A stretch of DNA of 64,000 nucleotides, taken from NCBI GenBank assembly GCA_963799925.1, contig CAWCYZ010000004.1, positions 903,445 to 967,444 on the forward strand, written 5' to 3'. The notes beneath the pieces are model-generated. The model had not been told where the DNA came from. It did not search any database and saw only the letters and a list, made by a program, of their open reading frames with translations. Shown here piece by piece: positions 1 through 64,000 of this stretch. How positions within the stretch are numbered: the first letter of the stretch is position 1; each line of letters begins with the position of its first letter. Source of the DNA: an uncultured Acidobacteriota bacterium (GTDB taxonomy: Bacteria > Acidobacteriota > Thermoanaerobaculia > Multivoradales > UBA5704). The translations under genes and the position numbers were made by a program.

Positions 1-1232
1 ATGAACAGGTCGTGCTCGGGATAGAGCGCGGGGAGCGTCATCGGGCTCTTGAAATAGAACGACAGCCACTCCTGGATCCCCGAGAATCCCGCCCGCCGCG
101 CCAGATCCAGGAAGAGCGCCAGATCGAGCACCAGCGGCGCGGCGAGGATGCTGTCGCGGCAGAGGAAGTTGATCTTGATCTGCATGGGGTAGCCCAGCCA
201 GCCGAAGATGTCGAGGTTGTCCCAGCCCTCCTTGTTGTCGCCGCGCGGCTTGTAATAATTGATCCGCACCTGGTGGCAGATGTCCCCGTAGAGGTCCGGA
301 TAGAGCGGCGGCTGGAGGATGTGCTCGAGCACCGAGAGCTTGCTCTCCTCCTTGGTCTTGAACGAGCCCGGATCGTCGAGCACCTCGCCGTCGCGGTTGC
401 CCAGGATGTTGGTCGAGAACCACCCCGAGAGCCCCAGCAGCCGGGCCTTGAGCCCCGGCGCCACGATCGTCTTCAAGAACGTCTGGCCGGTCTTGAAGTC
501 CTTGCCGCAGACCGGCACGCCGCGGCGCGCCGCGAGCTCCCGCATCGCCGGGACGTCGACGGTCAGATTGGGCGCGCCGTTGGCGAAGGGTATGCCCATC
601 GACAAGGCTGCATAGGCGTAGATCATGCTCGACGGGATCTGCGGGTCGTTCTCGCGCAGCCCGCGCTCGAAGCTGGCGACCGTCTCGTGAACAGCCGAGG
701 GCGCGAGGAAGATCTCGGTCGAGGCGCACCAGACCATCACCATCCGTGCGACCCGGCGCTCGGCCCCCCAGGCCTCGATCTCGGCGATGAGCTGTTCCGC
801 GAGATCCCACTTGGTCCGCCCCTCCTTGACGTGCGTCCCGGCGAGGCGCTTGACGTAGCGCGGGTCGAAGACGCCCTTCATCGGGCGGATCGCCGCGAGC
901 CGCGGGCGGAGCGTCTCCAGGAGGTCCTTCTCCAGCACTCCCGCCGTGCAGGCCGCCTCGTAGGCGTCATCCGGGAAGATGTCCCAGGCGCCGAGCTCGA
1001 GGTCGTCGAGAGTCGCCAGCGGCACGAAGTCGGCGATCCGCGGCACCCGGTTCTCGGTCCGCTTGCCGAGGCGGATGGTGCCCATCTGGGTGAGCGAGCC
1101 GATGGGCTTGCCCAGCCCCTGGCGGATCGCCTCGACGCCGGCGATGAACGTGGTGCTGACGGCGCCCAGCCCCACCAGCAGCACGCCCAGCTTGCCGTCC
1201 GCGGGCTCGATCTGCAGTCCCTTTCCGCTCAT
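1..1232 (-). CDS. ino1: myo-inositol-1-phosphate (inositol-3-phosphate) synthase; C-terminal end runs off the window start
   Basis: Own minus-strand translation from ATG at 1232-1230: MSGKGLQIEPADGKLGVLLVGLGAVSTTFIAGVEAIRQG...SMIYAYAALSMGIPFANGAPN...GKDFKTGQT...NILGNRDG...MQIKINFLCRDSILAAPLVLDLALFLDLA...PEHDLF. It is absent from the ORF track because no stop lies inside the window. The + ORF 12..1259 is its antisense shadow. Confidence 0.85.
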   Translation of the reverse strand, partial: MSGKGLQIEPADGKLGVLLVGLGAVSTTFIAGVEAIRQGLGKPIGSLTQMGTIRLGKRTENRVPRIADFVPLATLDDLELGAWDIFPDDAYEAACTAGVLEKDLLETLRPRLAAIRPMKGVFDPRYVKRLAGTHVKEGRTKWDLAEQLIAEIEAWGAERRVARMVMVWCASTEIFLAPSAVHETVASFERGLRENDPQIPSSMIYAYAALSMGIPFANGAPNLTVDVPAMRELAARRGVPVCGKDFKTGQTFLKTIVAPGLKARLLGLSGWFSTNILGNRDGEVLDDPGSFKTKEESKLSVLEHILQPPLYPDLYGDICHQVRINYYKPRGDNKEGWDNLDIFGWLGYPMQIKINFLCRDSILAAPLVLDLALFLDLARRAGFSGIQEWLSFYFKSPMTLPALYPEHDLF

Positions 1233-1422
1233 GGTCGATCACCTCTCGAAGCGAGGTAAGTAGACGCAAGGGTAGTGCCAGGGTGAGAAGAAAATGCCGC
1301 TTGGCGCGCCGTTCGGGTCGTCTTTACCGCCGCTGATCGTCGCGGTTCGCCATGGCAGGATAAGATCTGCACACGATTCCTTGCCATCCGGTCGCGCCTG
1401 CGGCCATCTCGGGAGGCGTACC

Positions 1423-2422
1423 ATGCAGCAGGAGATGAGCGCGACCGGCTTCGAGCCCCCGCCGGTCCCATACAAGGACCGCAGCAGCGCCCTCGTCGCC
1501 TTCGGCATCCTCGAGCTGCTCTTCGCCCTGGGCTGCCTATTCTTCATCGGCACGCTGCTGGTGAGCACCCGCCTGCACCCGGCCAACATGCCGCCGGGCT
1601 ATTCGCCGCCGAACCTCGCGCTGGCCTCCATGGTCTACCTGGTCGGAGCGGTGGCATTCGCCTGGCTGGGCGTCGGCTCGATCCTGGCGCGCCGCTGGGC
1701 TCGCGCCCTGAGCCTGGCCGTCGGCTGGCTCTGGCTGGCGTTCGGCGTCGTCGTCGGCGTCTTCCTGCTCGTGCTTGCGCCGCGGATCTTCGCCGCCATG
1801 CCGGCGCTGCCCTCCTCCGGCGCGCGGGCAGGCGCCCTGGGGTGCCTCGCTCTCACCTGGACGATCCCTTTCCTCTTGCTGCCGCTCGCTCTCGTGCTCT
1901 TCTATGGCGGCCGAAACGTGCGCCGCACCTGCGAGGCGCGCGATCCCCAGCCGCGCTGGACCGACCGTTGCCCCGTCCCGGTGCTGGCGCTGGCCCTGAT
2001 GTCCGCCGTGGCGATACCCACGCTCATCCTGTCCAGCCTCCATCCGGCCTTTCCCTTCTTCGGCCGGACCTTGACCGGCCCGCCGGCGGCGGCCGCCTTG
2101 CTCGTCCTCGCGGCGCTCGAGGCCGCGGTCGCCTGGGGCCTCTACCGCCTGCGGCCGGCCGCGTGGTGGGGGAGGCTCGCTCTCTGGCTGTTCAGCGGCG
2201 TCTCCTCCTTCTTCATCTTCTACCGCGGCATGGACTGGGAGGCGGCCTTCCGCGCCTCGGGGCAGCCCGACAACCCGGCGGTGCGCCAGATGATGACCGG
2301 CGTGTTCCACGACCCGCTCTTCCTCGGCGCCGTCGGTCCTCGTGGGCGTCGCGGGCCTCGGCTACATGCTGTGGATCCGGCGGTACTTCGTGCCGCGGAC
2401 GTCCCTCAGGGCGGCGCCATGA
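1423..2422 (+). CDS. polytopic membrane protein of unknown function (needs a 1-nt frame correction near 2330)
   Basis: Within ORF 1294..2457. SD gggagg lies 7 nt before ATG 1423. The translation is a series of hydrophobic helices (ALVAFGILELLFALGCLFFIGTLLV, LAVGWLWLAFGVVVGVFLLVLAP, and so on). After HDPLFLGAV the frame degenerates. Comparison with the duplicated copy at 3468.. shows one extra nt here; the corrected frame reads ...GLGYMLWIRRYFVPRTSLRAAP-stop at 2422. Confidence 0.6.
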
Positions 2423-2570
2423 CCTTGATCGCCCGGCGCTCGTTCATCGCCCGATAGCCGTCGGGAACCTCGTCGAGGCGGATGGCCCGGTCGAGGACGC
2501 GGCCGGGTTCGATCCTGCCCGCGAGGACGTCGGGGAGCAGCTCCGCGATGTAGGCGCGGACCGCGGCGAC
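2216..2570. repeat. segmental duplication, copy 1 (3' end of the membrane-protein gene plus a 3' fragment of the alcohol dehydrogenase gene)
   Basis: A ~355-bp stretch aligns by eye with 3468..3820 at roughly 90% identity in direct orientation (ttctaccgcggcat...gatgtaggcgcggacc). Confidence 0.85.
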
Positions 2571-2580
2571 GATCCCGCGG
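2406..2580 (-). pseudogene. C-terminal remnant (~58 codons) of the Zn-dependent alcohol dehydrogenase
   Basis: ORF 2406..2648 ends ...VRAYIAELLPDVLAGRIEPGRVLDRAIRLDEVPDGYRAMNERRAIKVMAPP, nearly identical to the C-terminus of the intact ADH at 3652..4686. Upstream of VRAYI the similarity is lost. Confidence 0.75.
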
Positions 2581-2749
2581 TCGACGAGGCTGCGGGAGAC
2601 CCACCACGCGCGGATGGCCGCGCTCGCCCAGGGCCGCGTCCTGCGCAACCAGCTCGCGGCGCTCCTACGCAGGGCTCCCTGGGCTCGAGAGAGACCGGCT
2701 GGTCGCGTTCGGCGTCGCGCCGCGGCGGCGCCACTCCCGCCGCCTAGCC

Positions 2750-3300
2750 GCTGCGGCGGCGAAGGCCGACGGGCCGCCGGTGAGCTGAGATGGCGGAAGG
2801 GCTCGCGTCGTCCCGCGACGCGAGCCCTCTTCCGGGAAGGGCCGGGCTCTTCCCCTTCCCGCCCGCCCTCTTCCGGGAAGAGCCGGGGTTATCCGGGAAG
2901 AGCCGGGGTTTTCCCGCGGCTCGCGAGCTCTTCCGGGAAGGGTTGCCCCCTTCCGGTTGCGCCCCGCCCGCTTCCGGGAAGAACTCATTTTTTCCTCTTA
3001 GGCGCCGTCTCTTCCTGGAAGACCCGCACGCTTCCGCTCGCCCGCCGAGCGGCCGCCCGAATCCGTCGCCGGTCGGGCTTCCCGCGCGCGCGCCGGGCTT
3101 CCCGGCCGCGCGCTCGTCCTCCCGTTCGCGCGCCGAGCTTCCCGACGCGCGCGCCCGGCTTCCGCTCGATGCGCTCGCCTTCCCGTCCGCGCGCTGGGCT
3201 ACCGCGTCGCGCGCCGGGTTCCCGCTCGATTCGCTGGGCTACCGCGCCGGGCGCTGGGCGCCGCGCGACCGCGCTGCCGCGGCGCGGATCGGATTGGATC
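2750..3300. repeat. non-coding block built of short palindromic words (CTTCCGGGAAG family)
   Basis: cttccgggaag occurs at 2829, 2870, 2930 and 2971, with a degenerate atccgggaag at 2891. A tandem 20-mer tccgggaagagccggggtt occurs twice. Further on are repeated gggcttccc / cgcgcgcgcc words. No frame gives a protein-like translation. Confidence 0.7.
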
Positions 3301-3467
3301 AGTGAGGGTGAGGCCCAAGCGCGTAGGCTGTGGTGCGCGCAGCGAACCCCAGCCGTAGAGACGCCCCAGTCCGTGACCACCAACCTACCGAGGCCACCGC
3401 CGTCGGGGCGTCTCCCGCCACAACGGCCACCACCGCTGTTCAGCGGCGCCTCCACCGCGCTCACCTT

Positions 3468-3820
3468 CTATCGCGGCATCGACTGGGAGGCGGCCTGCCG
3501 CGCCTCGGGGCAGCCCGACAAACCGGCGGTGCGCCAGATGATGACCGGCATGTTCCACGACCCGCTCTTCCTCGGCGTCATCGTCCTCGCGAGCGTCGCG
3601 GGCCTCGGCTACATGCTCTGGATCCGGCGGTACTTCGTGCCGCGGAGGTCCTCAGGGCTGCACCATGACCTTGATCGCCTGGCGCTCGTTCATCGCTCGA
3701 TAGCCGTCGGGAACCTCGTCGAGGCGGATGGCCCGGTCGAAGACGCGGCCGGGTTCGATCCTGCCCGCGAGGACGTCGGGGAGCAGCTCCGCGATGTAGG
3801 CGCGGACCGGGGCGGGGCCG
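3468..3820. repeat. segmental duplication, copy 2 (orphan 3' fragment of the membrane-protein gene, 3468..3651, plus the genuine 3' end of the ADH gene)
   Basis: Aligns with 2216..2570. The + frame gives FYRGIDWEAACRASGQPDKPAVRQMMTGMFHDPLFLGVIVLASVAGLGYMLWIRRYFVPR, with no upstream N-terminal part of the gene. Confidence 0.85.
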
Positions 3821-4686
3821 CCGCTGACGGTGACGTTGTTGTAGAACGCCGGCAGCGAGGCGGGAATCGCCTCGTAGTGGGGGACGCCGACGCGGCCGAT
3901 GGCGCCGCCCGGACGGGCGATGCCGATCGCGGTGAGCATGGCCACGTCGGTGCCGACGCACTCGAGGACGGAGTGGACGCCGAAGCCACCGGTCAGCTCG
4001 CGCACGCGGTCCACCGCCTCCTCGCCGCGCTCGGCGACGACGTCCGTCGCGCCGAGCTCTTGTGCCAGCGCGATGCGGTCGGGATGGCGGCCCAGGAGGA
4101 CGATCCGCTCGGCGCCGAGGCGCCGGGCGGCGATGACGCCGCACAGGCCGACGGCGCCGTCACCGACGACCGCCACCGTCCTGCCGCGGCCGGCCCTGGC
4201 GGCGCGGGCCGCGTGATGGCCCGTCCCCATCACGTCGGAGAGCGTGAGGAGCGACGGCATCAACGCGTCGTCCGCGTCGACCGGCAGGACGACGAGCGTT
4301 CCGTCGGCCTGGGGGACGCGCACCGCCTCGGCCTGCGCTCCGGCGACCTCGACCGTGCCGAAGAACCCGCCGTGGGTGCACGACGTGTGCAGTCCCTCGC
4401 GGCAGAAGACGCAGGTGCCGTCGGAGTAGGCGAACGGCATCACGACCACGTCGCCGGCCTTCAGGGTGCGGACGTCGGCGCCCACGGCCTCGACGACGCC
4501 GATCGCCTCGTGGCCCATGCGGCGGCCGGTCTCCTCCGGCTCCATCAGGTTGTACGGCCAGAGATCGCTGCCGCAGATGCAGGCGCGGCGGACGGCGACG
4601 AGCGCGTCGGTCGGCTCGCTCAGGCCGGCGTCGGGGACGGTCTCGACGCGGACGTCCCCGGCGCCGTACATCACGGTGGCGCGCAC
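3652..4686 (-). CDS. Zn-dependent alcohol dehydrogenase (MDR superfamily)
   Basis: 344-aa ORF with GHEAIGVVEAVG (the GHE zinc-ligand motif), the Cys-rich ICGSDLW / CVFCREG segment, and the VVGDGAVGL Rossmann motif. Confidence 0.9.
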   Translation of the reverse strand: MRATVMYGAGDVRVETVPDAGLSEPTDALVAVRRACICGSDLWPYNLMEPEETGRRMGHEAIGVVEAVGADVRTLKAGDVVVMPFAYSDGTCVFCREGLHTSCTHGGFFGTVEVAGAQAEAVRVPQADGTLVVLPVDADDALMPSLLTLSDVMGTGHHAARAARAGRGRTVAVVGDGAVGLCGVIAARRLGAERIVLLGRHPDRIALAQELGATDVVAERGEEAVDRVRELTGGFGVHSVLECVGTDVAMLTAIGIARPGGAIGRVGVPHYEAIPASLPAFYNNVTVSGGPAPVRAYIAELLPDVLAGRIEPGRVFDRAIRLDEVPDGYRAMNERQAIKVMVQP

Positions 4687-4692
4687 GGCGCT

Positions 4693-5163
4693 CTACCTCG
4701 CCTTTCCGGCGAGCGCGGGCTGCTCGACGGCGAACGACGCGGCGGGCTCGCGGCGGGCGTCGGTCTGCCGGGCCTGGTACTGTTCGTCGCTGACCTTCTC
4801 CATCCAGTCCACGGCCTTGCCGGCGAGCCGTTCCTGAATCGCGATGTGCGTCATGGCGGTGGTTGCCGTGGCACCGTGCCAATGCTTCTCCCCCGGCGGG
4901 AACCAGATCACGTCCCCGGGCCGGATCTCCTCGACCGGCCCGCCCCAGCGCTGCGCCAGACCGCCGCCAGCCGTCACGATCAGGGTCTGGCCCAGCGGGT
5001 GGGTGTGCCATGCCGTCCGGGCGCTCGGCTCGAACGTGACGCTCGCCCCGGCCACCCGTGCCGGATCGGGCGCCTGGAACAGAGGGTCGATGCGTACGGT
5101 GCCGGTGAAGTACTCGGCCGGTCCTCCGCCGGAGGGTTGGGAGCCGCTTCGCTTGATGTCCAT
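4693..5163 (-). CDS. cupin-domain protein
   Basis: 156-aa ORF with the cupin motifs [17 protein letters not shown] and [17 protein letters not shown]. It lies 6 nt upstream of the ADH start on the same strand. Confidence 0.8.
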
Positions 5164-5289
5164 TGCGCGTCCTTCCTTCGGAAAGCTGCTGTCGGTATTG
5201 CCAAACCGCAGCGGGTGAGCTCCTCCGCGGTCAAAGCAGCAGCAAGTCCCGCGCCTGGGCGGGAGCGGCGCTAAATCGAGACGAGCCCA

Positions 5290-5940
5290 TAAGAAATGGC
5301 ACGGCTCCGTAAGGCTTCCCTTGAGGAGGCTTCCCTAAAGGAAAGGCGTTTCGGAGCTTGGGACGCCGATCTGGCGGACATCCTCGCGGCGAAGCGAAAT
5401 CGGCGCCAATTCGGCGTCGCCGGCTCGCGGCGAAGCCTCGCCGGCCGGCGGCGAAGCTTCGCCGAGCCCCGCCCTGACTTCGCCGCACGGCGGCATGGGC
5501 GCGCGCCGCGGCATCTCGACCCTGCCGAGGCGGATTTTCCTCTCGCCGGGCGGCGGCGAGCCCTCGCCGCCTGGATACTCGGGCTCGCCGCGAGCCGGCG
5601 GCCTCGCGCCGAGCGACAATCTGGCAGCGCGCCGCCTCGGCGAAGCCTCGATTCCTCGCGGCGAAGCCTCGCCGCCGGCCGGCGCGCTCACGCCGCAGCG
5701 CCGCGATGCCGCGTCGCGGCGAGCCGTGGCGACCACGCCGGGCCGCATTCCCACGAGCGCTCCCGGCATCCTCACGAGCCTTGGCGGCATCGAGACGCCG
5801 CGTCTCGCCGCGGTCAGGCCGCGACCCGGCGAGGTCGGGTCATCGCGCGGCGGCGGGGTCGAGCCGCCGCCCGTACTGGCCGCGTGGCCGCTCCCGTCAG
5901 GCGCCGTGGCATGCGTTGAATCAGGTGAAATCGGTCTTGG
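5290..5940. repeat. non-coding block of palindromic words (GGCGAAGC(C/T)TCGCC family)
   Basis: gcggcgaagcctcgccg / gcggcgaagcttcgccg occur at about 5428, 5448, 5639 and 5659, plus related words (ggcgagccctcgcc, ggctcgccgcgagcc). Translations in all frames are low-complexity R/A/P/G. Confidence 0.65.
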
Positions 5941-5980
5941 CTATACCGCGGGGTGTGGGCTCCGCGCCGGCCGCCCGCAG

Positions 5981-7108
5981 TCAGCTCTCCAGCCGGTCGA
6001 TCCGCCCCTTCGCCGTCGCCTTCCCGGCGGTCGCGCCGAGGATGCGGACGCCGTCCAGGAGATGGGCGAAGCGCTCGTCGCGGGTGAGGCCGCGGCGGTA
6101 GCGGGCGTAGATCTGCTGGGCGATCACCGCGAGCTTGGCCAACCCGAAGATGTAGAAGAAGAGGATGTCGCCCGGCTCGCGGCCGGTCGCCCGCGCGTAG
6201 CGCTCGGCGACCGCGGCGCGGGAGAGGTTGCCCGGCCGCGCCGTGGGGCCGAAGGCGAGGGCCTGGAGGGGAGGCGCGTCGTCGGGGTCGACCCAGCAGG
6301 CGAGGGTATAGCCGAGGTCCATGCGCGGGTCGCCGGTCGTCGCCATCTCCCAGTCGAGCACCGCGACGACGCGCGAGAGGTCGGGGGCGAAGACCAGGTT
6401 GTCGTACTTGTAGTCGTTGTGGAGGAGGGCCGGCGGGCCGCTCGCGGCCGGGATGCGCTCGCCGAGCCAGGCGAAGGCGCGATCGATCTCCGGCACGTCG
6501 TCGGTCCGCGCGGCGCGCCAGCGCTCGCCCCAGCCGGCGACCTGCCGCGCCGCATAGCCTGCCGGCCGGCCGAGGTCGGCGAGCCCGGCGGCGTCGAGGT
6601 CGATCCCGTGCAGCTCGGCCAGGCCGTCGACCGCCGCTGTCGAGAGATGGCGCATGGTCTCCGGCGGGAGGTCGAGGCCGCCGGCCCGGCGGTCGCGGAG
6701 CACCACCCCGCGCACCCGCTCCATCAGATAGAAGGGGGCGCCGATCACCGCCGGATCGTCGCAGCCGAGGAGCGGGGAGGGCGCCTTGGGGTAGACCGGC
6801 GCGAGCTTCGCGAGCACCCGGAGCTCGCGCCCCATGTCGTGCGCGGTGCGGACCGTCGAGCCCGCCGGCGGGCGGCGCAGCACCAGCTCGCGGCCGCCCC
6901 AGCGGAGGAGATAGGTGAGGTTCGAATGGCCGCCGGGGAACTGGGCGATCTCGAGCCGGGCGTCCGGGGCTCCCGGGCCGTCCTCGTCCGTGGCCGGGGT
7001 GAGCTTCGAGCCGAGATGCTCGCTGAGCCAGCGGGCGAGCGGCTCGGCGGGCAGCTCCTCGCCGGGGCGGACCGGCCGGGTCTCGGCGAGGGGCGGCGCG
7101 GTTTCCAT
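5981..7108 (-). CDS. phosphotransferase-family kinase (APH-like, of the type paired with acyl-CoA dehydrogenases)
   Basis: 375-aa ORF with the Brenner-type catalytic loop LLHNDYKYDNLVF and the LDWEMAT metal-binding motif. It lies immediately downstream of the ACAD gene on the same strand. Confidence 0.8.
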   Translation of the reverse strand: METAPPLAETRPVRPGEELPAEPLARWLSEHLGSKLTPATDEDGPGAPDARLEIAQFPGGHSNLTYLLRWGGRELVLRRPPAGSTVRTAHDMGRELRVLAKLAPVYPKAPSPLLGCDDPAVIGAPFYLMERVRGVVLRDRRAGGLDLPPETMRHLSTAAVDGLAELHGIDLDAAGLADLGRPAGYAARQVAGWGERWRAARTDDVPEIDRAFAWLGERIPAASGPPALLHNDYKYDNLVFAPDLSRVVAVLDWEMATTGDPRMDLGYTLACWVDPDDAPPLQALAFGPTARPGNLSRAAVAERYARATGREPGDILFFYIFGLAKLAVIAQQIYARYRRGLTRDERFAHLLDGVRILGATAGKATAKGRIDRLES

Positions 7109-7121
7109 CCCTCGCCCCGCC

Positions 7122-8351
7122 TTACCCTGGAACCTTCCCGGCCGGCGCCGCGGCCGCTCCGTCCGCGTAGCGCGCCAGGATGCGCTTGGCGACGGCGGTC
7201 TTGTGCACCTCGTCGGGGCCGTCGTAGATGCGCGCCCCGCGCTCGTGCCGCCACCAGAAGGCGAGCGGCGTCTCGTCGGTGAGGCCGAGGGCGCCGTGGA
7301 CCTGGATGGCGCGGTCGAGCACCCGCTCGAGCACGCCCGCCACCTGGAACTTGATGAGCGCGACGTCGTCGCGCGCCGCCGCGGCGCCCTCGCGGTCGAT
7401 CCGCCAGGCGGTCCGCAGGACCAGCAGGCGCGCGGCGTCGATCTCGGCGCGGCTCTCGGCGACCCAGAGCTGCACCGCCTGGCGGCCGGCGAGCGGCTCG
7501 CCCGGCGCCAGCTCGCGCCCGGCCGCCCGCGCGCACATCAGGTCGAAGGCGCGCTCGCAGATGCCGATCCAGCGCATCGCGTGGTGGATGCGCCCCGGCC
7601 CCAGCCGCTCCTGGGCGAGGGTGAAGCCGGCGCCCTCGTCGCCCAGGCGGTCCGCCGCCGGCACGCGGACGCCCGTGAAGCGCACCTCGGCGTGGCTCGC
7701 CCAGCCGGCGCCCGCCTCGCCCATCACCGGCAGGTTGCGGACGAGCTGGAAGCCCGGCGCGTCCGTCGGCACCACGAGGAGGCTGGCGCGGCGGTGGCGC
7801 GGCGCGTCGCGGTCGGTCACCGCCATCACCACGGCGAAGGCGGCGCCGTCCGCCCCCGAGGTGAACCACTTGTGGCCGTCGAGGACGTAGCCGTCCCCCT
7901 CGCGCCGCGCGGTGGTCTCGAGCCAGGCGGGGTTCGAGCCGGCCCGCTCCGGCTCGGTCATCGCGAAGCAGCTCCGCACCCGCCCGGCAGCGAGCGGCCG
8001 CAGCCAGCGCTCCTGCTGCGCCGTGCTGCCGTGGTGCAGGAGCACCTCCATGTTGCCGGCATCGGGCGCCTGGCAGTTCGCGGCGAGGTGGCCGAGGATC
8101 GAGCGGCCGAGCTCCTCGCCGACCGCCGCGAAGGCGAGGAGCGAGAGCCCGCCGCCGCCGTACTCGGCCGGCAGATGGGGGACGAGGAGCCCCAGCGCCC
8201 GCGCCCGCTCGCGGAGGCGCGGCAGCTCGCTCTCGACCGCGCCGTAGCCCGCGGCGAGGAAGGCGCGCTCGACCGGCAGGACCTCGACGGCGACGAAGTC
8301 GCGCGCCACGGCGGCGAGCTGGCGCGCCCGCGGCTCCGGCTCGAAGTCCAT
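7122..8351 (-). CDS. acyl-CoA dehydrogenase
   Basis: 409-aa ORF with typical ACAD composition and segments (CFAMTEPERAGSNPA, GHKWFTSGADGA, IYDGPDEVHKTAVAKRIL). Confidence 0.85.
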   Translation of the reverse strand: MDFEPEPRARQLAAVARDFVAVEVLPVERAFLAAGYGAVESELPRLRERARALGLLVPHLPAEYGGGGLSLLAFAAVGEELGRSILGHLAANCQAPDAGNMEVLLHHGSTAQQERWLRPLAAGRVRSCFAMTEPERAGSNPAWLETTARREGDGYVLDGHKWFTSGADGAAFAVVMAVTDRDAPRHRRASLLVVPTDAPGFQLVRNLPVMGEAGAGWASHAEVRFTGVRVPAADRLGDEGAGFTLAQERLGPGRIHHAMRWIGICERAFDLMCARAAGRELAPGEPLAGRQAVQLWVAESRAEIDAARLLVLRTAWRIDREGAAAARDDVALIKFQVAGVLERVLDRAIQVHGALGLTDETPLAFWWRHERGARIYDGPDEVHKTAVAKRILARYADGAAAAPAGKVPG

Positions 8352-8423
8352 GCCGGGTTCCTATCACATCGGATCGCCGGTCACCTCTATGGATCTCCGG
8401 GCATCGCGGGTATCCTTCCGCGC

Positions 8424-9332
8424 GTGCCGATCCCCTACGCCGGCCAGCTTGCCGCCCTGGGCACCGCCGGCTGCTGGGCCGCCTCCACGCTGGCGTTCGA
8501 CGCCGCCTGTCAACGGATCGGCTCGCTCGCCGTCAACATCCTGCGCCTGCTCGTCGCCTTCGTCCTCCTCGCCGCCGCCTGCCAGGTGCTCCGCGGCCGG
8601 GCGCTGCCGCTCGACGCCAGCCCTCACGCCTGGCTCTGGCTGGCGCTCTCCGGTCTCGCCGGCTTCGCCTTCGGTGACCTCTGTCTGCTGCGCGCCTACG
8701 CCTTCCTCGGGCCGCGGCTCGCCGCCCTGATGATGTCGCTGGCGCCGCCGATGACGGCCGCCATCGGCTGGCTCCTCCTCGGCGAGCGGCTGTCCGCGCG
8801 CCAGCTCCTGGGCATGGCGCTGACCGTCGCCGGCATCGGGATCGCCATCCTCGAGCGCCCGCGGGCCGCCGCGGCGACGGCGCCCGGCCAGGGCGGCCAC
8901 CGGACGGCGGGGGTCGCGCTGGGGGCGGGCGGCGCCCTCGGCCAGGCGGGCGGGCTGGTGCTCTCGAAGCTCGGCATGGGCTCCTACGACCCCGTCGCCG
9001 CGACCCAGATACGGGTCCTCGCCGGCATCGCCGCCTACGCCGTCATCCTCCTCGCCGTCGGCTGGTGGCCGCGGGTGCGCTCCGCGCTCGCCGACCGCGC
9101 GGCGATGGGCTACACCTCGATCGGCGCCTTCTTCGGCCCTTTTCTCGGCGTCTCGCTGTCGCTCTTCGCCGTCCAGCGGACGCTCTCCGGCGTCGCCGCG
9201 AGCCTGATGGCGACCACCCCCATCCTGGTCATCCCGGCGGTCGTCGTGCTGCACGGCGAGCGCGTCGGCTGGGGCGGCCTCGCCGGCACGGGCGTCGCCG
9301 TGGGCGGCGTCGCCCTGCTGTTCCTCGGATGA
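8424..9332 (+). CDS. EamA/DMT-family transporter
   Basis: C-terminal part of ORF 6915..9332, starting from GTG 8424. About 10 hydrophobic helices in two similar halves (GLAGFAFGDLCLLRAYAFLG...; GAFFGPFLGVSLSLFAVQ...). The start codon is uncertain. Confidence 0.65.
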   Translation: MPIPYAGQLAALGTAGCWAASTLAFDAACQRIGSLAVNILRLLVAFVLLAAACQVLRGRALPLDASPHAWLWLALSGLAGFAFGDLCLLRAYAFLGPRLAALMMSLAPPMTAAIGWLLLGERLSARQLLGMALTVAGIGIAILERPRAAAATAPGQGGHRTAGVALGAGGALGQAGGLVLSKLGMGSYDPVAATQIRVLAGIAAYAVILLAVGWWPRVRSALADRAAMGYTSIGAFFGPFLGVSLSLFAVQRTLSGVAASLMATTPILVIPAVVVLHGERVGWGGLAGTGVAVGGVALLFLG

Positions 9333-9351
9333 CCGCCGCGGCGGAGGAGCG

Positions 9352-10998
9352 ATGACGGAGGATCTCCGCCGGGCGGCCGCCGCCGCGGCGACCGCCGGCG
9401 CGCCCGCCGAGCGCCCGGCGCGGGCCGCCGCGACGCTGGTCGCCGCCGGCATCCTGCTGTCGCGGCTCTCCGGCTTCGTCCGCCAGCGGGTGTTCGCCCA
9501 CTACTTCGGGACGAGCGACGCCGGCGACGTCTTCTCGGCGGCGCTGCGCATCCCCAACCTGCTGCAGAACCTCTTCGGCGAGGGGGTGCTCTCGGCCTCG
9601 TTCATCCCCGTCTACGCCGCGCTCCTCGGCCAGGGCAAGCGCGAGGAGGCGGGGCGGGTGGCGGGGGTGGTCGCCGCGGTGCTCTCGCTTGTCGTCGGCG
9701 CGCTGGTGCTCTTGGGCGTCGTCGCGACGCCGTGGCTGATCCCTCTCATCGCGGCCGGATTTCCCGCCGCCAAGCAGGCCGCGACCGTCCGCGTCGTCCG
9801 CATCCTCTTCCCCGGCGTCGGCCTCCTCGTGCTCTCCGCCTGGTGCCTGGGGATCCTCAACAGCCATCGCCGCTTCTTCCTCTCCTACGCCGCGCCGGTG
9901 GTGTGGAGCGGGGCGATGATCGCCGCCATGCTCGCCTTCGGCCACGGCGCGCCGCTCTACCGGCTGGCGGCGATCGTGGCGGCAGCCGCGACCATCGGCT
10001 CGGCTCTCCAGATCGCCGTGCAGCTGCCGACCGTGCTCCGCCTGGTGCCGCGCCTGCGCCTGTCGCTCGACACCCGCTCGGGCGCCGTGCGGGAGATCTA
10101 CCGCAACTTCGTGCCGGTCGTGATGTCGCGCGGCGTGGTGCAGATCAGCGCCTACGTCGACGGCTGGCTGGCGAGCTTCCTGGGCACCGGCGCGGTCGTC
10201 GGCTTCGGCTACGCGCAGCTCCTCTACACCCTGCCGGTCTCCCTCTTCGGGATGTCGGTCTCGGCCTCGGAGCTGCCGGAGATGTCGCGCGCCCAGGGCG
10301 ACCCGGCGGCGGTCGCCGACTACCTGCGCCGGCGGCTCGGCTCCGGCCTGCGGCGGATCGCCTTCCTCGTCGTCCCCTCGGCGGTCGCCTTCCTCGCCCT
10401 GGGCGACGTGCTCGCCGCCGCCGTCTACCAGACCGGCAGGTTCCGCCACCAGGACGCGCTCTACGTCTGGGCGATCCTCGCCGGCTCGGGCGTCGGCCTC
10501 CTCGCCTCGACTCTCGGGCGCCTCTACTCCTCGACCTTCTACGCCCTGCGCGACACCCGGACGCCGCTGCGCTACGCGGTGGTGCGGGTCGCCCTCACCA
10601 CCGGCCTCGGCTGGTTCTGCGCCCTGGTGCTGCCCGGCCTCCTGGGCCTCGACGCCCGCTGGGGGGCCGCCGGCCTCACCGCCTCGGCCGGCGTCGCCGG
10701 CTGGGTCGAGTTCGCGCTCCTCGCCCGCGGCCTCGGCCGCCGCATCGGCCGCACCGACCTCCCCGCCTCCTTCATCGCTCGCCTGTGGCTCGCCGGGGGC
10801 CTCGCCGCCGCCCTCGCCTGGGGGGCGAAGCTCGGGATCGGCGCCCTGGGTACCACGGCTGCGGCGGGCGCCGCCCATCCGCTGCTCGCCGGCGCCGTCA
10901 TCCTCGGCCTCTACGGCGCCGCCTACTTCGCCGCCGCCGCGGCGCTCGGCCTCCCCGAGGCGCGGGCGATGCTCTCCCGGCTGCCCGGCCGGCGCTAG
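9352..10998 (+). CDS. murJ: lipid II flippase MurJ (MviN family)
   Basis: 548-aa polytopic ORF with the characteristic N-terminus LLSRLSGFVRQRVFAHYFGTSDAGDVFSAALRIPNLLQNLFGEGVLSASFIPVYA. Confidence 0.85.
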   Translation: MTEDLRRAAAAAATAGAPAERPARAAATLVAAGILLSRLSGFVRQRVFAHYFGTSDAGDVFSAALRIPNLLQNLFGEGVLSASFIPVYAALLGQGKREEAGRVAGVVAAVLSLVVGALVLLGVVATPWLIPLIAAGFPAAKQAATVRVVRILFPGVGLLVLSAWCLGILNSHRRFFLSYAAPVVWSGAMIAAMLAFGHGAPLYRLAAIVAAAATIGSALQIAVQLPTVLRLVPRLRLSLDTRSGAVREIYRNFVPVVMSRGVVQISAYVDGWLASFLGTGAVVGFGYAQLLYTLPVSLFGMSVSASELPEMSRAQGDPAAVADYLRRRLGSGLRRIAFLVVPSAVAFLALGDVLAAAVYQTGRFRHQDALYVWAILAGSGVGLLASTLGRLYSSTFYALRDTRTPLRYAVVRVALTTGLGWFCALVLPGLLGLDARWGAAGLTASAGVAGWVEFALLARGLGRRIGRTDLPASFIARLWLAGGLAAALAWGAKLGIGALGTTAAAGAAHPLLAGAVILGLYGAAYFAAAAALGLPEARAMLSRLPGRR

Positions 10999-11011
10999 CC
11001 CGGCCGCGCCG

Positions 11012-13465
11012 CTACTCGAGCCGCTCGAGGGCGGCGCGGGGGTCGATGCGCGCCGCGCGGGCGGCGGGGAGGTAGCTCGCGAAGAGCATCGCCAGGACGA
11101 GGACGAGGGGCGCCGCGGCGAAGGCGAGCGGGTCGCGCGGGCTCACCTCGAAGAGGACCGACGCCATCCAGCCGCTCGCCGCGGCGGCCGCGGCGAGGCC
11201 CGCGGCGAGGCCGCAGGCGGTCGTCAGGAGCGCCTCGCGGAGGATCATCCAGCGGATCCGCCGGCCGTCGGCCCCCATCGCCATGCGGATGCCGATCTCG
11301 GCGGTCCGCAGCCCCACGAGGTAGGAGACGAAGCCGTAGAGCCCGACGGCGCCGAGGGCGAGGGCGATGGCGGTCGCGAGGAGGACCATCAGGGCCGAGA
11401 ACTCGAAGCGCGAGCGCGCCCGGTGGAGCAGCTCGGCGAGCGTGCGGACGTTCGCCACCGGCAGGTCCGGCGCCACCGCGGCGAGCTCGCGGCGGATGGC
11501 CGGGGCGAGCGATTCCGGCGGCACGCGGGTGCGCACGGCGAGGGTCATCTGGCGCGCCGTCCACTCGCCGGGCTTCATCGCCAGCACCGGGTAGTAGACC
11601 TGCTCCTCGGCCGTGGTGTCGGTCAGCTCGCGCTGGCGGATGTTGCCGGCGACGCCGACGATCGTGTACCAGGGATCGCCGGCGCGGGGGGTCTTCCTCT
11701 CCGGCCGCAGCCGGTGGCCGAGCGGGCTCTGGTGCGGCCAGTAGTGCCGCGCCACGGCCTCGCTCACCACCGCCGCGCCGGTGCGCCGCTCGGCGTCGGC
11801 GGGCTCGAGGCCGCGCCCGGCGAGGAGCGGGATGCCCATCGCCCGGAGGTAGCCCGCGGTGACGTACTGGTAGCCGAGGACCGCCGGCAGGGCCTTCGGC
11901 GGGCGCGGGAAGTCGGCGAAGCCGTGGCCGGCGACCGCGTCGCGGGTGAGCGGCAGGGTGGAGGTGGCGCCCGCCGCCGCCACGCCCGGCAGGGCGGCGA
12001 TCCGCGCCAGCGCCGCCGCCAGGCAGCGCGCCACCGAGATGTCGTCCGGGTACTCGGCCGGCGGCAGGGCGAGCTCGAGGGTGAGGACGTCCCGGGCGTC
12101 GAAGCCCGGATCGACCTGCGCCAGGCGGCGGAAGCTCTCGACCATCAGGCTGGCGCCGATCAGGAGCACCACGGCGAGCGCCATCTGCAGGCCGACCAGC
12201 ACCTGGCGCAGGCGCTGCCGGCGGCGCCCGGCGCTCATCGCCCGCCCGCCCGCCTTGAGCTCGGCGCCGAGCTCCACCCGCCGGCTGGCGCGCCAGGCTG
12301 GGGCGAGGCCGAAGAGCAGGCTGGTCAGCAGGGCGAGGGCGACGGCGAAGGCGAGGGTGCGGCCGTCGAGGGCGGGGGGCGCGAGCCGCTGGAGGGCGGG
12401 GGGGCGCAGGGCGGCGAGCAGGCGCAGGCCGCCCCAGGCGAGGGCGATGCCCGCCGCTCCCGCCGCGAGGCCGATGAGGAGGCTCTCGGCGAGCACGCCG
12501 CCGAGGAGCGCCCGGCGCGGCGCCCCCAGCGCGGCGTGGATCGCGAGCTCGCGCTGGCGCCCCTCGCCGCGCACGATGAGGAGGTTGGCGACGTTGGCGC
12601 AGGCGATGGCGAGGATGCAGCCGACGGCGCCGAGCAGGACCCACAGCACCGCGCCGAGGTCGCCCACCTGCTGGTCGCGCAGCGAGCGCACGATCGGCGC
12701 GAAGCGGGCGTTGACGAGGAGCGTCGCGACGGCGCTCGGCACCCAGCGGTCGAGGGAGCGGGTCAGCCGCTCGAGGTCGGCCGCCGCGGCCTGCTGCGAG
12801 GCGCCCGGCGCCAGGCGACCGACGGCGTCGTCGTTCAGCAGGGCGAGCGAGGTCCGCGCCGGATCGAGCCGCCGCGGCAGCCAGAGGGCGGTGTCGGGCT
12901 GCGGGAAGGCGAAGCCCGCGGGCATGACGCCGATCACCTCGGTGGGCACGCCGTCGATCCTGAGCAGCCGGCCGAGCGCCCGCCGGCCGCCCAGCTCGCG
13001 GGCGAGGTCGCCGCCGAGCACCGCGACCGCCGGTCCGCCCGGCCGCTCGTCGGCCGGCGCGAACCAGCGCCCGAGGCGCGGCGGCACCCCGAGCACGGCG
13101 GCGAGCGAGGCCGTCGCGGTGGCCGCCGGCACCCGCCGCGGCGGCGCGGCCGCGGCGCCGCCGAGGTTGACGTCGCCGGCGCGGTAGAGGGCGAGGTCGG
13201 CCAGGGCGCGCCGGTGGCCGCGGTAGAGGAGATAGGTGCCGTCCGACAGCCCCACCTCGGGGAGGCCGAGGCCGGGGACGGTGTGGCCGATCCAGACCAG
13301 GCGCTCCGCCCGCGGATAGGGGAGCGGCCGCAGGAGCACGGCGTCGAGGAGGCTGAAGACGGCGGTGTCGGCGCCGATCCCCACCGCCAGGGTGAGGACG
13401 CAGAGCGCCGTGAAGCCGGGCGCCCGCGCCAGGCCGCGGGCGGCGCGGCGGATCAGCCGCGGCAC
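11012..13465 (-). CDS. ADOP-family duplicated FtsX/MacB-like ABC permease
   Basis: 817-aa ORF. It has an N-terminal TM helix (FTALCVLTLAVGIGADTAVFSLLDAVLLRPLPY), two MacB-type periplasmic regions and two FtsX 4-helix bundles (CANVANLLIVRGEGRQRELAIHAALGA... and SYLVGLRTAEIGIRMAMGA...). Confidence 0.85.
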   Translation of the reverse strand: MPRLIRRAARGLARAPGFTALCVLTLAVGIGADTAVFSLLDAVLLRPLPYPRAERLVWIGHTVPGLGLPEVGLSDGTYLLYRGHRRALADLALYRAGDVNLGGAAAAPPRRVPAATATASLAAVLGVPPRLGRWFAPADERPGGPAVAVLGGDLARELGGRRALGRLLRIDGVPTEVIGVMPAGFAFPQPDTALWLPRRLDPARTSLALLNDDAVGRLAPGASQQAAAADLERLTRSLDRWVPSAVATLLVNARFAPIVRSLRDQQVGDLGAVLWVLLGAVGCILAIACANVANLLIVRGEGRQRELAIHAALGAPRRALLGGVLAESLLIGLAAGAAGIALAWGGLRLLAALRPPALQRLAPPALDGRTLAFAVALALLTSLLFGLAPAWRASRRVELGAELKAGGRAMSAGRRRQRLRQVLVGLQMALAVVLLIGASLMVESFRRLAQVDPGFDARDVLTLELALPPAEYPDDISVARCLAAALARIAALPGVAAAGATSTLPLTRDAVAGHGFADFPRPPKALPAVLGYQYVTAGYLRAMGIPLLAGRGLEPADAERRTGAAVVSEAVARHYWPHQSPLGHRLRPERKTPRAGDPWYTIVGVAGNIRQRELTDTTAEEQVYYPVLAMKPGEWTARQMTLAVRTRVPPESLAPAIRRELAAVAPDLPVANVRTLAELLHRARSRFEFSALMVLLATAIALALGAVGLYGFVSYLVGLRTAEIGIRMAMGADGRRIRWMILREALLTTACGLAAGLAAAAAASGWMASVLFEVSPRDPLAFAAAPLVLVLAMLFASYLPAARAARIDPRAALERLE

Positions 13466-13619
13466 GCGCGCCCCCGCGGCGCCAGGCGATCGCGGCGGGC
13501 GCCGATCGGAAGGTAGCGGGCTCGGTCCCGGCTCCCCATGATCTCCACTATACGGCGTCGGCGCGGGCCGCGGGAGCCCGTCCGGCGTCCCCGCCCTCGG
13601 TGCCGGGTCCGCCGGTGCC

Positions 13620-13705
13620 GCCCATGCCGGGCGAGCTTGCCTGCGTTAATCATCTCAAGCTAAAGTTCTGCTTCGCTGTCCCGACGGCAAGGGACCTTTT
13701 CGAGG
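13620..13705. repeat. direct repeat A (~86 bp) bracketing the lower-G+C island
   Basis: gcccatgccgggcgagcttgcctgcgttaatcatctcaagctaaagttctgcttcgctgtcccgacggcaagggaccttttcgagg recurs at 18156..18243 with only a few mismatches, in the same orientation. Confidence 0.9.
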
Positions 13706-13825
13706 TGTCCGCGAAACCGGGGCAAGGCCAGACAGTCCTCCTGGGGAACCTCGCTCCTCATTCTTTGCGCCCGCGAAGAGCACTTGTTCCCTCGCGGATT
13801 GGATCCCTGGCGGTTGATCGTGTCC

Positions 13826-14134
13826 TCACTTAAGCCCGACTGTGCAGCATTGCGCCGTGATGTTCTGAACACTGACGCCGACTCCTGTCACTACTTCAGT
13901 CGCCTGATTGCATGGGGTGAGGGGGATGAGACCAGGAGTTCCGTAGCGTGCGTCGACAGACCGACAATTCGTGAGCGTCACGACTGAAGGAACCTTTTGC
14001 TGTTCCAGAGCAGTAACCTTCGCCTCAAGCACTTCGACCCGCTTTTCAAGCGACGAATCTGAGCGAGGATTTGCGGTAAGCATCGCTGCTGCCAGTACCG
14101 CGATCAGCAGAATCATCCACTTAGCAGAACGCAT
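13826..14134 (-). CDS. small secreted protein, unknown function
   Basis: Within ORF 13826..14146. MRSAKWMILLIAVLAAAMLTA is a signal-peptide-like N-terminus, followed by a short coiled-coil-like KRVEVLEAKVTALEQQK and a Cys-containing tail. It lies in the lower-G+C sequence. Confidence 0.5.
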   Translation of the reverse strand: MRSAKWMILLIAVLAAAMLTANPRSDSSLEKRVEVLEAKVTALEQQKVPSVVTLTNCRSVDARYGTPGLIPLTPCNQATEVVTGVGVSVQNITAQCCTVGLK

Positions 14135-14202
14135 GTTACCCTCCAATCCTTAGAGCACTGGCAGCCTCAATTGGTTAACCAGCGTCTTCCTTAGGCGGGT
14201 AT

Positions 14203-15252
14203 CTAGGTTCCTGGTGCGATTGTAGTCCCCTCTGGGTTTGCATTGGCATGTTCCGCTACTGTCACCGGTTGCTGGGCCATCCCTAATGCGCCTTTTGAGG
14301 ATGCAGACGCACTGGTCGCAAGGAACCTTAAATACTCTGAAACAGTGTTAGCCGTAGCAACCATCCCAGGCGCAGCGGGAGCGTTGAAGGCTTTCAACCA
14401 CCGGAGTAACCTGGGCATTGCAAGATCGGTCACTGCTTGAAAAGCCGATCGAACCTGCCGATGAGCTGGCAGAGCAAGTTTGTAAAAAATAAACCAGACT
14501 ATAAGGCCTCCTGCCAAGCCCCACCAGTCGAAGCTCGCAGGCGGGGTGAGATGAATGAAGACCTTCCCAGTCAAAGCACCTGCGGCCCTGCCAAACAGCG
14601 AGCACAGAGCGACGACGGCAACCAGGGCTCCAGTCGCCGATGTTAGGACTAGGCTCTCGGCGAAAGCCACTTTTTCCTCGTACTCCTTACGAGCTGCATC
14701 GGGAGCCAAGATTAAGAGATGGAACCAGAAGAAGAGTCCGTCGATGCCATAGCGAGTCTCTGGATAGCTCTCGTAGCCGTCTATGATGTTGCCGAGGATT
14801 GTCGGCCTATCGACAACATATGTTGGCCGTCCATTTCTCAGCTTGACAGGGAAGTCTTTCAAGAAGCCAGTTAACCTGTCTGCCTTATTCTTTTCCTTCT
14901 CCGAAAATTGCTCATAGGTTCGGTCGTTGCCCTTGGCGTCCGTATAGAGTGAGTTCAGCTTCTCTCGGGCTGTCTTTTTCCTGTGCGCGTTAAGTTTCAA
15001 AGCAGGCCACGTCAACCAAGAGAACCTAAACCCCTCGTAGACATAGAAAATAGGAAGTATCGAGCTGCTGATCAATAAGCCCAAAAAGGCCGCTTCAACC
15101 AACAGTACGATAAGCTCAGTGACACCGTAAGAACGACTTACTGACAGCAGCCGCTCGCCAAAGTAGGGGTGAAAGTAAAGCACGGCCACTGCGCCAGGAA
15201 GGACGACCCGACGCAGAAGGTTGCTGCTCAGATTGTCACTCACATCTTCCAC
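14203..15252 (-). CDS. multi-pass membrane protein, unknown function (island cargo)
   Basis: 349-aa ORF with ordinary amino-acid composition in the lower-G+C DNA. It has at least 5 hydrophobic helices and a soluble loop containing PTILGNIIDGYESYPETRYGIDGLFFWFHLLILAP. I do not recognise a family. Confidence 0.7.
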   Translation of the reverse strand: MEDVSDNLSSNLLRRVVLPGAVAVLYFHPYFGERLLSVSRSYGVTELIVLLVEAAFLGLLISSSILPIFYVYEGFRFSWLTWPALKLNAHRKKTAREKLNSLYTDAKGNDRTYEQFSEKEKNKADRLTGFLKDFPVKLRNGRPTYVVDRPTILGNIIDGYESYPETRYGIDGLFFWFHLLILAPDAARKEYEEKVAFAESLVLTSATGALVAVVALCSLFGRAAGALTGKVFIHLTPPASFDWWGLAGGLIVWFIFYKLALPAHRQVRSAFQAVTDLAMPRLLRWLKAFNAPAAPGMVATANTVSEYLRFLATSASASSKGALGMAQQPVTVAEHANANPEGTTIAPGT

Positions 15253-15257
15253 GACTT

Positions 15258-15443
15258 TTAGTCGGGTAAGATTCCTTTAGTGACGGGCGATTTCTCTGGG
15301 TGCTTCGGTCCCTCTAGCCAATCCACATCTGATTTCCGATTGATATCGAAGTCGAGCAGATCGTCCTTACTAGCGTTACCATCAAGGTTTACAAAGTTGC
15401 CGCGATCCTCCGACTCGTTCTCACTTCCCTCGCGCTCGCGCAT
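15258..15443 (-). CDS. small acidic protein (61 aa), unknown function
   Basis: ORF 15258..15443 ends 5 nt before the start of the 349-aa membrane protein on the same strand. The sequence is highly acidic (MREREGSENESEDRGNFVNLDGNASKDDLLDFDINRKSDVDWLEG...). Confidence 0.45.
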   Translation of the reverse strand: MREREGSENESEDRGNFVNLDGNASKDDLLDFDINRKSDVDWLEGPKHPEKSPVTKGILPD

Positions 15444-15590
15444 TTGCTTCCTCCCTTTGGGCCATAGGTCCTGGCGTTTGTTTGAAACCGGTCAACCTCT
15501 TTTCCACAGAGCAAAGTACAGGAACCTGGAGGCCGGTGTCCAGTAACCCTATGTCAAAATGCGCATGCGTCCCGACGCCGCCGGAACCTG

Positions 15591-16092
15591 TCAACGACTT
15601 TGAGACAGTTCCTTCGTTGCAATTAAGGAATCCTGCCCCGGCGGCGGCTTTGGGGGATTGATCCACGCGGCTTCCGGTGGTGCTTTGGGATGAGGCGGCC
15701 CCTGGGGAAAGCGTTCGGAGTGTTTCGCATAGGCTTCAGCTAAGGCCTTGGCTCGATGCTCGAGCACCTGCTGAACTCGGCCATAGTGGACAGCCTCGGG
15801 CGTCAGCAAGGCGAGTCCAGAATGGTGATGTTGGGTGTTGTACCCGGCGAAGAACGATTGGCAGAAGGCTCGGGCATCTTGGAGCGAGCCGAAGCGATGC
15901 GGGAAGGTGGGGCAGTACTTGAGCGTCTTGGAGTGAGCCTCGGAGTAGGGGTTGTCATCGCTGGTATGAGGTCGGCTGTGGCTCTTGAGAACGCCCAGAT
16001 TGGCCAGCAGCAGCGCCAAATCCTTTGGAGGTCATGACGGCGCCGCGATCGGCATGGATGGTGAGCTGGCGGCGCGGGACCTGCTGTCGTTG
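15591..16092 (-). pseudogene. IS3 transposase OrfB, C-terminal part (rve/DDE domain), separated from the rest by the IS200 insertion
   Basis: ORF 15591..16019 gives ALLLANLGVLKSHSRPHTSDDNPYSEAHSKTLKYCPTFPHRFGSLQDARAFCQSFFAGYNTQHHHSGL. The upstream 16020..16092 reads QLTIHADRGAVMTSKG in another frame, which implies a 1-nt frameshift. Confidence 0.8.
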
Positions 16093-16712
16093 AATTAAAA
16101 AGCAATCCCCCGGCTTTGCCGGGGGACTCCTAAAGTTTGACGTTTCCGGGAACAGGCGACAGAACTCCCTCTCGTGAACCGCTCAAGGTCTTCCGAGAGG
16201 GAGTCAGATGGACAACAACGAAGCCTAAGCCACACGAGATGGGAGTGCAAGTTCCACGTAGTGTTCATCCCGAAGTACCGTCGCAGGGCGCTGTACGCCG
16301 AGCTACGGCAACACCTTGGGGAGGTATTCCGAGAACTCGCGGCGCAGAGGCAGAGCCGCATCGAAGAAGGACACCTGCTCAGCGACCATGTCCATATGCT
16401 GATCTCGATTCCCCCGAAGTACGCGGTGGCGCAGGTGGTGGGCTACCTCAAGGGGAAGAGCGCGATCCATGTCGCCAGGTCGTACGTCGGGAAGCGGCGA
16501 GATTTCCGGGGCCAGCACTTCTGGGCGCGAGGGTACTTCGTTTCAACCGTAGGTCGAGACGAGCAAGCAGTGCGCCAGTACATCCAGCAGCAGGAGGTCG
16601 AAGACCGGAGGCTCGATCAGTTGCAACTTCTATCGTAGCCGCCTTTAGGCGGCTCAGGATTCAAACCGCTTTGAGCGGTTCACATCTTTCAAGCCTCCGG
16701 CTTTGCCGGAGG
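16093..16712 (+). mobile_element. IS200/IS605-family element inserted in the IS3 transposase gene
   Basis: It carries a Y1 HUH transposase gene flanked by subterminal hairpins: cccccggctttgccggggg at the left; gccgcctttaggcggc, aaccgctttgagcggtt and cctccggctttgccggagg at the right. IS3 coding similarity stops and resumes exactly at its edges. Confidence 0.8.
16174..16638 (+). CDS. tnpA: IS200/IS605-family transposase TnpA (Y1 HUH)
   Basis: 154-aa ORF with SLSHTRWECKFHVVFIPKYRRRALY, the HUH motif HVHMLISIPPKY, and the catalytic Tyr region ARGYFVSTVG. Confidence 0.9.
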   Translation: MNRSRSSERESDGQQRSLSHTRWECKFHVVFIPKYRRRALYAELRQHLGEVFRELAAQRQSRIEEGHLLSDHVHMLISIPPKYAVAQVVGYLKGKSAIHVARSYVGKRRDFRGQHFWARGYFVSTVGRDEQAVRQYIQQQEVEDRRLDQLQLLS

Positions 16713-17771
16713 TATCTGACTGGTTTCGGCCAGGAGCCGGTTGGCCAGGCTCTGGGCCTCTCGCTCGGCCAGCAGCCAACCGACGACGTAGCGGCTGAAG
16801 ATGTCGAGCACGACGTAGAGGCTGTAGTAGAGCCCCTTGGCTGGGCCGCGCAGCTTGGTGATATCCCAGGACCAGACCTGGTTGGGTGCCGTCGCCAGCA
16901 GCTCAGGCTTGCTGTACGCGGGATGCCGGAGCTGGTTTCTGCGCTCACGGACTTCTTGTTGACTCTGCAAGAGGCGGTACATTGTGCGTTCCGAGCAGAG
17001 ATAGGTGGCCTCCTCGAGAAGAGCGGCGTAGACCTGAGCTGGAGCGGCATCGACAAAGCGATTGGAGTGCAGCAGATCCAGGACCTGCTGGCGCTCCGCC
17101 TCGGAAAGCCTGCGCGGTGATGCCGGGCGGGGGCGAGTCACCGCCGGCGGTTTGGCTGGGTTGCGCCGCCGGCGGTAGAACGAGGAGCGGGACACATCCA
17201 GAGCTCGGCAGGCCGTCTGGAAGCCCACGGTGCTTGCCAGCTGCTCGACCCCATCCATTAGCCGGTCCTCTCCGGGTCGGGTGCGGTCAGAGTGATCCCC
17301 AGGATCTCGGAGACTTTTTTTTTGGATTTCGATGACGGTTTCGGCTTGTTTCAGCTTGCGCCGCAGACGCTCATTCTCCCGCTCGAGCTCCTTGGCTCGG
17401 TGGTAGAGCGGCGTTGCGGGATCGGGCTTACGACCGCGCTGGCGAGGCGCGCTTTCTACCAAGCCTCCTTCGTCGCGCAGCTTGCGCCACTTGCTCAGAT
17501 GAGAGCCGTAGAGCCCTTCCCGGCGCAGTAGCGCCCCGATATCCGCCGAGCTGCGACACTCCTCGGCTTGTTTGACGATCTCCAGCTTGTAGGCGACCGT
17601 AAACCGCCGCCGTTGCGCCTTGGGCTCCACCTCGGGATTGACCGGCCGCAGGGCCAACACTTCGATCGAACGCGTGGCGGCGGGGCGAGTTCCGGTCGCC
17701 CTCCGGGCTCCCTCCACTCCCCCCGCCGCCCCTCTCCCGTCCTGCCAATGGCTTGGCTTACTTGCTGACAT
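16713..17771 (-). CDS. IS3 transposase, OrfA (HTH) fused in frame to the N-terminal part of OrfB
   Basis: ORF 16689..17771 gives RRRFTVAYKLEIVKQAEE...LLRREGLYGSHLSKWRKL...leucine-zipper-like ELERENERLRRKLKQAETVIEIQKK, then ACRALDVSRSSFYRRR...NQVWSWDITKL...YLYVVLDIFSRYVVGW. The last ~8 codons read into the IS200 end. Confidence 0.85.
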
Positions 17772-17838
17772 CGAGCATTGTCCCCTTCTCGCCCTTCCCT
17801 ATTTACCTAGGGTACTTCTGTCTCACCGTACATTGGCA

Positions 17839-18082
17839 GAGTGGGGCCGTCCCGGCGCCCCATCATCTCGGTGTGGAACCGGCTCTTCGGCCTGCCGGAG
17901 CGGCTCTCCATCACCCCCCAGGAGCGGGTGGGGCCCGCGAAGTACCTGTCCGGCTCGAAACGGGGCGCGGCCCCGGCGAAGCTCTCCGGCGTGAGAGTAC
18001 GGCAGCCGGCGCTCAGGAGGGTGACCGCCGCCAGGGCGGCGCAGGCGAGCGAATGAACTGCTGGGCGAGCCGTAATTTTCAT
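17839..18082 (-). pseudogene. lipoprotein gene (DUF3833-like) truncated by the IS3 insertion
   Basis: ORF 17807..18082 gives MKITARPAVHSLACAALAAVTLLSAGC (a lipobox), then FEPDRYFAGPTRSWGVMESRSGRPKSRFHTEMMG. The reading frame runs into the IS3 terminus at ~17838. The DNA is high-G+C, like the host. Confidence 0.6.
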
Positions 18083-18155
18083 GATCCCACCTTGTCCGAG
18101 GGTCGGAAGCGCGAGCCTGGTCCGGCCCGGCGACCTCTCCCTGCTGCAAGGCGCT

Positions 18156-18243
18156 GCCCATGCCGGGCGAGCTTGCCTGCGTTAATCATCTCAAACTAAA
18201 GTTCTGCTTCGCTGTCCCGACGGCACGGGACCTTTCTCGGAGG
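18156..18243. repeat. direct repeat B (~88 bp), partner of 13620..13705
   Basis: gcccatgccgggcgagcttgcctgcgttaatcatctcaaactaaagttctgcttcgctgtcccgacggcacgggacctttctcggagg. It ends 5 nt before the GTG start of the glycosyltransferase gene. Confidence 0.9.
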
Positions 18244-18247
18244 CGAA

Positions 18248-19474
18248 GTGGCGACCATCGCGGTTCTCTGTGACTTTGAAGAGGGACACTTCTTCACCAG
18301 CTTCAAGCTCGCCAAGGAGCTGCGAGCGCGCGGGCACGGGGTCCATTACCTCGGGCCGGCGAGCACCGAGACTTTGGTGCGGGGGCAGGGCTTCGAGCTG
18401 GTGCCGATCTTCGAGCAGCTCCTGGGCGGCATCGGCAGCTCCTCGCAGGCGCAGGCGCTCACCTCCGGGCCCGAGCTCTTCGGCGAGCTCATCCATGGCG
18501 AATCGCTCGACGGGGCGATGCGCCGCCTGGCGCCCGACCTGGTCCTGATGCTGTCGCTCTTCTATCCCGAGGCCCTGGCCGTCCACTTCCGGTACCGCGT
18601 CCCCATCGTCCTGTGGCAGACCTTCGCCCGCGCCGCGCGGCGGACCCGCGCCGAGCTCGTCACGGGCAAGATCGCCGAGCGCCTGATGAACCTCAAGGCG
18701 TCGGACCTCGACGCGGTGATCCAGGCGGCGACCGCCGCGGGGTACCGGTTCCGCTCCTTCAAGGACCTGGCGGCGCCGGTCCTGCGGATGCCCGAGCTCG
18801 CCGTCATGCCCCGCGCCCTCGAGCTGCCGGACGTGCTGGACGACCCGAACGTCTTCTACGTCGGCACCGGGATCGACCTCGTCCGCCGCGAGGAGCCGTT
18901 CCCGTGGGGTGAGATCGCCGGCGGCCGCTACCTGGTCTACTGCTCGCTGGGGAGCCAGTGCGATCTCGAGCCCGAGACGGCGCGCCGGTTCTTCCACGCG
19001 GTCCTCGGCGCGGCGGCGGCCCATCCGGAATGGCAGCTCATCCTCTCGGTGGGCCGGGGCTGCGATCCCGCCGAGCTGCCGCCGGCGCCGGCCAACCTCC
19101 ATCTGAGCCGCTGGGTGCCGCAGCTCGCCGTCCTCGAGCGCGCCGATCTCATGGTCACGCATGGTGGCGCCGGGACGGTCAAGGAGTGCATCCTGCTCGG
19201 GGTGCCGATGGTGGTGCTGCCGTTGATGCGCGACCAGTTCGGGATGGCCCGGCGCGTCGTCCACCACCGCCTCGGCATCGCCGGCAGCCTGGCCGAGATC
19301 ACCGCCGAAGCGCTGAGCTCCCTGATCGCCGAGGCGGCGGCGGACGGCTCGCTCCCGGCGCGGGTCGAAGCGATGGGGCAGCTCTGCCGCGAGGAGGACC
19401 GGTCGAGCGTCGGCGTCGACGTCATCGAGGCGGCCCTGGCCGGCGTCCCCGCCCTGTCGAGCGGGAGCGCCTGA
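18248..19474 (+). CDS. GT1-family UDP-glycosyltransferase (MGT/macrolide-glycosyltransferase-like)
   Basis: 408-aa ORF. The N-terminus is IAVLCDFEEGHFFTSFKLAKELRARGHGVHYLG and the C-terminal nucleotide-sugar motif is THGGAGTVKECILLGVPMVVLPLMRDQFGMARRV. Confidence 0.85.
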   Translation: MATIAVLCDFEEGHFFTSFKLAKELRARGHGVHYLGPASTETLVRGQGFELVPIFEQLLGGIGSSSQAQALTSGPELFGELIHGESLDGAMRRLAPDLVLMLSLFYPEALAVHFRYRVPIVLWQTFARAARRTRAELVTGKIAERLMNLKASDLDAVIQAATAAGYRFRSFKDLAAPVLRMPELAVMPRALELPDVLDDPNVFYVGTGIDLVRREEPFPWGEIAGGRYLVYCSLGSQCDLEPETARRFFHAVLGAAAAHPEWQLILSVGRGCDPAELPPAPANLHLSRWVPQLAVLERADLMVTHGGAGTVKECILLGVPMVVLPLMRDQFGMARRVVHHRLGIAGSLAEITAEALSSLIAEAAADGSLPARVEAMGQLCREEDRSSVGVDVIEAALAGVPALSSGSA

Positions 19475-19564
19475 CGCCGGTCGCCTGACGCCCGGCGGGT
19501 CGACCCACGCTCCGGAGCCTCTTCGATCGAGGCATGCCGCATACTGAAGCCTGGAGGAGATGAC

Positions 19565-20374
19565 ATGGACGAGCAACAAAGCGTATTGAGAGAGATCCAG
19601 GACAAGGTGCAGCAGATCGTCACCTTCCTGGCCAAGCTGGAACGCGTCGGCAACAACCTGACGATGTTCAGCATCATCTCCGCGGGTCTCGCCGCACTGC
19701 TGACCGCTCTGGCGGCGGCCTTCGGCTTCCACGCCGCCAGCTCGGCGTCCACCCCTTGGAGGATTCTTCTCGGCGTCGCCACCGTGCTCTCGGGCGGCGC
19801 GTCGATGGCGACCAATTTGTACAAATCCCGCGATATCTCGACCAAGCTTTCCAAGGCTCAAGGCTGCAACGCGAAGCTCCAAGCGATCGAGCGGCAGCTC
19901 AGGTCGAATCTCATCTCTCCGGCGGAGGCCATCAATCAGTTCAATGCCGCCCTCGAGAGCATTCCATTCGTTCGGGAGGATCCCCGGCCCAATCTCGATG
20001 TCGTCGATGGCAGGATCGACAAACCGGCTCCCCAGGAGGCGGTCGAGGCCGGTTTCACCTGTTCGGGAGTGGCGAGCGGGCCGAGCACGTCCCTTTGGCT
20101 GGCTGTCGAGGTCGGCAAGAGCATCTGGCCGAAAAAGGCGGTTTACGTGAACAAGGATGGATCGTGGAGCCGAGAGGTCTTCGAACAGGGGATCGTCGCC
20201 GAGTTCGACCTCTCGCTCTGGGCCGCCGACGAACGCGGCGATCGCTATATACGGGATTGGTTCAAGCGGGGCGACGCCAAGCGCGACTATCCCGAGCTGC
20301 AGGGAACGCCCGGCATGGTACGGCTCCACCGCGTGAGCGGCCTGCGCCTCAAGAAGCGCGATCAGCCCGGCTGA
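19565..20374 (+). CDS. 2-TM protein with an unknown C-terminal domain (SLATT-like topology, unverified)
   Basis: 269-aa ORF. It has an N-terminal helix, two adjacent TM helices (MFSIISAGLAALLTALAAAFGF; ILLGVATVLSGGASMATNLY), another helix, then ~130 aa of beta-rich sequence. G+C is noticeably lower than in its neighbours. Confidence 0.65.
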   Translation: MDEQQSVLREIQDKVQQIVTFLAKLERVGNNLTMFSIISAGLAALLTALAAAFGFHAASSASTPWRILLGVATVLSGGASMATNLYKSRDISTKLSKAQGCNAKLQAIERQLRSNLISPAEAINQFNAALESIPFVREDPRPNLDVVDGRIDKPAPQEAVEAGFTCSGVASGPSTSLWLAVEVGKSIWPKKAVYVNKDGSWSREVFEQGIVAEFDLSLWAADERGDRYIRDWFKRGDAKRDYPELQGTPGMVRLHRVSGLRLKKRDQPG

Positions 20375-20428
20375 AGGGCTGGCGCGCTCGGCCGATGCGA
20401 CAGTGTGCCGGAACCGCCGGCCGGCCGA

Positions 20429-21214
20429 TCAGACCATCAGGTCGCCGCCGTTGATGTCGAGGGATGCACCGGTGATGTAACCGGCCTCCTCGGAGGCGAG
20501 GAAGGCGATCAGGTCGGCGACCTCGGCCGCCCTGCCGAGCCGCTGGACGGGGAAGGAGCGCGCGTGGGCCGCCAGCTCCTCGGGCGTCGCGTGCTCCCGC
20601 GTCAGCTCGGTGTCGATGAGCCCCGGGCAGACGGCGTTGACCGTGATGCCGTAGGGCCCGAGCTCCTTGGCGGCGGCGCGGGTGAGCCCGAGGAGACCCG
20701 CCTTGGAGGCGGTGTAGTGGGCGCCGCCCAGCGTGCTCACGCTCTTGCCCGCCGTCGACGAGAGGTTGACGACGCGGCCGTAGCGGTTGGCCTTCATCGC
20801 CGGCACCGCCGCCTGCGTGCAGAGGAAGGCGGCGGTCAAGTTGACGTCGAGGGCGCGCCGCCACTCCTCCTCGGAGATCTGCTCGAAGCGCGTCGAGTAG
20901 GCGGCGGCCGCGTTGTTGACCAGGATGTCCAACCGGCCGAAGCGGTCGAGCGCCCGCTCGACGAGCGCGCGGACGGTCGGCGAGCCGGCGACGTCGCCGG
21001 GGAGCACGAGCACACGGTCGCCGAAAGGCTCGAGGTCGCGCTCGAGCGCCGCCGCCTGCTCGGGACGGCGGACGTTGAGCGCCACGCCGGCCCCGCCGGC
21101 CAGCAGCCGCTCGGCCGTCGCCCGCCCGAGGCCGCGGGCGGCGCCGGTGATCAGCGCGACGCGTCCGGAGAGCTCGTTGGGCATTCGAGGGGCCTTGAGG
21201 GACAGGGGTTTCAT
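20429..21214 (-). CDS. short-chain dehydrogenase/reductase (FabG-like)
   Basis: 261-aa ORF with ALITGAARGLGRA (TGxxxGxG), NNAA, and YTASKAGLLGLTR (YxxxK). Confidence 0.85.
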   Translation of the reverse strand: MKPLSLKAPRMPNELSGRVALITGAARGLGRATAERLLAGGAGVALNVRRPEQAAALERDLEPFGDRVLVLPGDVAGSPTVRALVERALDRFGRLDILVNNAAAAYSTRFEQISEEEWRRALDVNLTAAFLCTQAAVPAMKANRYGRVVNLSSTAGKSVSTLGGAHYTASKAGLLGLTRAAAKELGPYGITVNAVCPGLIDTELTREHATPEELAAHARSFPVQRLGRAAEVADLIAFLASEEAGYITGASLDINGGDLMV

Positions 21215-21242
21215 CGTGCCGCCCGGCGGCGTCCGGCGCCGC

Positions 21243-23667
21243 TCAGGGCGTCCGCAGCGTCGTCGCCGGGTCGATGCGGGTCGCCTTCTGGGCCGGCAGC
21301 AGGCAGGCGACGAAGGCGATGCCGCCGAGGATCACCGCGGCGGCGGCGAAGTGGAGCGGGTCGACGCCCTCGACCCCGAAGAGCTGGCTCTCGAGCGCCC
21401 GGCCGGCGAAGTACGAGCCGATCGTCCCCAGCGCGAGCCCGGGCACGATCCAGCGGGCGCCCAGCCGCAGCACGTTCTCGAGCACCTGGCCGCGGCTCGC
21501 TCCCAGCGCCATGCGCACGCCGATCTCGCGGCGGCGCAGGAAGATGGAGTGCGCCACCACGCCGTAGATCCCCAGCAGGCAGAGCAGCAGGGCGAGGGCG
21601 GAGAAGCCGGAGAACAGCCCGGTCGTCAGGCGGCGCCGCGCGGTGGCGGTCGAGAGCATGGCCGCCATCGTCGTCATCTCGGGCAGCGGCTCGCCGGGGT
21701 CGATGGCGCTCACCTCGCGGCGCAGAGACTCCGCCACGCTCGCCATCGGCAGGCTGGTGCGGATCGCCAGGTTCATGAAGTCGGGAGGCGACTGCTCGAC
21801 GCCCACCTGGTGCTGGAACAGGAAGACCGTCGGCTCGACGCCGTCCTCGAGCGGATCCTGCTGGATGTCCTCGACGACCCCGACGATCTCGAGCGGCGAC
21901 TTGCCGCTGCGCAGCCGCAGGTGCTTGCCGAGGGGGCTCTCGGCGGGGAAGTAGAGCTTCTGCAGCGAGCGGTTGATGATCGCCGTCAGCGGGGCGTCGG
22001 GGGCGATCTGCGGATCGAAGTCGTGCCCGGCCAGGAAGGGGGTTTTGAGGGTCCGGAAGTACCCGGCGCCGGTGACCAGGCGCAGGACCAGCGGCTGCTT
22101 GTCCGGGGAGCGGCGCCTGGCCTTCGACGGTCAGCTTGGTGTGCGGCGCGCCGGCGGTCGGCGGGTATTCGATCAAGGCCGCCGACTGCACCCCGGGGAG
22201 CCGGCGGACGCGCTCCTCGAGCCCCTCGAAGAAGACCCGCCGCGCCGCCACCCCCGGGTACTTGGCGTCGGGGAGCGTGATCTGCACGAACAGCAGGTCG
22301 TCGGGGGCGAAGCCCAGGTCGAGGGCGTTGACCCGCTGCAGGCTGCGCAGCAGGAGACCGGCGGCGGAGAGCAGCACCAGCGCGAGGGCGATCTGGAGCG
22401 TCACCAGGAGCCCCTGGCCCCAATGGGCGCGCCGTCCCCCGGTGGCGCCGCGCTCCCCCTCGGCGAGGAAGCTCTTGGGGTCGGTGCGCAGGGTCTGCCA
22501 GGCGGGGGCGAGGCCGGCGAGGACGCCGGCCAGCGCGGTGACGAGGAGGGCGAAGGCGAGGGCGCGGCCGGAGAGGTCGACCTCGCCGATGCGCGGCAGG
22601 TCGGCGGGGTTGGCGGCGACCAGCAGCCGCAGCCCCCAGTAGGCGAGGAGCACTCCCAGCGCGCCGCCGGCGAAGGCGATCAGCAGGCTCTCGCGCAGGG
22701 TCTGGCCGAAGATGTGGCGCCGCCCGGCTCCGAGCGCGACGCGGGCGGCGATCTCGCGCCGCCGCGACAGGCCGTCGGCGAGCAGGAGGTTGGCGACGTC
22801 GGCGCAGGCGATCAGCAGCACCAGGCCGACGGCGGCGAGGAGCACCAGGAGCGTCGTGCGGGTGGTCCCCACCAGGAGCTCGTTCAAGGGCACGGCGGCG
22901 AGCGGATAGGTGGTGTCGAGCTGGCCCGGCAGGTCCGCCTTGTAGGCCGCCCCGATGCGGTCGAGGTCGCGCCGCGCGGCGGCGAGCGAGGCGCCGGGCC
23001 TCAGGCGCGCCACCACCTGCAGGTAGCCCGCCCCCAGCTCCAGCGCCTTGCGGCTCAGGAAGTTGGCCTCGTCCGGGCGCGGCAGCCAGAGCTGGACGCC
23101 GCGGAACGGGAAGCGCAGGACGTCCGGCAGGACGCCGACGACGGTCGTCGGGAGGCCCTCGATCTGCAGGCTCCTGCCGAGGATCGACCGGTCGCCGCCG
23201 AAGCGCTGCCGCCAGTAGCCATAGGAGAGGAGCGCCACGTTGCCGCCGCCCCGCCTCTGCTCGTCGGCGGTGAAGGTGCGCCCGAGGAGCGGGCGCACCG
23301 CCCAGACGTCGAAGAAGGCGCCGCTCACCCGCACCCCGGAGAGCTCCTCCGGCCGCTCCCGCTCGGTCAATCCGAAATCGCTCTGGTAGTACGCGGCGAC
23401 GGCCGCGGTCTCGCGGCTCTCGGCCGCCAGCGCCTGGAACTTCGGCCAGGAGACCTCCTTGAGGTCCTTCTGGCCGGTCACCGCGGCGCCGATCTCGATC
23501 AGCCGGTCGGCGTCGCGGTACGGCAGGGGGCGCAGGGCGACGGTGTCGAGCAGGCTGAAGATCGCCGTGCTGGCGCCGATGCCGAGGGCCAGGGTGAGGA
23601 CGGCTGTCGCGGTCAGGCCGGGGCGCCTCGCGAGCGCGCGGGTGCTCTGGCCGATTTCGCGCAGCAT
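21243..23667 (-). CDS. second ADOP-family duplicated FtsX permease, with a frameshift near 22100
   Basis: The N-terminal ~520 aa of ORF 21211..23667 are protein-like (CADVANLLLADGLSRRREIAARVALGA...). The C-terminal FtsX half continues in another frame (ORF 21243..21806: ...HSIFLRRREIGVRMALGASRGQV...). The junction is at cttgtccggggagcggcgcc, ~22095-22110. Confidence 0.8.
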
Positions 23668-23862
23668 CTAGAGTCTCCGAGAGTCTCCGGGGTTCCTCGT
23701 CCATCGCTCGCCGAAGCTCCGCGGATGATACCAGCAGCCGAGAGGCGGGCGGGGCAGGGGCTGCTGTCGCGCCTGGATCGGCCGGCCGCACCGTCCTCTT
23801 CAGTAGGCTGGCGCGCCGCCGGCCCGCCGAACCGGTCCCCGCGGACCGATAAAGGAGGCAAC

Positions 23863-23988
23863 ATGAAGGAAGCTCAGGCAGTCAACGATGCGAAGGCCTT
23901 GCAGGTCAAGGGCCTGCGGCCGAGCCGGCTGCAGGATCCCCTGCTGTCCAGCCCGGTGACGAACGGCCCGACCGTCATCTTCGTCTAG
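23863..23988 (+). CDS. candidate precursor peptide 1 (41 aa)
   Basis: MKEAQAVNDAKALQVKGLRPSRLQDPLLSSPVTNGPTVIFV. SD aaaggagg ends 5 nt before the ATG. It is visible as the C-terminal tail of the spurious ORF 21973..23988 and is paralogous to peptides 2 and 3. Confidence 0.7.
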   Translation: MKEAQAVNDAKALQVKGLRPSRLQDPLLSSPVTNGPTVIFV

Positions 23989-24003
23989 CCGCGAGAGGGT
24001 GGA

Positions 24004-24039
24004 GCGCCCCTTCCCCTTCCACGGGCGGGGAAGGGGCGC
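24004..24039 (+). promoter_or_regulatory. 13-bp G+C-rich stem-loop after peptide gene 1
   Basis: gcgccccttcccc (24004-24016), a 10-nt loop, then ggggaaggggcgc (24027-24039), a perfect complement. There is no following U-tract. Confidence 0.55.
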
Positions 24040-24224
24040 GGGGCGCGGGGAGCGAGCCCCGTCGAGGGGAGCCCGCCTGTCCCGGCGCGAGCGGTCCGGC
24101 GCACCTTGGAGAGAGGAGCGCTGCGACTGCGCCCATCGCTGCAGCGACCGGCGGGACGTCCCGCGGGCCGGGCGGCGGTCGGCCGGCGCGGAGACCGTCG
24201 CGATGATGCGACGAAGGAGGCAAC

Positions 24225-24362
24225 ATGCAGGTAGCCCCGGCAGTCAACAGCCCAGCCGACGGCGTCAAGACCCTGCGCCTGGCGGCCCTGCGGCCGAGCC
24301 GGTTGCAGGATCCCATGCTGGACGCCCCGGTGAAGACGTCCCCGATCCCCATCTACGTCTAG
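24225..24362 (+). CDS. candidate precursor peptide 2 (45 aa)
   Basis: MQVAPAVNSPADGVKTLRLAALRPSRLQDPMLDAPVKTSPIPIYV. SD gaaggagg ends 5 nt before the ATG. It is below the ORF-track length cutoff. Confidence 0.7.
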   Translation: MQVAPAVNSPADGVKTLRLAALRPSRLQDPMLDAPVKTSPIPIYV

Positions 24363-24388
24363 CCGCGCGGACCCGCCGTGGCGGCAGG

Positions 24389-24416
24389 GGCCAGCCGCCG
24401 CGGGCGGCGGCTGGCC
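24389..24416 (+). promoter_or_regulatory. 12-bp G+C-rich stem-loop after peptide gene 2
   Basis: ggccagccgccg, cggg, cggcggctggcc: a perfect 12-bp stem with a 4-nt loop and no U-tract. Confidence 0.55.
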
Positions 24417-24459
24417 TGCCAGGAGGTCGACGTCGCCCGATCCCGACCCAGGAGGAACG

Positions 24460-24582
24460 ATGAAGGAAGCCCCAGCCCTCGAGCCCACCGCCCTACGCCT
24501 CGCGGCCCTACGGCCGAGCCGGTTGCAGGATCCCCTGCTCGGCGCCCCGATCAAGACGTCCCCGATCCGGATCTTCGTGTAA
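24460..24582 (+). CDS. candidate precursor peptide 3 (40 aa)
   Basis: MKEAPALEPTALRLAALRPSRLQDPLLGAPIKTSPIRIFV. SD caggagga ends a few nt before the ATG. The gene ends 51 nt before the radical SAM gene. Confidence 0.7.
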   Translation: MKEAPALEPTALRLAALRPSRLQDPLLGAPIKTSPIRIFV

Positions 24583-24633
24583 CGACAGACAGTCCAGAGC
24601 GGTGGAGCCACGGACCGCAAGGAGAATGAGGCG

Positions 24634-26526
24634 ATGAGAGTTCTGCTGTTGCAACCGCCACTGCTTCCGGCCGCGGAAGTGACTCCACCGCTCGGTCTCA
24701 CCACCCTCGCCTCATGGTTGATGGCGCGCGGCCACGAGGCCCGCATCCTGGACCTCGACCTCGAGGTGCGGGAGCGCGACTCGGCGGCCGAGGACCGCTA
24801 CGTCCCCCAGTTCGAGCGCACCCTCGACGAGTTCGCGCCCGACGTCTGCGCCGTCACCTCGATGTACAGCAACAGCCTGCAGGCCGAGCACCTGGTGCGC
24901 GCCGCGAAAAGGCGCCGGCCGGAGCTCGTCACGGTGACCGGCGGCGCGCACTTCGGCGCCCTCGGACCCGCCTCGCTCCGCCGCCTGCCGGAGCTCGACT
25001 TCGCCATCCAGGGGGAGGGCGAGCCCGCCCTCTCCGGGCTGCTCGACGCGCTGGCGGCCGGCACCTCCTGGAAGGGCATCCCCTCCCTCTGCTACCGCGC
25101 CGACGGCGAGATCCACACCAACCCCGCGGCGCCGCAGATCGACCTCGCGACCCTGCCGCCCATGTGGACCACCCTGGGCGATGCCCTGAGCGTCGAGCGC
25201 TACGTCCGCACCATCCAGCCGGGCGGCCGCCGCATCGTCTACATCGAGGCCGGCCGGGGATGCCCCTTCGCGTGCACCTTCTGCGCCACGGCGCCGTTCT
25301 GGAAGCGGCAGTTCCGCGTCAAGCCGGCCGAGCGGATCGTCGACGAGATCCGCTTCCTGCACCAGGAGCACGGCTACGACAGCTTCATGCTGGTGCACGA
25401 CCTGCTGACGGTGAGCCACAAGTTCATGGAGCAGTTCTGCGACGCCATGCTGGAGGCCAGGCTCCCCGTCGAGTGGATGGCCAACTCGCGCATCGACATC
25501 CGCCTCAAGGGGCTGCTGCCGAAGATGAAGGCCTCGGGGTGCTGGAAGCTCTTCTTCGGCGTCGAGTCCGCCTCGGCGCGGGTGCAGGCGATCGTCGACA
25601 AGCACCTCGATCCGGCGGACGCCGAGACCACCGTCACCGAGCTCTCGAAGCACGGGATCTCCTGCACCTGCTCGTTCGTCCTCGGGCAGCCCGACGAGCG
25701 GGCGGACGAGCTGTCGGAGACCATCGCCCTGGGGGCGCGGCTCAAGCTGCTGGGGGCGGAGACGGTGCAGTTCCACCGCCTGCGCATGTGGCCGCCGGCG
25801 CCGATCACCAAGCTGCCCCTGCCGGTCGAGTTCGACCTCGACTCGCTGCGCATCGAGTACCCGTTCCCGCAGGTGCCGGCCGAGCACGTCGACGCGATCC
25901 GCGCCGACAACTCCTTCTTCAGCGGCTATTTCGTGCCGGATACGATCGCCGGCACGGCCCCCCAGCTGGCGCAGGTCGAGATGTTCTTCCATCATGCGGT
26001 GACCCTCGCCCCGTTCACCGTCGCCGCCCTGGGCCAGCTGGCGCACGGCGCCCTCGTCCCCGCCTTCTATGGCGCTCTGGCCGAGGAGGGCCCCCTGCAG
26101 CGCGAGCAGCTCAGCTGGGACGCCGCCGAGCCGCCGCACGCCAACTGGCGCACGCTGCGGCCGCTCTTCACCTCCCTCATCTCCCGCCATGCCGGGTTGA
26201 GCGACGAGCACAAGAGCCTGATCCAGGGGCTCTTCGGCTACGAGGAGTGGCGCCTCCACGTCACCCACGGCGTGCCGACGCCGGAGCCCGCCGCCGCCGG
26301 CGGCGACAACTGGTCGGCCTACCTCTCGCCGCTCGACGTCGCCGCGGCCCTCGATCGCGTCCGCGCCGGCGAGGAGCTGGACGAGGAGCTGCTGACGCCG
26401 GGGATCCTCATCCTGGCGCGCGACGCCTCCGGCGGCTTCGCCTCCTACGAGCTGGACGCCGATCAGCTGCCGGAGCTGAAGCGGCCCGACAGCGAGCTGG
26501 TGCGCACCCTCTCCGCCGTCAATTGA
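24634..26526 (+). CDS. B12-binding-domain radical SAM enzyme (class B) with a ~250-aa Cys-free C-terminal extension
   Basis: 630-aa ORF. The N-terminus MRVLLLQPP...GLTTLASWLMARGHEARILDLD...VCAVTSMY...VTGGAHF is typical of the cobalamin-binding domain. The CxxxCxxC cluster GRGCPFACTFCA is at codons 210-217 (nt 25261-25284). GVESAS and the FVLGQP TIM-barrel segments are present. There is no SPASM-type Cys cluster. Confidence 0.85.
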   Translation: MRVLLLQPPLLPAAEVTPPLGLTTLASWLMARGHEARILDLDLEVRERDSAAEDRYVPQFERTLDEFAPDVCAVTSMYSNSLQAEHLVRAAKRRRPELVTVTGGAHFGALGPASLRRLPELDFAIQGEGEPALSGLLDALAAGTSWKGIPSLCYRADGEIHTNPAAPQIDLATLPPMWTTLGDALSVERYVRTIQPGGRRIVYIEAGRGCPFACTFCATAPFWKRQFRVKPAERIVDEIRFLHQEHGYDSFMLVHDLLTVSHKFMEQFCDAMLEARLPVEWMANSRIDIRLKGLLPKMKASGCWKLFFGVESASARVQAIVDKHLDPADAETTVTELSKHGISCTCSFVLGQPDERADELSETIALGARLKLLGAETVQFHRLRMWPPAPITKLPLPVEFDLDSLRIEYPFPQVPAEHVDAIRADNSFFSGYFVPDTIAGTAPQLAQVEMFFHHAVTLAPFTVAALGQLAHGALVPAFYGALAEEGPLQREQLSWDAAEPPHANWRTLRPLFTSLISRHAGLSDEHKSLIQGLFGYEEWRLHVTHGVPTPEPAAAGGDNWSAYLSPLDVAAALDRVRAGEELDEELLTPGILILARDASGGFASYELDADQLPELKRPDSELVRTLSAVN

Positions 26527-28861
26527 CCGGCGCGGCGCCGTCGCGCCGCTCGTCCGCGCCGGCGGCCGGGGTCGCCGGCGTCATGGTGCGCAGGAACATC
26601 ATGCCGTCGAGGACCGCGGTCCAGTCCGCCCGCATGTCGACGTAGCCCAGGGGCCGCGCGATCAGCCCGTCGCTCAACCAGCGCCCGCCGGCGCTCGGGT
26701 GGCGGAAGTCGACGACGGCGAGCTCGGCGCCGGCGCGGCCCCACAGCTCCTCGAGGCTGCCGGGAGCGGGCGGCGGCAGCTCGCGGGGCGCCTCCCAGGC
26801 CTTGCCCCACCAGCCGCCGGCGGCGGTGAAGCCGAGGGCGTAGACCGCCGGGCCGAGCGCCTTCTTCACCTCGTCGCCCATCGCCGCGCCACCGGGGAAG
26901 GCGGGGTAGGGCGGCAGGTCGGCGGTCCCGATGCGGCCGGGGCGCGCCAGGATGTGGCGGGTGGCCGCCCAGACGACGATCTTCCGGCCGGGGTAGCGCT
27001 CGCGCGCCAGCCAGAGGAGGTTCTCGGCCATCTGGAGGTCGCGCCGGCGGTTCCCCTTGGCGTCGTCGCCCGCCGCCGCCCAGTCGACCTCGGCCTCCGC
27101 CTTGGCGCTGCGCAGCACCTGGCGCCAGAAGGCGGCCTCCGGTCCGCCGCCGGCGATCTCCCCGCCGAGCCGGTCGAGGTCGCGCGCGAAGGCCTGCCGC
27201 GCGGCGCGGTCGGGGATGGCGGCCCCCGGCGTGCCGCCCTCGACGATCAGCGCCTGGAGGCGCCGCGCGAGGTCCGGCCACGCCGGGGCGGCGGCCGCCG
27301 GCGAGCCGATCTTCCGCAGGTAGCGCGCCAGGTCGGCGACCAGGAAGTCCCGCGAGGCGCTGCCGGTGAACTGGCTGTCGAAGCCGGCGAGCTCGAGGGG
27401 CGCCGCGCCGGCCGCCGTCCGGCCGAGGCCGGCGAGGAGCGGCCGCGCCTCGGCGCTCTGCGACCAGATGCCGAAGACGCCGCGGCTGGCCGCGGCCGCG
27501 GCGTCCTCGCCGGTCCGGCCCTGGAGCAGCTCCGCGGCCTTGGCGCAGTCGTAGAAGCCGCTCTCGAAGGCGAGCACCGAGAACCCCATCTCGCGCTGGA
27601 GGAAGCGCACCAGCCGGCTCTTGGCGCGGAAGGTCGCGCCGTCGCCGTGGCTCGCCTCGCCGAGCATGACGATGCGGGCGTCGCCGAAGACGCGCCGGAG
27701 CGGCTGGAGATCGCGGAAGTCCTCGTCGGCGGGATCGACGGTGCGGACGGGGATCGCGTTCGCCCGCAGCCAGTCGACCCGCGAATCCGGCCGCGCCGCG
27801 CCGCTGGCGAGCTCCGAGCCGCTCTCGCCGCGCGCCAGGCACTCCACCCAGACGGCGAAGAAGGTGTCGCCGCGGCGCTCGAAGGCGAGGCCGAGCCCGA
27901 GGTCGGTGTAGCCCTTCCGCAGCACCTGGGCACGGCGGTCGGCGCCCCCCAGGAGGGCCTCGAGGGTCTCCGCGGCGGAGAGCGCGCCCTGGACGACGGC
28001 CTCGCCGACGTTGCCGCGCACCCGGTAGCCCTCGTCCGCCACCCGCCGCCGCAGCAGGCCCGGCCTGGGGACCTCCCGTCCGCTGGCGAGGGTCGCGAAG
28101 AGCGTCTGGGCGTAGCTCTGCGCCGCGCGGTCGAGGGCGGCGTCCTCGGCGAGCGCCGGCAGCCCCTTCGCGGCGCGCACGGCATTGAGGCGCGAGAGCA
28201 TCTCGCGGCGCAGCGACGGGAGGTCGCGGAAGCGCGCCGTCTGCTCGGCGAAGAGGCGGCGGGTGTAGCCGGCGAGATAGGACGCCTGGGAACGGGTGAG
28301 GACGATGGTGTAGATCGGCCGGCCGGCCTCGCGGGCGACGCCGACCCCCGCCTCGTCGACCTCTGGCTGGAAGAGGCTGTTCTTCTGCAGCTCCGGCGAC
28401 TGCCCCCAGTAGGCCGCCATCCGCGCCGGCGGGTCCTCCGTCTGCTCGATCTTCTCGGTGACGAGCTGGGCCTCGTAGCCAGCCGCCTTGACCCAGTCCT
28501 CGATCTGCCGGCCGTCGGGCGAGGTGAAGGCGAAGTATCCCCGCGCCTCCATGTCGGCGGCGTGCGCCTGCGCCGCGCGGGAGAGCGCCGCGACCAGCCG
28601 GACGGCGCCGAGGCCGCGGGCGGCGCGCTGCTGGTTGAGGAGAGCGGCGATCGCGGCGCGCTCGGCGTCGCGGCCGTCGGCGAGGGCTCCCCCCGAGGTC
28701 GCCGAGGTCGCCGCGGGCGCCCAGCTCGCCGCGGGCGCTGGCGGCTGGCGCGCCGGCGCGGGCGCCGAGCTCCGCGGGCCGGCGGCGAGGGCGAGGATCG
28801 AAGCCGCCGCGGCGAGCGCGAGCCCGCTCCGCCGGAGGCGCCGCGGCATGGCGGGTGTCAT
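26519..28861 (-). CDS. secreted fusion protein: two CAP/SCP-like domains plus an erythromycin-esterase-like (EreA/ChaN-type) domain
   Basis: Within ORF 26519..29101. The likely start MTPAMPRRLRRSGLALAAAASILALAA is a signal peptide. Two repeats follow the pattern LNxxRAAxGL...AQxHAxDM..GYFAFTSPDG. The C-terminal domain has ARIVMLGEASHGDGATF and later LWLARERYPGRKIVVWAATRHI. Confidence 0.7.
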   Translation of the reverse strand: MTPAMPRRLRRSGLALAAAASILALAAGPRSSAPAPARQPPAPAASWAPAATSATSGGALADGRDAERAAIAALLNQQRAARGLGAVRLVAALSRAAQAHAADMEARGYFAFTSPDGRQIEDWVKAAGYEAQLVTEKIEQTEDPPARMAAYWGQSPELQKNSLFQPEVDEAGVGVAREAGRPIYTIVLTRSQASYLAGYTRRLFAEQTARFRDLPSLRREMLSRLNAVRAAKGLPALAEDAALDRAAQSYAQTLFATLASGREVPRPGLLRRRVADEGYRVRGNVGEAVVQGALSAAETLEALLGGADRRAQVLRKGYTDLGLGLAFERRGDTFFAVWVECLARGESGSELASGAARPDSRVDWLRANAIPVRTVDPADEDFRDLQPLRRVFGDARIVMLGEASHGDGATFRAKSRLVRFLQREMGFSVLAFESGFYDCAKAAELLQGRTGEDAAAAASRGVFGIWSQSAEARPLLAGLGRTAAGAAPLELAGFDSQFTGSASRDFLVADLARYLRKIGSPAAAAPAWPDLARRLQALIVEGGTPGAAIPDRAARQAFARDLDRLGGEIAGGGPEAAFWRQVLRSAKAEAEVDWAAAGDDAKGNRRRDLQMAENLLWLARERYPGRKIVVWAATRHILARPGRIGTADLPPYPAFPGGAAMGDEVKKALGPAVYALGFTAAGGWWGKAWEAPRELPPPAPGSLEELWGRAGAELAVVDFRHPSAGGRWLSDGLIARPLGYVDMRADWTAVLDGMMFLRTMTPATPAAGADERRDGAAPVN

Positions 28862-29012
28862 GCGCGGAGCATACCGCCGGCGGCCGGCCCGCGCTCTCCC
28901 CCGTTCGAGGGTAGTGGGTCCGTCGGGTCCGCTCCAGGCGCCCGTCCTTCGGGACCCAACGGACCCGATACCCGTTCGAGGGGCGGCTCTTGCTTCCGGC
29001 GCCGAGTAGGGC

Positions 29013-30360
29013 ATGATCCGCCGCATGGTCTCCAGCGGCTCCGCCCTGGCGGCGGCGCTCCGGGCGAGGATCGAGCAGGGGTCCGCGCGGGTGGGCGTCA
29101 TCGGTCTCGGCTACGTCGGCCTCCCCCTCGCGCTCGCCTTCGCCGAGAGCGGCATGACCGTGCTCGGCTTCGACGTCGACGGCGAGAAGGTCGCGGCGCT
29201 CGCCCGCGGCGAGCCCTCCATCCGCCATCCCGCCGCCGGCCGCCTGGCGCCGCTGGTCGCGACGGGAACGCTGGTGCCGACCGGCGACTTCGGCCGCCTC
29301 GGCGAGGCGGACGCCGTGCTGATCTGCGTCCCCACGCCGCTCACCCCGGAGCGCGAGCCGGACCTGACCTACGTCGCGGCGACCGGCCGGCAGATCGCCG
29401 CGACCCTGCGGCCCGGGCAGCTCGTCGTCCTCGAGTCGACGACCTACCCCGGCACCACGGACGAGCTGCTCCGCGGCCTCCTGGAGGCGAGCGGGCTCCG
29501 CTGCGGCGAGGGTTTCTTCCTCGCCTTCTCGCCCGAGCGCGAGAACCCGGCCACCCGGAGCAGACGCCACCGCGACCTCCCCAAGGTGGTCGGCGGGGTG
29601 GACGAGGCGTCCGCCGGGCTCGCCGCGGCGCTCTACGCGCGGGTCGTGCCGCGGGTCGTCCGCGTCTCCTCGGCGCGCGCCGCCGAGGCGACCAAGCTCA
29701 CCGAGAACATCTTCCGCGCCGTCAACATCGCCCTCGTCAACGAGCTCAAGGTGATCTACGACAGCATCGGGGATCGACATCTGGGAGGTGCTCGACGCCG
29801 CGGCGACGAAGCCCTTCGGCTTCATGCGCTTCAACCCCGGCCCGGGCTGGGGCGGCCACTGCATCCCGCTCGATCCCTTCTACCTGGCATGGAAGGCCCG
29901 CCAGGCGGGGCAGCCGACCGGCTTCATCGAGCTCGCCGGCGAGGTCAACGCGCGGATGCACGACTACGTGGTCGAGAAGCTGACCCTGGCGCTCGGCGAG
30001 CGCGGCAAGCCGGTCGAGGGGAGCGGCATCCTGGTGCTGGGGATCGCCTACAAGCGCGACCTCGCCGACTCGCGGGAGAGCCCGGCCTTCGACATCATCG
30101 ACCGCCTGCTGCGGCTGGGCGCCCGGGTGTCGTACCACGACCCCTTCATCCCGCGCGTGCCGGCGATGCGCGCCTGGGCCCACCTGGCGCATCTCGAGTC
30201 GTCGCCGCTCGACGCCGGAGTCGCTCGCCGCGGCCGACGCGGTGCTGATCGTCACCGACCACTCGTGCTGCGACTACGACCTGGTCCTGGCGCACGCGCC
30301 GCTGGTGGTCGACACGCGGGGGGTCTACCGCCAGCCGTGCGGCAAGGTGGTGCGGGCGTG
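29013..30360 (+). CDS. UDP-sugar (UDP-GlcNAc/ManNAc-type) 6-dehydrogenase, with two frameshifts (~29770 and ~30215)
   Basis: VGVIGLGYVGLPLALAFA (NAD fold) and ...EATKLTENIFRAVNIALVNELKVIYDS are in ORF 29013... The sequence continues as IDIWEVLDAAATKPFGFMRFNPGPGWGGHCIPLDPFYL (catalytic Cys) in ORF 29788.., and the tail ...AVLIVTDHSCCDYDLVLAHAPLVVDTRGVY is in a third frame, ending with TGA at 30358-30360. Confidence 0.8.
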
Positions 30361-30367
30361 AGCTGCC

Positions 30368-31477
30368 CTACGGCTCGACCTCCGCGGGCGGCGAGCTCGC
30401 CAGGCAGCCTTCGCGATCCTCGACGGTGAAGAAGCAGGCGGTGGCGCCGGCGGGGAGGCGCGCCTCCATGGCGCTGGCGCTGCGGGCGGCGGCGCTCTCC
30501 CAGTGGCGATGCTTCCACTCGCCGCGGTCGCGGGTGACGTGGAGGGCCGCGGCGGCGATCGGCGTCACGGAATCGACCGTCGCGGCGAGGCGGTCGCCGC
30601 GGCGCTCGATCGCCGAGACGCGGGGCGGCGGCGGGGCGCCGCGGAGGGCGTGGTCGGCGAAGCGGTAGACCTCGCGGCAGCGGAGGGCCGCCTCGTGCCC
30701 GTGGTCCATCTCCGGCCGGACGGCGCGGAAGACCGGCACGGGAGGAAGAGCGGCGGTCCGCTCGAGGATGTCCAAGGGGAAGCCGCCGTCCCGCGCTCCC
30801 GAGGCGAAGAGCAGCGGCCGGCGGCAGCGCGGCAGGTGGCTCGCGGGGTCGAAGAGCTGGTGCCAGCGGCGGCGCTCGGCCGCCGACAGGCCGGCGAAGA
30901 GGCGGCTCCGCTCGCGCCCGCTCTCGCTCTGCAGGAAGCCGCTGCCGAAGACCGAGGCGCCGGCGGCGAAGCGCGGCTCGAGCCCGGCCGCGACGCAGGC
31001 GAGCGAGCCCCCCAGCTCACCCCGACGATCCCGATGCGCTCCGCGTCGACCTCCGGCCGGGCGGCGAGGAGGCTCCGCGCTAAGAGAGCGGCGGCGACGG
31101 CGTGATAGCTCCAGCGCTCGCGGTCGGCCAGGCCCGGCGCGAGCTCGGCGGCCGCGCTCTGCCGCGGCCCGCCGCGCTCGCCGAGCGAGGAGCCCGCCCG
31201 GGCCGCGGGCGTCGAGGTCCGGGGCGATCGCCGCGTAGCCGCGCGCGGTCCACGCCTCGACCCAGGCGCTGCAGGCGCGCCCGCCGCCGGCATGGAGGCA
31301 GACCATGGCGGGGAAGGGGCCGCGGCCGGGAGGCGCGGCGAGATAGGCGAAGACCTCGGTCGCCCGTCCGCGATAGGGCTCGGCGGCGAAGAGGACGCCC
31401 TCGGCGCCGGCCGCGCGCTCGATGGTCCGGCAGGGCGGCGGGGCGGCGAGCGCTGCGAGGTCCCAGAGGCGGTTCAT
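30368..31477 (-). CDS. alpha/beta-hydrolase esterase (acetyl-xylan-esterase / dienelactone-hydrolase-like), with two frameshifts in the central part
   Basis: The ends of ORF 30368..31477 are protein-like (VFAYLAAPPGRGPFPAMVCLHAGGG...; ...PLLFASGARDGGFPLD...MDHGHEA). The nucleophile region ERIGIVGVSWGG lies in the alternative frame (ORF 30565..31293). Confidence 0.65.
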   Translation of the reverse strand: MNRLWDLAALAAPPPCRTIERAAGAEGVLFAAEPYRGRATEVFAYLAAPPGRGPFPAMVCLHAGGGRACSAWVEAWTARGYAAIAPDLDARGPGGLLARRARRAAAERGRRARAGPGRPRALELSRRRRRSLSAEPPRRPAGGRRGAHRDRRGELGGSLACVAAGLEPRFAAGASVFGSGFLQSESGRERSRLFAGLSAAERRRWHQLFDPASHLPRCRRPLLFASGARDGGFPLDILERTAALPPVPVFRAVRPEMDHGHEAALRCREVYRFADHALRGAPPPPRVSAIERRGDRLAATVDSVTPIAAAALHVTRDRGEWKHRHWESAAARSASAMEARLPAGATACFFTVEDREGCLASSPPAEVEP

Positions 31478-31506
31478 CCGGCAGTCATCCCGCAGTCATC
31501 CCGCTG

Positions 31507-32950
31507 TCATTCGGTACTTGGGGACAGCGGCACGAAGCGCCGCAGCTTGCCGGTCTCGCGGTGGCGGTCGAGGCTGTCGACCCGCGTGAGGACGACCCGC
31601 GGCGCCGGCAGGCCGGCCGCCGCGAGCGCCGCCTCGAGCCGGCGGCCGAGCGCGGCGAGGTCGCGCTCCCCGAGGTCGCCGGCGGCGCAGAGGAGCACCT
31701 CGGCGCCGCCGGCGGTCTGCCGCACCTGGTACTCGCTCACCCTCGCCTCCTCGCCGAGGACGGCGCGGAAGGTGAAGGGGTGGACGGTCACCTCGCGCCG
31801 TAGGCGAAGCCGTCGTCGAGCCGGCCGTGGACCTGCTCGATCGAGCCGGCCGGTCCAGGGGCCGGGGTTGGGCCCGTCGACGAAGGTCACCTGGTCCGTC
31901 ACCTCGTAGCGGATCAGCGGCAACAGCCGGTTGACGACGTTGGTCACCAGGACCTTGGCGGCGCGCGCGCCGGGCGGCACCGGCCGGCCGGCATCGTCGA
32001 CCGGCTCGATCACCGTCTTGTCCTCGACGATCACCAGGCCGTCGTGGACGCCGTCGGAGCAGGCGAGGGGCGCCGTCTCGGTGGTCCCCCAGCCGTTCTC
32101 GGGGTCGACCCCGAAGGCTGCCGCGGCGGCGGCGCGGATCTCCGGCAGGAGCGGCTCGCCGTTGGTGGTGATGCGGCGCAGCCGCAGGCGGAGCGCCCCG
32201 GCCCGCGCCCGCCGCGCCAGCAGGTGGAGGAGCGAGGGGTAGGTCGCGAGGTTCGTCGGCTGCAGCCGGTTCAAGGCCGCGACCAGCTCGGGGAGCGGCG
32301 TCGTCGCCGACAGCAGGTGGGTGGGATAGCGGTCGGTCGCGAAGCAGCGGCCGAGCGCCGCCGAGACGTGCACCGGGTTGACGGCGTAGATGGCGGCGAC
32401 GGCGGTCGGGCGGCGCGGCGCGGCGCCGGATGAGGCGGCCGCGTGGGGCTCCTGGCGCGAGCGCCAGAGGCCGACGCGGGCGTAGGCCAGGTGATGGTGG
32501 AGGAACCCCTCGAAATCCCAGGCGATGACGGCGCGCATGCCGGTCGAGCCGCCGCTCGCGACGACGTGGTACTCGTCGAGGAGATAGGAGTGCTCGCCCC
32601 CGGCCGCCACCCGCGCCAGGTGGGCCTCGGCCGTCGCCAGGTCGAGGCGCCGGTCGGTGACGATCTCGTCCCAGTGGGCGATGAGGTCGGCCTTGGTCAT
32701 CGGCGGGATCGCCGCGAGGGCGCCGCCGCCGATAGCGTCGAGGTCGATCCCCGCCAGGCGCCGCGCGTGCCACGGCGAGCGGGCGCGGGCGTGGCGGAGC
32801 AGCCGCCGCAGGCGCTCGTCGCGCCGGCCGCCAGAGGTCCGGCAGGGGGGTGGTCAGGAGGCCGGCCTCGGCCTCGAGCCGCGCGCGGCGCGCCCGCACG
32901 TGGCGCTGGCGGTCGACCTCGTAGTCGCCGGTCGCCGGCTCGCGGAGGGC
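31507..32950 (-). CDS. PaaK/F390-synthetase-like adenylate-forming ligase, with several frameshifts; N-terminal boundary uncertain
   Basis: ORF 31507..32700 gives HVVASGGSTGMRAV, GWGTTETAPLAC and LLPLIRYEVTDQV. The upstream extension DERLRRLLRHARARSPWHARRLAGIDLD is in frame, but the preceding RARRARLEAEAGLLTTPLPDLWRP is in another frame (G7 run at ~32840). A compensating indel pair is near 31800-31850 (SIEQVHGRLDDGFAYG). Confidence 0.7.
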
Positions 32951-33175
32951 GAGGGAGGCGCGGTATCAGCAGCATGGACAGCGTCGGGAGCCGCGGCAGC
33001 AGCGAGGGAAGGGAGGACGAAAGGGGCGCGAGGAGCCGGGGCGGACCGTCCTTGACGGGTTTCGAAGCTCGGTGGTACGGTCGAAATCTATCGTCATTCA
33101 CCATCGCTCGCCAGTCGGACGGCCGCGCTCCGCGCCGGCGGCTCGGGCCGCCGGGGAGCGGGGTGCGAGGCGCCG

Positions 33176-34891
33176 GTGCCGCGGATCGAACCCATCCATG
33201 CTTCGGAGGCTCCGGCCGAGGTCTCGGCCGAGGTCTCGGCCGATGTCTCGGCCGATGTCTCGGCCGATCTTGGGGCCGACCTCTCGCTCCGCCTCGACGG
33301 CGTCCTCGCGGCGAGCGGCGGGCGGGTCCTCCTCGCCGACCCGCGGGTCGAGCTGACGGGCGCGGCGTGCCGCGCCGCGGTGGCGGAATTCGCCGCGGCG
33401 CTCGCCGGGGGCGATGGACGCGGCTCGCGGGTCCCGGCCGGCGGCCGCGTCGGCATCCTGCTGCCGCCGTCGGCGGCGCAGGCGCTCGCCATCCTCGCCG
33501 CGCTCGGCGGCGGATGGGTGCCGGCGCTGCTCGATCCCTGGACGGACCCGGCGCGGCTGGCGGACGAATGGCGGCGGCTGCGGCTCGACGCCCTCGCCGT
33601 CGCGAGCGCCGCGCCCGACCTCGCCGGCGCGCCGGGCCCGCGGCTCGCCTTGGACGAGCGCGGCAGGGTCGCCGATTGGAGATCCGAGCCTCGTTCCGGC
33701 CCTCGCTGCCGGCCCGCCGCCGCCGCCGCCGCCGCCGCGCCGCGGCCGGCGCTCATCCTGAGCACCTCCGGGTCGACCGGCGATCCGAAGGCCGTCCTCC
33801 TCTCGCGCCGCGGCCTCGCCTACGATCGTCGACACCCTGATCGAGCGCTTCGCGCTGGGGCCGGAGACGGTCGCCGCCGTCACCCTGCCGCTCCATCACA
33901 CGATGGCCCTGAACACCCAGTTCCTCCCCACGCTCTTCGCCGGCGGGCGCTCGGTCCTCTTCGCTAATCCGCTCTCGCTCGGCCGCACCTACCGCGACAT
34001 CCTGGGGTGCGGGGGCGAGCTTCGTCTCGCTGGTCTCGGAGCTCCTCGCCCCCTGCCGGCTGGAGCGGGCGCGCCGCGGCCTGGGCGCCGCCCTGGCGGT
34101 GACCGAGGTGCAGCTCTCCGGCGGCGCCATCCACGCCGAGCACCTGGCGATCGCCCGCGAGCTCTTCCCCGGCGCCCGCCTGCACAAGGGCTACGGGCTG
34201 ACCGAGGCGATCCGGGTGGCGATGATCGACAGCCGCGATCCGCGCTTCGCCGAGCCCGCCGCCGGCTACCCCTGCCGGGCCAGGAGGTCGCCATCCGCGA
34301 CGAGCGGGGCAGCTCGCCTGCCGGCGGGTACCCGCGGCCGCATCTGGGTGACCGGCCCCAACGTGATGCTCGGCTACGACGGCGACGGCGGCCGCGCCGC
34401 CCGGCGCCGCTCGCGGCGGCGCGGGACGCTCGCACGCGCTCGACACCGGCGACCTCGGCTACCTGACCGCGGACGGGCGGGTGGTCGTCGAGGGGCGCGG
34501 CGACGGCATCTTCAAGAGCTACGGGCGGCGGATCGCGGCGGCGGAGATCGAGCGCGCGGCGCTCGGCTGCGCGGCGGTGGCGGCGGCGCTCTGCCTCGCC
34601 GTCCCCTGCCCGGTGCGCGGCATGCGCCCCCTCCTCTTCGTCGAGGTGCCGGGGGCGCCAGGCGGCCCGGCCGCCGATCCGCGGCCGGCCATCGAGGCGG
34701 CCCTGAAGGGCGCGCTCGAGCCCTACAAGGTGCCGCGCGACATCGTCCTCGTCGAGGCCCTGCCGCGCTCGGCCGCCGGCAAGGCGAGCCGCCGCGAGCT
34801 CGAGCGGCTCTGGCGCGAGGGCGCGCCGCTCGCCGACCTCGGCCGCGGGCCGCTCGGCTGCCGCTTCCAGCGCCTGGCGCCGGCGCCGTGA
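33176..34891 (+). CDS. acyl-AMP/acyl-CoA ligase (ANL superfamily), read through at least 3 frameshifts
   Basis: LILSTSGSTGDPKAVLLSRRGLA (ORF 33176..), LPLHHTMALNTQFLPTLFAGG (33903..), KGYGLTEAI (34099..), and FKSYGRRIAAAEIE...YKVPRDIVLVEALPRSAAGKASRRELE (34481..34891). The true start is uncertain. Confidence 0.75.
33214..33285 (+). repeat. six tandem 12-nt units at the 5' end of the ligase ORF
   Basis: ggccgaggtctc x2, ggccgatgtctc x2, ggccgatcttgg, ggccgacctctc. In frame these translate to AEVSAEVSADVSADVSADLGADLS. Confidence 0.85.
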
Positions 34892-35604
34892 GCTCGATCG
34901 TCTGGGCGCGGACCCTCCTCGCCCCGCCGGGACGCCGGTCGAGGACCGCGTCTACGGCGTCTACGACCCGCCGCTGGTGGTGCCCTGCACCCGCTCGCTG
35001 CCGGCGGCGACGGTGTCGCTCGCGGCGCTCCCCGACCGCCGCGCCTACCGCTCGCTGTCGCGCAGCGGCGTCATGCTCTGCGCCGTGGGGCTGGCGGCCG
35101 CGGCGCCGCTCGCCGCCTGGCTGGCGCGCGACCCCTACGCTGTCGGCATCTACTGCGCCATCGAGAGCGGGCCGCAGAACTACGCGGGGGCGCGCGAGCT
35201 GGCGCGCCGGCCGCGCGCGGAGTTCGCGGCGCTCTTCAAGCAGGCGAACCACCCCAAGCGCTACCTCGCCCACTCGCCAACCTGCCGGCGGCGCACCTCG
35301 GCATCTTCCTCGGCGTGCGCGGGCCGGTGAACGTCTACTGCCACTCGACCGCCGCCTGTTCCACGCGCTCGAGCAGGCGGCGATCGACCTCGCGGAGGGG
35401 CGGCTCGCGGCGGCCCTCGTCTGCTCCGCCTTCAGCCTCGAGGACCCGCTGCTCGCTCTGCGCGCCCGGGGCGACTGGCCGCTCCCGGCGGTGCTCGCCG
35501 AGGGGGCGGCGGCGCTGGTCATGGTGGCGGGGAGGGCGGCGGGCGGGCGGGCGAGGTGGGCGAGGCCGGCGACGGCGACCGTTGCGGCATCGCCCAACCC
35601 CTGA
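34888..35604 (+). CDS. ketosynthase-like partner protein (chain-length-factor-like, lacks the active-site Cys context), frameshifted
   Basis: The GTG at 34888 overlaps the ligase stop (GTGA). The frames give ...YDPPLVVPCTRSLPAATVSLAALPDRRAYRSLSRSGVMLCAVGLAAAAPL...IYCAIESGPQNYAGA...ANLPAAHLGIFLGVRGPVNVYCHSTAAC..ALEQAAIDLAEGRLAAALVCSAFSLEDP. The assignment rests on resemblance to KS N-terminal-domain proteins only. Confidence 0.5.
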   Translation: MSSIVWARTLLAPPGRRSRTASTASTTRRWWCPAPARCRRRRCRSRRSPTAAPTARCRAAASCSAPWGWRPRRRSPPGWRATPTLSASTAPSRAGRRTTRGRASWRAGRARSSRRSSSRRTTPSATSPTRQPAGGAPRHLPRRARAGERLLPLDRRLFHALEQAAIDLAEGRLAAALVCSAFSLEDPLLALRARGDWPLPAVLAEGAAALVMVAGRAAGGRARWARPATATVAASPNP

Positions 35605-35669
35605 TAGATATCGCCCGCACCGAGGACCTGGCCGGGAATCTACCGAGAATCCAAGAAGGAGCCCCCCGC

Positions 35670-35951
35670 TTGCTGACGGACACGGAGCTGTTCGAACACG
35701 TGCGCACCTCGATCGGCACCGCGCTGGGCGCCGACGCCGCCGAGCTCACCCGCGACACCCGCCTCTTCGCGGAGCTGGGGGTCGACTCGGTCGACCTGCT
35801 GGACATCTCCTACGAGATCGAGCGCCTGACCGGCTGCGAGCTCGAGCTGGCCGAGATGCTCCGCCAGCAGGACGGCGTGCCGCAGGCCGGGCGCGACGTC
35901 GCCCTGGCGCAGCTCGTCGAGCTGCTCAAGGCGCGGCTGGGCACGGCGTGA
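35670..35951 (+). CDS. acyl carrier protein
   Basis: Within ORF 35556..35951. SD aagaaggag lies before TTG 35670. The phosphopantetheine-site motif LGVDSVDLLD is present and the size is ~93 aa. Confidence 0.8.
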   Translation: MLTDTELFEHVRTSIGTALGADAAELTRDTRLFAELGVDSVDLLDISYEIERLTGCELELAEMLRQQDGVPQAGRDVALAQLVELLKARLGTA

Positions 35952-37218
35952 GCCCCGCCGGGCCCCGCGCCGACGACGTCGCCGTCACCGGCATGGGCGT
36001 CGTCTCGCCGCTCGGCAACGACGTCCCCACCTTCACCCGCCGCATGCTCGCCGGCGACTCCGGCGTGCGGAGCCTGCGCGGCTGGCTCGCCCCCGAGGGC
36101 TTCCCCGTCCCCTACGGCGGGGTGGTCTGCCGCGAGACGCTGGCGCCTGCCGGGCGTCCGCCGGGCGAGCATTCCACCGCGCTCGCCGACTGCGCCGCTT
36201 CGCCCTCGCGGCGACCGAGGAGGCGCTCGCCGGCCTCGCCGCCGGGCTGCCGGTCGACGGCATCGTCTACGGCACCGCCGAGGGGATGAACTACGAGGTC
36301 GTCGAGGCCTCCTTCGCCCGCGGCGCCACGCCGGATGCGGCGAATACGCCATGGGAGCCGAGCCGGCCGGAGGGCTCGGTCGAGGCCGTCGCGCGCCGGC
36401 TCGAGGCCCGCGGGCACGGGCCGATCGCTCCCCCGGCGCGCATCCCGGTCGCCAGCGCCTGCGCCTCCGGCAGCCAGGCGATCGGCATCGCCTTCCACCG
36501 CATCCGCAGCGGCCGCTGGCGGCGCGCCGTGGCGGGCGGGGTGGACGCGCGGCTCATCCTCTCGAACCTGATGAGCTTCCACTTGCTCTCCGCCCTGGTG
36601 ACCGAGGAGTGCCCGCCGGAGCGGGCGAGCCGGCCGTTCTCGATCGACCGCCAGGGCTTCGTGCGGAGCGAGGGCGCCGCGACCCTGCTGCTCGAGAGCC
36701 GCGCCGCGGCCGAGCGGCGCGGCGCGCCGGTCCTCGGCTGGGTGCGGGGCTACGCCCACACCAACGACGCCTTCCACGCCACCGAGGGCCGCGAGGACTG
36801 CGCCGCGGTCGTCCGCGCCATGTCCCAGGCGCTCGCCGACGCCGGCCTGCCGCCGGAGGCGGTCGACGTGGTGAGCGCCCACGGCACCTCGACGCAGCTC
36901 AACGACCGGCTGGAGACGAAGGCCCTGAAGCTCCTCTTCGGCGCCGCGGCCCGCCGCCTGCCGGTGACGGCGCTCAAGTCGCAGATCGGCCACACCACGG
37001 TCGCCGCCGGCGCCATCGAGGCGGTCTCCTGCCTCGCCATGCTCGGCGAGCAGGCGATCGCCCCGACGATCAACTACCGCGAGGACGCGATCGACCCCGC
37101 CTGCGACCTCGACTACGTCCCCAACCGGGCGCGGCGGGCGAGCTTCCGGGTGATGCTCAGCAACAGCCTGGGCTTCGGCGGCCACAACGCCTGCCTCGTC
37201 GTCGAGGGCGCCGGCTAG
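35948..37218 (+). CDS. beta-ketoacyl-ACP synthase (FabF/FabB-like), with a frameshift near 36190
   Basis: The GTG at 35948 overlaps the ACP stop (GTGA). VAVTGMGVVSPLGNDV is at the N-terminus. ORF 36286..37218 has the active-site VASACASGSQAIG, HGTSTQLND, SQIGHTTVAAG and SLGFGGHNACLVVE. Confidence 0.85.
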
Positions 37219-38034
37219 ATGGCGCGCCCGCTGGCCCTCGTCACCGGCGGGACCTCGGGGATCGGGCTGGGCATCGCGCGGGCGCTGGCGGCGGAGCACG
37301 ACCTGGCGCTCGGCTACCGCGCCGACGGCGAGCGCGCCGGCGCGGCGCGGGCGGCGCTGGCGCGCGACGTCCCGGCGGCGCGCGTCGAGGTCTTCGCCCA
37401 GCCGCTCGCGGGCTACGCGGACGCCCGCGCCCTGGTCGAGAAGGTGGGGGAAGCCTTCGCCGCGCCGCCGCTCGTCCTCGTCCACTCGGCCGGCCGCGTC
37501 GCCGACCGCCTCTTCCTCGACGGCCCCTTCGAGCTCCACGCCGAGCGCCTGCAGGAGCACTTGGTCGCCGCCATGGCGCTGGCGCACCTCCTCCTCGGCG
37601 GCATGTACCGCGCCCGCCGCGGGCGGGTGATCCTGCTCGGCTCGATCGGCGCCCGCTACGTCAAGCGCGGGCAGGCGGGCTACGCGGCGGCCAAGGCCGG
37701 CCTCGAGGGCTTCGCCCGCGCCCTGGCGCTCGAGGTGGCGCACCGCGGGGTGACCGTCAACGTCGTGGCGCCCGGGCTCGTCGCGACGCCGATGACACGG
37801 CCGATGTTGGAGCCGATGCTGGAGCCGATGTTGGAGCCGGCAATGTTGGAGCCGACCCTCGGATCCCAGGCGGGCGCCGCGGCGCTGCGCCGCCGCATCC
37901 CCGCCGGCCGGGTGGGCGAGCCGGCGGACGTCGGCGCCCTCGTCCGCTTCCTCTGCTCGCCGGCGGCCTCCTACATCACGGGAGCGGTGATCCCGGTCGA
38001 CGGCGGCCGCTCCCTGGGGGACGCCGCGTCGTGA
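37219..38034 (+). CDS. SDR, 3-oxoacyl-ACP-reductase-like (FabG-like), with an internal peptide repeat
   Basis: 271-aa ORF starting directly after the KS stop, with ALVTGGTSGIGLGIA, YAAAKAGLEGFAR (YxxxK) and an unusual insert TRPMLEPMLEPMLEPAMLEPTLG. Confidence 0.8.
   Translation: MARPLALVTGGTSGIGLGIARALAAEHDLALGYRADGERAGAARAALARDVPAARVEVFAQPLAGYADARALVEKVGEAFAAPPLVLVHSAGRVADRLFLDGPFELHAERLQEHLVAAMALAHLLLGGMYRARRGRVILLGSIGARYVKRGQAGYAAAKAGLEGFARALALEVAHRGVTVNVVAPGLVATPMTRPMLEPMLEPMLEPAMLEPTLGSQAGAAALRRRIPAGRVGEPADVGALVRFLCSPAASYITGAVIPVDGGRSLGDAAS
37788..37850 (+). repeat. tandem 12-nt units inside the SDR coding sequence
   Basis: gccgatgacacg, gccgatgttgga, gccgatgctgga, gccgatgttgga, gccggcaatgttgga. 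In frame these encode the (P)MLE repeats. Confidence 0.8.
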
Positions 38035-38825
38035 GCGAGCCGCGCCGGCCGAGCCCTCCGAGTCCTCCGGCGCCGGCGGCGCGGCCGGCGCGCGTCTGCG
38101 TCGTCACCGGCGGCACGCGGGGGATCGGCCGCGCCATCTCGCTCGCCCTGGCGGAGGAGGGGAGCACGGTCTTCGCCCTCTACGCGCGGAACCGCACGGC
38201 GGCCGACGGCCTCGCCGCCGAGGCGGCCGGGCGCGGGCTCGACGTCCGCTGCCTGCGCGGCGACCTCACCCGCGACGAGGCGCTGGCGGCGAGCGTCGAG
38301 GCGATCCGCGCCGCCGCCCCGGCCGTCCACGTCGTCGTCCACTCCGCGGCCTCGGGCGTCCACCGCCCGGCCTTCGAGCTCACCCCCCGGCACCTCCGCT
38401 TCACCTTCGAGACCAACGTCGTCGCCATCCACGCCCTCCTCCGCGAGCTGCTGCCGCGGATGCCCGCGGGCGGCCGGATCGTCGGCCTCACCTCGGCCGG
38501 CGGCGTCCGCACCGGCCCCTACTACGCCGCCGTGGGAGCGAGCAAGGCGGCGCTCGAGTCGCTCTTCCGCCACTACGCCGTCGAGCTCGCCCCGCGCGGC
38601 ATCGCCGTCAACCTCGTCTCGCCCGGCCTGGTGCTGACCGAGGCGACCGAGGTCTTCCCCGACCGCGAGCGCCGCGTCGCCGAGGCCGCGCGCCAGACGC
38701 CCAGCGGACGGCTGACGACGCCAGAGGACGTGGCGCTCCTCGTGCGCTATCTCGCCAGCGACGCCGCGGGGCAGATCGTCGGGCAGACCTTCGCGATCGA
38801 CGGCGGCAAGGGCCTGGCGGGGTGA
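38031..38825 (+). CDS. SDR with Y-x6-K spacing (enoyl-ACP-reductase FabL/FabI-like)
   Basis: The GTG at 38031 overlaps the previous stop (GTGA). It forms the C-terminal part of ORF 36351..38825: VCVVTGGTRGIGRAISLAL..., YYAAVGASKAALESL (Tyr-x6-Lys), and a PGLVLTE...GRLTTPEDVA tail. Confidence 0.7.
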   Translation: MSEPRRPSPPSPPAPAARPARVCVVTGGTRGIGRAISLALAEEGSTVFALYARNRTAADGLAAEAAGRGLDVRCLRGDLTRDEALAASVEAIRAAAPAVHVVVHSAASGVHRPAFELTPRHLRFTFETNVVAIHALLRELLPRMPAGGRIVGLTSAGGVRTGPYYAAVGASKAALESLFRHYAVELAPRGIAVNLVSPGLVLTEATEVFPDRERRVAEAARQTPSGRLTTPEDVALLVRYLASDAAGQIVGQTFAIDGGKGLAG

Positions 38826-38867
38826 CGCGGGCGCGCCTGCTCGCCGGTCGCCTCCGGCGTCTCGCGC

Positions 38868-40289
38868 TCAGGGCGCCGTCGCGGGCTCTCGCGCGATCTG
38901 AGCCAGCTCGGCCCGCAGCTCGGCCTCGGGGAACCAGCGGCCGCGGAGCATCACGCCGTCCTGGCGGAACGCGTTGTCGACGTCGTCGAGCGGGTTCGCG
39001 TCCAGCAGCACGAGGTCGGCGAGCTTCCCCGGCGCGACGGTGCCGGCGTCGGCCGCGGTGCCGAGGAAGCGCGCCGGGTTGGAGGTCGCTGAGCGCAGCG
39101 CCTCGAAAGGCGTCAGGCCGGCCGCGGTCAGCTGCTCGAGCTCGTCCTGCATCGAATATCCCGGTAGCTGGCTCGGCACCATGGGGTCGGTCCCCGCCAG
39201 CAGCGGCACGCCGGCGTCGCGCAGGCCGCGGACCAGGCGCTGCAGCAGCGCGTACTGGGCGCGCAGCCTGGGGATGTCCGCCAGCTTCCAATGCTTCAGG
39301 TAGGGGTTGTTCGGCGGCCGCCAGTCGGCCGTCGCCGAGGCGGGCAGGTAGCGCATCGCCGGCCGCTCCAGCAGCGCGTCGACGTCGGCGACCTGCGCCG
39401 CGATCTGGCGGAAGACGGAGAGCGTCGGCTGCACCCAGGTACTGGCGCGGGCCGTCCGCGCCGCCACCTCGCGCACCATGCGGTCGATCTCGGCCGGGTC
39501 GGTCGGCAGCTCGCGGCGGAAGCGGAAATACGCGTCGAGGAACGACTCGGCGTGGGTGATCAGCGCCTGGCCGCCGTCGAGCGCCGCGTCGATCCCCAGG
39601 TTGGCCGGCACGTGGCCGACGACGCGGAGGCGCTCCTCGCGCGCCGCCGCCAGCAGGGCGCGGTAGGTCGCGGCGGGGAGATCCCCGTGCACCTTGACGA
39701 AGTCGTAGCCCGCCCGCTTCTCGGCGGCGACCTCCCGCCGGACCTCTGCCGGCGTCGTGAAGGTCCGGCGCCCCGGCAGCTCGCCGGAGTTGGGCATCTG
39801 GATCAGGGGCCCGGTCGTGTAGAGCCGCGGCCCGAGCGCGCGGCCGCCCGCCACGTCGGCGCGCAGGCGGAGGATGGCGGGCGTGCCTTCCATGACGACG
39901 GCCGTGGTGACGCCGTTGGCGAGGAGCAGCCCGAGGATCGACCGTTCGACGCGGGGGTCGTCCGCGCCGCGGCGCGAGTAGCCGAAGAAATGGACGTGGC
40001 TGTCGGTCAGGCCGGGGAGGAGGAAGCGATGGCGGCCGTCGATCCGCGAGCAATCCGCGGGCACGGCGCCGCCGGCCGCCGCGACCTCGCGGATGCGGTC
40101 GCCGCGGACCAGCACCGTGCGATGCGGGACGAGCCGCTCCCGGTCCATCGGCACGACCGTCACGTCGACGAACGCCGTGCAGGCCGCCGAGCTCGGCGCC
40201 GCGCCGGCGAGCGAAAGGCAGAGGAGAAAGAGGAGCGCCATGCCGGAGAGCGCGCGGCGCTCCCGTACGTCCCAGCTCGTCCTATCCAT
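38868..40289 (-). CDS. amidohydrolase-family metallohydrolase, secreted
   Basis: Within ORF 38868..40346, with the likely start MDRTSW.. and signal-like ALLFLLCLSLAGAAPSSA. The metal motif is FLLPGLTDSHVHF, with later VVGHVP, ITHAE and GTDPMV, and a C-terminal GKLADLVLLDANPL. Confidence 0.85.
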   Translation of the reverse strand: MDRTSWDVRERRALSGMALLFLLCLSLAGAAPSSAACTAFVDVTVVPMDRERLVPHRTVLVRGDRIREVAAAGGAVPADCSRIDGRHRFLLPGLTDSHVHFFGYSRRGADDPRVERSILGLLLANGVTTAVVMEGTPAILRLRADVAGGRALGPRLYTTGPLIQMPNSGELPGRRTFTTPAEVRREVAAEKRAGYDFVKVHGDLPAATYRALLAAAREERLRVVGHVPANLGIDAALDGGQALITHAESFLDAYFRFRRELPTDPAEIDRMVREVAARTARASTWVQPTLSVFRQIAAQVADVDALLERPAMRYLPASATADWRPPNNPYLKHWKLADIPRLRAQYALLQRLVRGLRDAGVPLLAGTDPMVPSQLPGYSMQDELEQLTAAGLTPFEALRSATSNPARFLGTAADAGTVAPGKLADLVLLDANPLDDVDNAFRQDGVMLRGRWFPEAELRAELAQIAREPATAP

Positions 40290-40537
40290 GAGCGGCTCTC
40301 CCTGGAGATCGAAGCGCCGAGCGCCTTCCGTCGCGGCGAGGTGCACGATACTCGACTTCAGCCGGCCGTCTCACGGCCGGCGCGAGCCTGCGTCCGGCGA
40401 TTGCCTCGCCTGGCGTCTCCGCCTACACTCTTCCGAATTCAAAGGATGCCCGCGGCGCCGTAGCCGCGGTGGGACGCTCCGTGCCGCCGCGGTGGTCGAT
40501 CCAGACCTGCGCGCGCGGCTCCGGCGGGAGGAGATCC

Positions 40538-40906
40538 ATGTCCTCGGACGATGCCTCGATGGCGGGCGACTGGTACAGCATCGTGGGCCATGCCACCGTC
40601 TCGGCGGAATTCACCCAGGACGGCAATGCGGTCAGCGGCTCGATCTCGTGGGCGCTCTACGGGATCGGCGATTGCGCCTATCAGGTGGCCGGCAGCGTCG
40701 ACGGCTCATCGTTCGCCCTCACCGGCACGACGCAGACCCCCGAATCGCAGATCTGCCCGCAGGACGCCAAGTTCTCCGGCACGATCGGCGACCAGGTGAT
40801 CGACGTCGGCGGCTCCCCCTGGGGCTCGTTCGCGCTGCGGCCGGACGAGGCGGACGATGCGGACGAGGAGGAGACCGAGGTGGAGGCGGAGACGGAGGAG
40901 GAGTAG
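40538..40906 (+). CDS. small hypothetical protein with an acidic C-terminal tail
   Basis: Within ORF 40469..40906. SD gggaggag lies before ATG 40538. MSSDDASMAGDWYSIVGHATVSAEFTQDGNAVSGSISWALYGIGDCAYQVAGSVDGSSFALTGTT... is beta-rich, and the tail is DEADDADEEETEVEAETEEE. Confidence 0.5.
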   Translation: MSSDDASMAGDWYSIVGHATVSAEFTQDGNAVSGSISWALYGIGDCAYQVAGSVDGSSFALTGTTQTPESQICPQDAKFSGTIGDQVIDVGGSPWGSFALRPDEADDADEEETEVEAETEEE

Positions 40907-40918
40907 GCGGCGCCCGTC

Positions 40919-41797
40919 TCACGCGCCCGCCGCGAAGCCCATCAGCCGCTTGAAGTCCTCGATGTGGTCGAGGAGGAGCCGCGCCTTGTCGAGCTTGCGG
41001 CGGATGAGCGAGGCGCTCGGCCGGGCGTAGAAATCGAGGATGCGGTCGCAGAAGGGCCGGCCGTAGTGGTCGACGAGCTGCAGGAAGTCGGCGAAGGGGT
41101 CGCCGACGGCGAGGTTGCCGAAGTCGATCACGCCGGTCACCGTCCGCCGCTCGTCGCAGTAGAGGATGTGCGGCGGCGACAGGTCGCCGTGGATCAGCGC
41201 GTCCTCGGAGCGATAGACCCCAGGGTCGTCGAGCAGGCGGTCGACGAGGACCTGGTAGCGCGGGAGGTCGGGATGGCCGCGGTGCTCGCGGAGCTTGGCG
41301 GCGAGCGTCCGCCGGAAGCCGCGGCCGCCGTCGGCGAGCCACTCGATCGGGCTCCGCTCTAGGGCGACCCCGGCCGCCGCCTCGGCGGCGTGCAGGCGGT
41401 CGAGCGGATAGCCGTGGAGCTGGGTGAAGAAGCTCCCCAGGCGCCGCGCGGCCTCGTCCCGGCCGCCGGCGGGCAGGCTCTCCAGCCGCTCGCGGGTGAG
41501 CGCCTCGCCGGGGATCTTCCGGTAGCCCACGAAGGCGTGCGCGTAGCCGTTCGCCGGCCGGCCGAAGACGAGGTAGCGGGGCACCGGGGGATCGAGCTCG
41601 GCCGCGAGACCCGGCAGGACGAGCAGCTCGCGGCGGAGCTCGGCCGCCGACTCCGCGTCCTTGGGAAAGCGGAAGATCCACTCGCCGTCGACCAGGAAGC
41701 ACTCGTTGCTGGTCCCCGCGCTGGGGCCGCTGACGGCGGCGAGCGCCAGCTCGGGGCACTGCTCGGCGAGGACCGCGCGAGCCTCTTCGGGAGTCAT
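40919..41797 (-). CDS. aminoglycoside-phosphotransferase-family kinase
   Basis: 292-aa ORF with EWIFRFPKD, the catalytic loop ALIHGDLSPPHILY, and the VIDFGNLAVGDP metal-binding motif. Confidence 0.8.
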   Translation of the reverse strand: MTPEEARAVLAEQCPELALAAVSGPSAGTSNECFLVDGEWIFRFPKDAESAAELRRELLVLPGLAAELDPPVPRYLVFGRPANGYAHAFVGYRKIPGEALTRERLESLPAGGRDEAARRLGSFFTQLHGYPLDRLHAAEAAAGVALERSPIEWLADGGRGFRRTLAAKLREHRGHPDLPRYQVLVDRLLDDPGVYRSEDALIHGDLSPPHILYCDERRTVTGVIDFGNLAVGDPFADFLQLVDHYGRPFCDRILDFYARPSASLIRRKLDKARLLLDHIEDFKRLMGFAAGA

Positions 41798-41822
41798 CGC
41801 AGGGCTGGACGCCGCGAGCTCG

Positions 41823-42866
41823 TCAGGCCGGGCCGATCCGGTCGCTCAGCCGCTGGCTGGCGAAGTGCGTCCGCCGCCGGGGGGCGAGATCGGCGACGAT
41901 GCGCTCGATGTGGCGGCCGGTCTCGCCGTCCATGTTGTCGGTGATGTAGTAGCGGTCGGCCGGCACCCAGCGCTTCTCGTGGAAGAAGAAGGCCGAGAGG
42001 GCGCGGCGCGGGCCGACCTCGACGAACACCGGCCGGCGGTGGCGGTAGAGGATGGTGTCGATCGACTGGCGCCAGTAGACCGGCTCGTAGAGGTGGCGGC
42101 CGACGAGGTCGATCAGCGTCTCGCGGCTCGGCTTCTCGACCAGCCTCCCCAGCGCGTTGGGCAGGTAGGGCAGCCGCGGCTCCTGGAGCTCGGCGTTCTC
42201 CGACAGCCACCAGGAGAGGCGCTCGCCGATCGGCCGCATCAGGCTCGAGTGGAGCGGCAGCTTGACCGGCATGAACATCGAGCGCGACTCCGGCTGCTCC
42301 TCCTTGAGGCGCTCGCAGGCCCAGCGCACCGGCGCCGACTCGCCCACGATGTGGTGGAGGTGGGGCGACAGCATGCCGCCGATCTCGATCAGGCCGTGGG
42401 CGCGGGCGCGCTCGACGATCGCCGCCACCGGCTCGATCGGGATGCGGTAGACGACCGCGCGGTCGCCCACCGGGTCGGGGAGGTCGGGCGGCGACGGCCG
42501 CTCGAGGATCTTCAACGCCTGGGCGAAGGAGAGGGCGCCGATGTGCACCAGGTGGTTGTACTCGCCGAGGCTGAAGCCGAGGGAGAGGCTGGCCTCGACC
42601 CCCGCCGCCTCGAGCACCCGCTGGTACATGTGGTTGACGAGGAAGATCCCCAGCCGCTGGTCGCGCTTCGCCTTGAAGACGCCGGGGTCGTCCGCCAGGT
42701 AGCGCGACAGGTCCTCGCCCAGCACCGCCGCCGCCTCGGCGAGGATCTCGCCGGCCAGGGGCTTGAGCTCGACGAGCTTGCGGATCATCCCGGCGTAGCG
42801 GGACGACTGGCTGGGGAACATGAAGACGACCGGGCCGGGCGGCATCGCGGGCGGGGCTCTGCTCAT
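41823..42866 (-). CDS. acyltransferase (malonyl-CoA:ACP transacylase/FabD-like)
   Basis: 347-aa ORF with VVFMFPSQSSRYAGM and the nucleophile elbow LGFSLGEYNHLVH (GxSxG). Confidence 0.75.
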   Translation of the reverse strand: MSRAPPAMPPGPVVFMFPSQSSRYAGMIRKLVELKPLAGEILAEAAAVLGEDLSRYLADDPGVFKAKRDQRLGIFLVNHMYQRVLEAAGVEASLSLGFSLGEYNHLVHIGALSFAQALKILERPSPPDLPDPVGDRAVVYRIPIEPVAAIVERARAHGLIEIGGMLSPHLHHIVGESAPVRWACERLKEEQPESRSMFMPVKLPLHSSLMRPIGERLSWWLSENAELQEPRLPYLPNALGRLVEKPSRETLIDLVGRHLYEPVYWRQSIDTILYRHRRPVFVEVGPRRALSAFFFHEKRWVPADRYYITDNMDGETGRHIERIVADLAPRRRTHFASQRLSDRIGPA

Positions 42867-42897
42867 GGGCTCTCGATGGCTCTATGGAGGCGCCGGA

Positions 42898-43890
42898 TCA
42901 GAGCGCCGGCTCGGCCATGCGGACGTAGACGTCGCGCGCGCCGCGAAAGGCGGTGCGGCCGTGGAGGACGCGGGTGTTGTCGATCATCAGCGCGTCGCCG
43001 GCGCTCCAGGCGACGGCGGCGGCGAGCCGTCGGTCGAGCGCCAGCAGCTCCTTGATCACCGCCCCCGGCACCGGCGCGCCGTCCTCCATCCGCACGGTGA
43101 TGGGGAAGCGCGCGCCGGCGAGCTGGCGGATGGTCTCCCCCGCCGTGCCGCGCTTGAGCGACAGCTCCCCCATGTAGAGCGAGACGACGTTGTTGATGAA
43201 GGTGGCGGGGCGGCCGGGGCGGTGCTCGCCGCCGGGGACGATCGCCCAGGCGAGGTGCTCGGTCGCCACGGCGCCGGTCGCGGGGTCCACCTCCAGCCGC
43301 GTGTCGTTCTCCCGGCAGTAGCGCTCGACCTCGGCCAGGTCGCCGGTCTGGAAGGCCGCCTGCCAGGCGCCGTCCGGGAGCTCGCGCCGGTAGCGGACGC
43401 GGCGCGTCGTGAAGAGCCGGCGCGCCGTCTCGCTCAGGGCGGCGGCGATCGCCTCGCCGTCGCAGAGCGTCGTCTCGCCCCCCTCGGCCGCCGGGCGCTC
43501 GCAGAAGAACCAGAGGATCGCCGGCCGCCGGCCGGTGTAGTACATCTCGCCGTGGAGGGGGATGGCGAACCCCTCCTGGCTGCCGGTGACGGTCAGCAGG
43601 GTGCCGGCGGCGCCGACCGGCTGGCGGTCGCGGAAGAAGCCGCCCTGGTAGGAGGAGAAGCCGCGCGACGAGCGCTCGGAGAGCGCCACGAGCTCGTCGC
43701 GGCTGGCGCCGAAGCGGCGGAAGAGGAGGGCCCCGTGCCGGCGGAGGAGGCGGGCGACCTCGGCGGGGTCGAGGTCGCCGAGGCTCGCGGCCGGCGCCGC
43801 CGCCGAGCCTTCGAGCGGCGCCGGCTCGATCGCGCGGCCGAAGGACCCGCCGAGCGGCTGGGTCGAGATCTCCGGCCGCGCCACGGCCAT
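42898..43890 (-). CDS. TauD/TfdA-family Fe(II)/2-oxoglutarate dioxygenase (SyrP-like)
   Basis: 330-aa ORF with the facial-triad context AIPLHGEMYY, a distal NTRVLHGRTAF, and the size and layout of the clavaminate-synthase-like fold. Confidence 0.7.
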   Translation of the reverse strand: MAVARPEISTQPLGGSFGRAIEPAPLEGSAAAPAASLGDLDPAEVARLLRRHGALLFRRFGASRDELVALSERSSRGFSSYQGGFFRDRQPVGAAGTLLTVTGSQEGFAIPLHGEMYYTGRRPAILWFFCERPAAEGGETTLCDGEAIAAALSETARRLFTTRRVRYRRELPDGAWQAAFQTGDLAEVERYCRENDTRLEVDPATGAVATEHLAWAIVPGGEHRPGRPATFINNVVSLYMGELSLKRGTAGETIRQLAGARFPITVRMEDGAPVPGAVIKELLALDRRLAAAVAWSAGDALMIDNTRVLHGRTAFRGARDVYVRMAEPAL

Positions 43891-43921
43891 CGCGCTTAGC
43901 GTCCCACCCGCCGGCGAGAGG

Positions 43922-44743
43922 CTACTCGCCGTTGACGCACTTGTCGATCTCTTGCAGGGTGACGAGGCCCTTCAGCACCGAGTAGGCGATGAGGACGGTC
44001 TGGGCGCCGATCGCGAACGGCGGGTAGCCGAGGCTCGGCACCTGGAAGACGGCCATCAACTTGGCCCAGTTCGACAGCGCCTCCTGGCCTTCCCAGCCGG
44101 CGCCCTGGGCCGCCGCGACCAGCACGCCGACCTGGGCCGTCATGCCGGCGGGCGTCCACTTGTTGGCGAACTGGTCGTTGGCCTGGTGCAGCGCGTTGGT
44201 GACCAGGCGGGTGAACTGGAAGGAGAGGATGAGGTCGAGCTGCAGGGCCTCGGTGTTGATCGAGCTGTTGTCGATCCCCTCGGCCAGGTCGTTCCAGCGG
44301 TCGGGGTTGTCGGGGATGTTGTCCCAGCCGCTGATCGACTGCTGGATCTGGCCCTGGTACTGCGGGTTCTGGTTGTAGATGGCGCTGGTGTTGTAGAGCG
44401 GCACGCCGGTCGCCTTGTTGCGCGTCACCAGGAGGAAGTAGAACGCCTTCAGGATGTTGTTCGGGTTGCTCGCGGGGAGCGGGTTCGAGGGCAGCGCGAA
44501 TTGGGCGATCACCTCGACGATGGTGCTGCGGTCCTGCGGGCCGAGGTTCTGGACGAGGTCCTTCAAGGCCCCTTCGAGGAGCTTGCCGAGGCACTCGAGC
44601 TCCTTGTCGTCCTCGGAATCGGCGTCGCCGTCGCCGTCGCCATCGCCGTCGCCGCCGTCGAGCGTCAGGCCGCCGACCTCCTCGTCGAAGCTGTCGACGT
44701 CCGCGTGATCCGCATCGTCCCAATCCTGCCCGTCGATGTCCAT
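43922..44743 (-). CDS. hypothetical protein, unknown family; acidic (GD)n N-terminus
   Basis: 273-aa ORF, the first gene of the minus-strand run 44743..40919. MDIDGQDWDDADHADVDSFDEEVGGLTLDGGDGDGDGDGDADSEDDKE is followed by an N/Q-rich globular part (NQNPQYQGQIQQSISGWDNIPDNPDRWNDL...). I recognise no motif. Confidence 0.6.
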   Translation of the reverse strand: MDIDGQDWDDADHADVDSFDEEVGGLTLDGGDGDGDGDGDADSEDDKELECLGKLLEGALKDLVQNLGPQDRSTIVEVIAQFALPSNPLPASNPNNILKAFYFLLVTRNKATGVPLYNTSAIYNQNPQYQGQIQQSISGWDNIPDNPDRWNDLAEGIDNSSINTEALQLDLILSFQFTRLVTNALHQANDQFANKWTPAGMTAQVGVLVAAAQGAGWEGQEALSNWAKLMAVFQVPSLGYPPFAIGAQTVLIAYSVLKGLVTLQEIDKCVNGE

Positions 44744-44896
44744 GTCCCCTCCTCCTGTGGATTGATAAGCGTTCCGAGCGAGCCGAGAGAGCGCCGGGCT
44801 CTCGGTGCGCGGACCGCTGTCGCCGATCCGTCCGCGGCGCCGTTCTGTTCCCGTCGTCGAGCCGAGAGTATACAGGAACCCCCGCTGCGCTCTAAG

Positions 44897-45631
44897 ATGC
44901 CGAACGATCCCCGAACGGCTCCGCCGGCGATCCGCTGGCCATCACGCCGGCGATCCGCGCCGGCATCCAAAACCGCCGAGGAGCGAGCGATCACGCGGCA
45001 GATGCGGCACCTCTTGCGAGCGGCGGACCCGCGCCACGAAAGCCTCCTGGCGCGGCTCTACGCGGCGGCCTCGATCGACCTCGATCCCCTTTCCGCGCCC
45101 GCCGAGGCCTACGTCACCAAGGCCGGCCGGCGGCTCGCCTGGGCGCTCGACCTGCGCCGGCCTCTCCTCCGCTCGGAGCACCTGCAGCCGGCGGCCGCGG
45201 CGGTCGCCGAGCGGCTGCTCGGCGAGGGGGCGACGCAGGTCGCCGGCAAGGGGATGGGCGCCGCGCCGCTGGTCTGCGGGGTGGTCGCCGCGGCGCGCGG
45301 CATCGACGGCGCGCTGCTGCGCGACCGGCCCAAGGAGCGCGGCTTCCTGCGCCCGTTCGAGGGCGAGCTCGACCGCGGCCGGCCGGTCTGGCTGCTCGAC
45401 GACATCGTCAACACCGGGCGCAGCACGGGCGAGCTCGCCGGGGTGCTGCGCGCCGAGGGCTTCCGGGTCGCCGGGGTGCTCTGCCTCTTCCACTACTCCT
45501 GGGGCCCCGGCCGCGCCCGGCTGGCGCGCCTGGAGCTGCCGCTCGCCGCCCTGGCGACGCTCGCCCAGCGCCCCGGCCGCGTCTTCGCCTGCGAGCGCCT
45601 CTACGCCGGCTTCGCCCCGCTCGCCGGCTGA
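44897..45631 (+). CDS. phosphoribosyltransferase (type I PRTase fold)
   Basis: C-terminal part of ORF 43952..45631, starting from ATG 44897. The PRPP-binding loop is RPVWLLDDIVNTGRSTGE. Confidence 0.75.
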   Translation: MPNDPRTAPPAIRWPSRRRSAPASKTAEERAITRQMRHLLRAADPRHESLLARLYAAASIDLDPLSAPAEAYVTKAGRRLAWALDLRRPLLRSEHLQPAAAAVAERLLGEGATQVAGKGMGAAPLVCGVVAAARGIDGALLRDRPKERGFLRPFEGELDRGRPVWLLDDIVNTGRSTGELAGVLRAEGFRVAGVLCLFHYSWGPGRARLARLELPLAALATLAQRPGRVFACERLYAGFAPLAG

Positions 45632-45633
45632 GC

Positions 45634-46719
45634 ATGGCTACCCATCGGCCGCCCGCCCGCCCGCCGGCTCGAGCCCCCAAGCTCCTCCTCCTGGCGAGCT
45701 ACGCGACGGCGGAGGACCTCGCCGCCGACCGCGTCGCCGGGCGGCTGATGCTCGCCGGGCTCGACCGCCGCGGCATCGACTGGCAGCTCCACCAGCCCTG
45801 GCTGCCCTGCCCCGACCTCGCCGACTTCGACGCCGTCCTCTGCTGGACCTACCGCTGGCAGGTCGACAGCTTCCCCTTCTGGGCCGGGCGGATCGAGCGC
45901 CAGGCGGCGGCGCTCGGCATCCCGGTCGTCAACGGCGTCGAGCGCTGCGCCGAGCCGCACTCCTACTTCCTCCGCGCCTGGCGGGAGCGCGGCGTCCCCT
46001 GCGCCGCGGCGCGCCGCTTCGCCCGCGCCGCCGAGCTCGACGGCCTCGGCCTCGCCTACCCGCTGCTCGTCCGCCGCGACGGCGTCCACCGGGGCCAGGA
46101 CGTCCACCTCGTGGCGACGCCGGAGGAGGCGCGGGCGCTCGTCGCCGGGCGCGAGCGCGACCGCGAGACGCTGCGCGGCGCCGAGCGCCCGCGCGGCCGC
46201 TTCGATCTCGCGATCGAGTTCGTCGACACCGCCGACGAGCGCGGCGTCTACCGCAAGTGGCGCAGCTACGTCGTCGGCCAGCGGGTGATCCCCCGCCTCC
46301 TCGAGCTGTCGCGCCACTGGCTGGTCAACTTCGGCAACCTGATCGAGGACGCCGCGGCGGCCGCCGAGGACCGCGCCTTCGTGCGCGACGGGGATCCCCG
46401 CCCGGACCTCCTGCGCGAGGCGGCGCGCTGGACCGGCGCCGACATCGTCGCCCTCGACTACGCCCGGCGGCGCGACGGCGGCTACGTCTTCTGGGAGGCG
46501 AACCGCCATTTCCTGATGCTGGGCGACCCCGGCTACGAGCGGCCGGAGCGGATGCACGCCGCGACCGGCAGGAGCCCCGAGGAGCGGCGGGCGGAGGACG
46601 AGCGGCTGGGGCTCGCCATCGCCGACCTGGTGATCGAGCGCGCGGCGGGCGCGCGTGCCGCGGACGCCGAACCGTCCATCGTGGACGCCGCCGCCGCCGT
46701 TCCGACCGCCGGGCGCTAG
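45634..46719 (+). CDS. ATP-grasp-family ligase (RimK-like), paralog 1
   Basis: 361-aa ORF starting 3 nt after the PRTase stop, with YPLLVRRDGVHRGQDVHLV, LAIEFVDTADERGVYRKWRSYVVG and VALDYARRRDGGYVFWEANR (an ExN-type Mg site). Confidence 0.7.
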   Translation: MATHRPPARPPARAPKLLLLASYATAEDLAADRVAGRLMLAGLDRRGIDWQLHQPWLPCPDLADFDAVLCWTYRWQVDSFPFWAGRIERQAAALGIPVVNGVERCAEPHSYFLRAWRERGVPCAAARRFARAAELDGLGLAYPLLVRRDGVHRGQDVHLVATPEEARALVAGRERDRETLRGAERPRGRFDLAIEFVDTADERGVYRKWRSYVVGQRVIPRLLELSRHWLVNFGNLIEDAAAAAEDRAFVRDGDPRPDLLREAARWTGADIVALDYARRRDGGYVFWEANRHFLMLGDPGYERPERMHAATGRSPEERRAEDERLGLAIADLVIERAAGARAADAEPSIVDAAAAVPTAGR

Positions 46720-46733
46720 GCGGCGCGCCCGCC

Positions 46734-47678
46734 ATGCCCGTGCGGCTCCTCGTCTCGACCTCCTACCGGACGCCCGAGGGCTTCCGCGAGTTCCAGGCCG
46801 CCCGTCAGCTCGCCGCCGCGCTCGAGCGCCGCGGCATCGCCTGGGAGCTCCGCCAGCCGTGGCGGGACGCCGCCGACCTCGCCTCCTTCGACGCCGTCCT
46901 CAACTGGACCTATCGCCACACCTGGGGCGGCTTCCTGGCCCACGCCGCCCGCCTCGAGGCCCGGGCGGCGGCGCTCGGCCTGGCCGTCGTCAACCCCACC
47001 GGGAGCTTCACCTATCTCCATTCGCGCGACCTCGCCGTCTGGGCGCGCCGCGGCATCCCCTGCCCGCCGCACCAGCGCTTCGCGGACCTGGGCGAGGTGC
47101 GCCTGCGCTATCCGCAGGTCCTGCGCCGCGACAGCGAGCACCAGGGGGGCCGCATGCACCGGGTCGGCGACGCCGTCGAGGCGCGCGCCGCCCTCGCCGC
47201 CGACCGCGGGACGGGCGCCGGGGAGAAGCCGCTCGACCTGGCCGTCGAGTTCGTCGACACCCGCTGGCCGGACGGCCTCTACCGCAAGCGCCGGGCCTAC
47301 GTGGTGGGCGGCGAGGTGATCCCGGCGCACGCCGTGCGCTCGGCGAGCTGGATCGTCAACTTCGGCGCGCGGGTCGGCACGCTCGCCTCCTATCGGGAAG
47401 ACAAGCGGTACCTCGGCGAGGGCGAGCCGCGGGCGGACCTGGTGCAGGCCGCCGTGGCGGCGCTCGGCGCCGATTGGGCGGCGGTCGACTACAGCCCGAC
47501 GCCGGCGGGGGAGTACGTCTTCTGGGAGGCCAACCGCAACCCGCGCATGTGGGGCGACAAGGGGCTGCCGGCGGCGAGCCGGGTGCGCGAGCCCGACCGG
47601 CGGTGGGGCGAGGCGCTGGTGGATCTCGTGCTGCGCCGGATGGCGGAGGCTCAGCGAGGTGGCCCGGATGGAGCCTAG
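46734..47678 (+). CDS. ATP-grasp-family ligase, paralog 2
   Basis: C-terminal part of ORF 44805..47678, starting from ATG 46734. It is collinear with paralog 1 (FDAVLNWTYRHTWGGF..., YPQVLRRDSEHQGGRMHRV, LAVEFVDTRWPDGLYRKRRAYVVG, AAVDYSPTPAGEYVFWEANR). Confidence 0.7.
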   Translation: MPVRLLVSTSYRTPEGFREFQAARQLAAALERRGIAWELRQPWRDAADLASFDAVLNWTYRHTWGGFLAHAARLEARAAALGLAVVNPTGSFTYLHSRDLAVWARRGIPCPPHQRFADLGEVRLRYPQVLRRDSEHQGGRMHRVGDAVEARAALAADRGTGAGEKPLDLAVEFVDTRWPDGLYRKRRAYVVGGEVIPAHAVRSASWIVNFGARVGTLASYREDKRYLGEGEPRADLVQAAVAALGADWAAVDYSPTPAGEYVFWEANRNPRMWGDKGLPAASRVREPDRRWGEALVDLVLRRMAEAQRGGPDGA

Positions 47679-47826
47679 CGGGATCCGGGGTCGCGAATCC
47701 GGCCCGATCCCGGATTCCGCCGCGCTCCATTGGGGCTCCATGCGCTCCGCCCCGGATTCCGCTGCGCTCTATCGGGGCTCCATGCGCTCATGCGCCAGGA
47801 CGTTGGAACGTCTCGAGATCGGTTCC

Positions 47827-48033
47827 CATTGTCATCCTGAGCGAAGCGAAGGATCTGGGCGGGGGCAGCCTCGAAGTCCAACGGATTTCGAGGCTTGGAC
47901 GTTCCCGCCTCCCAGGTCCTTCGCTTCGCTCAGGATGACAATGGAAGGTATGAGCGCATCGCAGTGGAGTACGCTTCTGTTGGTCCCCGAAAAATTCCCA
48001 GATCCTGAGCGAAGCGAAGGATCTGGGCGGGGG
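47827..48033. repeat. REP/MITE-like repeat cluster (cattgtcatcctgagcgaagcgaaggatctgggcggggg family)
   Basis: Forward copy at 47827-47866, inverted copy at 47906-47944 (together a long hairpin), and a third forward partial copy at 48001-48033. A second module, tcgcagtggagtacgcttctgttggtccccgaaaaattc, is at 47959-47997. Both modules recur at 60136-60243. Confidence 0.85.
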
Positions 48034-48236
48034 AGGCGTTGCCGTGCGAGGCCTTCCACCGCCCGCCCCGAGCGGGGTAAGGGGCCGCCCACGCCCCCTC
48101 ACCCCGCCCACCCGCTGGGCCGCCCCGCCGCCGGGAGGGGAGCCGCCGGAAGCTCGAGAGACGGAGATCGGCGACTCCGCTGCCGGCGGCATCGGCGCCA
48201 CCGCCCTCCCGCGTTGTACAGAGGTCGGAGCGGGCC

Positions 48237-49838
48237 ATGACCGCCGATCCATCGCTCGACGACTTCGTCGCGTCGCGCCGGCGCGAGGACAACCTGCCCG
48301 GCGTCGCCCTGGCCCTCGTCGCCGATGGCGAGGTCGTCGCCTGCCGCGCCTGGGGTGTCGCGGACCTCGCGTCCGGCGCGCCGCTCGGGCAGGATGCCGC
48401 CTTCCGGGCGGGCTCGCTCACCAAGCTCGTCACCGCGGCGACGGCGCTCCGGCTGGTCGAGCGGCGCGTCGTCGGGCTCGACGAGCCGGTCCTCCGCTAC
48501 GTCCCCTGGCTCGCGGCGCGCGCCGCCGGCGGCGGCCCGGCCGACCTTTCGGCGCTCACGCTGCGCCATCTCCTCGCCCATGGCTCGGGGCTGCCGCGGG
48601 GCCCCTACGGCATGGCGCCGCGCTCGACGGAAGAACGCCTCCGCGACCTCGCCGGCATGGCGCTCGCCTTCCCTCCCGGAGAGCGGAGCAAGTACTCGAA
48701 TCTCGGCTACGCCCTGGCCGCCCATGTCCTGGCGCAGGCCGCCGGGAGGCCCTACCACGAGCTGGCGCGCGAGCTGGTCCTGGCGCCCGCCGGCATGGAC
48801 GGCGCGGGCTTCGGCGCGCCGGCGACGTCAGCCGGCGGCCTCGCGACCGGCCACCAGCGCGGCCACTACCGCTCGCTGGTCCGCCGCGGCGACCGGCTGG
48901 AGCCGGCGCCGGACCTTCCGGCTGCCGAGGGAGCGGGAGATCTGGTGGCCTCCGCCCGAGACCTCGCCCGGCTCGCCAACGCTCTCTTGCCCGGCCGGCT
49001 TTCTCTTCTCTCCGCAGCTTCCTGGGCCGAGGTCACGCGGCCGCCGGTCGCGGCCGCCCCTGGCGCCCGCCCGTTCGGGCTCGCCCTCCGCCTCGGCCGC
49101 CGCTTCGGCCGGCCCTGCCTGGAGCAGGACGCCGGCCACTCCGGCTTCTTCGCGCTGCTTCGGATCTTCCCCGCGGACGGCGTCGCCGGCGTCGCCCTCG
49201 CCAACCGCTGCTCCGCCTACTACCCGGTCTCCGAGATCCTCGACCGCGCCCTGGCGCCGCTCCTTGCGGCGGGCGGCCGGCCCGCGGAGCGCGGCCCGGC
49301 GGACGACCTCGGGCGCTACGCGGGCGACTACCGCTCGCCCGCCGGCGCGCTCCGCGTCCGCCTCGCCGCCGGGCGCCTGGAGCTCGAGCACGGCGGAGAG
49401 GCGATCCCCCTCACCCGCCACGGCCGTGGCCACTTCATCCAGGAGCGCGGGCCGTTCTCCGACCACCTGGCGCGCTTCGCCTTCTCCGGCGCCGCCGGCA
49501 TCGGCGCCTGGGAGCTGACCGCCGGCCCGCGCCTCTGGGGGCGCGCCGGCGCCGGGCCGGCGTCGCGGTGGGAGGCGGCGCCGAGCCCCGATCCGGCGTT
49601 CGGCGCCCGCGCGGGGATCTATCACCGGCCCGGCTACGGCGATGCCCGCGTCTATGAGCGCGCGGGGCGGCTCTGGCTGTCGATGCACTACGCCGAAGAG
49701 GAGGAGCTGCTGCCGGCCGGCGACGGGACCTTCCGGCTCGCCGGCGGCGGTTTCGTCGGCGAGCCGGTGGAGTTCGAGACGGCGGCTGGGGAGGCGGCCG
49801 CGCTGGAGGCCGGCTCCATGCGGTTCGTGCGGCGCTGA
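48237..49838 (+). CDS. serine hydrolase of the beta-lactamase/transpeptidase-like family with a C-terminal extension
   Basis: 533-aa ORF with the SxxK motif FRAGSLTKLVT, the YxN motif KYSNLGY, and later DAGHSGF. Confidence 0.8.
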   Translation: MTADPSLDDFVASRRREDNLPGVALALVADGEVVACRAWGVADLASGAPLGQDAAFRAGSLTKLVTAATALRLVERRVVGLDEPVLRYVPWLAARAAGGGPADLSALTLRHLLAHGSGLPRGPYGMAPRSTEERLRDLAGMALAFPPGERSKYSNLGYALAAHVLAQAAGRPYHELARELVLAPAGMDGAGFGAPATSAGGLATGHQRGHYRSLVRRGDRLEPAPDLPAAEGAGDLVASARDLARLANALLPGRLSLLSAASWAEVTRPPVAAAPGARPFGLALRLGRRFGRPCLEQDAGHSGFFALLRIFPADGVAGVALANRCSAYYPVSEILDRALAPLLAAGGRPAERGPADDLGRYAGDYRSPAGALRVRLAAGRLELEHGGEAIPLTRHGRGHFIQERGPFSDHLARFAFSGAAGIGAWELTAGPRLWGRAGAGPASRWEAAPSPDPAFGARAGIYHRPGYGDARVYERAGRLWLSMHYAEEEELLPAGDGTFRLAGGGFVGEPVEFETAAGEAAALEAGSMRFVRR

Positions 49839-49848
49839 GGGCTCGCCG

Positions 49849-50163
49849 CTACCGCGCGCCCGGCAGCTTCGCCGCGAGCACGTCGATCTTCTCGATCGCG
49901 GGGGGCTGCGCTAGGAGCTCGCCGGCCTTCGCCATCAGGGCCGCGGCGACGCGGCCCGCGAGGTGGGCCTGGCGGCCCGCCTCGTCGGGGAAGGCGTCGA
50001 AGATGCCGAAGCTCGACGGCCCCATGCGGAGGGCGAACCAGGCGGTCGTCGCCGGCTCCTCCTCGACGATCGCGAGACCGCTCCGCAGGAAGCTCTCGAC
50101 CTCCGCTTCCTTCCCTGCCTTCGCCTCGAGCCGGACGAGCAACGCTACGTGGACCATGGTCAT
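49849..50163 (-). CDS. antibiotic-biosynthesis-monooxygenase (ABM/Dabb)-fold protein
   Basis: Within ORF 49849..50235. SD aaggag lies before ATG 50163. MTMVHVALLVRLEAKAGKEAEVESFLRSGLAIVEEEPATTAWFALRMGPSSFGIFDAFPDEAGRQAHL has the size and pattern of the ferredoxin-like ABM domain. Confidence 0.65.
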   Translation of the reverse strand: MTMVHVALLVRLEAKAGKEAEVESFLRSGLAIVEEEPATTAWFALRMGPSSFGIFDAFPDEAGRQAHLAGRVAAALMAKAGELLAQPPAIEKIDVLAAKLPGAR

Positions 50164-50259
50164 CGCTCCTTTTCTGTCAGGCCCGAGGATAGCAGCGCCG
50201 CCTGGACGGCGCGCTCGCGGCGCCGAGGCGACCACCCTCGTTCAATGCCCCGCGGCCGG

Positions 50260-50830
50260 CAGTGAGTGAGACCCGGGGCCGCACCCGTGCGGGTTCGTCC
50301 AAACCCGCTCGGGTTTCGCTGAACCCGCGCCGGTTTGGCGACGACCCCGCGCGGTTCGCGCATGCCGTGCCGCGGCCTGGCCAAGGCATGCGGCGGCATG
50401 CCCTAACCGCGCGGGGTTGCGGTCTCATGCAGTGGGGTTACGCGGCTGCCGGGCGGCGGAGCGCCGGTCTCGCGCCGCGTCACCACCGTTTTGAGCGCCG
50501 AAATCACTCCGCCGCCATGCCGCGTCGCTACGCCGTGTGCCGGTTTGGCCATGCGCCGTGGTGGCGCGGCGAAAACCCGCCGTGGTTTGGCCATGCCGCC
50601 GTGCCGCGCCACGCCGCCGCCGCAGCGTTTCACCACAGTACCGGGTGGCTTCGCGGCGCCGCGAGAGGGTTTCCCCGCGCGGGATGCCGGCGCGCGCGAG
50701 CCGCGGCGCGCGATGGCCGCGCCGGCGGGCGCGGCGGGGAAGGCATGGCTCGCCTTCCTCGTGCCGCTTCGCGGCGCGGCCGAGTTTCCCCTCCGCGCCG
50801 GCGGCCCCGCCTGCCTGGGCGGCGGGGCCG
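50260..50830. repeat. non-coding block of short G+C-rich repeated/palindromic words
   Basis: Recurrent words include ggtttggc(c/g), catgccg(c/t)g, gccgtgccgcg and aacccgc(g/t)c. All six frames give R/A/P/G-rich nonsense. It lies between two genes on the same (minus) strand: the ABM gene start at 50163 and the MCO stop at 50848. Confidence 0.6.
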
Positions 50831-50847
50831 CCGCGCATCACGTCACC

Positions 50848-52689
50848 TCACTTCACGATGTCGACGAGCTGCATCATCCCCTGGTCCTCGTGGGTGAGGA
50901 TGTGGCAGTGGAGGACGAAGCTGCCGTCGAAGTCGTCGTAGCGGGTGAGGAACTTGAAGTGGCCGGGGACGATCTTGCCCGTGCTGTCCTTGTGCCCCTT
51001 GGGGATGAGGAAGGTGTCGTGCCAGGGGCGCTGCTTGGGGTCGCCGATCCGCACCACCCCGCCGTCCGGCCGCGTGTACTCGCTCACCTGGAAGGGGTTG
51101 ACGTGGATGTGGAAGGGGTGGTCCTGGTCGGTGCAGTTGAAGACCGTCCACTCCTCGGTGGCGCCGAGCTTGAGGGTCTGGTCGACGCGGTGGGAGTCGA
51201 AGTCGTGGCCGTTGACGATGAAGCGCGGCCGCTTCAGCTTGTCGTCGAAGACGGTCGAGAAGTAGAGCGGCGGGCGCGCCTTGGCGATCCGCTCGTCGAT
51301 CGGCTGGATCTTGTCGCCGGGGAGGACGTCCGGGAGCTTCATCTCCTTGGCCTCGGGGAGGACGTCGATCTGGGCGAGGACCTGGTCCGGGTCGGTCACC
51401 CCCTTCTCCCGCATCGACTCGGACTTGTAGAGGTAATAGCGCCCCGGCTGCTCGATCTTGACCAGCACGTCGGCGCGGTTGCCGGGGGCCATGTCCAGCC
51501 GCTCGAGCGGCCGCCGCCGCGGCAGCGTGATGCCGTCGACCGCGATGACGTGGAGCTGGGCGTCCGGCACGTTGTCGCCCACCAGCCGGATCGGCAGCAC
51601 GTTGAGGAAGCCGGCATGGACGAAGCGCCAGCGCTCCACCTCGCCGCGGTGGAGGACGATCTGCGGCTTCACCTGGCCGTTGATCAGGGTGAGCTTGATC
51701 TTCTTGTTCCAGTTGCGCTCGAGGTCCTTGAAGCTCTCGCTGCGGCCGGTCGCCGGATCGTAGGAGAGCTGCTGGAAGACGAAGACCTTCTCGGCCGCGG
51801 CGCGGATCTCGGGCACCCGGTCGATGTCGCCCTCGAGGATCAGCGCCCCCTCCATGCCGCTGGCGAGCTGCAGGGCGGTCGAGCCGTGCTGGTGGGGGTG
51901 GTACCAGTCGGTGCCGGGGTGGTGGTCCTTGGGGATGCGCACGTCGACCTGGTACTTGCAGCCCGGCTCGACGGTCAGCAGCACGTCGTCCTGCGGCGGC
52001 CGCGGCGAGACGTGGAGGCCGTGGACGTGGAGGTTGGTGTCGTTCAGGCGGAAGCTGGCCGGGTTGTTGGGGTCGGCGTGCTCGTGCCCGTGGAAGGTGC
52101 ACTGGGCGGGCTTGCAGGGCGGGGCGCCGGGGGCCTGGCCGTTGCAGGGGAGGTCGTTCTCGAGCTTCACCCGCAGGTGGCGCTCGGCGTCGTCCTTCTT
52201 GAAGCGGAAGGTCGGCGCCGGCGTCGTCCCCTTGCCGGTGTGGGGGTCGATGTAGGACCGCAGCAGGAGGTCCTGGCCGTTGACGTGGAGCGTCGCGTAG
52301 GCGACGCGGAGGGTGGTGTCGATCAGGGTGTCGGCGGCGATCTCCGGCGGCTCGATCCACTTCGGGGCCGCCGCCTGGAAGAGCGCGCTCGCCTTGAGGT
52401 GCGCCATGCGCACCCCCTTCGACTCGGGGATCTCGACGCTCGGCAGCAGTGCCCCCAGCGGTCCCAGCGGCCCCGGCGCGCCGGCTTTCGCGGCCGCGGC
52501 GAGGTGGCCGCCGGCGCGCGGCGGCGGCGGCGATGGCGACGCGAGGTCGCAGGGGCCGTCGGCGGTCTGGACGATCGTGCTCTGTGCGGCGAGCGGGGCG
52601 ACGGCGGCGAGCCCCAGGATGGCGAAGAGGACGGCGCGGCTCCCGCGGTGGGGGCGCGCGCCGGAGGCGCGAAAGAAGGCAATGCTCAA
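50848..52689 (-). CDS. multicopper oxidase (laccase-like), secreted
   Basis: Within ORF 50848..53013. The likely start is TTG 52689, preceded by ggaggag. All four copper motifs are present: NLHVHGLHV, TDWYHPHQHG, HPFHIHVNPFQV and VLHCHILTHEDQGMM. Confidence 0.9.
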   Translation of the reverse strand: MSIAFFRASGARPHRGSRAVLFAILGLAAVAPLAAQSTIVQTADGPCDLASPSPPPPRAGGHLAAAAKAGAPGPLGPLGALLPSVEIPESKGVRMAHLKASALFQAAAPKWIEPPEIAADTLIDTTLRVAYATLHVNGQDLLLRSYIDPHTGKGTTPAPTFRFKKDDAERHLRVKLENDLPCNGQAPGAPPCKPAQCTFHGHEHADPNNPASFRLNDTNLHVHGLHVSPRPPQDDVLLTVEPGCKYQVDVRIPKDHHPGTDWYHPHQHGSTALQLASGMEGALILEGDIDRVPEIRAAAEKVFVFQQLSYDPATGRSESFKDLERNWNKKIKLTLINGQVKPQIVLHRGEVERWRFVHAGFLNVLPIRLVGDNVPDAQLHVIAVDGITLPRRRPLERLDMAPGNRADVLVKIEQPGRYYLYKSESMREKGVTDPDQVLAQIDVLPEAKEMKLPDVLPGDKIQPIDERIAKARPPLYFSTVFDDKLKRPRFIVNGHDFDSHRVDQTLKLGATEEWTVFNCTDQDHPFHIHVNPFQVSEYTRPDGGVVRIGDPKQRPWHDTFLIPKGHKDSTGKIVPGHFKFLTRYDDFDGSFVLHCHILTHEDQGMMQLVDIVK

Positions 52690-52897
52690 GGCGGCTCCTC
52701 CTATGGGAGGCGCGGGTCGGGACGCTGCGGCATGGGCCGCCCGCCGGGCGGCCGAACGACGACAGGTCGCGACGGCGGCGCCGCCGCTCCCGACCACGCT
52801 CCCGGGTTTTGGGTGGGAGATTACTAGCACGGCCCGAGCGCGGGCGCAACGGCGCGGGGGGCCAGCCGGCGCGGAGCGCGGTGATACGCTCGCCGCC

Positions 52898-54075
52898 GTG
52901 CCCCGCCACCCCCGCGTGAGCTCGGCGGCCGCGGCGCTGCCGGCGACGTCGTACTCGATCCCGCACCGCCTGACGGAGGCGGCGGAGGTCTTTCCGCTCC
53001 ACCTGGGCGACACCTGGCGGCTGCCTCCCGCCGGCTGCCGGCTCGAGGACCTCGCCGCGGCGCGCCATCCGGACCTCTATCGCTACGCGCCGCCGGGCGG
53101 CCTGCCGGCGCTGGTGGACGCGCTCGTCGAGCGGGCGCGGGCGGAGACCGGCGTTGCCCTGCGGCGCAAGAACGTGCTGGTGACGGCGGGCGCGACCGGC
53201 GCCTTCGCGGCGGTGCTCGGCGCGATCGTCGAGCCGGGGGACGAGGTGCTGCTCCTCTCGCCCCACTGGCCGCTCGCCGGCGGGCTCGTCGCCGCCTTCG
53301 GCGGCGTTCCGGTCGAGGTGCCGTTCCATCGCGCGACGGGGCCGGAGGGAATCCCGGGATCGGCCGACCAGACCGAAGCCGCGGTCGCCGCCGTCGCGGC
53401 GCGGGCGGGGGAGCGGACGGTCGCGCTCTACTTCAACTCGCCCAACAACCCCACCGGCGACGTCCTGCCGCGGGCGTGCATCGAGGCGCTCGTCCTCTGG
53501 GCGCGGAGCGCCGGGCTCTGGGTCCTGGCGGACGAGACCTACCGGGACTTCTGCTACGAGGGCGAGGCCGTCGACGCCTTCGGCCTCGCTCCCGAGCGCA
53601 CCTTCGCCTTCCGCTCGTTCTCGAAGTCCTTCGGCATGGCCGGCAACCGCTGCGGCTGGGTGATGGGGCCGCTGCCGGCGATGGGCGACGCGCTCCGCAT
53701 GGCGACGCAGCTCGTCTACTCGGCGCCGACCGGCGCGCAGCTCTGCGCTCTCGCCGCGCTCGACGGGCGCGGCGAGAGCTGGGCCGCCGAGGCCCGCGCC
53801 GAGTACCGCGCGACCGGCGTCCGCGCCGCCGCGCGCCTCGGCGTCGCGGCGCCGCGCGGCGCCACTTTCCTCTTTCTGGACTCTTGCCGAGCTGGCGGCC
53901 ATGGGGACGGCGATCTCCGGCCTTCCTCCGCTGCGCCGCCGACCGCGGCCTGCTGCTCTCCCCCGGCACCAGCTTCGGCCCGTACCCCACCTCGGTCCGC
54001 CTCTGCTTCAGCGCCGCGCCGCCCGCGGTCGTGCGGCGCGGCGTCGAGGTGCTGGGCGAGCTCCTCGGGCGGTAG
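52898..54075 (+). CDS. class I/II PLP-dependent aminotransferase, with a frameshift near 53880
   Basis: In the frame of ORF 52313..: YAPPGGLPALVDAL, NSPNNPTGDV, and the PLP-Lys motif FRSFSKSFGMAGNRCGW. The C-terminus RGLLLSPGTSFGPYPTSVRLCFS is in ORF 53476..54075. The start (GTG 52898 or 52916) is uncertain. Confidence 0.8.
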
Positions 54076-54076
54076 C

Positions 54077-55333
54077 GTGATCGCCCGGACGAGCGCCAGC
54101 CCGGGGAGCCCCGGGACGCCGGGGACCGCGGCGGTCGCCGCCAGCACGGACGCCGCCGTTCCCGCCGCGGTCGCCCGGCTGCAGCGGGGGATCGCCGCGG
54201 GCCTCCTCTACGGGGCACAGCTCTACGCCTCGGTGGATGGCATCGCCGCCGCGGATCTCGCGGTCGGCGAGAGCCGGCCGGGGGAGCCGATGACGCCCGA
54301 CCATCTGCTGCCCTGGCTCTCCTCGACCAAGCCGGCGACGGCGATCGCCGTCGCCCAGCTCTGGGAGGCGGGGGCGCTCGGCCTCGACGACCTGGTGGCG
54401 AGCCACATCCCGGAGTTCGCGCGCGGCGGCAAGGAGGCGATCACCCTCCGCCATCTCCTCACCCACAGCGGCGGCTTCCGCACGCTCGCGATCGGCGGCC
54501 CCAACCGCACCTGGGAGGAGAACCTCGCCCGCATCTGCGCCGTGCCGCTCGAGGCCGGCTGGGTGCCGGGCGAGCGCACCGCCTATCACCCGGCGTCATC
54601 GTGGTACGTCCTGGGGGAGATCGTGGCGCGGCGGAGCGGCCTGCCGATCGACCGCTACCTGCGCGAGCGGATCTTCGCGCCGCTGGGAATGGAGAGCTCC
54701 TGGGTGGGCATCCCGGCGGCGCGCTACGCGGCGCTCCGCCCGCGCCTCGCCCCGGTCTACCGGACCGGAGCGCCGCCTGCGAATACCACGCCGACCGGGC
54801 AGACCGGGTACGCCGCGCCCGCCGCCCGCTGGCGGCGCTACCCGTGGGACGACGCGGGCTGGGCGAGCCGCGTCTCGCCGGCCGAGAACGGCTGGGGGCC
54901 GGCGCGCGAGCTGGCGCGGCTCTACGAGATGCTGCTGGCGCGGGGCGCCTGGGGCGGCGCGCGCCTGCTGGCCGCGGAGACGGTCGCCGCGCTGACGGCG
55001 CCGCAGCTCGCCGCGGGGCGCTTCGACGAGTCACTCCGCCGGGTGGTCCACTGGGGGCTGGGGCTGCGGGTCAACGCGCCGGCGCCGGGGGCCGCGCGGC
55101 TCTCCGCCGCCGCCGAATTCGGCAACCACGCCGCCGCGGGTAGCTACGGCCACGGCGGCTTCCGCTCGTCGCTCGCCTTCGCCGACCCGGCGCGCGGCCT
55201 CGCCGTCGCCCTCGCCGTCAACGGCCTCCCCGGCGGCGCCGCCCACCGGCGCCTCGCCGCCGAGGTCGTCGAGGCGGTCTACGCCGACCTCGGCCTGGCG
55301 CCCGGTCGCCGGCGGGATCCGGGGCCGCCGTGA
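54077..55333 (+). CDS. serine hydrolase of the beta-lactamase family
   Basis: The GTG at 54077 lies 1 nt after the aminotransferase stop, in the frame of ORF 52313..55333. The SxxK motif is PWLSSTKPATAIAV. Also present are LLTHSGGF, YHPASSWYVLGEIV and YGHGGF. Confidence 0.75.
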   Translation: MIARTSASPGSPGTPGTAAVAASTDAAVPAAVARLQRGIAAGLLYGAQLYASVDGIAAADLAVGESRPGEPMTPDHLLPWLSSTKPATAIAVAQLWEAGALGLDDLVASHIPEFARGGKEAITLRHLLTHSGGFRTLAIGGPNRTWEENLARICAVPLEAGWVPGERTAYHPASSWYVLGEIVARRSGLPIDRYLRERIFAPLGMESSWVGIPAARYAALRPRLAPVYRTGAPPANTTPTGQTGYAAPAARWRRYPWDDAGWASRVSPAENGWGPARELARLYEMLLARGAWGGARLLAAETVAALTAPQLAAGRFDESLRRVVHWGLGLRVNAPAPGAARLSAAAEFGNHAAAGSYGHGGFRSSLAFADPARGLAVALAVNGLPGGAAHRRLAAEVVEAVYADLGLAPGRRRDPGPP

Positions 55334-56670
55334 CGCTCCTGGTCTACGAGAGCTGGCGGCTCGACTATCCGGAGGCCGTCTACACCTACCGCTGGGACGG
55401 CCGCTCGACCTCCGGCACCGAGCGGGTGACGATGGGCCTCGGCGCGATCCCGGCCGCCGACCTCGCGGCGGTACCGGCTGCGGGGCTCGCCAACCTCCTC
55501 GCCCATGCCGGCGTCGCCTTCGCCCGCTACCTGCTGCCGCTCGACGACTTCGACCAGCTCCACGTCGAGCCGCTGGCGCTGCCGCCGCCGGCGATCGCCT
55601 ACTTCGAGCGCACCTTCCGGCGCGGCCTGGCCGAGATGCGATACCGCAACGGGCTGGACGTGAAGAAACCCTTCCACGTCACCGCCTCGCCGTTCGCCCC
55701 CGGCTACGCCCCGGCGCCGCTCGCGGACGGCGCCGGCGAGCACGCGCTCCTCTTGAACGGCGGCGGCAAGGACTCGGCAGTCGCCGGGGAGATCCTGCAG
55801 GCGATCAGCCTGCCGTTCACCTGGCTGACCGTGCAGAGCCCGCTCGCGCCGGCCATGCGCGGGGTGATCGAGGCCTCCGGCAACCCGCGCGCCCTCCACA
55901 TCGAGCACCGGCCGGCGGACCCGGCGCTCGTCTCCCGCTTCCTCTACAAGGACGTGCTGGCGCCGCGGCTCGGCTTCATCGCTCTGATCCCGGCGTACGT
56001 CTATGGGATGCGCTACGTGGTGACCGCCAACGAGCACTCGGCCAACTTCGGCAACCTGGTGGTCGACGGCGTCGCGATCAATCACCAGGCGGGCAAGTCG
56101 CTGGCGGCGGAGACCGCCTTCGCCGACTACGTCGAGCGCTATCTCGTGCCCGGCCTGCGCTACTTCAGCGTCCTCGCTCCCCTCTACGAGCTCCAGATCG
56201 CCCGCCTCTTCGCCGGCCGGCCGCAATACTTCGCCCAGTTCCTGAGCTGCAACGTCGGCTTTCGCGACAACCGCTGGTGCGGCGAGTGCCCCAAGTGCGC
56301 CTGGGTCTACCTGATCCTCGCGGCGTTCCTGGAAGCCGAAGCTCTCGACGCCATCTTCGGCGCCGACCTCTTCGCGAGCGACAAGATCCGCTACTGGCTC
56401 CGCCGCTTGATCCGCGAGCGCAAGCCCTTCGAGTGCGTGGGGACGAAGGACGAGGCGAAGCTGGCGCTCGCTCTCGCCCTGGCGCGGCACGGGCGGCCGC
56501 AGGGGATCGCGGACGAGGGCTGGGCGGAGCTCCGCGAGCTCTCTGCGGACGCTGACGTGCCGGCGCTCGCGGCGGAGATCCTGGAGCGCTGGGATCGGCC
56601 GCACGGGATGCCGGAGGAGATCGCCGCGCGCGTCATGGAGCACTTCGAGAGGGAATCGACCGATGCCTGA
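55330..56670 (+). CDS. PP-loop-like (adenine-nucleotide alpha-hydrolase superfamily?) protein with a CxxCxKC motif; function unknown
   Basis: 446-aa ORF whose GTG start overlaps the previous stop (GTGA). It has HALLLNGGGKDSAVAGE (an SGGxDS-like PP-loop), a NEHSANFGN segment, and SCNVGF...RWCGECPKCAWVYL. Confidence 0.55.
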   Translation: MTLLVYESWRLDYPEAVYTYRWDGRSTSGTERVTMGLGAIPAADLAAVPAAGLANLLAHAGVAFARYLLPLDDFDQLHVEPLALPPPAIAYFERTFRRGLAEMRYRNGLDVKKPFHVTASPFAPGYAPAPLADGAGEHALLLNGGGKDSAVAGEILQAISLPFTWLTVQSPLAPAMRGVIEASGNPRALHIEHRPADPALVSRFLYKDVLAPRLGFIALIPAYVYGMRYVVTANEHSANFGNLVVDGVAINHQAGKSLAAETAFADYVERYLVPGLRYFSVLAPLYELQIARLFAGRPQYFAQFLSCNVGFRDNRWCGECPKCAWVYLILAAFLEAEALDAIFGADLFASDKIRYWLRRLIRERKPFECVGTKDEAKLALALALARHGRPQGIADEGWAELRELSADADVPALAAEILERWDRPHGMPEEIAARVMEHFERESTDA

Positions 56671-58461
56671 CCCCGACCGCCCCATGGGCGCCACCTCCAC
56701 CGCCGCCGGCGTCACCTTCCGCATCTGGGCGCCGCATGCCGCGAGCGCCGCGGTCGCCGGCACGTTCAACCACTGGTCGGCGGCCGCGGACCCGTTGGCG
56801 AGCGAGGGCGGCGGCGTCTGGGCGGCGGAGGTCGCCGCCGCCAAGGTCGGCGACCAGTACAAGTTCGTCCTCGTCACCGCCGACGGCGAGACGCTGTGGA
56901 AGAACGACCCCTACGCGCGGTCGCTCACCAACTCGGCGGGCAACGGCATCGTCGCCGAGACCGAGTTCGCGTGGACGCCGTCGGCGTACTCGACGCCGCC
57001 GTGGAACGAGTGGGTGATCTACGAGCTGCACGTGGGGAGCTTCCTCTTAGACACCGCGGCGCTGGTGCGGGGCGGCACGTTCCAGACCGTCATCGGCAAG
57101 CTCGACTACCTCAAGGACCTGGGGATCAACGTCATCGAGGTGATGGCGGCGGGCGAGTTCCCCTGGGACCACTCGTGGGGCTACAACCAGTCGTACATGT
57201 TCGCCATCGAGCACCTCTACGGCGGCCCCAACGGCTTCCGCCAGCTCGTCGACGCGGCGCACGGCCGGGGCATCGCGATCGTCTTCGACGTCGTCTTCAA
57301 CCACGTCGGCCCGAACGACCTCGACCTCTGGCGGCTCGACGGCTGGAGCGAGGACGGCGGCGGCGGGATCTACTTCTACAACGACTGGCGGCGGACGACG
57401 CCGTGGGGCGACACCCGGCCGGACTACGGCCGCCCGGAGGTGCGCCGCTACCTCCTCGACGCCGCGCTGCGCTGGCTCGAGCGCCGGCAGGTGGACGGCC
57501 TGCGCTGGGACGCCACGGGCTGGATCCGCAACGTCTACGGCAACGACGACGATCCGGCGCACGACATCGCCGACGGCTGGAGCCTCCTGCAGCAGGTGAA
57601 CGGCGAGATCCGCGCCCGCCAGCCGTGGAAGATGTCGATCGCCGAGGACATGCAGGACAACGAGTGGATCACGAGGCCCGCCGACGCGCAGGGGGCGGGC
57701 TTCGACGCGCAGTGGGGCGCCGGCTTCGTCCACGCCGTCCGCCGCGCCATCATCCCGCCCGACGACGCCGGCCGCGACATGCGGGCGGTGCGCGACGCGA
57801 TCGCCCAGCGCTTCAACGGCGACGCCTTCCAGCGCGTCATCTACACCGAGTCGCACGACGAGGACGCCAACGGCCACTCCCGCGTGCCGGAGGAGATCTG
57901 GCCGGGCAACGCCGCGAGCTATGCCTCGCGGAAGCGCTCGACCCTCGGCGCGGCGCTCGTCTTCACCGCGCCCGGCATCCCGATGATCTTCCAGGGGCAG
58001 GAGTTCCTCGAGGACGGCTGGTTCCGCGACGCGGTGCCGCTCGACTGGGGGAAGGCCGAGCGCTTCGCCGGCATCGTCGCCCTCTACCGCGACCTGGCCC
58101 GCCTGCGCCGGAACTGGTTCGACACCACCCGCGGCCTCAAGGGCCAGGGGATCGACGTCCACCACGTCAACGACCGCGACAAGGTGATCGCCTTCCACCG
58201 CTGGGACCGCGGCGGGCCGGGGGACGACGTGATCGTCCTCCTCGAACTTCGCCGACGTCGCCTACGACCGCTACACGATCGGCATGCCGCGCGCGGGCCT
58301 CTGGCGCGTGCGCTTCAACAGCGACTGGAACGGCTACAGCGCCGACTTCGGCGAACCATCCGAGCTTCGACACCGAGGCGGCGCCCGGCGAGCGCGACGG
58401 CATGCCGTGCCAGGCGGACGTCGGCCTCGGGCCCTACACGGCGATCGTCCTGTCGCAGTAG
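56663..58461 (+). CDS. GH13 alpha-amylase-family enzyme (glucan-branching-enzyme-like, with an N-terminal CBM48-like domain), with two frameshifts near 58245 and 58350
   Basis: The ATG overlaps the previous gene by 8 nt. VTFRIWAPHA...GDQYKF is followed by GH13 regions I-IV: IVFDVVFNH, GLRWDATG, SIAED and YTESHD. The C-terminus continues as FADVAYDRYTIGMPRAGLWRVRFNSDWNGYSADFG, then ...GLGPYTAIVLSQ in shifted frames. Confidence 0.85.
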
Positions 58462-58653
58462 GCGCGGGAAGCCGTGAGCGTCGGCGGGCTGGCTCCGTTT
58501 GGTCCGCTGCGGGCGGCCGCCCTCGGGACCACCGCCCGAACCCCCTTCCAGGCGGCCGTCCTCGGGACCAAACGGAGCCAGTGCCGAATTCCGTGCCGGC
58601 CGAATGAGGTAAATTCGCGTCTCGCTTCGTCCAAGAGAGCGAAGGAGGGCGAC

Positions 58654-60070
58654 ATGTCGCCGAAGCCCCTGGTGTTCGTGCCCGGCCTGCCCGGCTCCCG
58701 TCTGCTCGACCGGGCCTCGGGCGAGGAGCTCTTCCCCAACCTCTTCGGCCTCCTCTCGCCCGGACACGCGGGACCGCCTGCTGGCGCGGCTCCGCGGCCC
58801 CGACGATCCGGACGCCGACGACGGGGTCGTCGCCGGCGAGCCGATCGAGCAGGTGATCCCGCTGCTGCCGTTCGTCGACCTCTCCGGCATCTTCAAGCAG
58901 GCGGCGTCGCTCTACGACGTCCTCCGGGGTCTGGGCTACGGCATCACCGACGCCTCCTTCGGCGACCGCTTCCGGCCGGTGGGGTGGGACTGGCGGCGGC
59001 CGGTCGACCAGAAGGACACGCTCGCCGCGGTGCGGAACGCGATCGCCGAGCTCCGGCAATCGACCGGCGAGAAGGTCACCGTGCTCTGCCACTCGACGGG
59101 CGGGCTCGTGGTGCGGAGCCTCCTCGAGGCCGAGCCGGAGACCGCCGCCTTAGTCGAGCGGGTCCTCGCCCTCGGCATCCCCTGGGCGGGGACGCTCCAG
59201 CCGCTCCCCATGCTCGCCGGGCACGGGGGCTGGGGGCCGCTGACCGCGGATCAGACCCTGCACGCCCTCGGCGGCTCCTGGGCCGCCTTCGACCTGCTGC
59301 CCCCCGATCCGGCGAAGACCGACATGACGGACGTCGACCTGTTCCACGACGCGGCCGACCTCCCCGCGTCGCCGCTCACCGCGACCGGCTGGATCCCGCC
59401 GGGCGCCGGCGCGCCGGCGATGCGGGACCGGGCGGCGCGCTCCGACGCCCGGCTGGGGACGCGCGGCCGGAGCCTCGACCTCGGCGGCGTCGAGCTGGTG
59501 AACGTCGTCGGCTGGCGGGCCGACACCCTCATCCGCTCGTCGCTCGACCCCCACGGCCGCCTCGGCTTCTTGGACGGCCCGGAGGGGGACGGCACCGTCC
59601 CGCGCCCCTCGGCCGCCTGGCTCGAGGGCCCGCGGGTGCGCACCTTCCTGGTGCCGATCGGCAACTACCCCGGCGACCAGCTGCGCCGCATGCACATCGT
59701 CCTCTGGGAGAACCAGCCCGTCCGCGACCTCCTGGCGACCTATCTCGCCGGCCGCCCCCAGCCGCGCTACGTCTACGCCGCGGTCGACGGCGACGACGCG
59801 GTCGCCGTCGACAAGCAGAGCCTCCGCGTCTACATCGTCGCCCTCGACCACGCCGGCGAGCCGCTGCCGGGAGCCTTCGCCACCGCCGCGGGGAGCGCCA
59901 CCCGCTTCGGCTTCGGCCCCGACGGCCTCGGCATGATGCTCCTCGACCGCGCCCTCGCCCAGAACGCCGTCCATGGCTTCTTCCGCTTCGAGGTGCGCTT
60001 CCACGACGCCGCCGGCAACCCGCTCGGCGCGCCGCAGGGTCTGACGATCCAGGGCCCGGAGGAGATCTGA
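58654..60070 (+). CDS. LCAT/PGAP1-like alpha/beta-hydrolase lipase, with a frameshift near 58760
   Basis: SD gaaggagg lies before ATG 58654. MSPKPLVFVPGLPGSRLLD (frame of ORF 58474..) continues in ORF 58853..60070 with GWDWRRP and the nucleophile elbow VTVLCHSTGGLVV. Confidence 0.75.
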
Positions 60071-60135
60071 GGGGCGGGTGAATCTTTGTCGGAAGGCGCC
60101 CAGAGTCATCAGAGTAGCTGTGCGAAACCCCTCTG

Positions 60136-60243
60136 CATTGTCATCCTGAGCGAAGCGAAGGATCTGGCGGAGCTGAAGTCAATCAAAGGATTCCGAGACG
60201 AGTTCGCAGTGGAGTACGCTTCTGTGGGTCCCCGAAAAATTCA
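60136..60243. repeat. second locus of the REP/MITE-like modules seen at 47.8-48.0 kb
   Basis: cattgtcatcctgagcgaagcgaaggatctgg at 60136-60167 and tcgcagtggagtacgcttctgtgggtccccgaaaaattc at 60205-60243. Each is nearly identical to its 47.8-kb counterpart. Confidence 0.85.
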
Positions 60244-60280
60244 CCGACTCTGAGGGCGGGTGAGCGGGTGATTCGTCTGG

Positions 60281-60520
60281 GTAGCCGTCCAACTCGATTT
60301 AGCCGTCCAACTCGATCGCGCGATCCCCTCGATTTTCAGCGGTCCCACTCGATTTGTAGCGTACCGATTCGATCTGTAGCCTACCGATTCGATTTGTAGC
60401 CTACCGATTCAATCTGTAGCGTACCGATTCAATCTGTAGCGTACCGATTCGATTTTTCGTCGTCCCAACCGATCGGTCGAGATCCAACTCGATGTTTCGC
60501 CTACGGAATCGTTGGGACGT
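60281..60520. repeat. tandem array of ~12 units with a strict 20-bp period
   Basis: The central units are nearly identical: gtaccgattcgatctgtagc, ctaccgattcgatttgtagc, ctaccgattcaatctgtagc, gtaccgattcaatctgtagc. The flanking units are progressively degenerate (gtagccgtccaactcgattt ... gatccaactcgatgtttcgc). G+C is lower than in the surroundings. Confidence 0.9.
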
Positions 60521-60654
60521 CGGCCAAACCGCCGGGACGAGAGCGCGGGCGATTTTCCGCCGCCGCTCGCCGCGGCTGCCCGCCGATGCGCGGTTTCGGC
60601 TGCCGCGCCGCTCGGCGGCCTTCCGACCCGCGTGGACGCGATCCCGCGCCTTCT

Positions 60655-61955
60655 CTACGTCCCGGGACGGGCGGGATAGGGCTCGCCACCCGCGGCGCCG
60701 GGGATCTCCGCGAGAGCCGCCCCGAGGGCTTCCGCCAGCGCCGCGACCGCCGGCATCGCCAGCAGGTTCAGGTGATGCCCGGGCACCGGCCGCACCTCGA
60801 GGCCGCCCTGGGCCAGCGCCGCCCAGCCCGCCGCGTGGACCGCGGGCGGCGTCTCGGCGCCGGTCAGGCGCTCGGTGCCCTGGAAGAGGAGGACGCGGCC
60901 GGGGTACGGCCCCGGGGCGTAGGCGCGCGAGCTGCGGAAGTTGGCCCGCAGGTGGCGCAGGTAGCGGCGGACGTCGGTATAGCCGATCTCCTCGCCGGTG
61001 GGGAGGAAGCGGTACTCGCGGAAGAAGCGCTGGATCGCCCCCATGCGGCTCGGCCGGCGCGGGCGGCCCTGACCGCGGGCGATCCTCGGGCCCGGCGCGC
61101 CGCGCCCTCGTCCGCCGATCCTGCGTAGACTTTTTCGAGATGGCGTCCGGCGAGGTCGGCGAGCTCGTCCCAGAGGCGCTTTTCGTCGGCCGGGGAGGGG
61201 AGCCCGTCGCCGAGGTCGTGGCGCTCGAGGACGGCGGCGAGATCGGCGACGAGGCCGCCCTCGGGCTGCTCGCCCAGGCGGTCGCGGACCGCCGCCGGGG
61301 CGCGGGTGTCGAGGAGAGCGACGAGTGGCGGCGGCTCGCCCGCCGCGGCGAGCTGGCGCGCCATCTCGAAGGCGACGTAGCCGCCGAAGGAGTAGCCGCC
61401 CAGCCGGTAGGGCGAGCCCGCGGGCCAGGCGGCGCGGACGGCGGCGAGGTAGGCCGCGGCCATGTCCTCGACGCGCTCGTAGGGCTCCTCGCCGCCCCGC
61501 GGGTCCGGCCCCTGGAGGCCATAGAACGGCTGGCCGGGCCCCAGGCGGCGGGCGAGGTCGAGGTAGCAGAGGACCGAGCCGCCCGAGGGGTGGACGCAGA
61601 CGAGCGGCGGCCGCCCCCCTCCCTCGCCTTCCGGCCGCAGGGCGACGAGCGGCGAGCGCCGGTGCGCCGCGGCCCCGGCGCCGGCCCGGGCGAGCAGCAA
61701 TCCGGCGAGCCGCGCGATCGTGAGGCCGGGGAGGAGCGCGTCGAGCGCCAGCGCGACGCCGTGGCGGCGCTCGAGGAGGGCGAGCAGCTCGACCGCCGCC
61801 ATCGACTCGCCGCCGAGGTCGAAGAAGTCGTCCTCCCGGCCGACCGCCTCGACCGCCAGCAGCCGCCGCCAGTCGGCCGCGAGCTGCGCCTCGAGCGCCG
61901 CGCGCGGCGGCAGGGGCCGCGGAGCGTCGGGACCTGCGGGCGGTGGCGAGGGCAT
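60655..61955 (-). CDS. stand-alone peptidyl/acyl carrier protein fused to a type-I-like thioesterase domain, with a frameshift near 61100
   Basis: ORF 60864..61955 gives the carrier motif DDFFDLGGESMAAVEL, then PLVCVHPSGGSVLCY and the nucleophile LGGYSFGGYVAFEMA. The C-terminus (...VLLFQGTERL...VPGHHLNLL...) is in the frame of ORF 60655..62271. Confidence 0.75.
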
Positions 61956-62119
61956 GGTCCAAGGCGATGCCGCCCGGCGCGGCGCCGGCGGGGCGTCCGT
62001 ATCCTACCCGCCGCGCCGGGCGGCGCAGAACCCCGCCCGCCTTCGGCACCGCCGCCGCCGAGTGCCTGCGCCTGGCTTCCCCGCTCCGGGTCGGGGCTGC
62101 CGACGCACGACGCCGAGGA

Positions 62120-63277
62120 TCAATGACAGAGAGCGGCGGGGGCGCGGAAAGTATTTGCCGACGAGTACCATCCGCCGATGCCCCAGGAAGGCACCTGATC
62201 GAAGAACCAGGAGAAAAAGGCGGTCTCCTGGGGATTGTAGGTGAAGCCGTTCGGCATCTGGATCTCGCCAAATAGATGACCGCTCAGGGGGTCGCCGACC
62301 TCGAAGTTCGCCTGGCACCCCGCAACCTGGCCGACATGGCCCCAGGGCGGCGTGGGGTTGGTGACGAAAGGATCGTCGTACCACTCGGCCAGCTCGTGCG
62401 ACAGGATCGAGATGTCCGGGTTGATGGGGGTGTAGCCCGTGGCGTCCCACATCGCCACGCCATAGGTCTGGCCGCGGGATGCGGTATGGAAACCGAATGC
62501 CAGGCCGTTGTTCGACACGCTCGTAGCCACGCTGACGGTGAGGAAGAGCGGGAACGTCTTGGGGCTTACCCCCAGCTGGCGGAACTGCGGGCCCAGTTGC
62601 GCGAAGATCTGCTGCCAGATCTGAAAGCTGATGATCGCCGATCGGCCGCAGGGCGCCGGACGCGTCTCGTAACCGGCCGGAAGCACCACACGGATCGAGG
62701 CGGGAACGCTGGCGGCGACACGCACGCTGTACCGTGGGTTCAACGCGCCGGGGCCGGTGAAGGACCAGAGCTCCATCCGGCGGACCTCCTCCACGAATTG
62801 CCGGGGGCCTTCGCCGTAGTCGGCGTCCGCGAAGAGCGGCGACTGGAGGACGAGATCGAGCGGAGCACCGCCTCGCGCGCAGTCATTCGGTTCGGTGGGA
62901 TCCAACACGGTGCCGTCGGGGAACTCGAAGCGGACGGGGAAGATCTGCACCGGCACGATCACGTTCTTGGCGCCGCGCAGAAATGGGTTCGATCCAACCA
63001 TAGTCAACGGGTAGCGCTTGCGGCGCGACAGGACCGTCGTCCTGAACGTGGCCAGTGCTGGCGCCCCGCCTCTTTTCTCGTCGAGCGGAGAGGCCTCGGG
63101 GATACCGACGACCCGGCCGGTCCACTCGCCGAGCGGATCCGGCGCTGCGCTTTCCGCCGGCAGACTTACCGAGAGGATCGGTCTGGCGGGTGGCTGCGCG
63201 TCGTCGCCCGTGACGAGCGACAGTGGCAATGCGAACAGCACGCTGGTGAAGAGCGCGACACGGACGAAGCGGATCAT
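62120..63277 (-). CDS. secreted hypothetical protein
   Basis: Within ORF 62120..63535. The likely start is MIRFVRVALFTSVLFALPLSLVTG (a signal peptide). The composition is ordinary and the G+C is somewhat lower than in its neighbours. It contains SHELAEWYDDPF, which is not a canonical HExxH. Confidence 0.6.
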   Translation of the reverse strand: MIRFVRVALFTSVLFALPLSLVTGDDAQPPARPILSVSLPAESAAPDPLGEWTGRVVGIPEASPLDEKRGGAPALATFRTTVLSRRKRYPLTMVGSNPFLRGAKNVIVPVQIFPVRFEFPDGTVLDPTEPNDCARGGAPLDLVLQSPLFADADYGEGPRQFVEEVRRMELWSFTGPGALNPRYSVRVAASVPASIRVVLPAGYETRPAPCGRSAIISFQIWQQIFAQLGPQFRQLGVSPKTFPLFLTVSVATSVSNNGLAFGFHTASRGQTYGVAMWDATGYTPINPDISILSHELAEWYDDPFVTNPTPPWGHVGQVAGCQANFEVGDPLSGHLFGEIQMPNGFTYNPQETAFFSWFFDQVPSWGIGGWYSSANTFRAPAALCH

Positions 63278-63466
63278 CGGCGACTCCCTTGTCGGGCAAG
63301 GTGCCCGTTTGGCAATGTTAAAATCGCAGCATAGCAGCTTGCTTAAGTGACTCGGAAAGTGACAAATGCACATGGGTACGGTCCTGGAGGCCCTGCTCTC
63401 CCGGCTACGCGGGACTCGGCCAATGCCTGTGACCGCGCAAACCAGCGTCCGCGCGAGCCGGCCGCC

Positions 63467-63726
63467 CGCACGGGCATGAATGCCCGTGCTATGAGATGCG
63501 CCGGATGAATCCGGCTTTGCGCTGACTCGGCGCATCTCATGTCCCCGCGGGCGAAGCTTCGCCTCAACCGACCATGAGGAGCGCAGACTCGATCTCGGCG
63601 TTCATGCCCCGTGCCGCGCCGGTGGTCGTGGACAGGGGCGGGGCAAAGAAGGGGGGAGGCAGCCGCCAGGCGGCCAAGCCGGATTCATCCGGCGCCCCTC
63701 ATAGCACGGGCATTCATGCCCGTGCG
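63467..63726. repeat. pair of 49-bp inverted repeats (REP/MITE-like)
   Basis: cgcacgggcatgaatgcccgtgctatgagatgcgccggatgaatccggc at 63467-63515 recurs as a reverse complement at 63678-63726 (2-3 mismatches). Each copy contains its own palindromes, gcacgggcatgaatgcccgtgc and ccggatgaatccgg. A cgggcgaagcttcgcc word is nearby. Confidence 0.85.
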
Positions 63727-63837
63727 GACGTGCCCGGCTCGCATCGGCTGCACCTGCGTCGCGTGCCCTCCGGCGCCGAAGTCCCTGCGGGCGAAGCAGG
63801 GGAGCGGGGCGTCTGGTATCCTGCGCCGCGCCGCACC

Positions 63838-64000
63838 ATGAGCTTCTTCCTCGGTCACCGGCGGACGAACCGTTCCCTCTGGCGGCGCCTCCCCCGCATG
63901 GCGCGCTTCGCCCTGCGCCTCCTCGCCGACCAGGAGGGCCTCCTCTTCCAGCCCCGCCGCGAGCGGCGCGGCACGCCGCGCGACGTCGGGCTCGACGGCG
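63838..64000 (+). CDS. 5' end of a gene (possibly an alpha/beta hydrolase); runs off the window
   Basis: Own translation from ATG 63838: MSFFLGHRRTNRSLWRRLPRMARFALRLLADQEGLLFQPRRERRGTPRDVGLDG, open to the window end. The functional guess rests only on the resemblance of this N-terminus to the leader part of some hydrolases. Confidence 0.3.
   Translation, partial: MSFFLGHRRTNRSLWRRLPRMARFALRLLADQEGLLFQPRRERRGTPRDVGLDG

Follow-up and report, generated by a model that had tools for sequence, protein, structure and literature searches.

Compositionally foreign, IS-rearranged DNA between two copies of a predicted glycosyltransferase leader

In Escherichia coli, e14 and phage 21 insert at the 3′ end of icd and carry a substitute end for this target gene. 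IS3 elements generate target duplications of 3–5 bp and IS200/IS605 elements generate none. In one study, integration of a circular molecule through a single crossover in a short homology left direct duplications of 109–950 bp flanking the insert without the action of an integrase, and such Campbell-type events have been seen experimentally beside homology-facilitated illegitimate recombination (PMC3240628). CIMEs are decayed integrative elements in which attL and attR are kept while the integrase and transfer genes are lost (PMC5704250). The locus described here, a foreign insert between duplicated leader copies, is a feature of known kind. Within the window, which is the whole 64-kb stretch of DNA that was analyzed, it consists of the following features and flanking genes:

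11012–13465, minus strand: ADOP1, left-flank gene for a duplicated permease of the ADOP family (TIGR03434, E = 1e-234)
13466–13613: spacer upstream of ADOP1 (G+C 0.80)
13614–13705, plus strand: repeat copy A, putative orphan copy of the glycosyltransferase leader (sequence alignment)
13706–15599, minus strand: low-G+C block of 1.9 kb with three genes (G+C 0.54)
13826–14134/14146, minus strand: orf102/106, open reading frame, signal-peptide-like
14203–15252, minus strand: orf349, open reading frame, helical membrane protein
15258–15443, minus strand: orf61, open reading frame
15600–17827, minus strand: IS3-family insertion sequence (NF033516; rve, PF00665; HTH_Tnp_1, PF01527)
16087–16715, plus strand: IS200/IS605-family element inside the IS3 transposase gene (PF01797, E = 3e-36; NF033573, E = 6e-41)
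16174–16638, plus strand: intact tnpA of the IS200 element (PF01797, NF033573)
17828–18082, minus strand: 5′ part, 85 codons long, of a DUF3833 lipoprotein gene (PF12915, positions 3–62 of 163)
18083–18149: 67-nt spacer from the DUF3833 start codon to copy B (G+C 0.70)
18150–18243, plus strand: repeat copy B, putative leader in service (sequence alignment)
18248–19474, plus strand: MGT-family (GT1) glycosyltransferase (TIGR01426, E = 1.5e-43, which falls under the curated cut-off; UDPGT, EryCIII_C)

The locus resembles the single-crossover insertions in having foreign DNA between direct duplications of a shared segment and a host-like end of the insert contiguous with one repeat, but its shared segment measures only about 92 nt and has diverged by 6%, the event would be a natural one, and the insert was later rearranged by IS elements. 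As in a CIME, direct repeats surround foreign DNA that has a decayed interior and no recombination module, whereas here neither a tRNA nor a conserved gene's 3′ end is targeted, there is no known cognate integrase or relative of the element, and an att role of the repeats is putative. Long imperfect direct repeats are also found with e14 and phage 21, where they arise from an element-borne copy of part of the target and the gene stays functional, although these elements encode an integrase and replace the 3′ end of a coding sequence, while here a 5′ promoter/leader would be restored and there is no integrase. The IS3 and IS200/IS605 elements have the diagnostic transposase domains and end structures of their families, but they are passengers and scramblers at this locus, not the origin of the 92-nt repeats.

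The repeats that the initial annotation had placed around the segment are real. Ungapped alignment pairs 13614–13699 with 18150–18235 (82 of 86 nt identical), and gapped extension lengthens the pair to 13614–13705 and 18150–18243, with 88 of 94 positions identical (E = 8e-38); the ends given earlier were right, but the starts lay 6 nt too far to the right. Copies A and B differ at 13616, 13619, 13659, and 13690 and by two 1-nt gaps in copy A, both inside the Shine-Dalgarno sequence, and the 92-nt repeat retains exact blocks of 39, 30, and 9 nt. Most of the differences fall in the hairpin loop or at the ends of the repeat. The window contains two exact occurrences of a 24-nt core and 100 shuffles contain none, no diverged third copy was found in the 64 kb, and a 20-nt core retrieved only chance 20–21-mers from three public collections (viral, genome, and metagenome). 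The ends of the repeat are not inverted repeats. For the window and these collections, a dispersed repeat or MITE was on these grounds rejected as a candidate, and the common dispersed repeat that had been raised beforehand as a challenge to the island did not appear in them. Direct repeats at both borders of foreign DNA, as expected of an island or CIME, are thus present, in two copies only.

Since copy B leads directly into the Shine-Dalgarno sequence and the start codon from which the glycosyltransferase (GT) gene is read, the repeat is the upstream leader of this gene, comprising a putative promoter, a small hairpin, and a Shine-Dalgarno sequence. Copy B ends in an intact GGAGG (18239–18243), 4 nt ahead of the start codon at 18248; its location just before the GT had been recognized, although with a gap of 5 nt. 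Copy A contains a GC hairpin, an AT-rich patch (TTGCCT at 13637–13642 and TAAAGT at 13661–13666, with an 18-nt spacer), a hairpin at 13678–13695, and a degraded Shine-Dalgarno sequence, TCGAGG, already two bases short, and copy B carries the same AT-rich patch and hairpin. The patch is a putative promoter with 8 of 12 consensus matches, under the threshold of the scanner. No GT-like sequence was found 3′ of copy A, nor was there a plausible plus-strand gene after it. The GT is native in composition (GC3 0.944), and its start codon is at the equivalent position in three relatives (L002, L004, and L006). In relatives, an AT-rich patch lies upstream of the GT at a similar distance, and the similarity between the repeat and the GT upstream regions of more distant relatives was not significant. 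A structured leader RNA, which the initial annotation had proposed to check by folding in both orientations and by covariance models, is not supported: Rfam gave no match, whether at the gathering threshold or with E values allowed up to 10, and the folding energies in both orientations were no better than those of shuffled sequences (z −0.85 to +0.57), the two copies being too alike to show covariation.

The 4.44-kb segment between the repeats (13706–18149) is compositionally foreign. Its G+C content steps from 0.54 (13706–15599) to 0.62 in the two insertion sequences (15600–17827) and 0.70 in the DUF3833 fragment and upstream spacer, against 0.72–0.82 in the flanks. The GC3 values follow suit, at 0.56–0.58 for the orphan genes, 0.66–0.74 for the IS genes, 0.86 for the DUF3833 fragment, and 0.94–0.99 for native genes, and tetranucleotide usage departs most from the window background at 14001–15500 (distance 0.80 vs. 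a median of 0.24). The G+C and tetranucleotide analysis proposed earlier, now run, therefore upholds a foreign island of lower G+C but not one uniform unit; the island is a mosaic, the right end of which (the DUF3833 fragment and 67 nt) looks nearly native. The three genes of the low-G+C block have no matches in Pfam, NCBIfam, PADLOC, or PHROG, and no domain remnants were detected in five of the six frames of the block, the sixth being the frame of orf349, which was tested as an ORF. About 45 homologues of orf349 were found, mainly in Acidobacteria, and in other genomes this cargo family is a stand-alone gene without integrases. The earlier remark that the island has no integrase holds, as neither the ORFs tested nor the same five frames matched Phage_integrase, Resolvase, or Recombinase, and the only rve domains are those of IS3.

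The count of two IS elements was also right, and they are nested, with the IS200/IS605 element lying within IS3. The IS3 element has an rve DDE transposase with an N-terminal HTH and TG...CA inverted repeats (termini TGAGACAG...CTGTCTCA, at 15600 and 17827), and reconstruction of the reading frame and junctions indicates that both the nested element and a frameshift near 16020 have inactivated it. The IS200/IS605 element has the Y1/HUH transposase and subterminal hairpins (16103–16128 and 16690–16712) of its family, which has no inverted repeats or target duplications, and its boundaries were set by the restored IS3 reading frame (...AETSQ followed by QVPRRQLTIHADRG). A composite transposon was rejected, as there is one IS3 and one IS200, nested rather than flanking, with no further copies in the window. 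IS3 has no target-site duplication (CTT on its left and CCG on its right), which implies that its two flanks were joined secondarily and were not originally contiguous. Its end cuts the DUF3833 gene, abutting codon 85 exactly and creating a chimeric IS3/DUF3833 ORF of 91 aa; the lipoprotein annotated at 18082 is therefore a lipoprotein gene but not a complete one, as only its first 85 codons are present, and neither the 3′ two-thirds nor another copy exists in the window. The missing target-site duplication and the missing 3′ part of the DUF3833 gene show that the interior was secondarily rearranged by IS activity.

On the left flank, ADOP1 is native in composition (GC3 0.988), and its stop codon is 13 nt from that of MurJ. 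The right 77 nt of its spacer (13537–13613) align weakly and collinearly with 18080–18149, at a score reached by 27 of 2000 shuffles and 3 of 649 genomic windows. An anchored alignment of the two spacers, its anchor picked after the match was seen, gave 49 identities in 83 columns, a result reached by 0 of 1537 and 1 of 1313 composition-matched controls. Identity steps at 13614/18150 from about 60–70% on the left to 94% within the repeat.

A close relative has a GT (P0278) 96% identical at the protein level and synteny over at least 25 kb. The 34,449-nt contig of this relative carries orthologues of an acyl-CoA dehydrogenase, MurJ, the GT, YgiQ, and a PaaK-like protein, and neither orf349, orf102, nor IS3 is among the proteins recorded for it. 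Among the 120 matches listed for ADOP1, none is from this contig and the best non-self match is 76% identical; as the relative is also without ADOP1, the actual variable region could extend over 11012–18149. Divergent ADOP (minus)/GT (plus) pairs occur in the relatives L001 and L007. A Logan contig, from an assembly possibly made from reads of the same sample, has the same gene order for orf349 and its neighbors; this assembly also holds the chimeric IS3/DUF3833 ORF and orf269, and one of its contigs ends within 5 nt of the junction between copy A and the insert.

We tentatively favor, at somewhat below an even chance, an insert that carried its own copy of the leader and entered by a Campbell-type single crossover within the leader, with scrambling by IS elements afterwards. 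The region 13706–18149 would then be secondarily acquired mosaic DNA within the 5′ leader of the GT. The incoming DNA may have brought a leader copy, about 6% diverged, joined to a piece of a DUF3833 gene, the donor of both probably being a related high-G+C genome, and would have integrated by one reciprocal crossover within the leader. A single crossover in a shared segment leaves a direct repeat of that segment on both sides of the insert, and the repeats would not be a product of IS transposition. Copy B would continue to serve the GT and copy A would be orphaned at the far junction; IS3 would then have rearranged or deleted interior DNA, and IS200 would have landed inside IS3 later. The structure is probably immobile now, and recombination between the repeats, at their 39- and 30-nt perfect blocks, could delete the insert cleanly. 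The repeats, the foreign composition, the mosaic anatomy, the lack of the cargo among the relative's recorded proteins, and the lack of recombinase genes are observations; that the patch acts as a promoter, that a crossover took place, in which order the events came, and who the donor was are what we infer.

This proposed Campbell-type insertion is supported by a homology that stops at the Shine-Dalgarno sequence, the lack of anything GT-like after copy A, the conserved GT start codon, the negative searches for an integrase, a recombinase remnant, or a tRNA, and the relative's contig, which has neighboring genes but no cargo among its recorded proteins. The duplications of 109–950 bp made without an integrase (PMC3240628) are an experimental precedent. 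The direct duplication offers perfect-match blocks for strand exchange, and host-like DNA (the DUF3833 fragment and 67 nt) is contiguous with one repeat; the near-native part of the insert adjoining copy B resembles DNA of a related genome, which is what a leader would bring along had it come on a piece of a relative’s chromosome. Given the intact IS200 tnpA and the lightly damaged IS3, the 6% divergence is easier to reconcile with homeologous copies, different from the outset, than with an old duplication in place; at the protein level, the GT of the nearest relative differs by 4%. Of the two earlier suggestions, duplication of a promoter/leader segment during insertion agrees with a repeat that is the GT leader. 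Several observations run against a Campbell-type event: homologous recombination is poorly served by a substrate of about 90 nt that is only 94% identical; a right edge of copy A that matches to 4 nt from the start codon would be a coincidence under random crossover or joining; with ADOP1 lacking in the relative, the ancestral order may not have been ADOP1–leader–GT and the repeats may have met otherwise; the model does not account in detail for the step in identity at 13614/18150; the putative promoter matches the consensus only in part; and the repeat is not significantly similar to the sequences upstream of the GT in more distant relatives.

The other suggestion, that the repeats are attL and attR, would make the locus an integrative island with an attP-borne replacement GT leader, its integrase lost in an IS3-mediated deletion, leaving a CIME-like and maybe trans-excisable remnant. 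This is unlikely, although the direct repeats of about 90 nt around foreign DNA speak for it, as does the extent of the repeat, which coincides with a functional unit beginning shortly before the putative −35 and reaching the Shine-Dalgarno sequence, as target restoration would need. The absence of a target-site duplication at IS3 also indicates that interior DNA was deleted, and CIMEs by definition keep attL and attR after losing integration genes (PMC5704250). The GT 5′ leader would be the gene-end target, kept intact by copy B and, on this reading, restored by the element. However, the ORFs tested and the five frames of the low-G+C block contain no integrase, excisionase, or remnant, the window has no tRNA or tmRNA target, and the cargo family stands alone elsewhere. 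No related attP element is known, the repeat core being absent from the collections searched, and a near-native DUF3833 fragment beside copy B is unexpected from a low-G+C donor. Similarly doubtful is the joining of two pre-existing leader copies, in which a block of ADOP1, spacer, copy A, low-G+C DNA, and IS3 met a separate native locus of DUF3833, spacer, copy B, and GT. Copy A would then be what is left of the region upstream of a different GT homologue, and the repeats would not mark an insertion mechanism; the join would be the work of IS3, by deletion or recombination, or of homology-facilitated illegitimate recombination with its anchor within or close to MurJ. The close relative with MurJ and the GT on one contig and no listed ADOP1 orthologue is consistent with this, as are the exact IS3/DUF3833 junction without a target-site duplication, an intergenic homology that seems to reach the DUF3833 start codon at lower identity, and the divergent ADOP/GT pairs. 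In opposition, a break within the 13 nt that separate the stop codons of MurJ and ADOP1 is unlikely, the composition of ADOP1 is wholly native (GC3 0.99), no GT relic follows copy A, the window has no second GT, DUF3833, or IS3 copy, and copies that are 94% identical point to a recent shared origin more than to old paralogy.

A regulatory module (promoter/operator or leader RNA) held in two copies by selection, with a copy A transcript antisense to the foreign genes, appears quite improbable. High identity within the repeat and far lower identity just outside, differences placed mostly at the ends and hairpin loop, and the comparable AT-rich patch in relatives would suit it, but the Rfam and folding results, the degraded Shine-Dalgarno sequence of copy A with no plausible plus-strand gene behind it, and the presence of just two copies in the window and the collections scanned do not. 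An assembly artefact, whether a chimeric join or a mis-assembled repeat, is very improbable: the source is a 2.06-Mb metagenome-derived contig of uncultured origin and a Logan contig ends at the junction of copy A, but the six differences between the copies are not those of a collapsed or duplicated read artefact, and the Logan assembly, separate though possibly from the same reads, has orf349 with its neighbors, the chimeric ORF, and orf269.

The feature is most likely an ordinary recombination scar rather than a new kind of mobile element. It is rather improbable that the repeats are att sites of an element that has the GT 5′ leader as its specific target, supplies a replacement promoter/leader, and has left a CIME-like remnant dependent on an integrase in trans, with copy A firing antisense into the foreign genes; if true, such an element would be the mirror image of restoration at the 3′ end of tRNA genes.

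The two direct repeats, copy A (13614-13705) and copy B (18150-18243), can be aligned without gaps over 13614-13699 and 18150-18235 (82/86 identical), and a gapped alignment reaches 13705 and 18243 with 88 of 94 columns identical and two 1-nt gaps (blastn, E 8e-38). The copies differ at 13616, 13619, 13659, and 13690 and by two bases absent from the Shine-Dalgarno sequence of copy A, with exact-match blocks of 39, 30, and 9 nt. A 24-nt core of the repeat has exactly two occurrences in the 64-kb window and none in 100 shuffles. The repeat pair described in the initial annotation is real and well beyond chance. A sensitive blastn search found no diverged third copy in the window, and a 20-nt core matched only chance 20-21-mers in unrelated DNA among one genome per GTDB species, JGI metagenomes, and IMG/VR. 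As far as public data go, the repeat is not dispersed.

Features of the insert between the repeats and of the gene to its right
13706-15599 (-): low-G+C block with orf102/106, orf349, and orf61; G+C 0.54, GC3 0.56-0.58
15600-17827: IS3-family element with TGAGACAG termini; G+C 0.62 including the nested IS200, GC3 0.66-0.74
16087-16715: IS200/IS605 element inside the IS3 element, with tnpA (16174-16638) and subterminal hairpins; GC3 0.74
17828-18082: DUF3833 gene fragment limited to the first 85 codons (positions 3-62 of 163 in the Pfam model); G+C 0.70, GC3 0.86
18083-18149: spacer, 67 nt upstream of the DUF3833 fragment; G+C 0.70
18248-19474 (+): glycosyltransferase of the GT1/MGT family (GT), assigned by domain and family searches

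The composition of the insert is stepped rather than uniform. The bracketed segment is foreign, as the initial annotation had proposed, but in steps (G+C 0.54 to 0.62 to 0.70), and the foreign character shows in GC3, which is 0.56-0.58 in the low-G+C block against 0.94-0.99 in the native genes MurJ, ADOP1 (a permease between MurJ and copy A), GT, and SDR; a close relative has no counterpart of the cargo on record. The IS3 transposase gene (minus strand) is inactivated twice, as it is split by the IS200 insertion and carries a 1-nt frameshift at 16020-16025, between ...HADRGAVMTSKG and LALLLANLGV.... The IS3 element is flanked by CTT and CCG, without a target-site duplication, and the 3' two-thirds of the DUF3833 gene are nowhere in the window, which shows that the two flanks were brought together secondarily, through a deletion or recombination associated with the IS. 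The absence of an integrase was borne out, since no integrase, other recombinase, or recombinase remnant was found in the insert. No tRNA was found, and the low-G+C block, queried against a plasmid database, gave no match.

Searches of Pfam, NCBIfam, PADLOC, and PHROGs placed none of the three low-G+C-block genes in a family. Among them, orf349 (14203-15252, minus strand) represents a conserved family of approximately 45 mostly acidobacterial proteins that lack Pfam annotation and have the motifs YVYEGFR, RPTxLGNIIxxYExYxxTRYGxDG, FAESLVLTS, and LPAHR. Homologues in other genomes stand alone with no integrase nearby, and the family seems to travel as a stand-alone gene. AlphaFold confidently predicts an all-helical membrane fold for orf349 (pLDDT 88.7, pTM 0.79); neither a PDB-sequence match nor a significant Foldseek match of the model in PDB or BFVD was found, and the weak, non-significant top structure matches include ZorA, MotA, ExbB, and TolQ. 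The genes orf61, orf349, and orf102 are also present on a Logan contig of 2,369 nt (ERR11571141; ~13701-16069), which stops 4-5 nt short of the junction between copy A and the insert, while a single-genome k=31 graph would be expected to continue to ~13629. This end could reflect junction heterogeneity in the sample or a mere coverage drop, and it is given little weight because the other end of the contig also breaks the repeat logic.

Copy B passes straight into GGAGG (18239-18243), and the GTG start of GT, at a position common to relatives, follows 4 nt further on. From left to right, the repeat comprises a GC-rich hairpin, an AT-rich patch, a small hairpin (GTCCCG...CGGGAC), and the ribosome-binding site. 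The AT-rich patch is the sole one in the spacer and contains TTGCCT and TAAAGT separated by 18 nt. We infer that the repeat is the promoter and 5' leader of GT; the putative promoter hexamers agree with the consensus at only 8 of 12 positions and were not reported by a promoter scanner. A structured leader RNA, also raised in the initial annotation, found no support, as Rfam contained no family for the repeat even at E up to 10 and neither strand folded better than shuffled sequence. A candidate relic of the GT 5' end to the right of copy A was not significant (389/500 shuffles). The repeat visually resembles the GT upstream regions of five loci from more distant relatives (L001, L002, L004, L006, and L007; 66-75% protein identity to GT), but the claim of homology was dropped because local-alignment scores were no better than those of shuffles or random window pieces. 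Separately, L002 (~9905-9945), L004 (~4820-4860), and L006 (~6630-6670) have in common an AT-rich quasi-palindrome 60-95 nt before the GT start (CAGAGTTTTTAG-N10-CTAAAGACTCTG in L006), a candidate operator for this GT family, which has no significant similarity to the window repeat.

Going by how the homologues are named, the organism is a Thermoanaerobaculia-like member of the Acidobacteriota. In its 90% cluster, GT is accompanied by one further protein, P0278, 96% identical and encoded on a JGI contig of 34,449 nt from a close relative. This contig also has orthologues, at least 90% identical, of the window genes for acyl-CoA dehydrogenase (7122-8351), MurJ (9352-10998), YgiQ (24634-26526), and a PaaK-like protein (31507-32700), and is therefore syntenic across the whole locus; the shared span is 25.6 kb in the window against 34.4 kb for the contig, sizes that alone are uninformative. 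The proteins recorded for the contig include no counterpart of orf349, orf102, IS3, or orf269, and the cargo thus appears to be lineage-specific. ADOP1 is not recorded for it either (the best non-self match among those listed is 76% identical and on another contig), so that the MurJ-GT interval varies by more than the 4.4-kb insert, and the variable part may include ADOP1 (11012-13465). The stop codons of MurJ and ADOP1 are 13 nt apart.

Insertion of IS3 elements generates duplications of 3-5 bp and that of IS200/IS605 elements none, and hence neither element accounts for the 92-nt repeats. An insert comes to be flanked by long direct repeats when incoming DNA and its target have a segment in common and undergo a single recombination inside it. 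The repeats are probably the scar of the recombination, whether homology- or integrase-driven, that inserted the DNA. We tentatively favor a homology-driven, Campbell-type single crossover on a leader copy, which is quite possible without being the probable course. A second leader copy would have arrived joined to a piece of related chromosome, and a single crossover within the leader would have inserted the DNA and left the repeats. This route is favored because the right end of the insert is near-native in composition, because the copies are 6% apart despite an intact IS200 tnpA and an IS3 altered only by the IS200 insertion and one frameshift, because the nearest relative is about equally diverged, and because a recombinase is absent. 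Single-crossover insertions have been seen experimentally, with duplications of 109-950 bp left behind (PMC3240628).

The main alternative, an integrase-made attL/attR pair whose integrase was lost in the IS3-associated deletion, is less likely. In its favor, the repeats flank foreign DNA and coincide neatly with a functional unit, ending 4 nt from the GT start codon; neither integrase, remnant, nor tRNA was found. If integrase-made, the locus would be a CIME-like remnant (PMC5704250). A third reading, about as likely as the integrase one and prompted by the absence of ADOP1 from the close relative, is that the two leader copies already existed and came to lie near each other through an event that was IS3-mediated or illegitimate. 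Of the two origins offered in the initial annotation, duplication of a promoter/leader during insertion is the better.

On the left side of the repeats, 13537-13613 and 18080-18149 are collinear as well, with 49 identities in 83 columns from the CAT of the DUF3833 start codon. The score of this alignment was reached by 0/1537 and 1/1313 composition-matched controls, and an unanchored test was weaker; support is only moderate since the anchor was picked after the match had been seen. Should this similarity be genuine, the unit that was duplicated would be the entire divergent intergenic region, with identity stepping at the left edge of the repeat from ~60-70% outside to 94% inside. Such a step could come from two homeologous copies in which the GT leader is conserved and the rest is free of constraint, but not from a recent uniform duplication. 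A small ORF of 66 aa (13453-13653, minus strand) overlaps the ADOP1 start by 13 nt. Inside it, an ATG at 13539 follows a GGAG, and this start codon with its ribosome-binding site is matched where the DUF3833 gene begins beside copy B (CATGATC(T)CCAC).

The genomic context of GT differs among more distant relatives. ADOP (minus) and GT (plus) are direct divergent neighbors in L001 (7440-11293) and L007 (6565-10324), which were rejected as empty sites: their spacers lack the repeat, and their ADOP proteins are paralogues, as shown by 33-36% identity against 69% for GT, orthologous to neither window ADOP. The divergent pair may reflect a recurring functional association, or chance where genomes are rich in ADOP genes. 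ADOP1 orthologues in L012 and L013 (73-76% identity) were likewise rejected, having other neighbors and no repeat. A second ADOP-family permease, ADOP2 (21211-23667, minus strand), has a frameshift with nonsense translation near residue 520, its homologues aligning in two frames (23667-22150 and 22109-21252); this reflects either decay to a pseudogene or an error in sequencing. Directly 3' of GT, orf269 (19565-20374, plus strand; G+C 0.63, GC3 0.81) has weak matches to SLATT_1 (E 2e-3) and PADLOC LeoBC (E 1.3e-3), no counterpart of at least 90% identity recorded on the close relative's contig, and no boundary repeats; here a further small segment may be variable, with a conceivable role in conflict.

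The locus is a small genomic islet, scrambled by IS elements and bearing a probable recombination scar, a known kind of feature, which leaves the understanding of mobile DNA unaltered and has its value as an annotated case and a pointer to comparison. The MurJ-GT interval is a strain-variable spot, and orf349, which the locus contains, represents a conserved membrane-protein family with no structural match. If the favored reading is true, this would be a clean natural case, in a poorly studied, Thermoanaerobaculia-like lineage of Acidobacteriota, of foreign DNA entering a chromosome via a short shared non-coding sequence without a dedicated integrase, and the duplicated leader would preserve expression of the downstream GT.

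Follow-up and report, generated by a model that had tools for sequence, protein, structure and literature searches.

Addition of an amino acid followed by its inversion is described for the MurD2/MurL system of Xanthomonas oryzae, in which L-Glu is added to, and then epimerised on, UDP-MurNAc-L-Ala. MurL is an ATP/Mg-dependent, unidirectional epimerase that converts a C-terminal L-Glu to D-Glu (PMC5808125). NRPS-independent peptide assembly by ATP-grasp enzymes on acyl-amino acids is described for CysD and BelU of the cystargolide and belactosin pathways (PMC11427300). In the PurF/PurD purine system, a PRPP-dependent, amine-forming phosphoribosyltransferase (PRTase) is followed by an ATP-grasp amide ligase. 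LysX ligates onto LysW and RimK onto S6, in both cases at protein C-termini. Further, the RimK-family ligases MptN and CofF decorate cofactors that contain ribosyl phosphate. Here we compare with these systems a locus in a 64,000-nucleotide stretch of DNA from an uncultured Acidobacteriota bacterium (the window), in which a PRTase gene is followed by two ATP-grasp genes.

The gene trio and the surrounding cluster

The three genes are as follows.

45002..45631, plus strand: OPRT-like type I PRTase (PRT), 209 aa, start set by orthologs
45634..46719, plus strand: ATP-grasp ligase A (graspA), 361 aa, with predicted fold and Mg triad
46734..47678, plus strand: ATP-grasp ligase B (graspB), 314 aa, an old paralog of ligase A

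The first-pass annotation, made from the letters of the window, had described three ORFs with gaps of 2 nt and 14 nt, and all were found as claimed, on the plus strand. Their GC3 of 0.94-0.97, with second-position GC at 0.53-0.58, marks them as real genes in a genome of 75% GC. The motifs quoted in the annotation were present (VWLLDDIVNTGRS, FDAVLxWTYR, AxEFVDT....G.YRK.R.YVVG and YVFWEANR), and the ATP-grasp pair proved to be collinear paralogs as proposed (43% identity over 326 residues, E 4e-56). The size given for ligase A (361 aa) stood, and that of ligase B was corrected from 315 to 314 aa. The PRTase had been read as 245 aa from position 44897; that start gives 244 aa. MRHxL at ATG 45002 is the N-terminus of 14/14 PRTase orthologs, and GC3 of the PRTase ORF drops to background upstream of approximately position 45000. 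The start is therefore most likely ATG 45002, which gives 209 aa. No riboswitch or other RNA was detected upstream of the PRTase gene or anywhere in the window. A Pfam search of all three proteins returned no match, and families were assigned from weak NCBIfam matches, profile-to-PDB matches and the predicted fold.

The trio heads an operon that continues with a PBP-like hydrolase, an aminotransferase, an esterase and a MurL-like epimerase, and it is only one part of a biosynthetic cluster of ~30 kb. The other features are listed below in the order of their positions.

33176..34876, plus strand: fatty acyl-AMP ligase (FAAL), split by apparent frameshifts
34926..35618, plus strand: KS-like 258-aa partner protein, with three frame changes in the assembly
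35670..35939, plus strand: acyl carrier protein
35948..37218, plus strand: ketosynthase, split by one frame change near 36289
37219..38825 (37219-38034, 38094-38825), plus strand: two tandem SDR ketoreductase-type genes
40919..41797, minus strand: APH-family small-molecule kinase, in 5/10 loci
41823..42866, minus strand: FabD-like malonyl-CoA:ACP acyltransferase
42898..43890, minus strand: TauD/TfdA-family Fe(II)/2-oxoglutarate dioxygenase
43922..44743, minus strand: orphan 273-aa protein, divergent from the PRTase gene, with a disordered acidic (DG/DA)n N-terminus and an all-alpha domain
47709..48033, no strand: REP/MITE-like repeats, direct and inverted, inserted downstream of ligase B and before the next gene
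48237..49838, plus strand: PBP-fold serine hydrolase with a DUF3471 tail (Blac1), in 10/10 cluster loci
52970..54075, plus strand: class I (AspAT-like) aminotransferase, with a frame change near 53900
54062..55333, plus strand: second beta-lactamase-fold esterase (LipE/EstB-like)
55330..56670, plus strand: homolog of the MurL ATP-dependent peptide epimerase (NF041275, E 2e-53, full length, 181 bits against a cut-off of 700)
60864..61955, minus strand: stand-alone carrier-protein/thioesterase didomain (ACP-TE), 63% identical to that of locus L010, with orthologs in L010, L006 and L033

The FAAL/ACP/KS/KR lipid cassette adjoins the divergent genes for the orphan protein, TauD, the acyltransferase and APH. 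In orthologous loci, the genes on either side of the repeats abut or overlap; in the window, the repeats are inserted between ligase B and Blac1. The top NCBIfam match of the aminotransferase was GntC (168 bits, compared with 158 bits for generic aminotransferases and a cut-off of 415). In a search for a capreomycidine/enduracididine pair of the VioC/VioD or GntC/GntD type, the TauD matches covered only the C-terminal motif. An alpha-oxoamine synthase, as in a sphingolipid-like pathway, was ruled out: the aminotransferase has the 'SFSK' motif of class I, and Thermus AspAT is the structure closest to it.

Conservation and rarity of the cluster

The cluster was compared across ten independent loci, mostly from Thermoanaerobaculia MAGs, with several short contigs among them. 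graspA and Blac1 were present in 10/10 loci, graspB, TauD and the acyltransferase (AT) in 9/10 and PRT in 8/10; the orphan protein was present in nine loci and, as a diverged copy, in the tenth (L008). Synteny was strict over 8-10 loci at 50-87% identity, and all seven genes of the L010 operon, PRT to MurL, abut or overlap. The neighbourhood analysis that the first-pass annotation had proposed thus showed the ligases to be co-conserved with the PRTase in 8/10 independent loci. The sister genome G365 carries the cluster in three separate places. The MurL-like gene was on the DNA examined in only 4/10 loci, and several of the contigs compared are short.

The PRTase gene was absent from two loci. 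L006 contains both ligases, TauD, the acyltransferase, the orphan protein, Blac1, the aminotransferase, the MurL-like gene and ACP-TE, with a 319-nt gap at the expected position of the PRTase. L008 is an otherwise complete version of the cluster without a PRTase at the canonical position; a 209-aa ORF of this locus was considered as a PRTase and rejected, since it is the diverged copy of the orphan protein. In other phyla, genes of the ligase family had no PRTase neighbour, and a MurL-like gene was adjacent or fused. The distant ligase homologs of L004 and L007 lie beside homocitrate-synthase (IPMS/HCS-like) and aconitase-like genes, again without a PRTase. The N-terminal extension of the ligase ORF of L038 was inspected as a possible PRT domain and was not PRT-like.

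The families of the trio and the orphan protein are very rare, with 27, 16 and 10 matches in 5.8 billion proteins, and among 401 sampled genomes of the phylum, close matches were confined to the window's own genus. A literature search for clusters of PRTase and ATP-grasp genes returned nothing relevant and no characterised precedent, which agrees with the earlier remark that a PRTase with twin RimK-like ligases is not a combination associated with a characterised pathway. The cluster is a rare, conserved and uncharacterised biosynthetic cluster of soil (Thermoanaerobaculia-type) Acidobacteriota.

The phosphoribosyltransferase, the ligases and the MurL-like epimerase

Profile classification, also proposed earlier, placed the PRTase as OPRT-like. 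Its best PDB matches were all OPRTs (human OPRT, 2wns, E 3.6e-17), and its scores lay below the pyrE cut-offs (TIGR00336, 40.5 against 106.8 bits; TIGR01367, 16.5 against 150 bits). In the PRPP loop VWLLDDIVNTGRS, which has the OPRT pattern of four hydrophobic residues, two acidic residues and a small T/S-G-x-T/S stretch, D134 is invariant and N137 and G139 are nearly so. Further, R107, K111 and E120-G121 of the flexible loop are invariant and align with RRKETKDYG..EG of human OPRT, a pyrophosphate-binding feature. Thus the PRTase resembles PyrE in its type I PRT fold, in its PRPP loop, in the Arg/Lys of its flexible loop and in its EG motif. Unlike PyrE, it lacks the orotate-binding 'DR' motif, whose Arg we take to be the orotate-binding Arg156 in Salmonella OPRT numbering; in the alignment, this position after the PRPP loop holds an invariant C-L-F-(H/R)-(Y/F)-x-W-G, and W47, C92, C161 and W167 are new and invariant relative to OPRT. 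A separate Thermus-type pyrE lies elsewhere in the genome (G000:C4:1981086-1981636), and its ortholog in the sister genome is intact (195 bits). Judged from these alignments, the PRTase is a neofunctionalised OPRT-like enzyme with intact PRPP and pyrophosphate sites and a remodelled base pocket, and is not the pyrimidine-pathway OPRT of the genome, whose housekeeping pyrE is elsewhere. The OPRT-like domain group around the PRTase comprises 794 cluster representatives at E <= 1e-10, some of them fused to AMMECR1 or APH.

The RimK-like class that the first-pass annotation gave the twin ligases was borne out by weak NCBIfam matches and by profile-to-PDB and Foldseek matches. Ligase A had no match to a curated NCBIfam family, ligase B scored 19.7 bits for TIGR00768 (cut-off 143.4), and MptN was among the weak matches. 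A phmmer search of ligase A against PDB gave no match; the ligase profile matched LysX (3vpd, E 1.6e-4). The AF2 model of ligase A (pLDDT 92.8) has an ATP-grasp fold, and its top Foldseek matches were LysX/ArgX (5k2m, 3vpb, 3vpd; E ~1e-14, TM 0.5-0.7), RimK and Ddl. R147, K208, R210, D275, E288 and N290 are invariant across ligases A, B and the outliers; the Mg triad D275/E288/N290 is invariant in 23 sequences including ligase B, and R147 aligns with a Lys of LysX. The model and these residues indicate that both are LysX/RimK-type carboxylate-amine ligases with an intact Mg/ATP site. The A and B clades are separate across loci (B clade support 100/99, 7 loci), and therefore the duplication is old, with both lineages retained.

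The ligases share fold and Mg/ATP residues with LysX/ArgX and RimK. However, they are only 14-20% identical to them, score far under the family cut-offs, are ~40-80 residues longer, including a long C-terminal helix, and occur as two specialised paralogs in tandem; the locus has no LysW-like zinc-ribbon carrier, S6 context or LysZ/LysY genes. The gene order resembles PurF/PurD in that a type I PRT gene is directly followed by that of an ATP-grasp carboxylate-amine ligase, and PurD weakly matched the ATP-binding segment of the ligases, but a glutaminase domain is missing, the PRTase resembles OPRT rather than PurF, and the ligases resemble RimK/LysX rather than PurD. A graspetide (microviridin-type) twin-ligase system was considered and rejected: there was no conserved short precursor ORF, the only candidate being a 270-aa folded protein, and the microviridin ligase was absent from the top 50 fold matches of the ligase.

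A MurL-like gene is adjacent to a distant ligase homolog in L037 and L040 and fused to one in L035, a nanopore MAG in which the fusion may be an indel artefact. A third ligase paralog of the window's genome lies ~11 kb from a MurL paralog. Ligase and MurL-family genes are thus coupled as in MurD2/MurL (in one operon in the window and L010, adjacent in L037, fused in L035). Unlike in that system, the fold of the ligases is ATP-grasp rather than Mur ligase, the score of the MurL homolog stays below the equivalog cut-off (181 against 700 bits), and the context is a secondary-metabolite-like cluster and not peptidoglycan synthesis. Since the distant ligases lack a PRTase and lie beside or are fused to MurL-like proteins, the ligase-epimerase pair is the deeper module. 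The PRTase is probably an accessory step, a reading that rests on its absence from two contigs, for which trans-encoded copies are possible.

Candidate pathways

The first-pass annotation had proposed that a PRPP-derived scaffold is decorated by two successive ligations. In such a pathway, the PRTase would make a nucleotide-like scaffold, such as a ribonucleotide of a carboxylated heterocycle or a nucleotide turned into an amino-nucleoside by TauD and the aminotransferase (LipL/LipO-like chemistry of lipo-nucleoside antibiotics), and ligases A and B would attach two amino acids to yield a lipo-peptidyl nucleoside. In 8/8 PRTase-bearing loci, graspA lies next to PRT and the two are probably coupled in translation; the catalytic PRPP machinery is intact, the natural substrate of MurL is a nucleotide-linked peptide, and MptN and CofF provide a precedent for RimK-family ligases acting on ribosyl-phosphate cofactors. 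TauD, aminotransferase, APH and fatty-acyl genes are also all in the cluster, a set that we take to match the A-90289/caprazamycin enzymes for aminoribosyl/uridine-aldehyde chemistry. However, the otherwise complete L006, with only its 319-nt gap, and L008 do without the PRTase, and no ligase gene of this family has a PRTase neighbour in other phyla; what the ligases use as acceptor is thus not set by the PRTase. Further, no match in the libraries searched linked TauD specifically to nucleotide dioxygenases. We therefore do not favour the scaffold proposal and consider it unlikely. A pyrimidine or purine salvage PRTase that lies by chance beside RimK-type glutamate ligases for ribosomal proteins, and has no pathway in common with them, would explain the label 'orotate phosphoribosyltransferase' that some sources attach to the PRTase, and the weak RimK/LysX matches. 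It is contradicted by scores far under the curated cut-offs, loss of the orotate-binding motif, the separate pyrE and strict synteny of genes inside a biosynthetic cluster, and is exceedingly improbable. An ordinary salvage PRTase without co-conserved ligases, the outcome that the first-pass annotation had set against its own proposal, was thus not what we found.

A protein acceptor is a live alternative because the nearest structures of the ligases act on protein C-termini and an acidic protein always accompanies the ligases in this cluster: the orphan protein or its diverged form was present in 10/10 loci. The ligases would add amino acids to the acidic tail or tract of this substrate or carrier, TauD, the aminotransferase, the kinase, the epimerase and possibly also the PRTase would modify the tethered residue, and a PBP-fold peptidase would release it. 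Residues 1-44 of the orphan protein are predicted to be disordered, and the remainder fits no known fold (no significant match in a fold search, best E 0.76). An invariant Cys precedes its short acidic tail, whose last residue is Glu in 9/14 sequences; L001 has two tandem copies, and the protein evolves faster than the enzymes (41-46% against 61-68% identity). Further, an Acidobacteriaceae MAG and Litoribrevibacter euphylliae have its C-terminal domain, there with D13 and D23 tracts, together with a member of this ligase family and a Blac1-like gene. Against this, the last residue is G or D in the other sequences and L006 has a 13-residue C-terminal extension, and these varying termini weaken the final Glu as an attachment point. 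A well-folded domain in a protein of 270 aa, with invariant polar residues (K99, R108, Y123, D141, D170 and H186), fits an enzyme or immunity protein equally, acidic tracts are common spacers, and many ligase-family members have no orphan-type neighbour. No poly-Asp proteins were found beside other distant ligase homologs, and no LysW-like carrier gene was seen. On balance, we regard assembly on the orphan protein as doubtful. The fuller version, in which twin ligases, MurL-like enzyme and PBP-fold peptidase form a protein-templated pathway with tethered epimerisation, PRPP-dependent phosphoribosylation and clipping, appears quite unlikely. If true, this pathway would be the ATP-grasp counterpart of both the LysW carrier system and pearlin-type scaffold-peptide biosynthesis, and would give a first function to a new all-alpha family of at least two phyla.

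The explanation that we prefer, at roughly even chances, is that the trio is the operon head of a conserved NRPS-independent biosynthetic cluster that encodes an amide-ligase/epimerase peptide pathway, with the PRTase as an accessory step. Ligases A and B would each use ATP to phosphorylate a carboxylate, which they then couple to an amine, successively adding two different amino-acid units to a small-molecule intermediate. The MurL-like enzyme would then adenylate the new C-terminal L-residue and epimerise it to D, like MurL after MurD2. PBP-fold enzymes typically recognise D-residues or acyl esters, and those of the cluster may join or release the peptide and an ACP-borne acyl chain. The PRTase would transfer the phosphoribosyl group of PRPP to a nitrogen nucleophile that is not orotate, as a tailoring or building-block step that is co-expressed with the ligases and does not define their acceptor. 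The order of these steps is taken only from gene order and the MurD2/MurL analogy. By description, this ligase/epimerase pathway resembles those of CysD and BelU in NRPS-independent addition of amino acids to an acyl-amino-acid intermediate, and the IPMS/HCS-like and aconitase-like neighbours of the distant homologs in L004 and L007 follow the same logic. In contrast, the window has no beta-lactone-forming enzyme set, and the CysD/BelU pathways have no PRTase, MurL-like gene or orphan protein. The product is probably a small acylated peptide-like metabolite with a D-amino acid; more specifically, we would guess at a di- or oligopeptide-like metabolite that is acylated, hydroxylated and possibly phosphorylated, with a ribosyl-phosphate-derived group in the versions that have the PRTase.

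Acidobacteriota are abundant in soil, and their secondary metabolism is almost unexplored. The cluster joins four families without a characterised member, namely the OPRT-like PRTase, the two ligase lineages and the acidic-tract all-alpha protein, and together with the MurL-like epimerase these point to an NRPS-independent route to D-amino-acid peptides. Characterisation of the PRTase would open an unstudied OPRT-like domain group (the 794 cluster representatives at E <= 1e-10). If the pairing of ligase and MurL is general, the MurD2/MurL principle would extend from the cell wall to secondary metabolism, and many orphan MurL homologs would gain testable substrates.

The gene trio and its enzymes

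Inspection of the open reading frames (ORFs) confirmed the three genes described in the first-pass annotation, a phosphoribosyltransferase (PRTase; PRT) gene followed by two tandem ATP-grasp ligase genes (graspA and graspB).

45002-45631, PRTase gene, 209 aa
45634-46719, ligase A gene (graspA), 361 aa, 2 nt after the PRTase gene
46734-47678, ligase B gene (graspB), 314 aa, 14 nt after the ligase A gene

The trio shows the coding signature of a genome of ~75% GC (GC of 0.94-0.97 at third and 0.53-0.58 at second codon positions). Ligases A and B are collinear paralogs (43% identity, E 4e-56), as had been proposed, and every motif quoted in support was found. The PRTase had been read as 244-245 aa. 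However, in all orthologs and database gene calls the protein starts with MRHxL from ATG 45002, and upstream of ~45000 the ORF loses its coding signal; we therefore corrected the length to 209 aa. A Pfam search returned no match for the PRTase, ligase A or ligase B.

The PRTase matched pyrE models only weakly and below threshold (TIGR00336, 40.5 bits; cut-off, 106.8). When a profile of 14 orthologs was compared with known structures, the good matches were OPRTs only (human OPRT 2wns, E 3.6e-17). Invariant among the orthologs are both the PRPP loop (VWLLDDIVNTGRS) and R107, K111 and E120-G121 of the flexible catalytic loop. The position of the 'DR' motif, which supplies the orotate-binding Arg of canonical OPRTs (Salmonella R156), is instead occupied by an invariant C-L-F-(H/R)-(Y/F)-x-W-G, and W47, C92, C161 and W167 are new invariant residues. 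Further, the window's own genome possesses a separate Thermus-type pyrE (G000:C4:1981086-1981636), the ortholog of which is intact in the sister genome G365 (195 bits). Because the pyrE scores are sub-threshold, 'DR' is replaced, both loops are kept and the genome has its own pyrE, the PRTase is a neofunctionalised OPRT-like enzyme of neither salvage nor de novo synthesis.

A full search of 1.84 billion representatives with the PRTase HMM gave 794 matches with E <= 1e-10, of which 35 reached E <= 1e-30. The OPRT-like domains closest to the PRTase are found in ~950-aa fusions to AMMECR1 and in one 1370-aa PRT/AMMECR1/APH kinase fusion (representatives P0139, P0141 and P0173). The PRTase therefore belongs to a wider group of OPRT-like domains. 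No characterisation of this group, or of its AMMECR1 or AMMECR1 plus APH architecture, was found.

The predicted model of ligase A (pLDDT 92.8) matched LysX/ArgX (5k2m, 3vpb, 3vpd) and RimK best, followed by D-Ala-D-Ala ligases, at 14-20% identity. Across 23 aligned sequences, which include A-type, B-type and outlying members, the ATP/Mg residues R147, K208, R210, D275, E288 and N290 do not vary (R147 aligns with a Lys of LysX), and thus both ligases look catalytically competent. In a tree across loci, the B ligases separated from the A ligases with support of 100/99. The duplication is accordingly old, with both copies kept, which points to two different steps.

Conservation and layout of the cluster

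Homologs of the cluster proteins are very scarce. Among 5.8 billion proteins, 27 matched ligase A, 16 the PRTase and 10 the orphan protein, a 273-aa acidic-tract protein encoded at 43922-44743 (-). Close matches in a phylum sample of 401 genomes were confined to the window's own genus, and the named homolog records are Thermoanaerobaculia/Acidobacteriota MAGs. The same cluster was present at 10 independent loci.

Occurrence of cluster genes at the 10 loci
graspA, 10/10
PBP-fold hydrolase with DUF3471 tail (Blac1), 10/10
graspB, 9/10
TauD, 9/10
AT, 9/10
Orphan protein, 9/10, plus a diverged copy in L008
PRT, 8/10
Aminotransferase, 6/10
APH, 5/10
MurL-like, 4/10 (many contigs end early)

The best-preserved version is on a metagenome contig (L010), in which the genes overlap or abut. 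The operon there runs PRT, graspA, graspB, Blac1, class I aminotransferase, a second beta-lactamase-fold esterase and MurL-like. The genes for the orphan protein, TauD, a FabD-like AT and APH are divergent from it, and an upstream cassette encodes FAAL, FabA, KS-like, ACP, KS, KR and KR, with an ACP-TE didomain close by. The window has all of these genes, from ~33.2 kb to ~62 kb. In the sister genome G365, the cluster is split among three places, an eight-gene core (C1:134-148 kb), the MurL ortholog (C1:1293787) and the KS ortholog (C3:62527). A called gene of 9289 residues without a Pfam match begins just downstream of that core (L005:14289-21035).

Three apparent insertions were found in the window's cluster.

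38868-40346, amidohydrolase gene
47709-48033, REP-like repeats (a direct repeat with 42-nt spacing, and inverted repeats of 32-51 nt, ATCCTGAGCGAAGCGAAGGATCTGGGCGGGGG)
50848-53013 (-), multicopper oxidase gene, interrupting the operon downstream of the PBP-fold gene and upstream of the aminotransferase gene

The repeats fill a 560-nt gap between the ligase B and PBP-fold genes, which overlap or abut in the orthologous loci, and the multicopper oxidase is missing from all orthologous loci. The adjoining 128-aa gene at 49849-50235 (-) is not specific to the window, since the sister genome has an 87%-identical ortholog at the equivalent position following the PBP-fold gene (L005, 13723-14028). 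Frame changes were observed in the FAAL, KS-like and KS genes (33176-37218) and in the aminotransferase gene (52970-54075). In the same assembly, which is 84.6% complete in 6 contigs compared with 100% for the sister genome, the essential pyrE is broken up as well, and the frame changes are therefore likely to be long-read assembly indels and not gene decay.

The orphan protein begins with a conserved MDxDxQDW motif, followed by an acidic (DG/DA)n tract, which is disordered and finishes with ELEC. Its all-alpha domain (pLDDT ~90) gave no significant structural match in a fold search, and a short acidic tail extends past an invariant Cys, with Glu as the last residue in 9 of 14 sequences. It evolves faster than the enzymes of the cluster loci and is present in two tandem copies at the homologous locus L001. 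The C-terminal domain recurs in an Acidobacteriaceae MAG (L035) and in Litoribrevibacter euphylliae (hhalign probabilities of 98% and 97%), where the copies bear D13 and D23 tracts and are encoded beside a ligase-family gene and a Blac1-like gene. In the cultured gammaproteobacterium L. euphylliae KCTC 52438, the locus (L038:9389-15460) encodes a 34%-identical ligase, a P450 and the Blac1-like PBP-fold protein, and the D23-tract protein is 251 aa long. An orphan-type neighbour was absent from the other ligase-family loci examined.

Coupling of the ligases to MurL-like enzymes

The ligases also occur without the PRTase. A 319-nt gap is found at the PRT position of L006, in which the cluster is otherwise typical, and L008 likewise has a typical version from which the PRTase is absent. 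No PRTase was ever near the more distant ligase-family members (34-47% identity), which adjoin homocitrate-synthase/aconitase genes (L004, L007), a penicillin amidase gene (L003), or Mur-ligase, sulfotransferase and PALP genes (L009). A third paralog in the window's own genome (G000:C4:990217-991170) adjoins PIG-L deacetylase, GT4 glycosyltransferase and methyltransferase genes, with a second MurL-like gene ~11 kb away and a KS gene also within ~11 kb. This region (with G000:C4:1001801-1003078) lies ~23-36 kb past the window end and, with G365:C1:1263471-1276408 in the sister genome, may be a second, related cluster.

The MurL-like contexts are the most telling of these. In a Streptosporangiaceae locus (L037), a MurL-like gene and a ligase gene overlap by 13 nt. 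In the Acidobacteriaceae MAG (CAWJXA010000006.1; L035:4827-7121), a single 764-aa ORF joins a MurL-like region (3-445) to an ATP-grasp region (445-756), which is either a genuine fusion or the product of a nanopore indel; two more ligase paralogs accompany it and the poly-Asp orphan-domain protein. MurL, which needs ATP and Mg and probably works through an acyl-adenylate, is a unidirectional epimerase that turns the C-terminal L-Glu attached by MurD2 into D-Glu (PMC5808125). The best-supported functional core is therefore a ligase that adds an L-residue together with a MurL-like enzyme that epimerises it.

Proposed pathway and alternatives

Around this core, ligase A and then ligase B would form two amide bonds via acyl-phosphates on a small-molecule intermediate, for which CysD/BelU of cystargolide and belactosin biosynthesis provide a precedent (PMC11427300). 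The MurL-like enzyme would epimerise the new C-terminal residue, and the PBP-fold enzymes would join or release the peptide and an ACP-borne acyl chain. Tailoring of the product would fall to TauD, the aminotransferase and APH, and the PRTase would serve in an accessory step, phosphoribosylating a non-orotate nucleophile. The reality and paralogy of the genes, the fold, the intact catalytic residues, the synteny and the ligase/MurL coupling are established by the analysis, whereas all substrates and the sequence of reactions are inferred; we consider the scheme as a whole about equally likely to be right or wrong.

The first-pass annotation had instead proposed that the PRTase builds a nucleotide-like scaffold that the two ligases decorate. 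PRT and graspA are tightly coupled and the natural substrate of MurL is nucleotide-linked, but the PRT-less versions of the cluster argue against this proposal, which we regard as unlikely. We hold a protein-templated route to be similarly improbable; the features of the orphan protein fit a substrate or carrier, but an immunity protein or an enzyme of a new kind would fit them too. That a salvage PRTase and RimK genes lie side by side by coincidence is scarcely credible, being contradicted by the sub-threshold pyrE scores, the lost 'DR', the separate pyrE and the synteny across loci.

A literature search for a characterised pathway with this gene set found none. The type I PRT, ATP-grasp, MurL and PBP-fold superfamilies are already known; neither the families nor their combination is. 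We class the cluster involving ligases A and B and the MurL-like enzyme as a form of NRPS-independent ATP-grasp peptide biosynthesis, and L. euphylliae KCTC 52438 may provide an experimental handle on the module.
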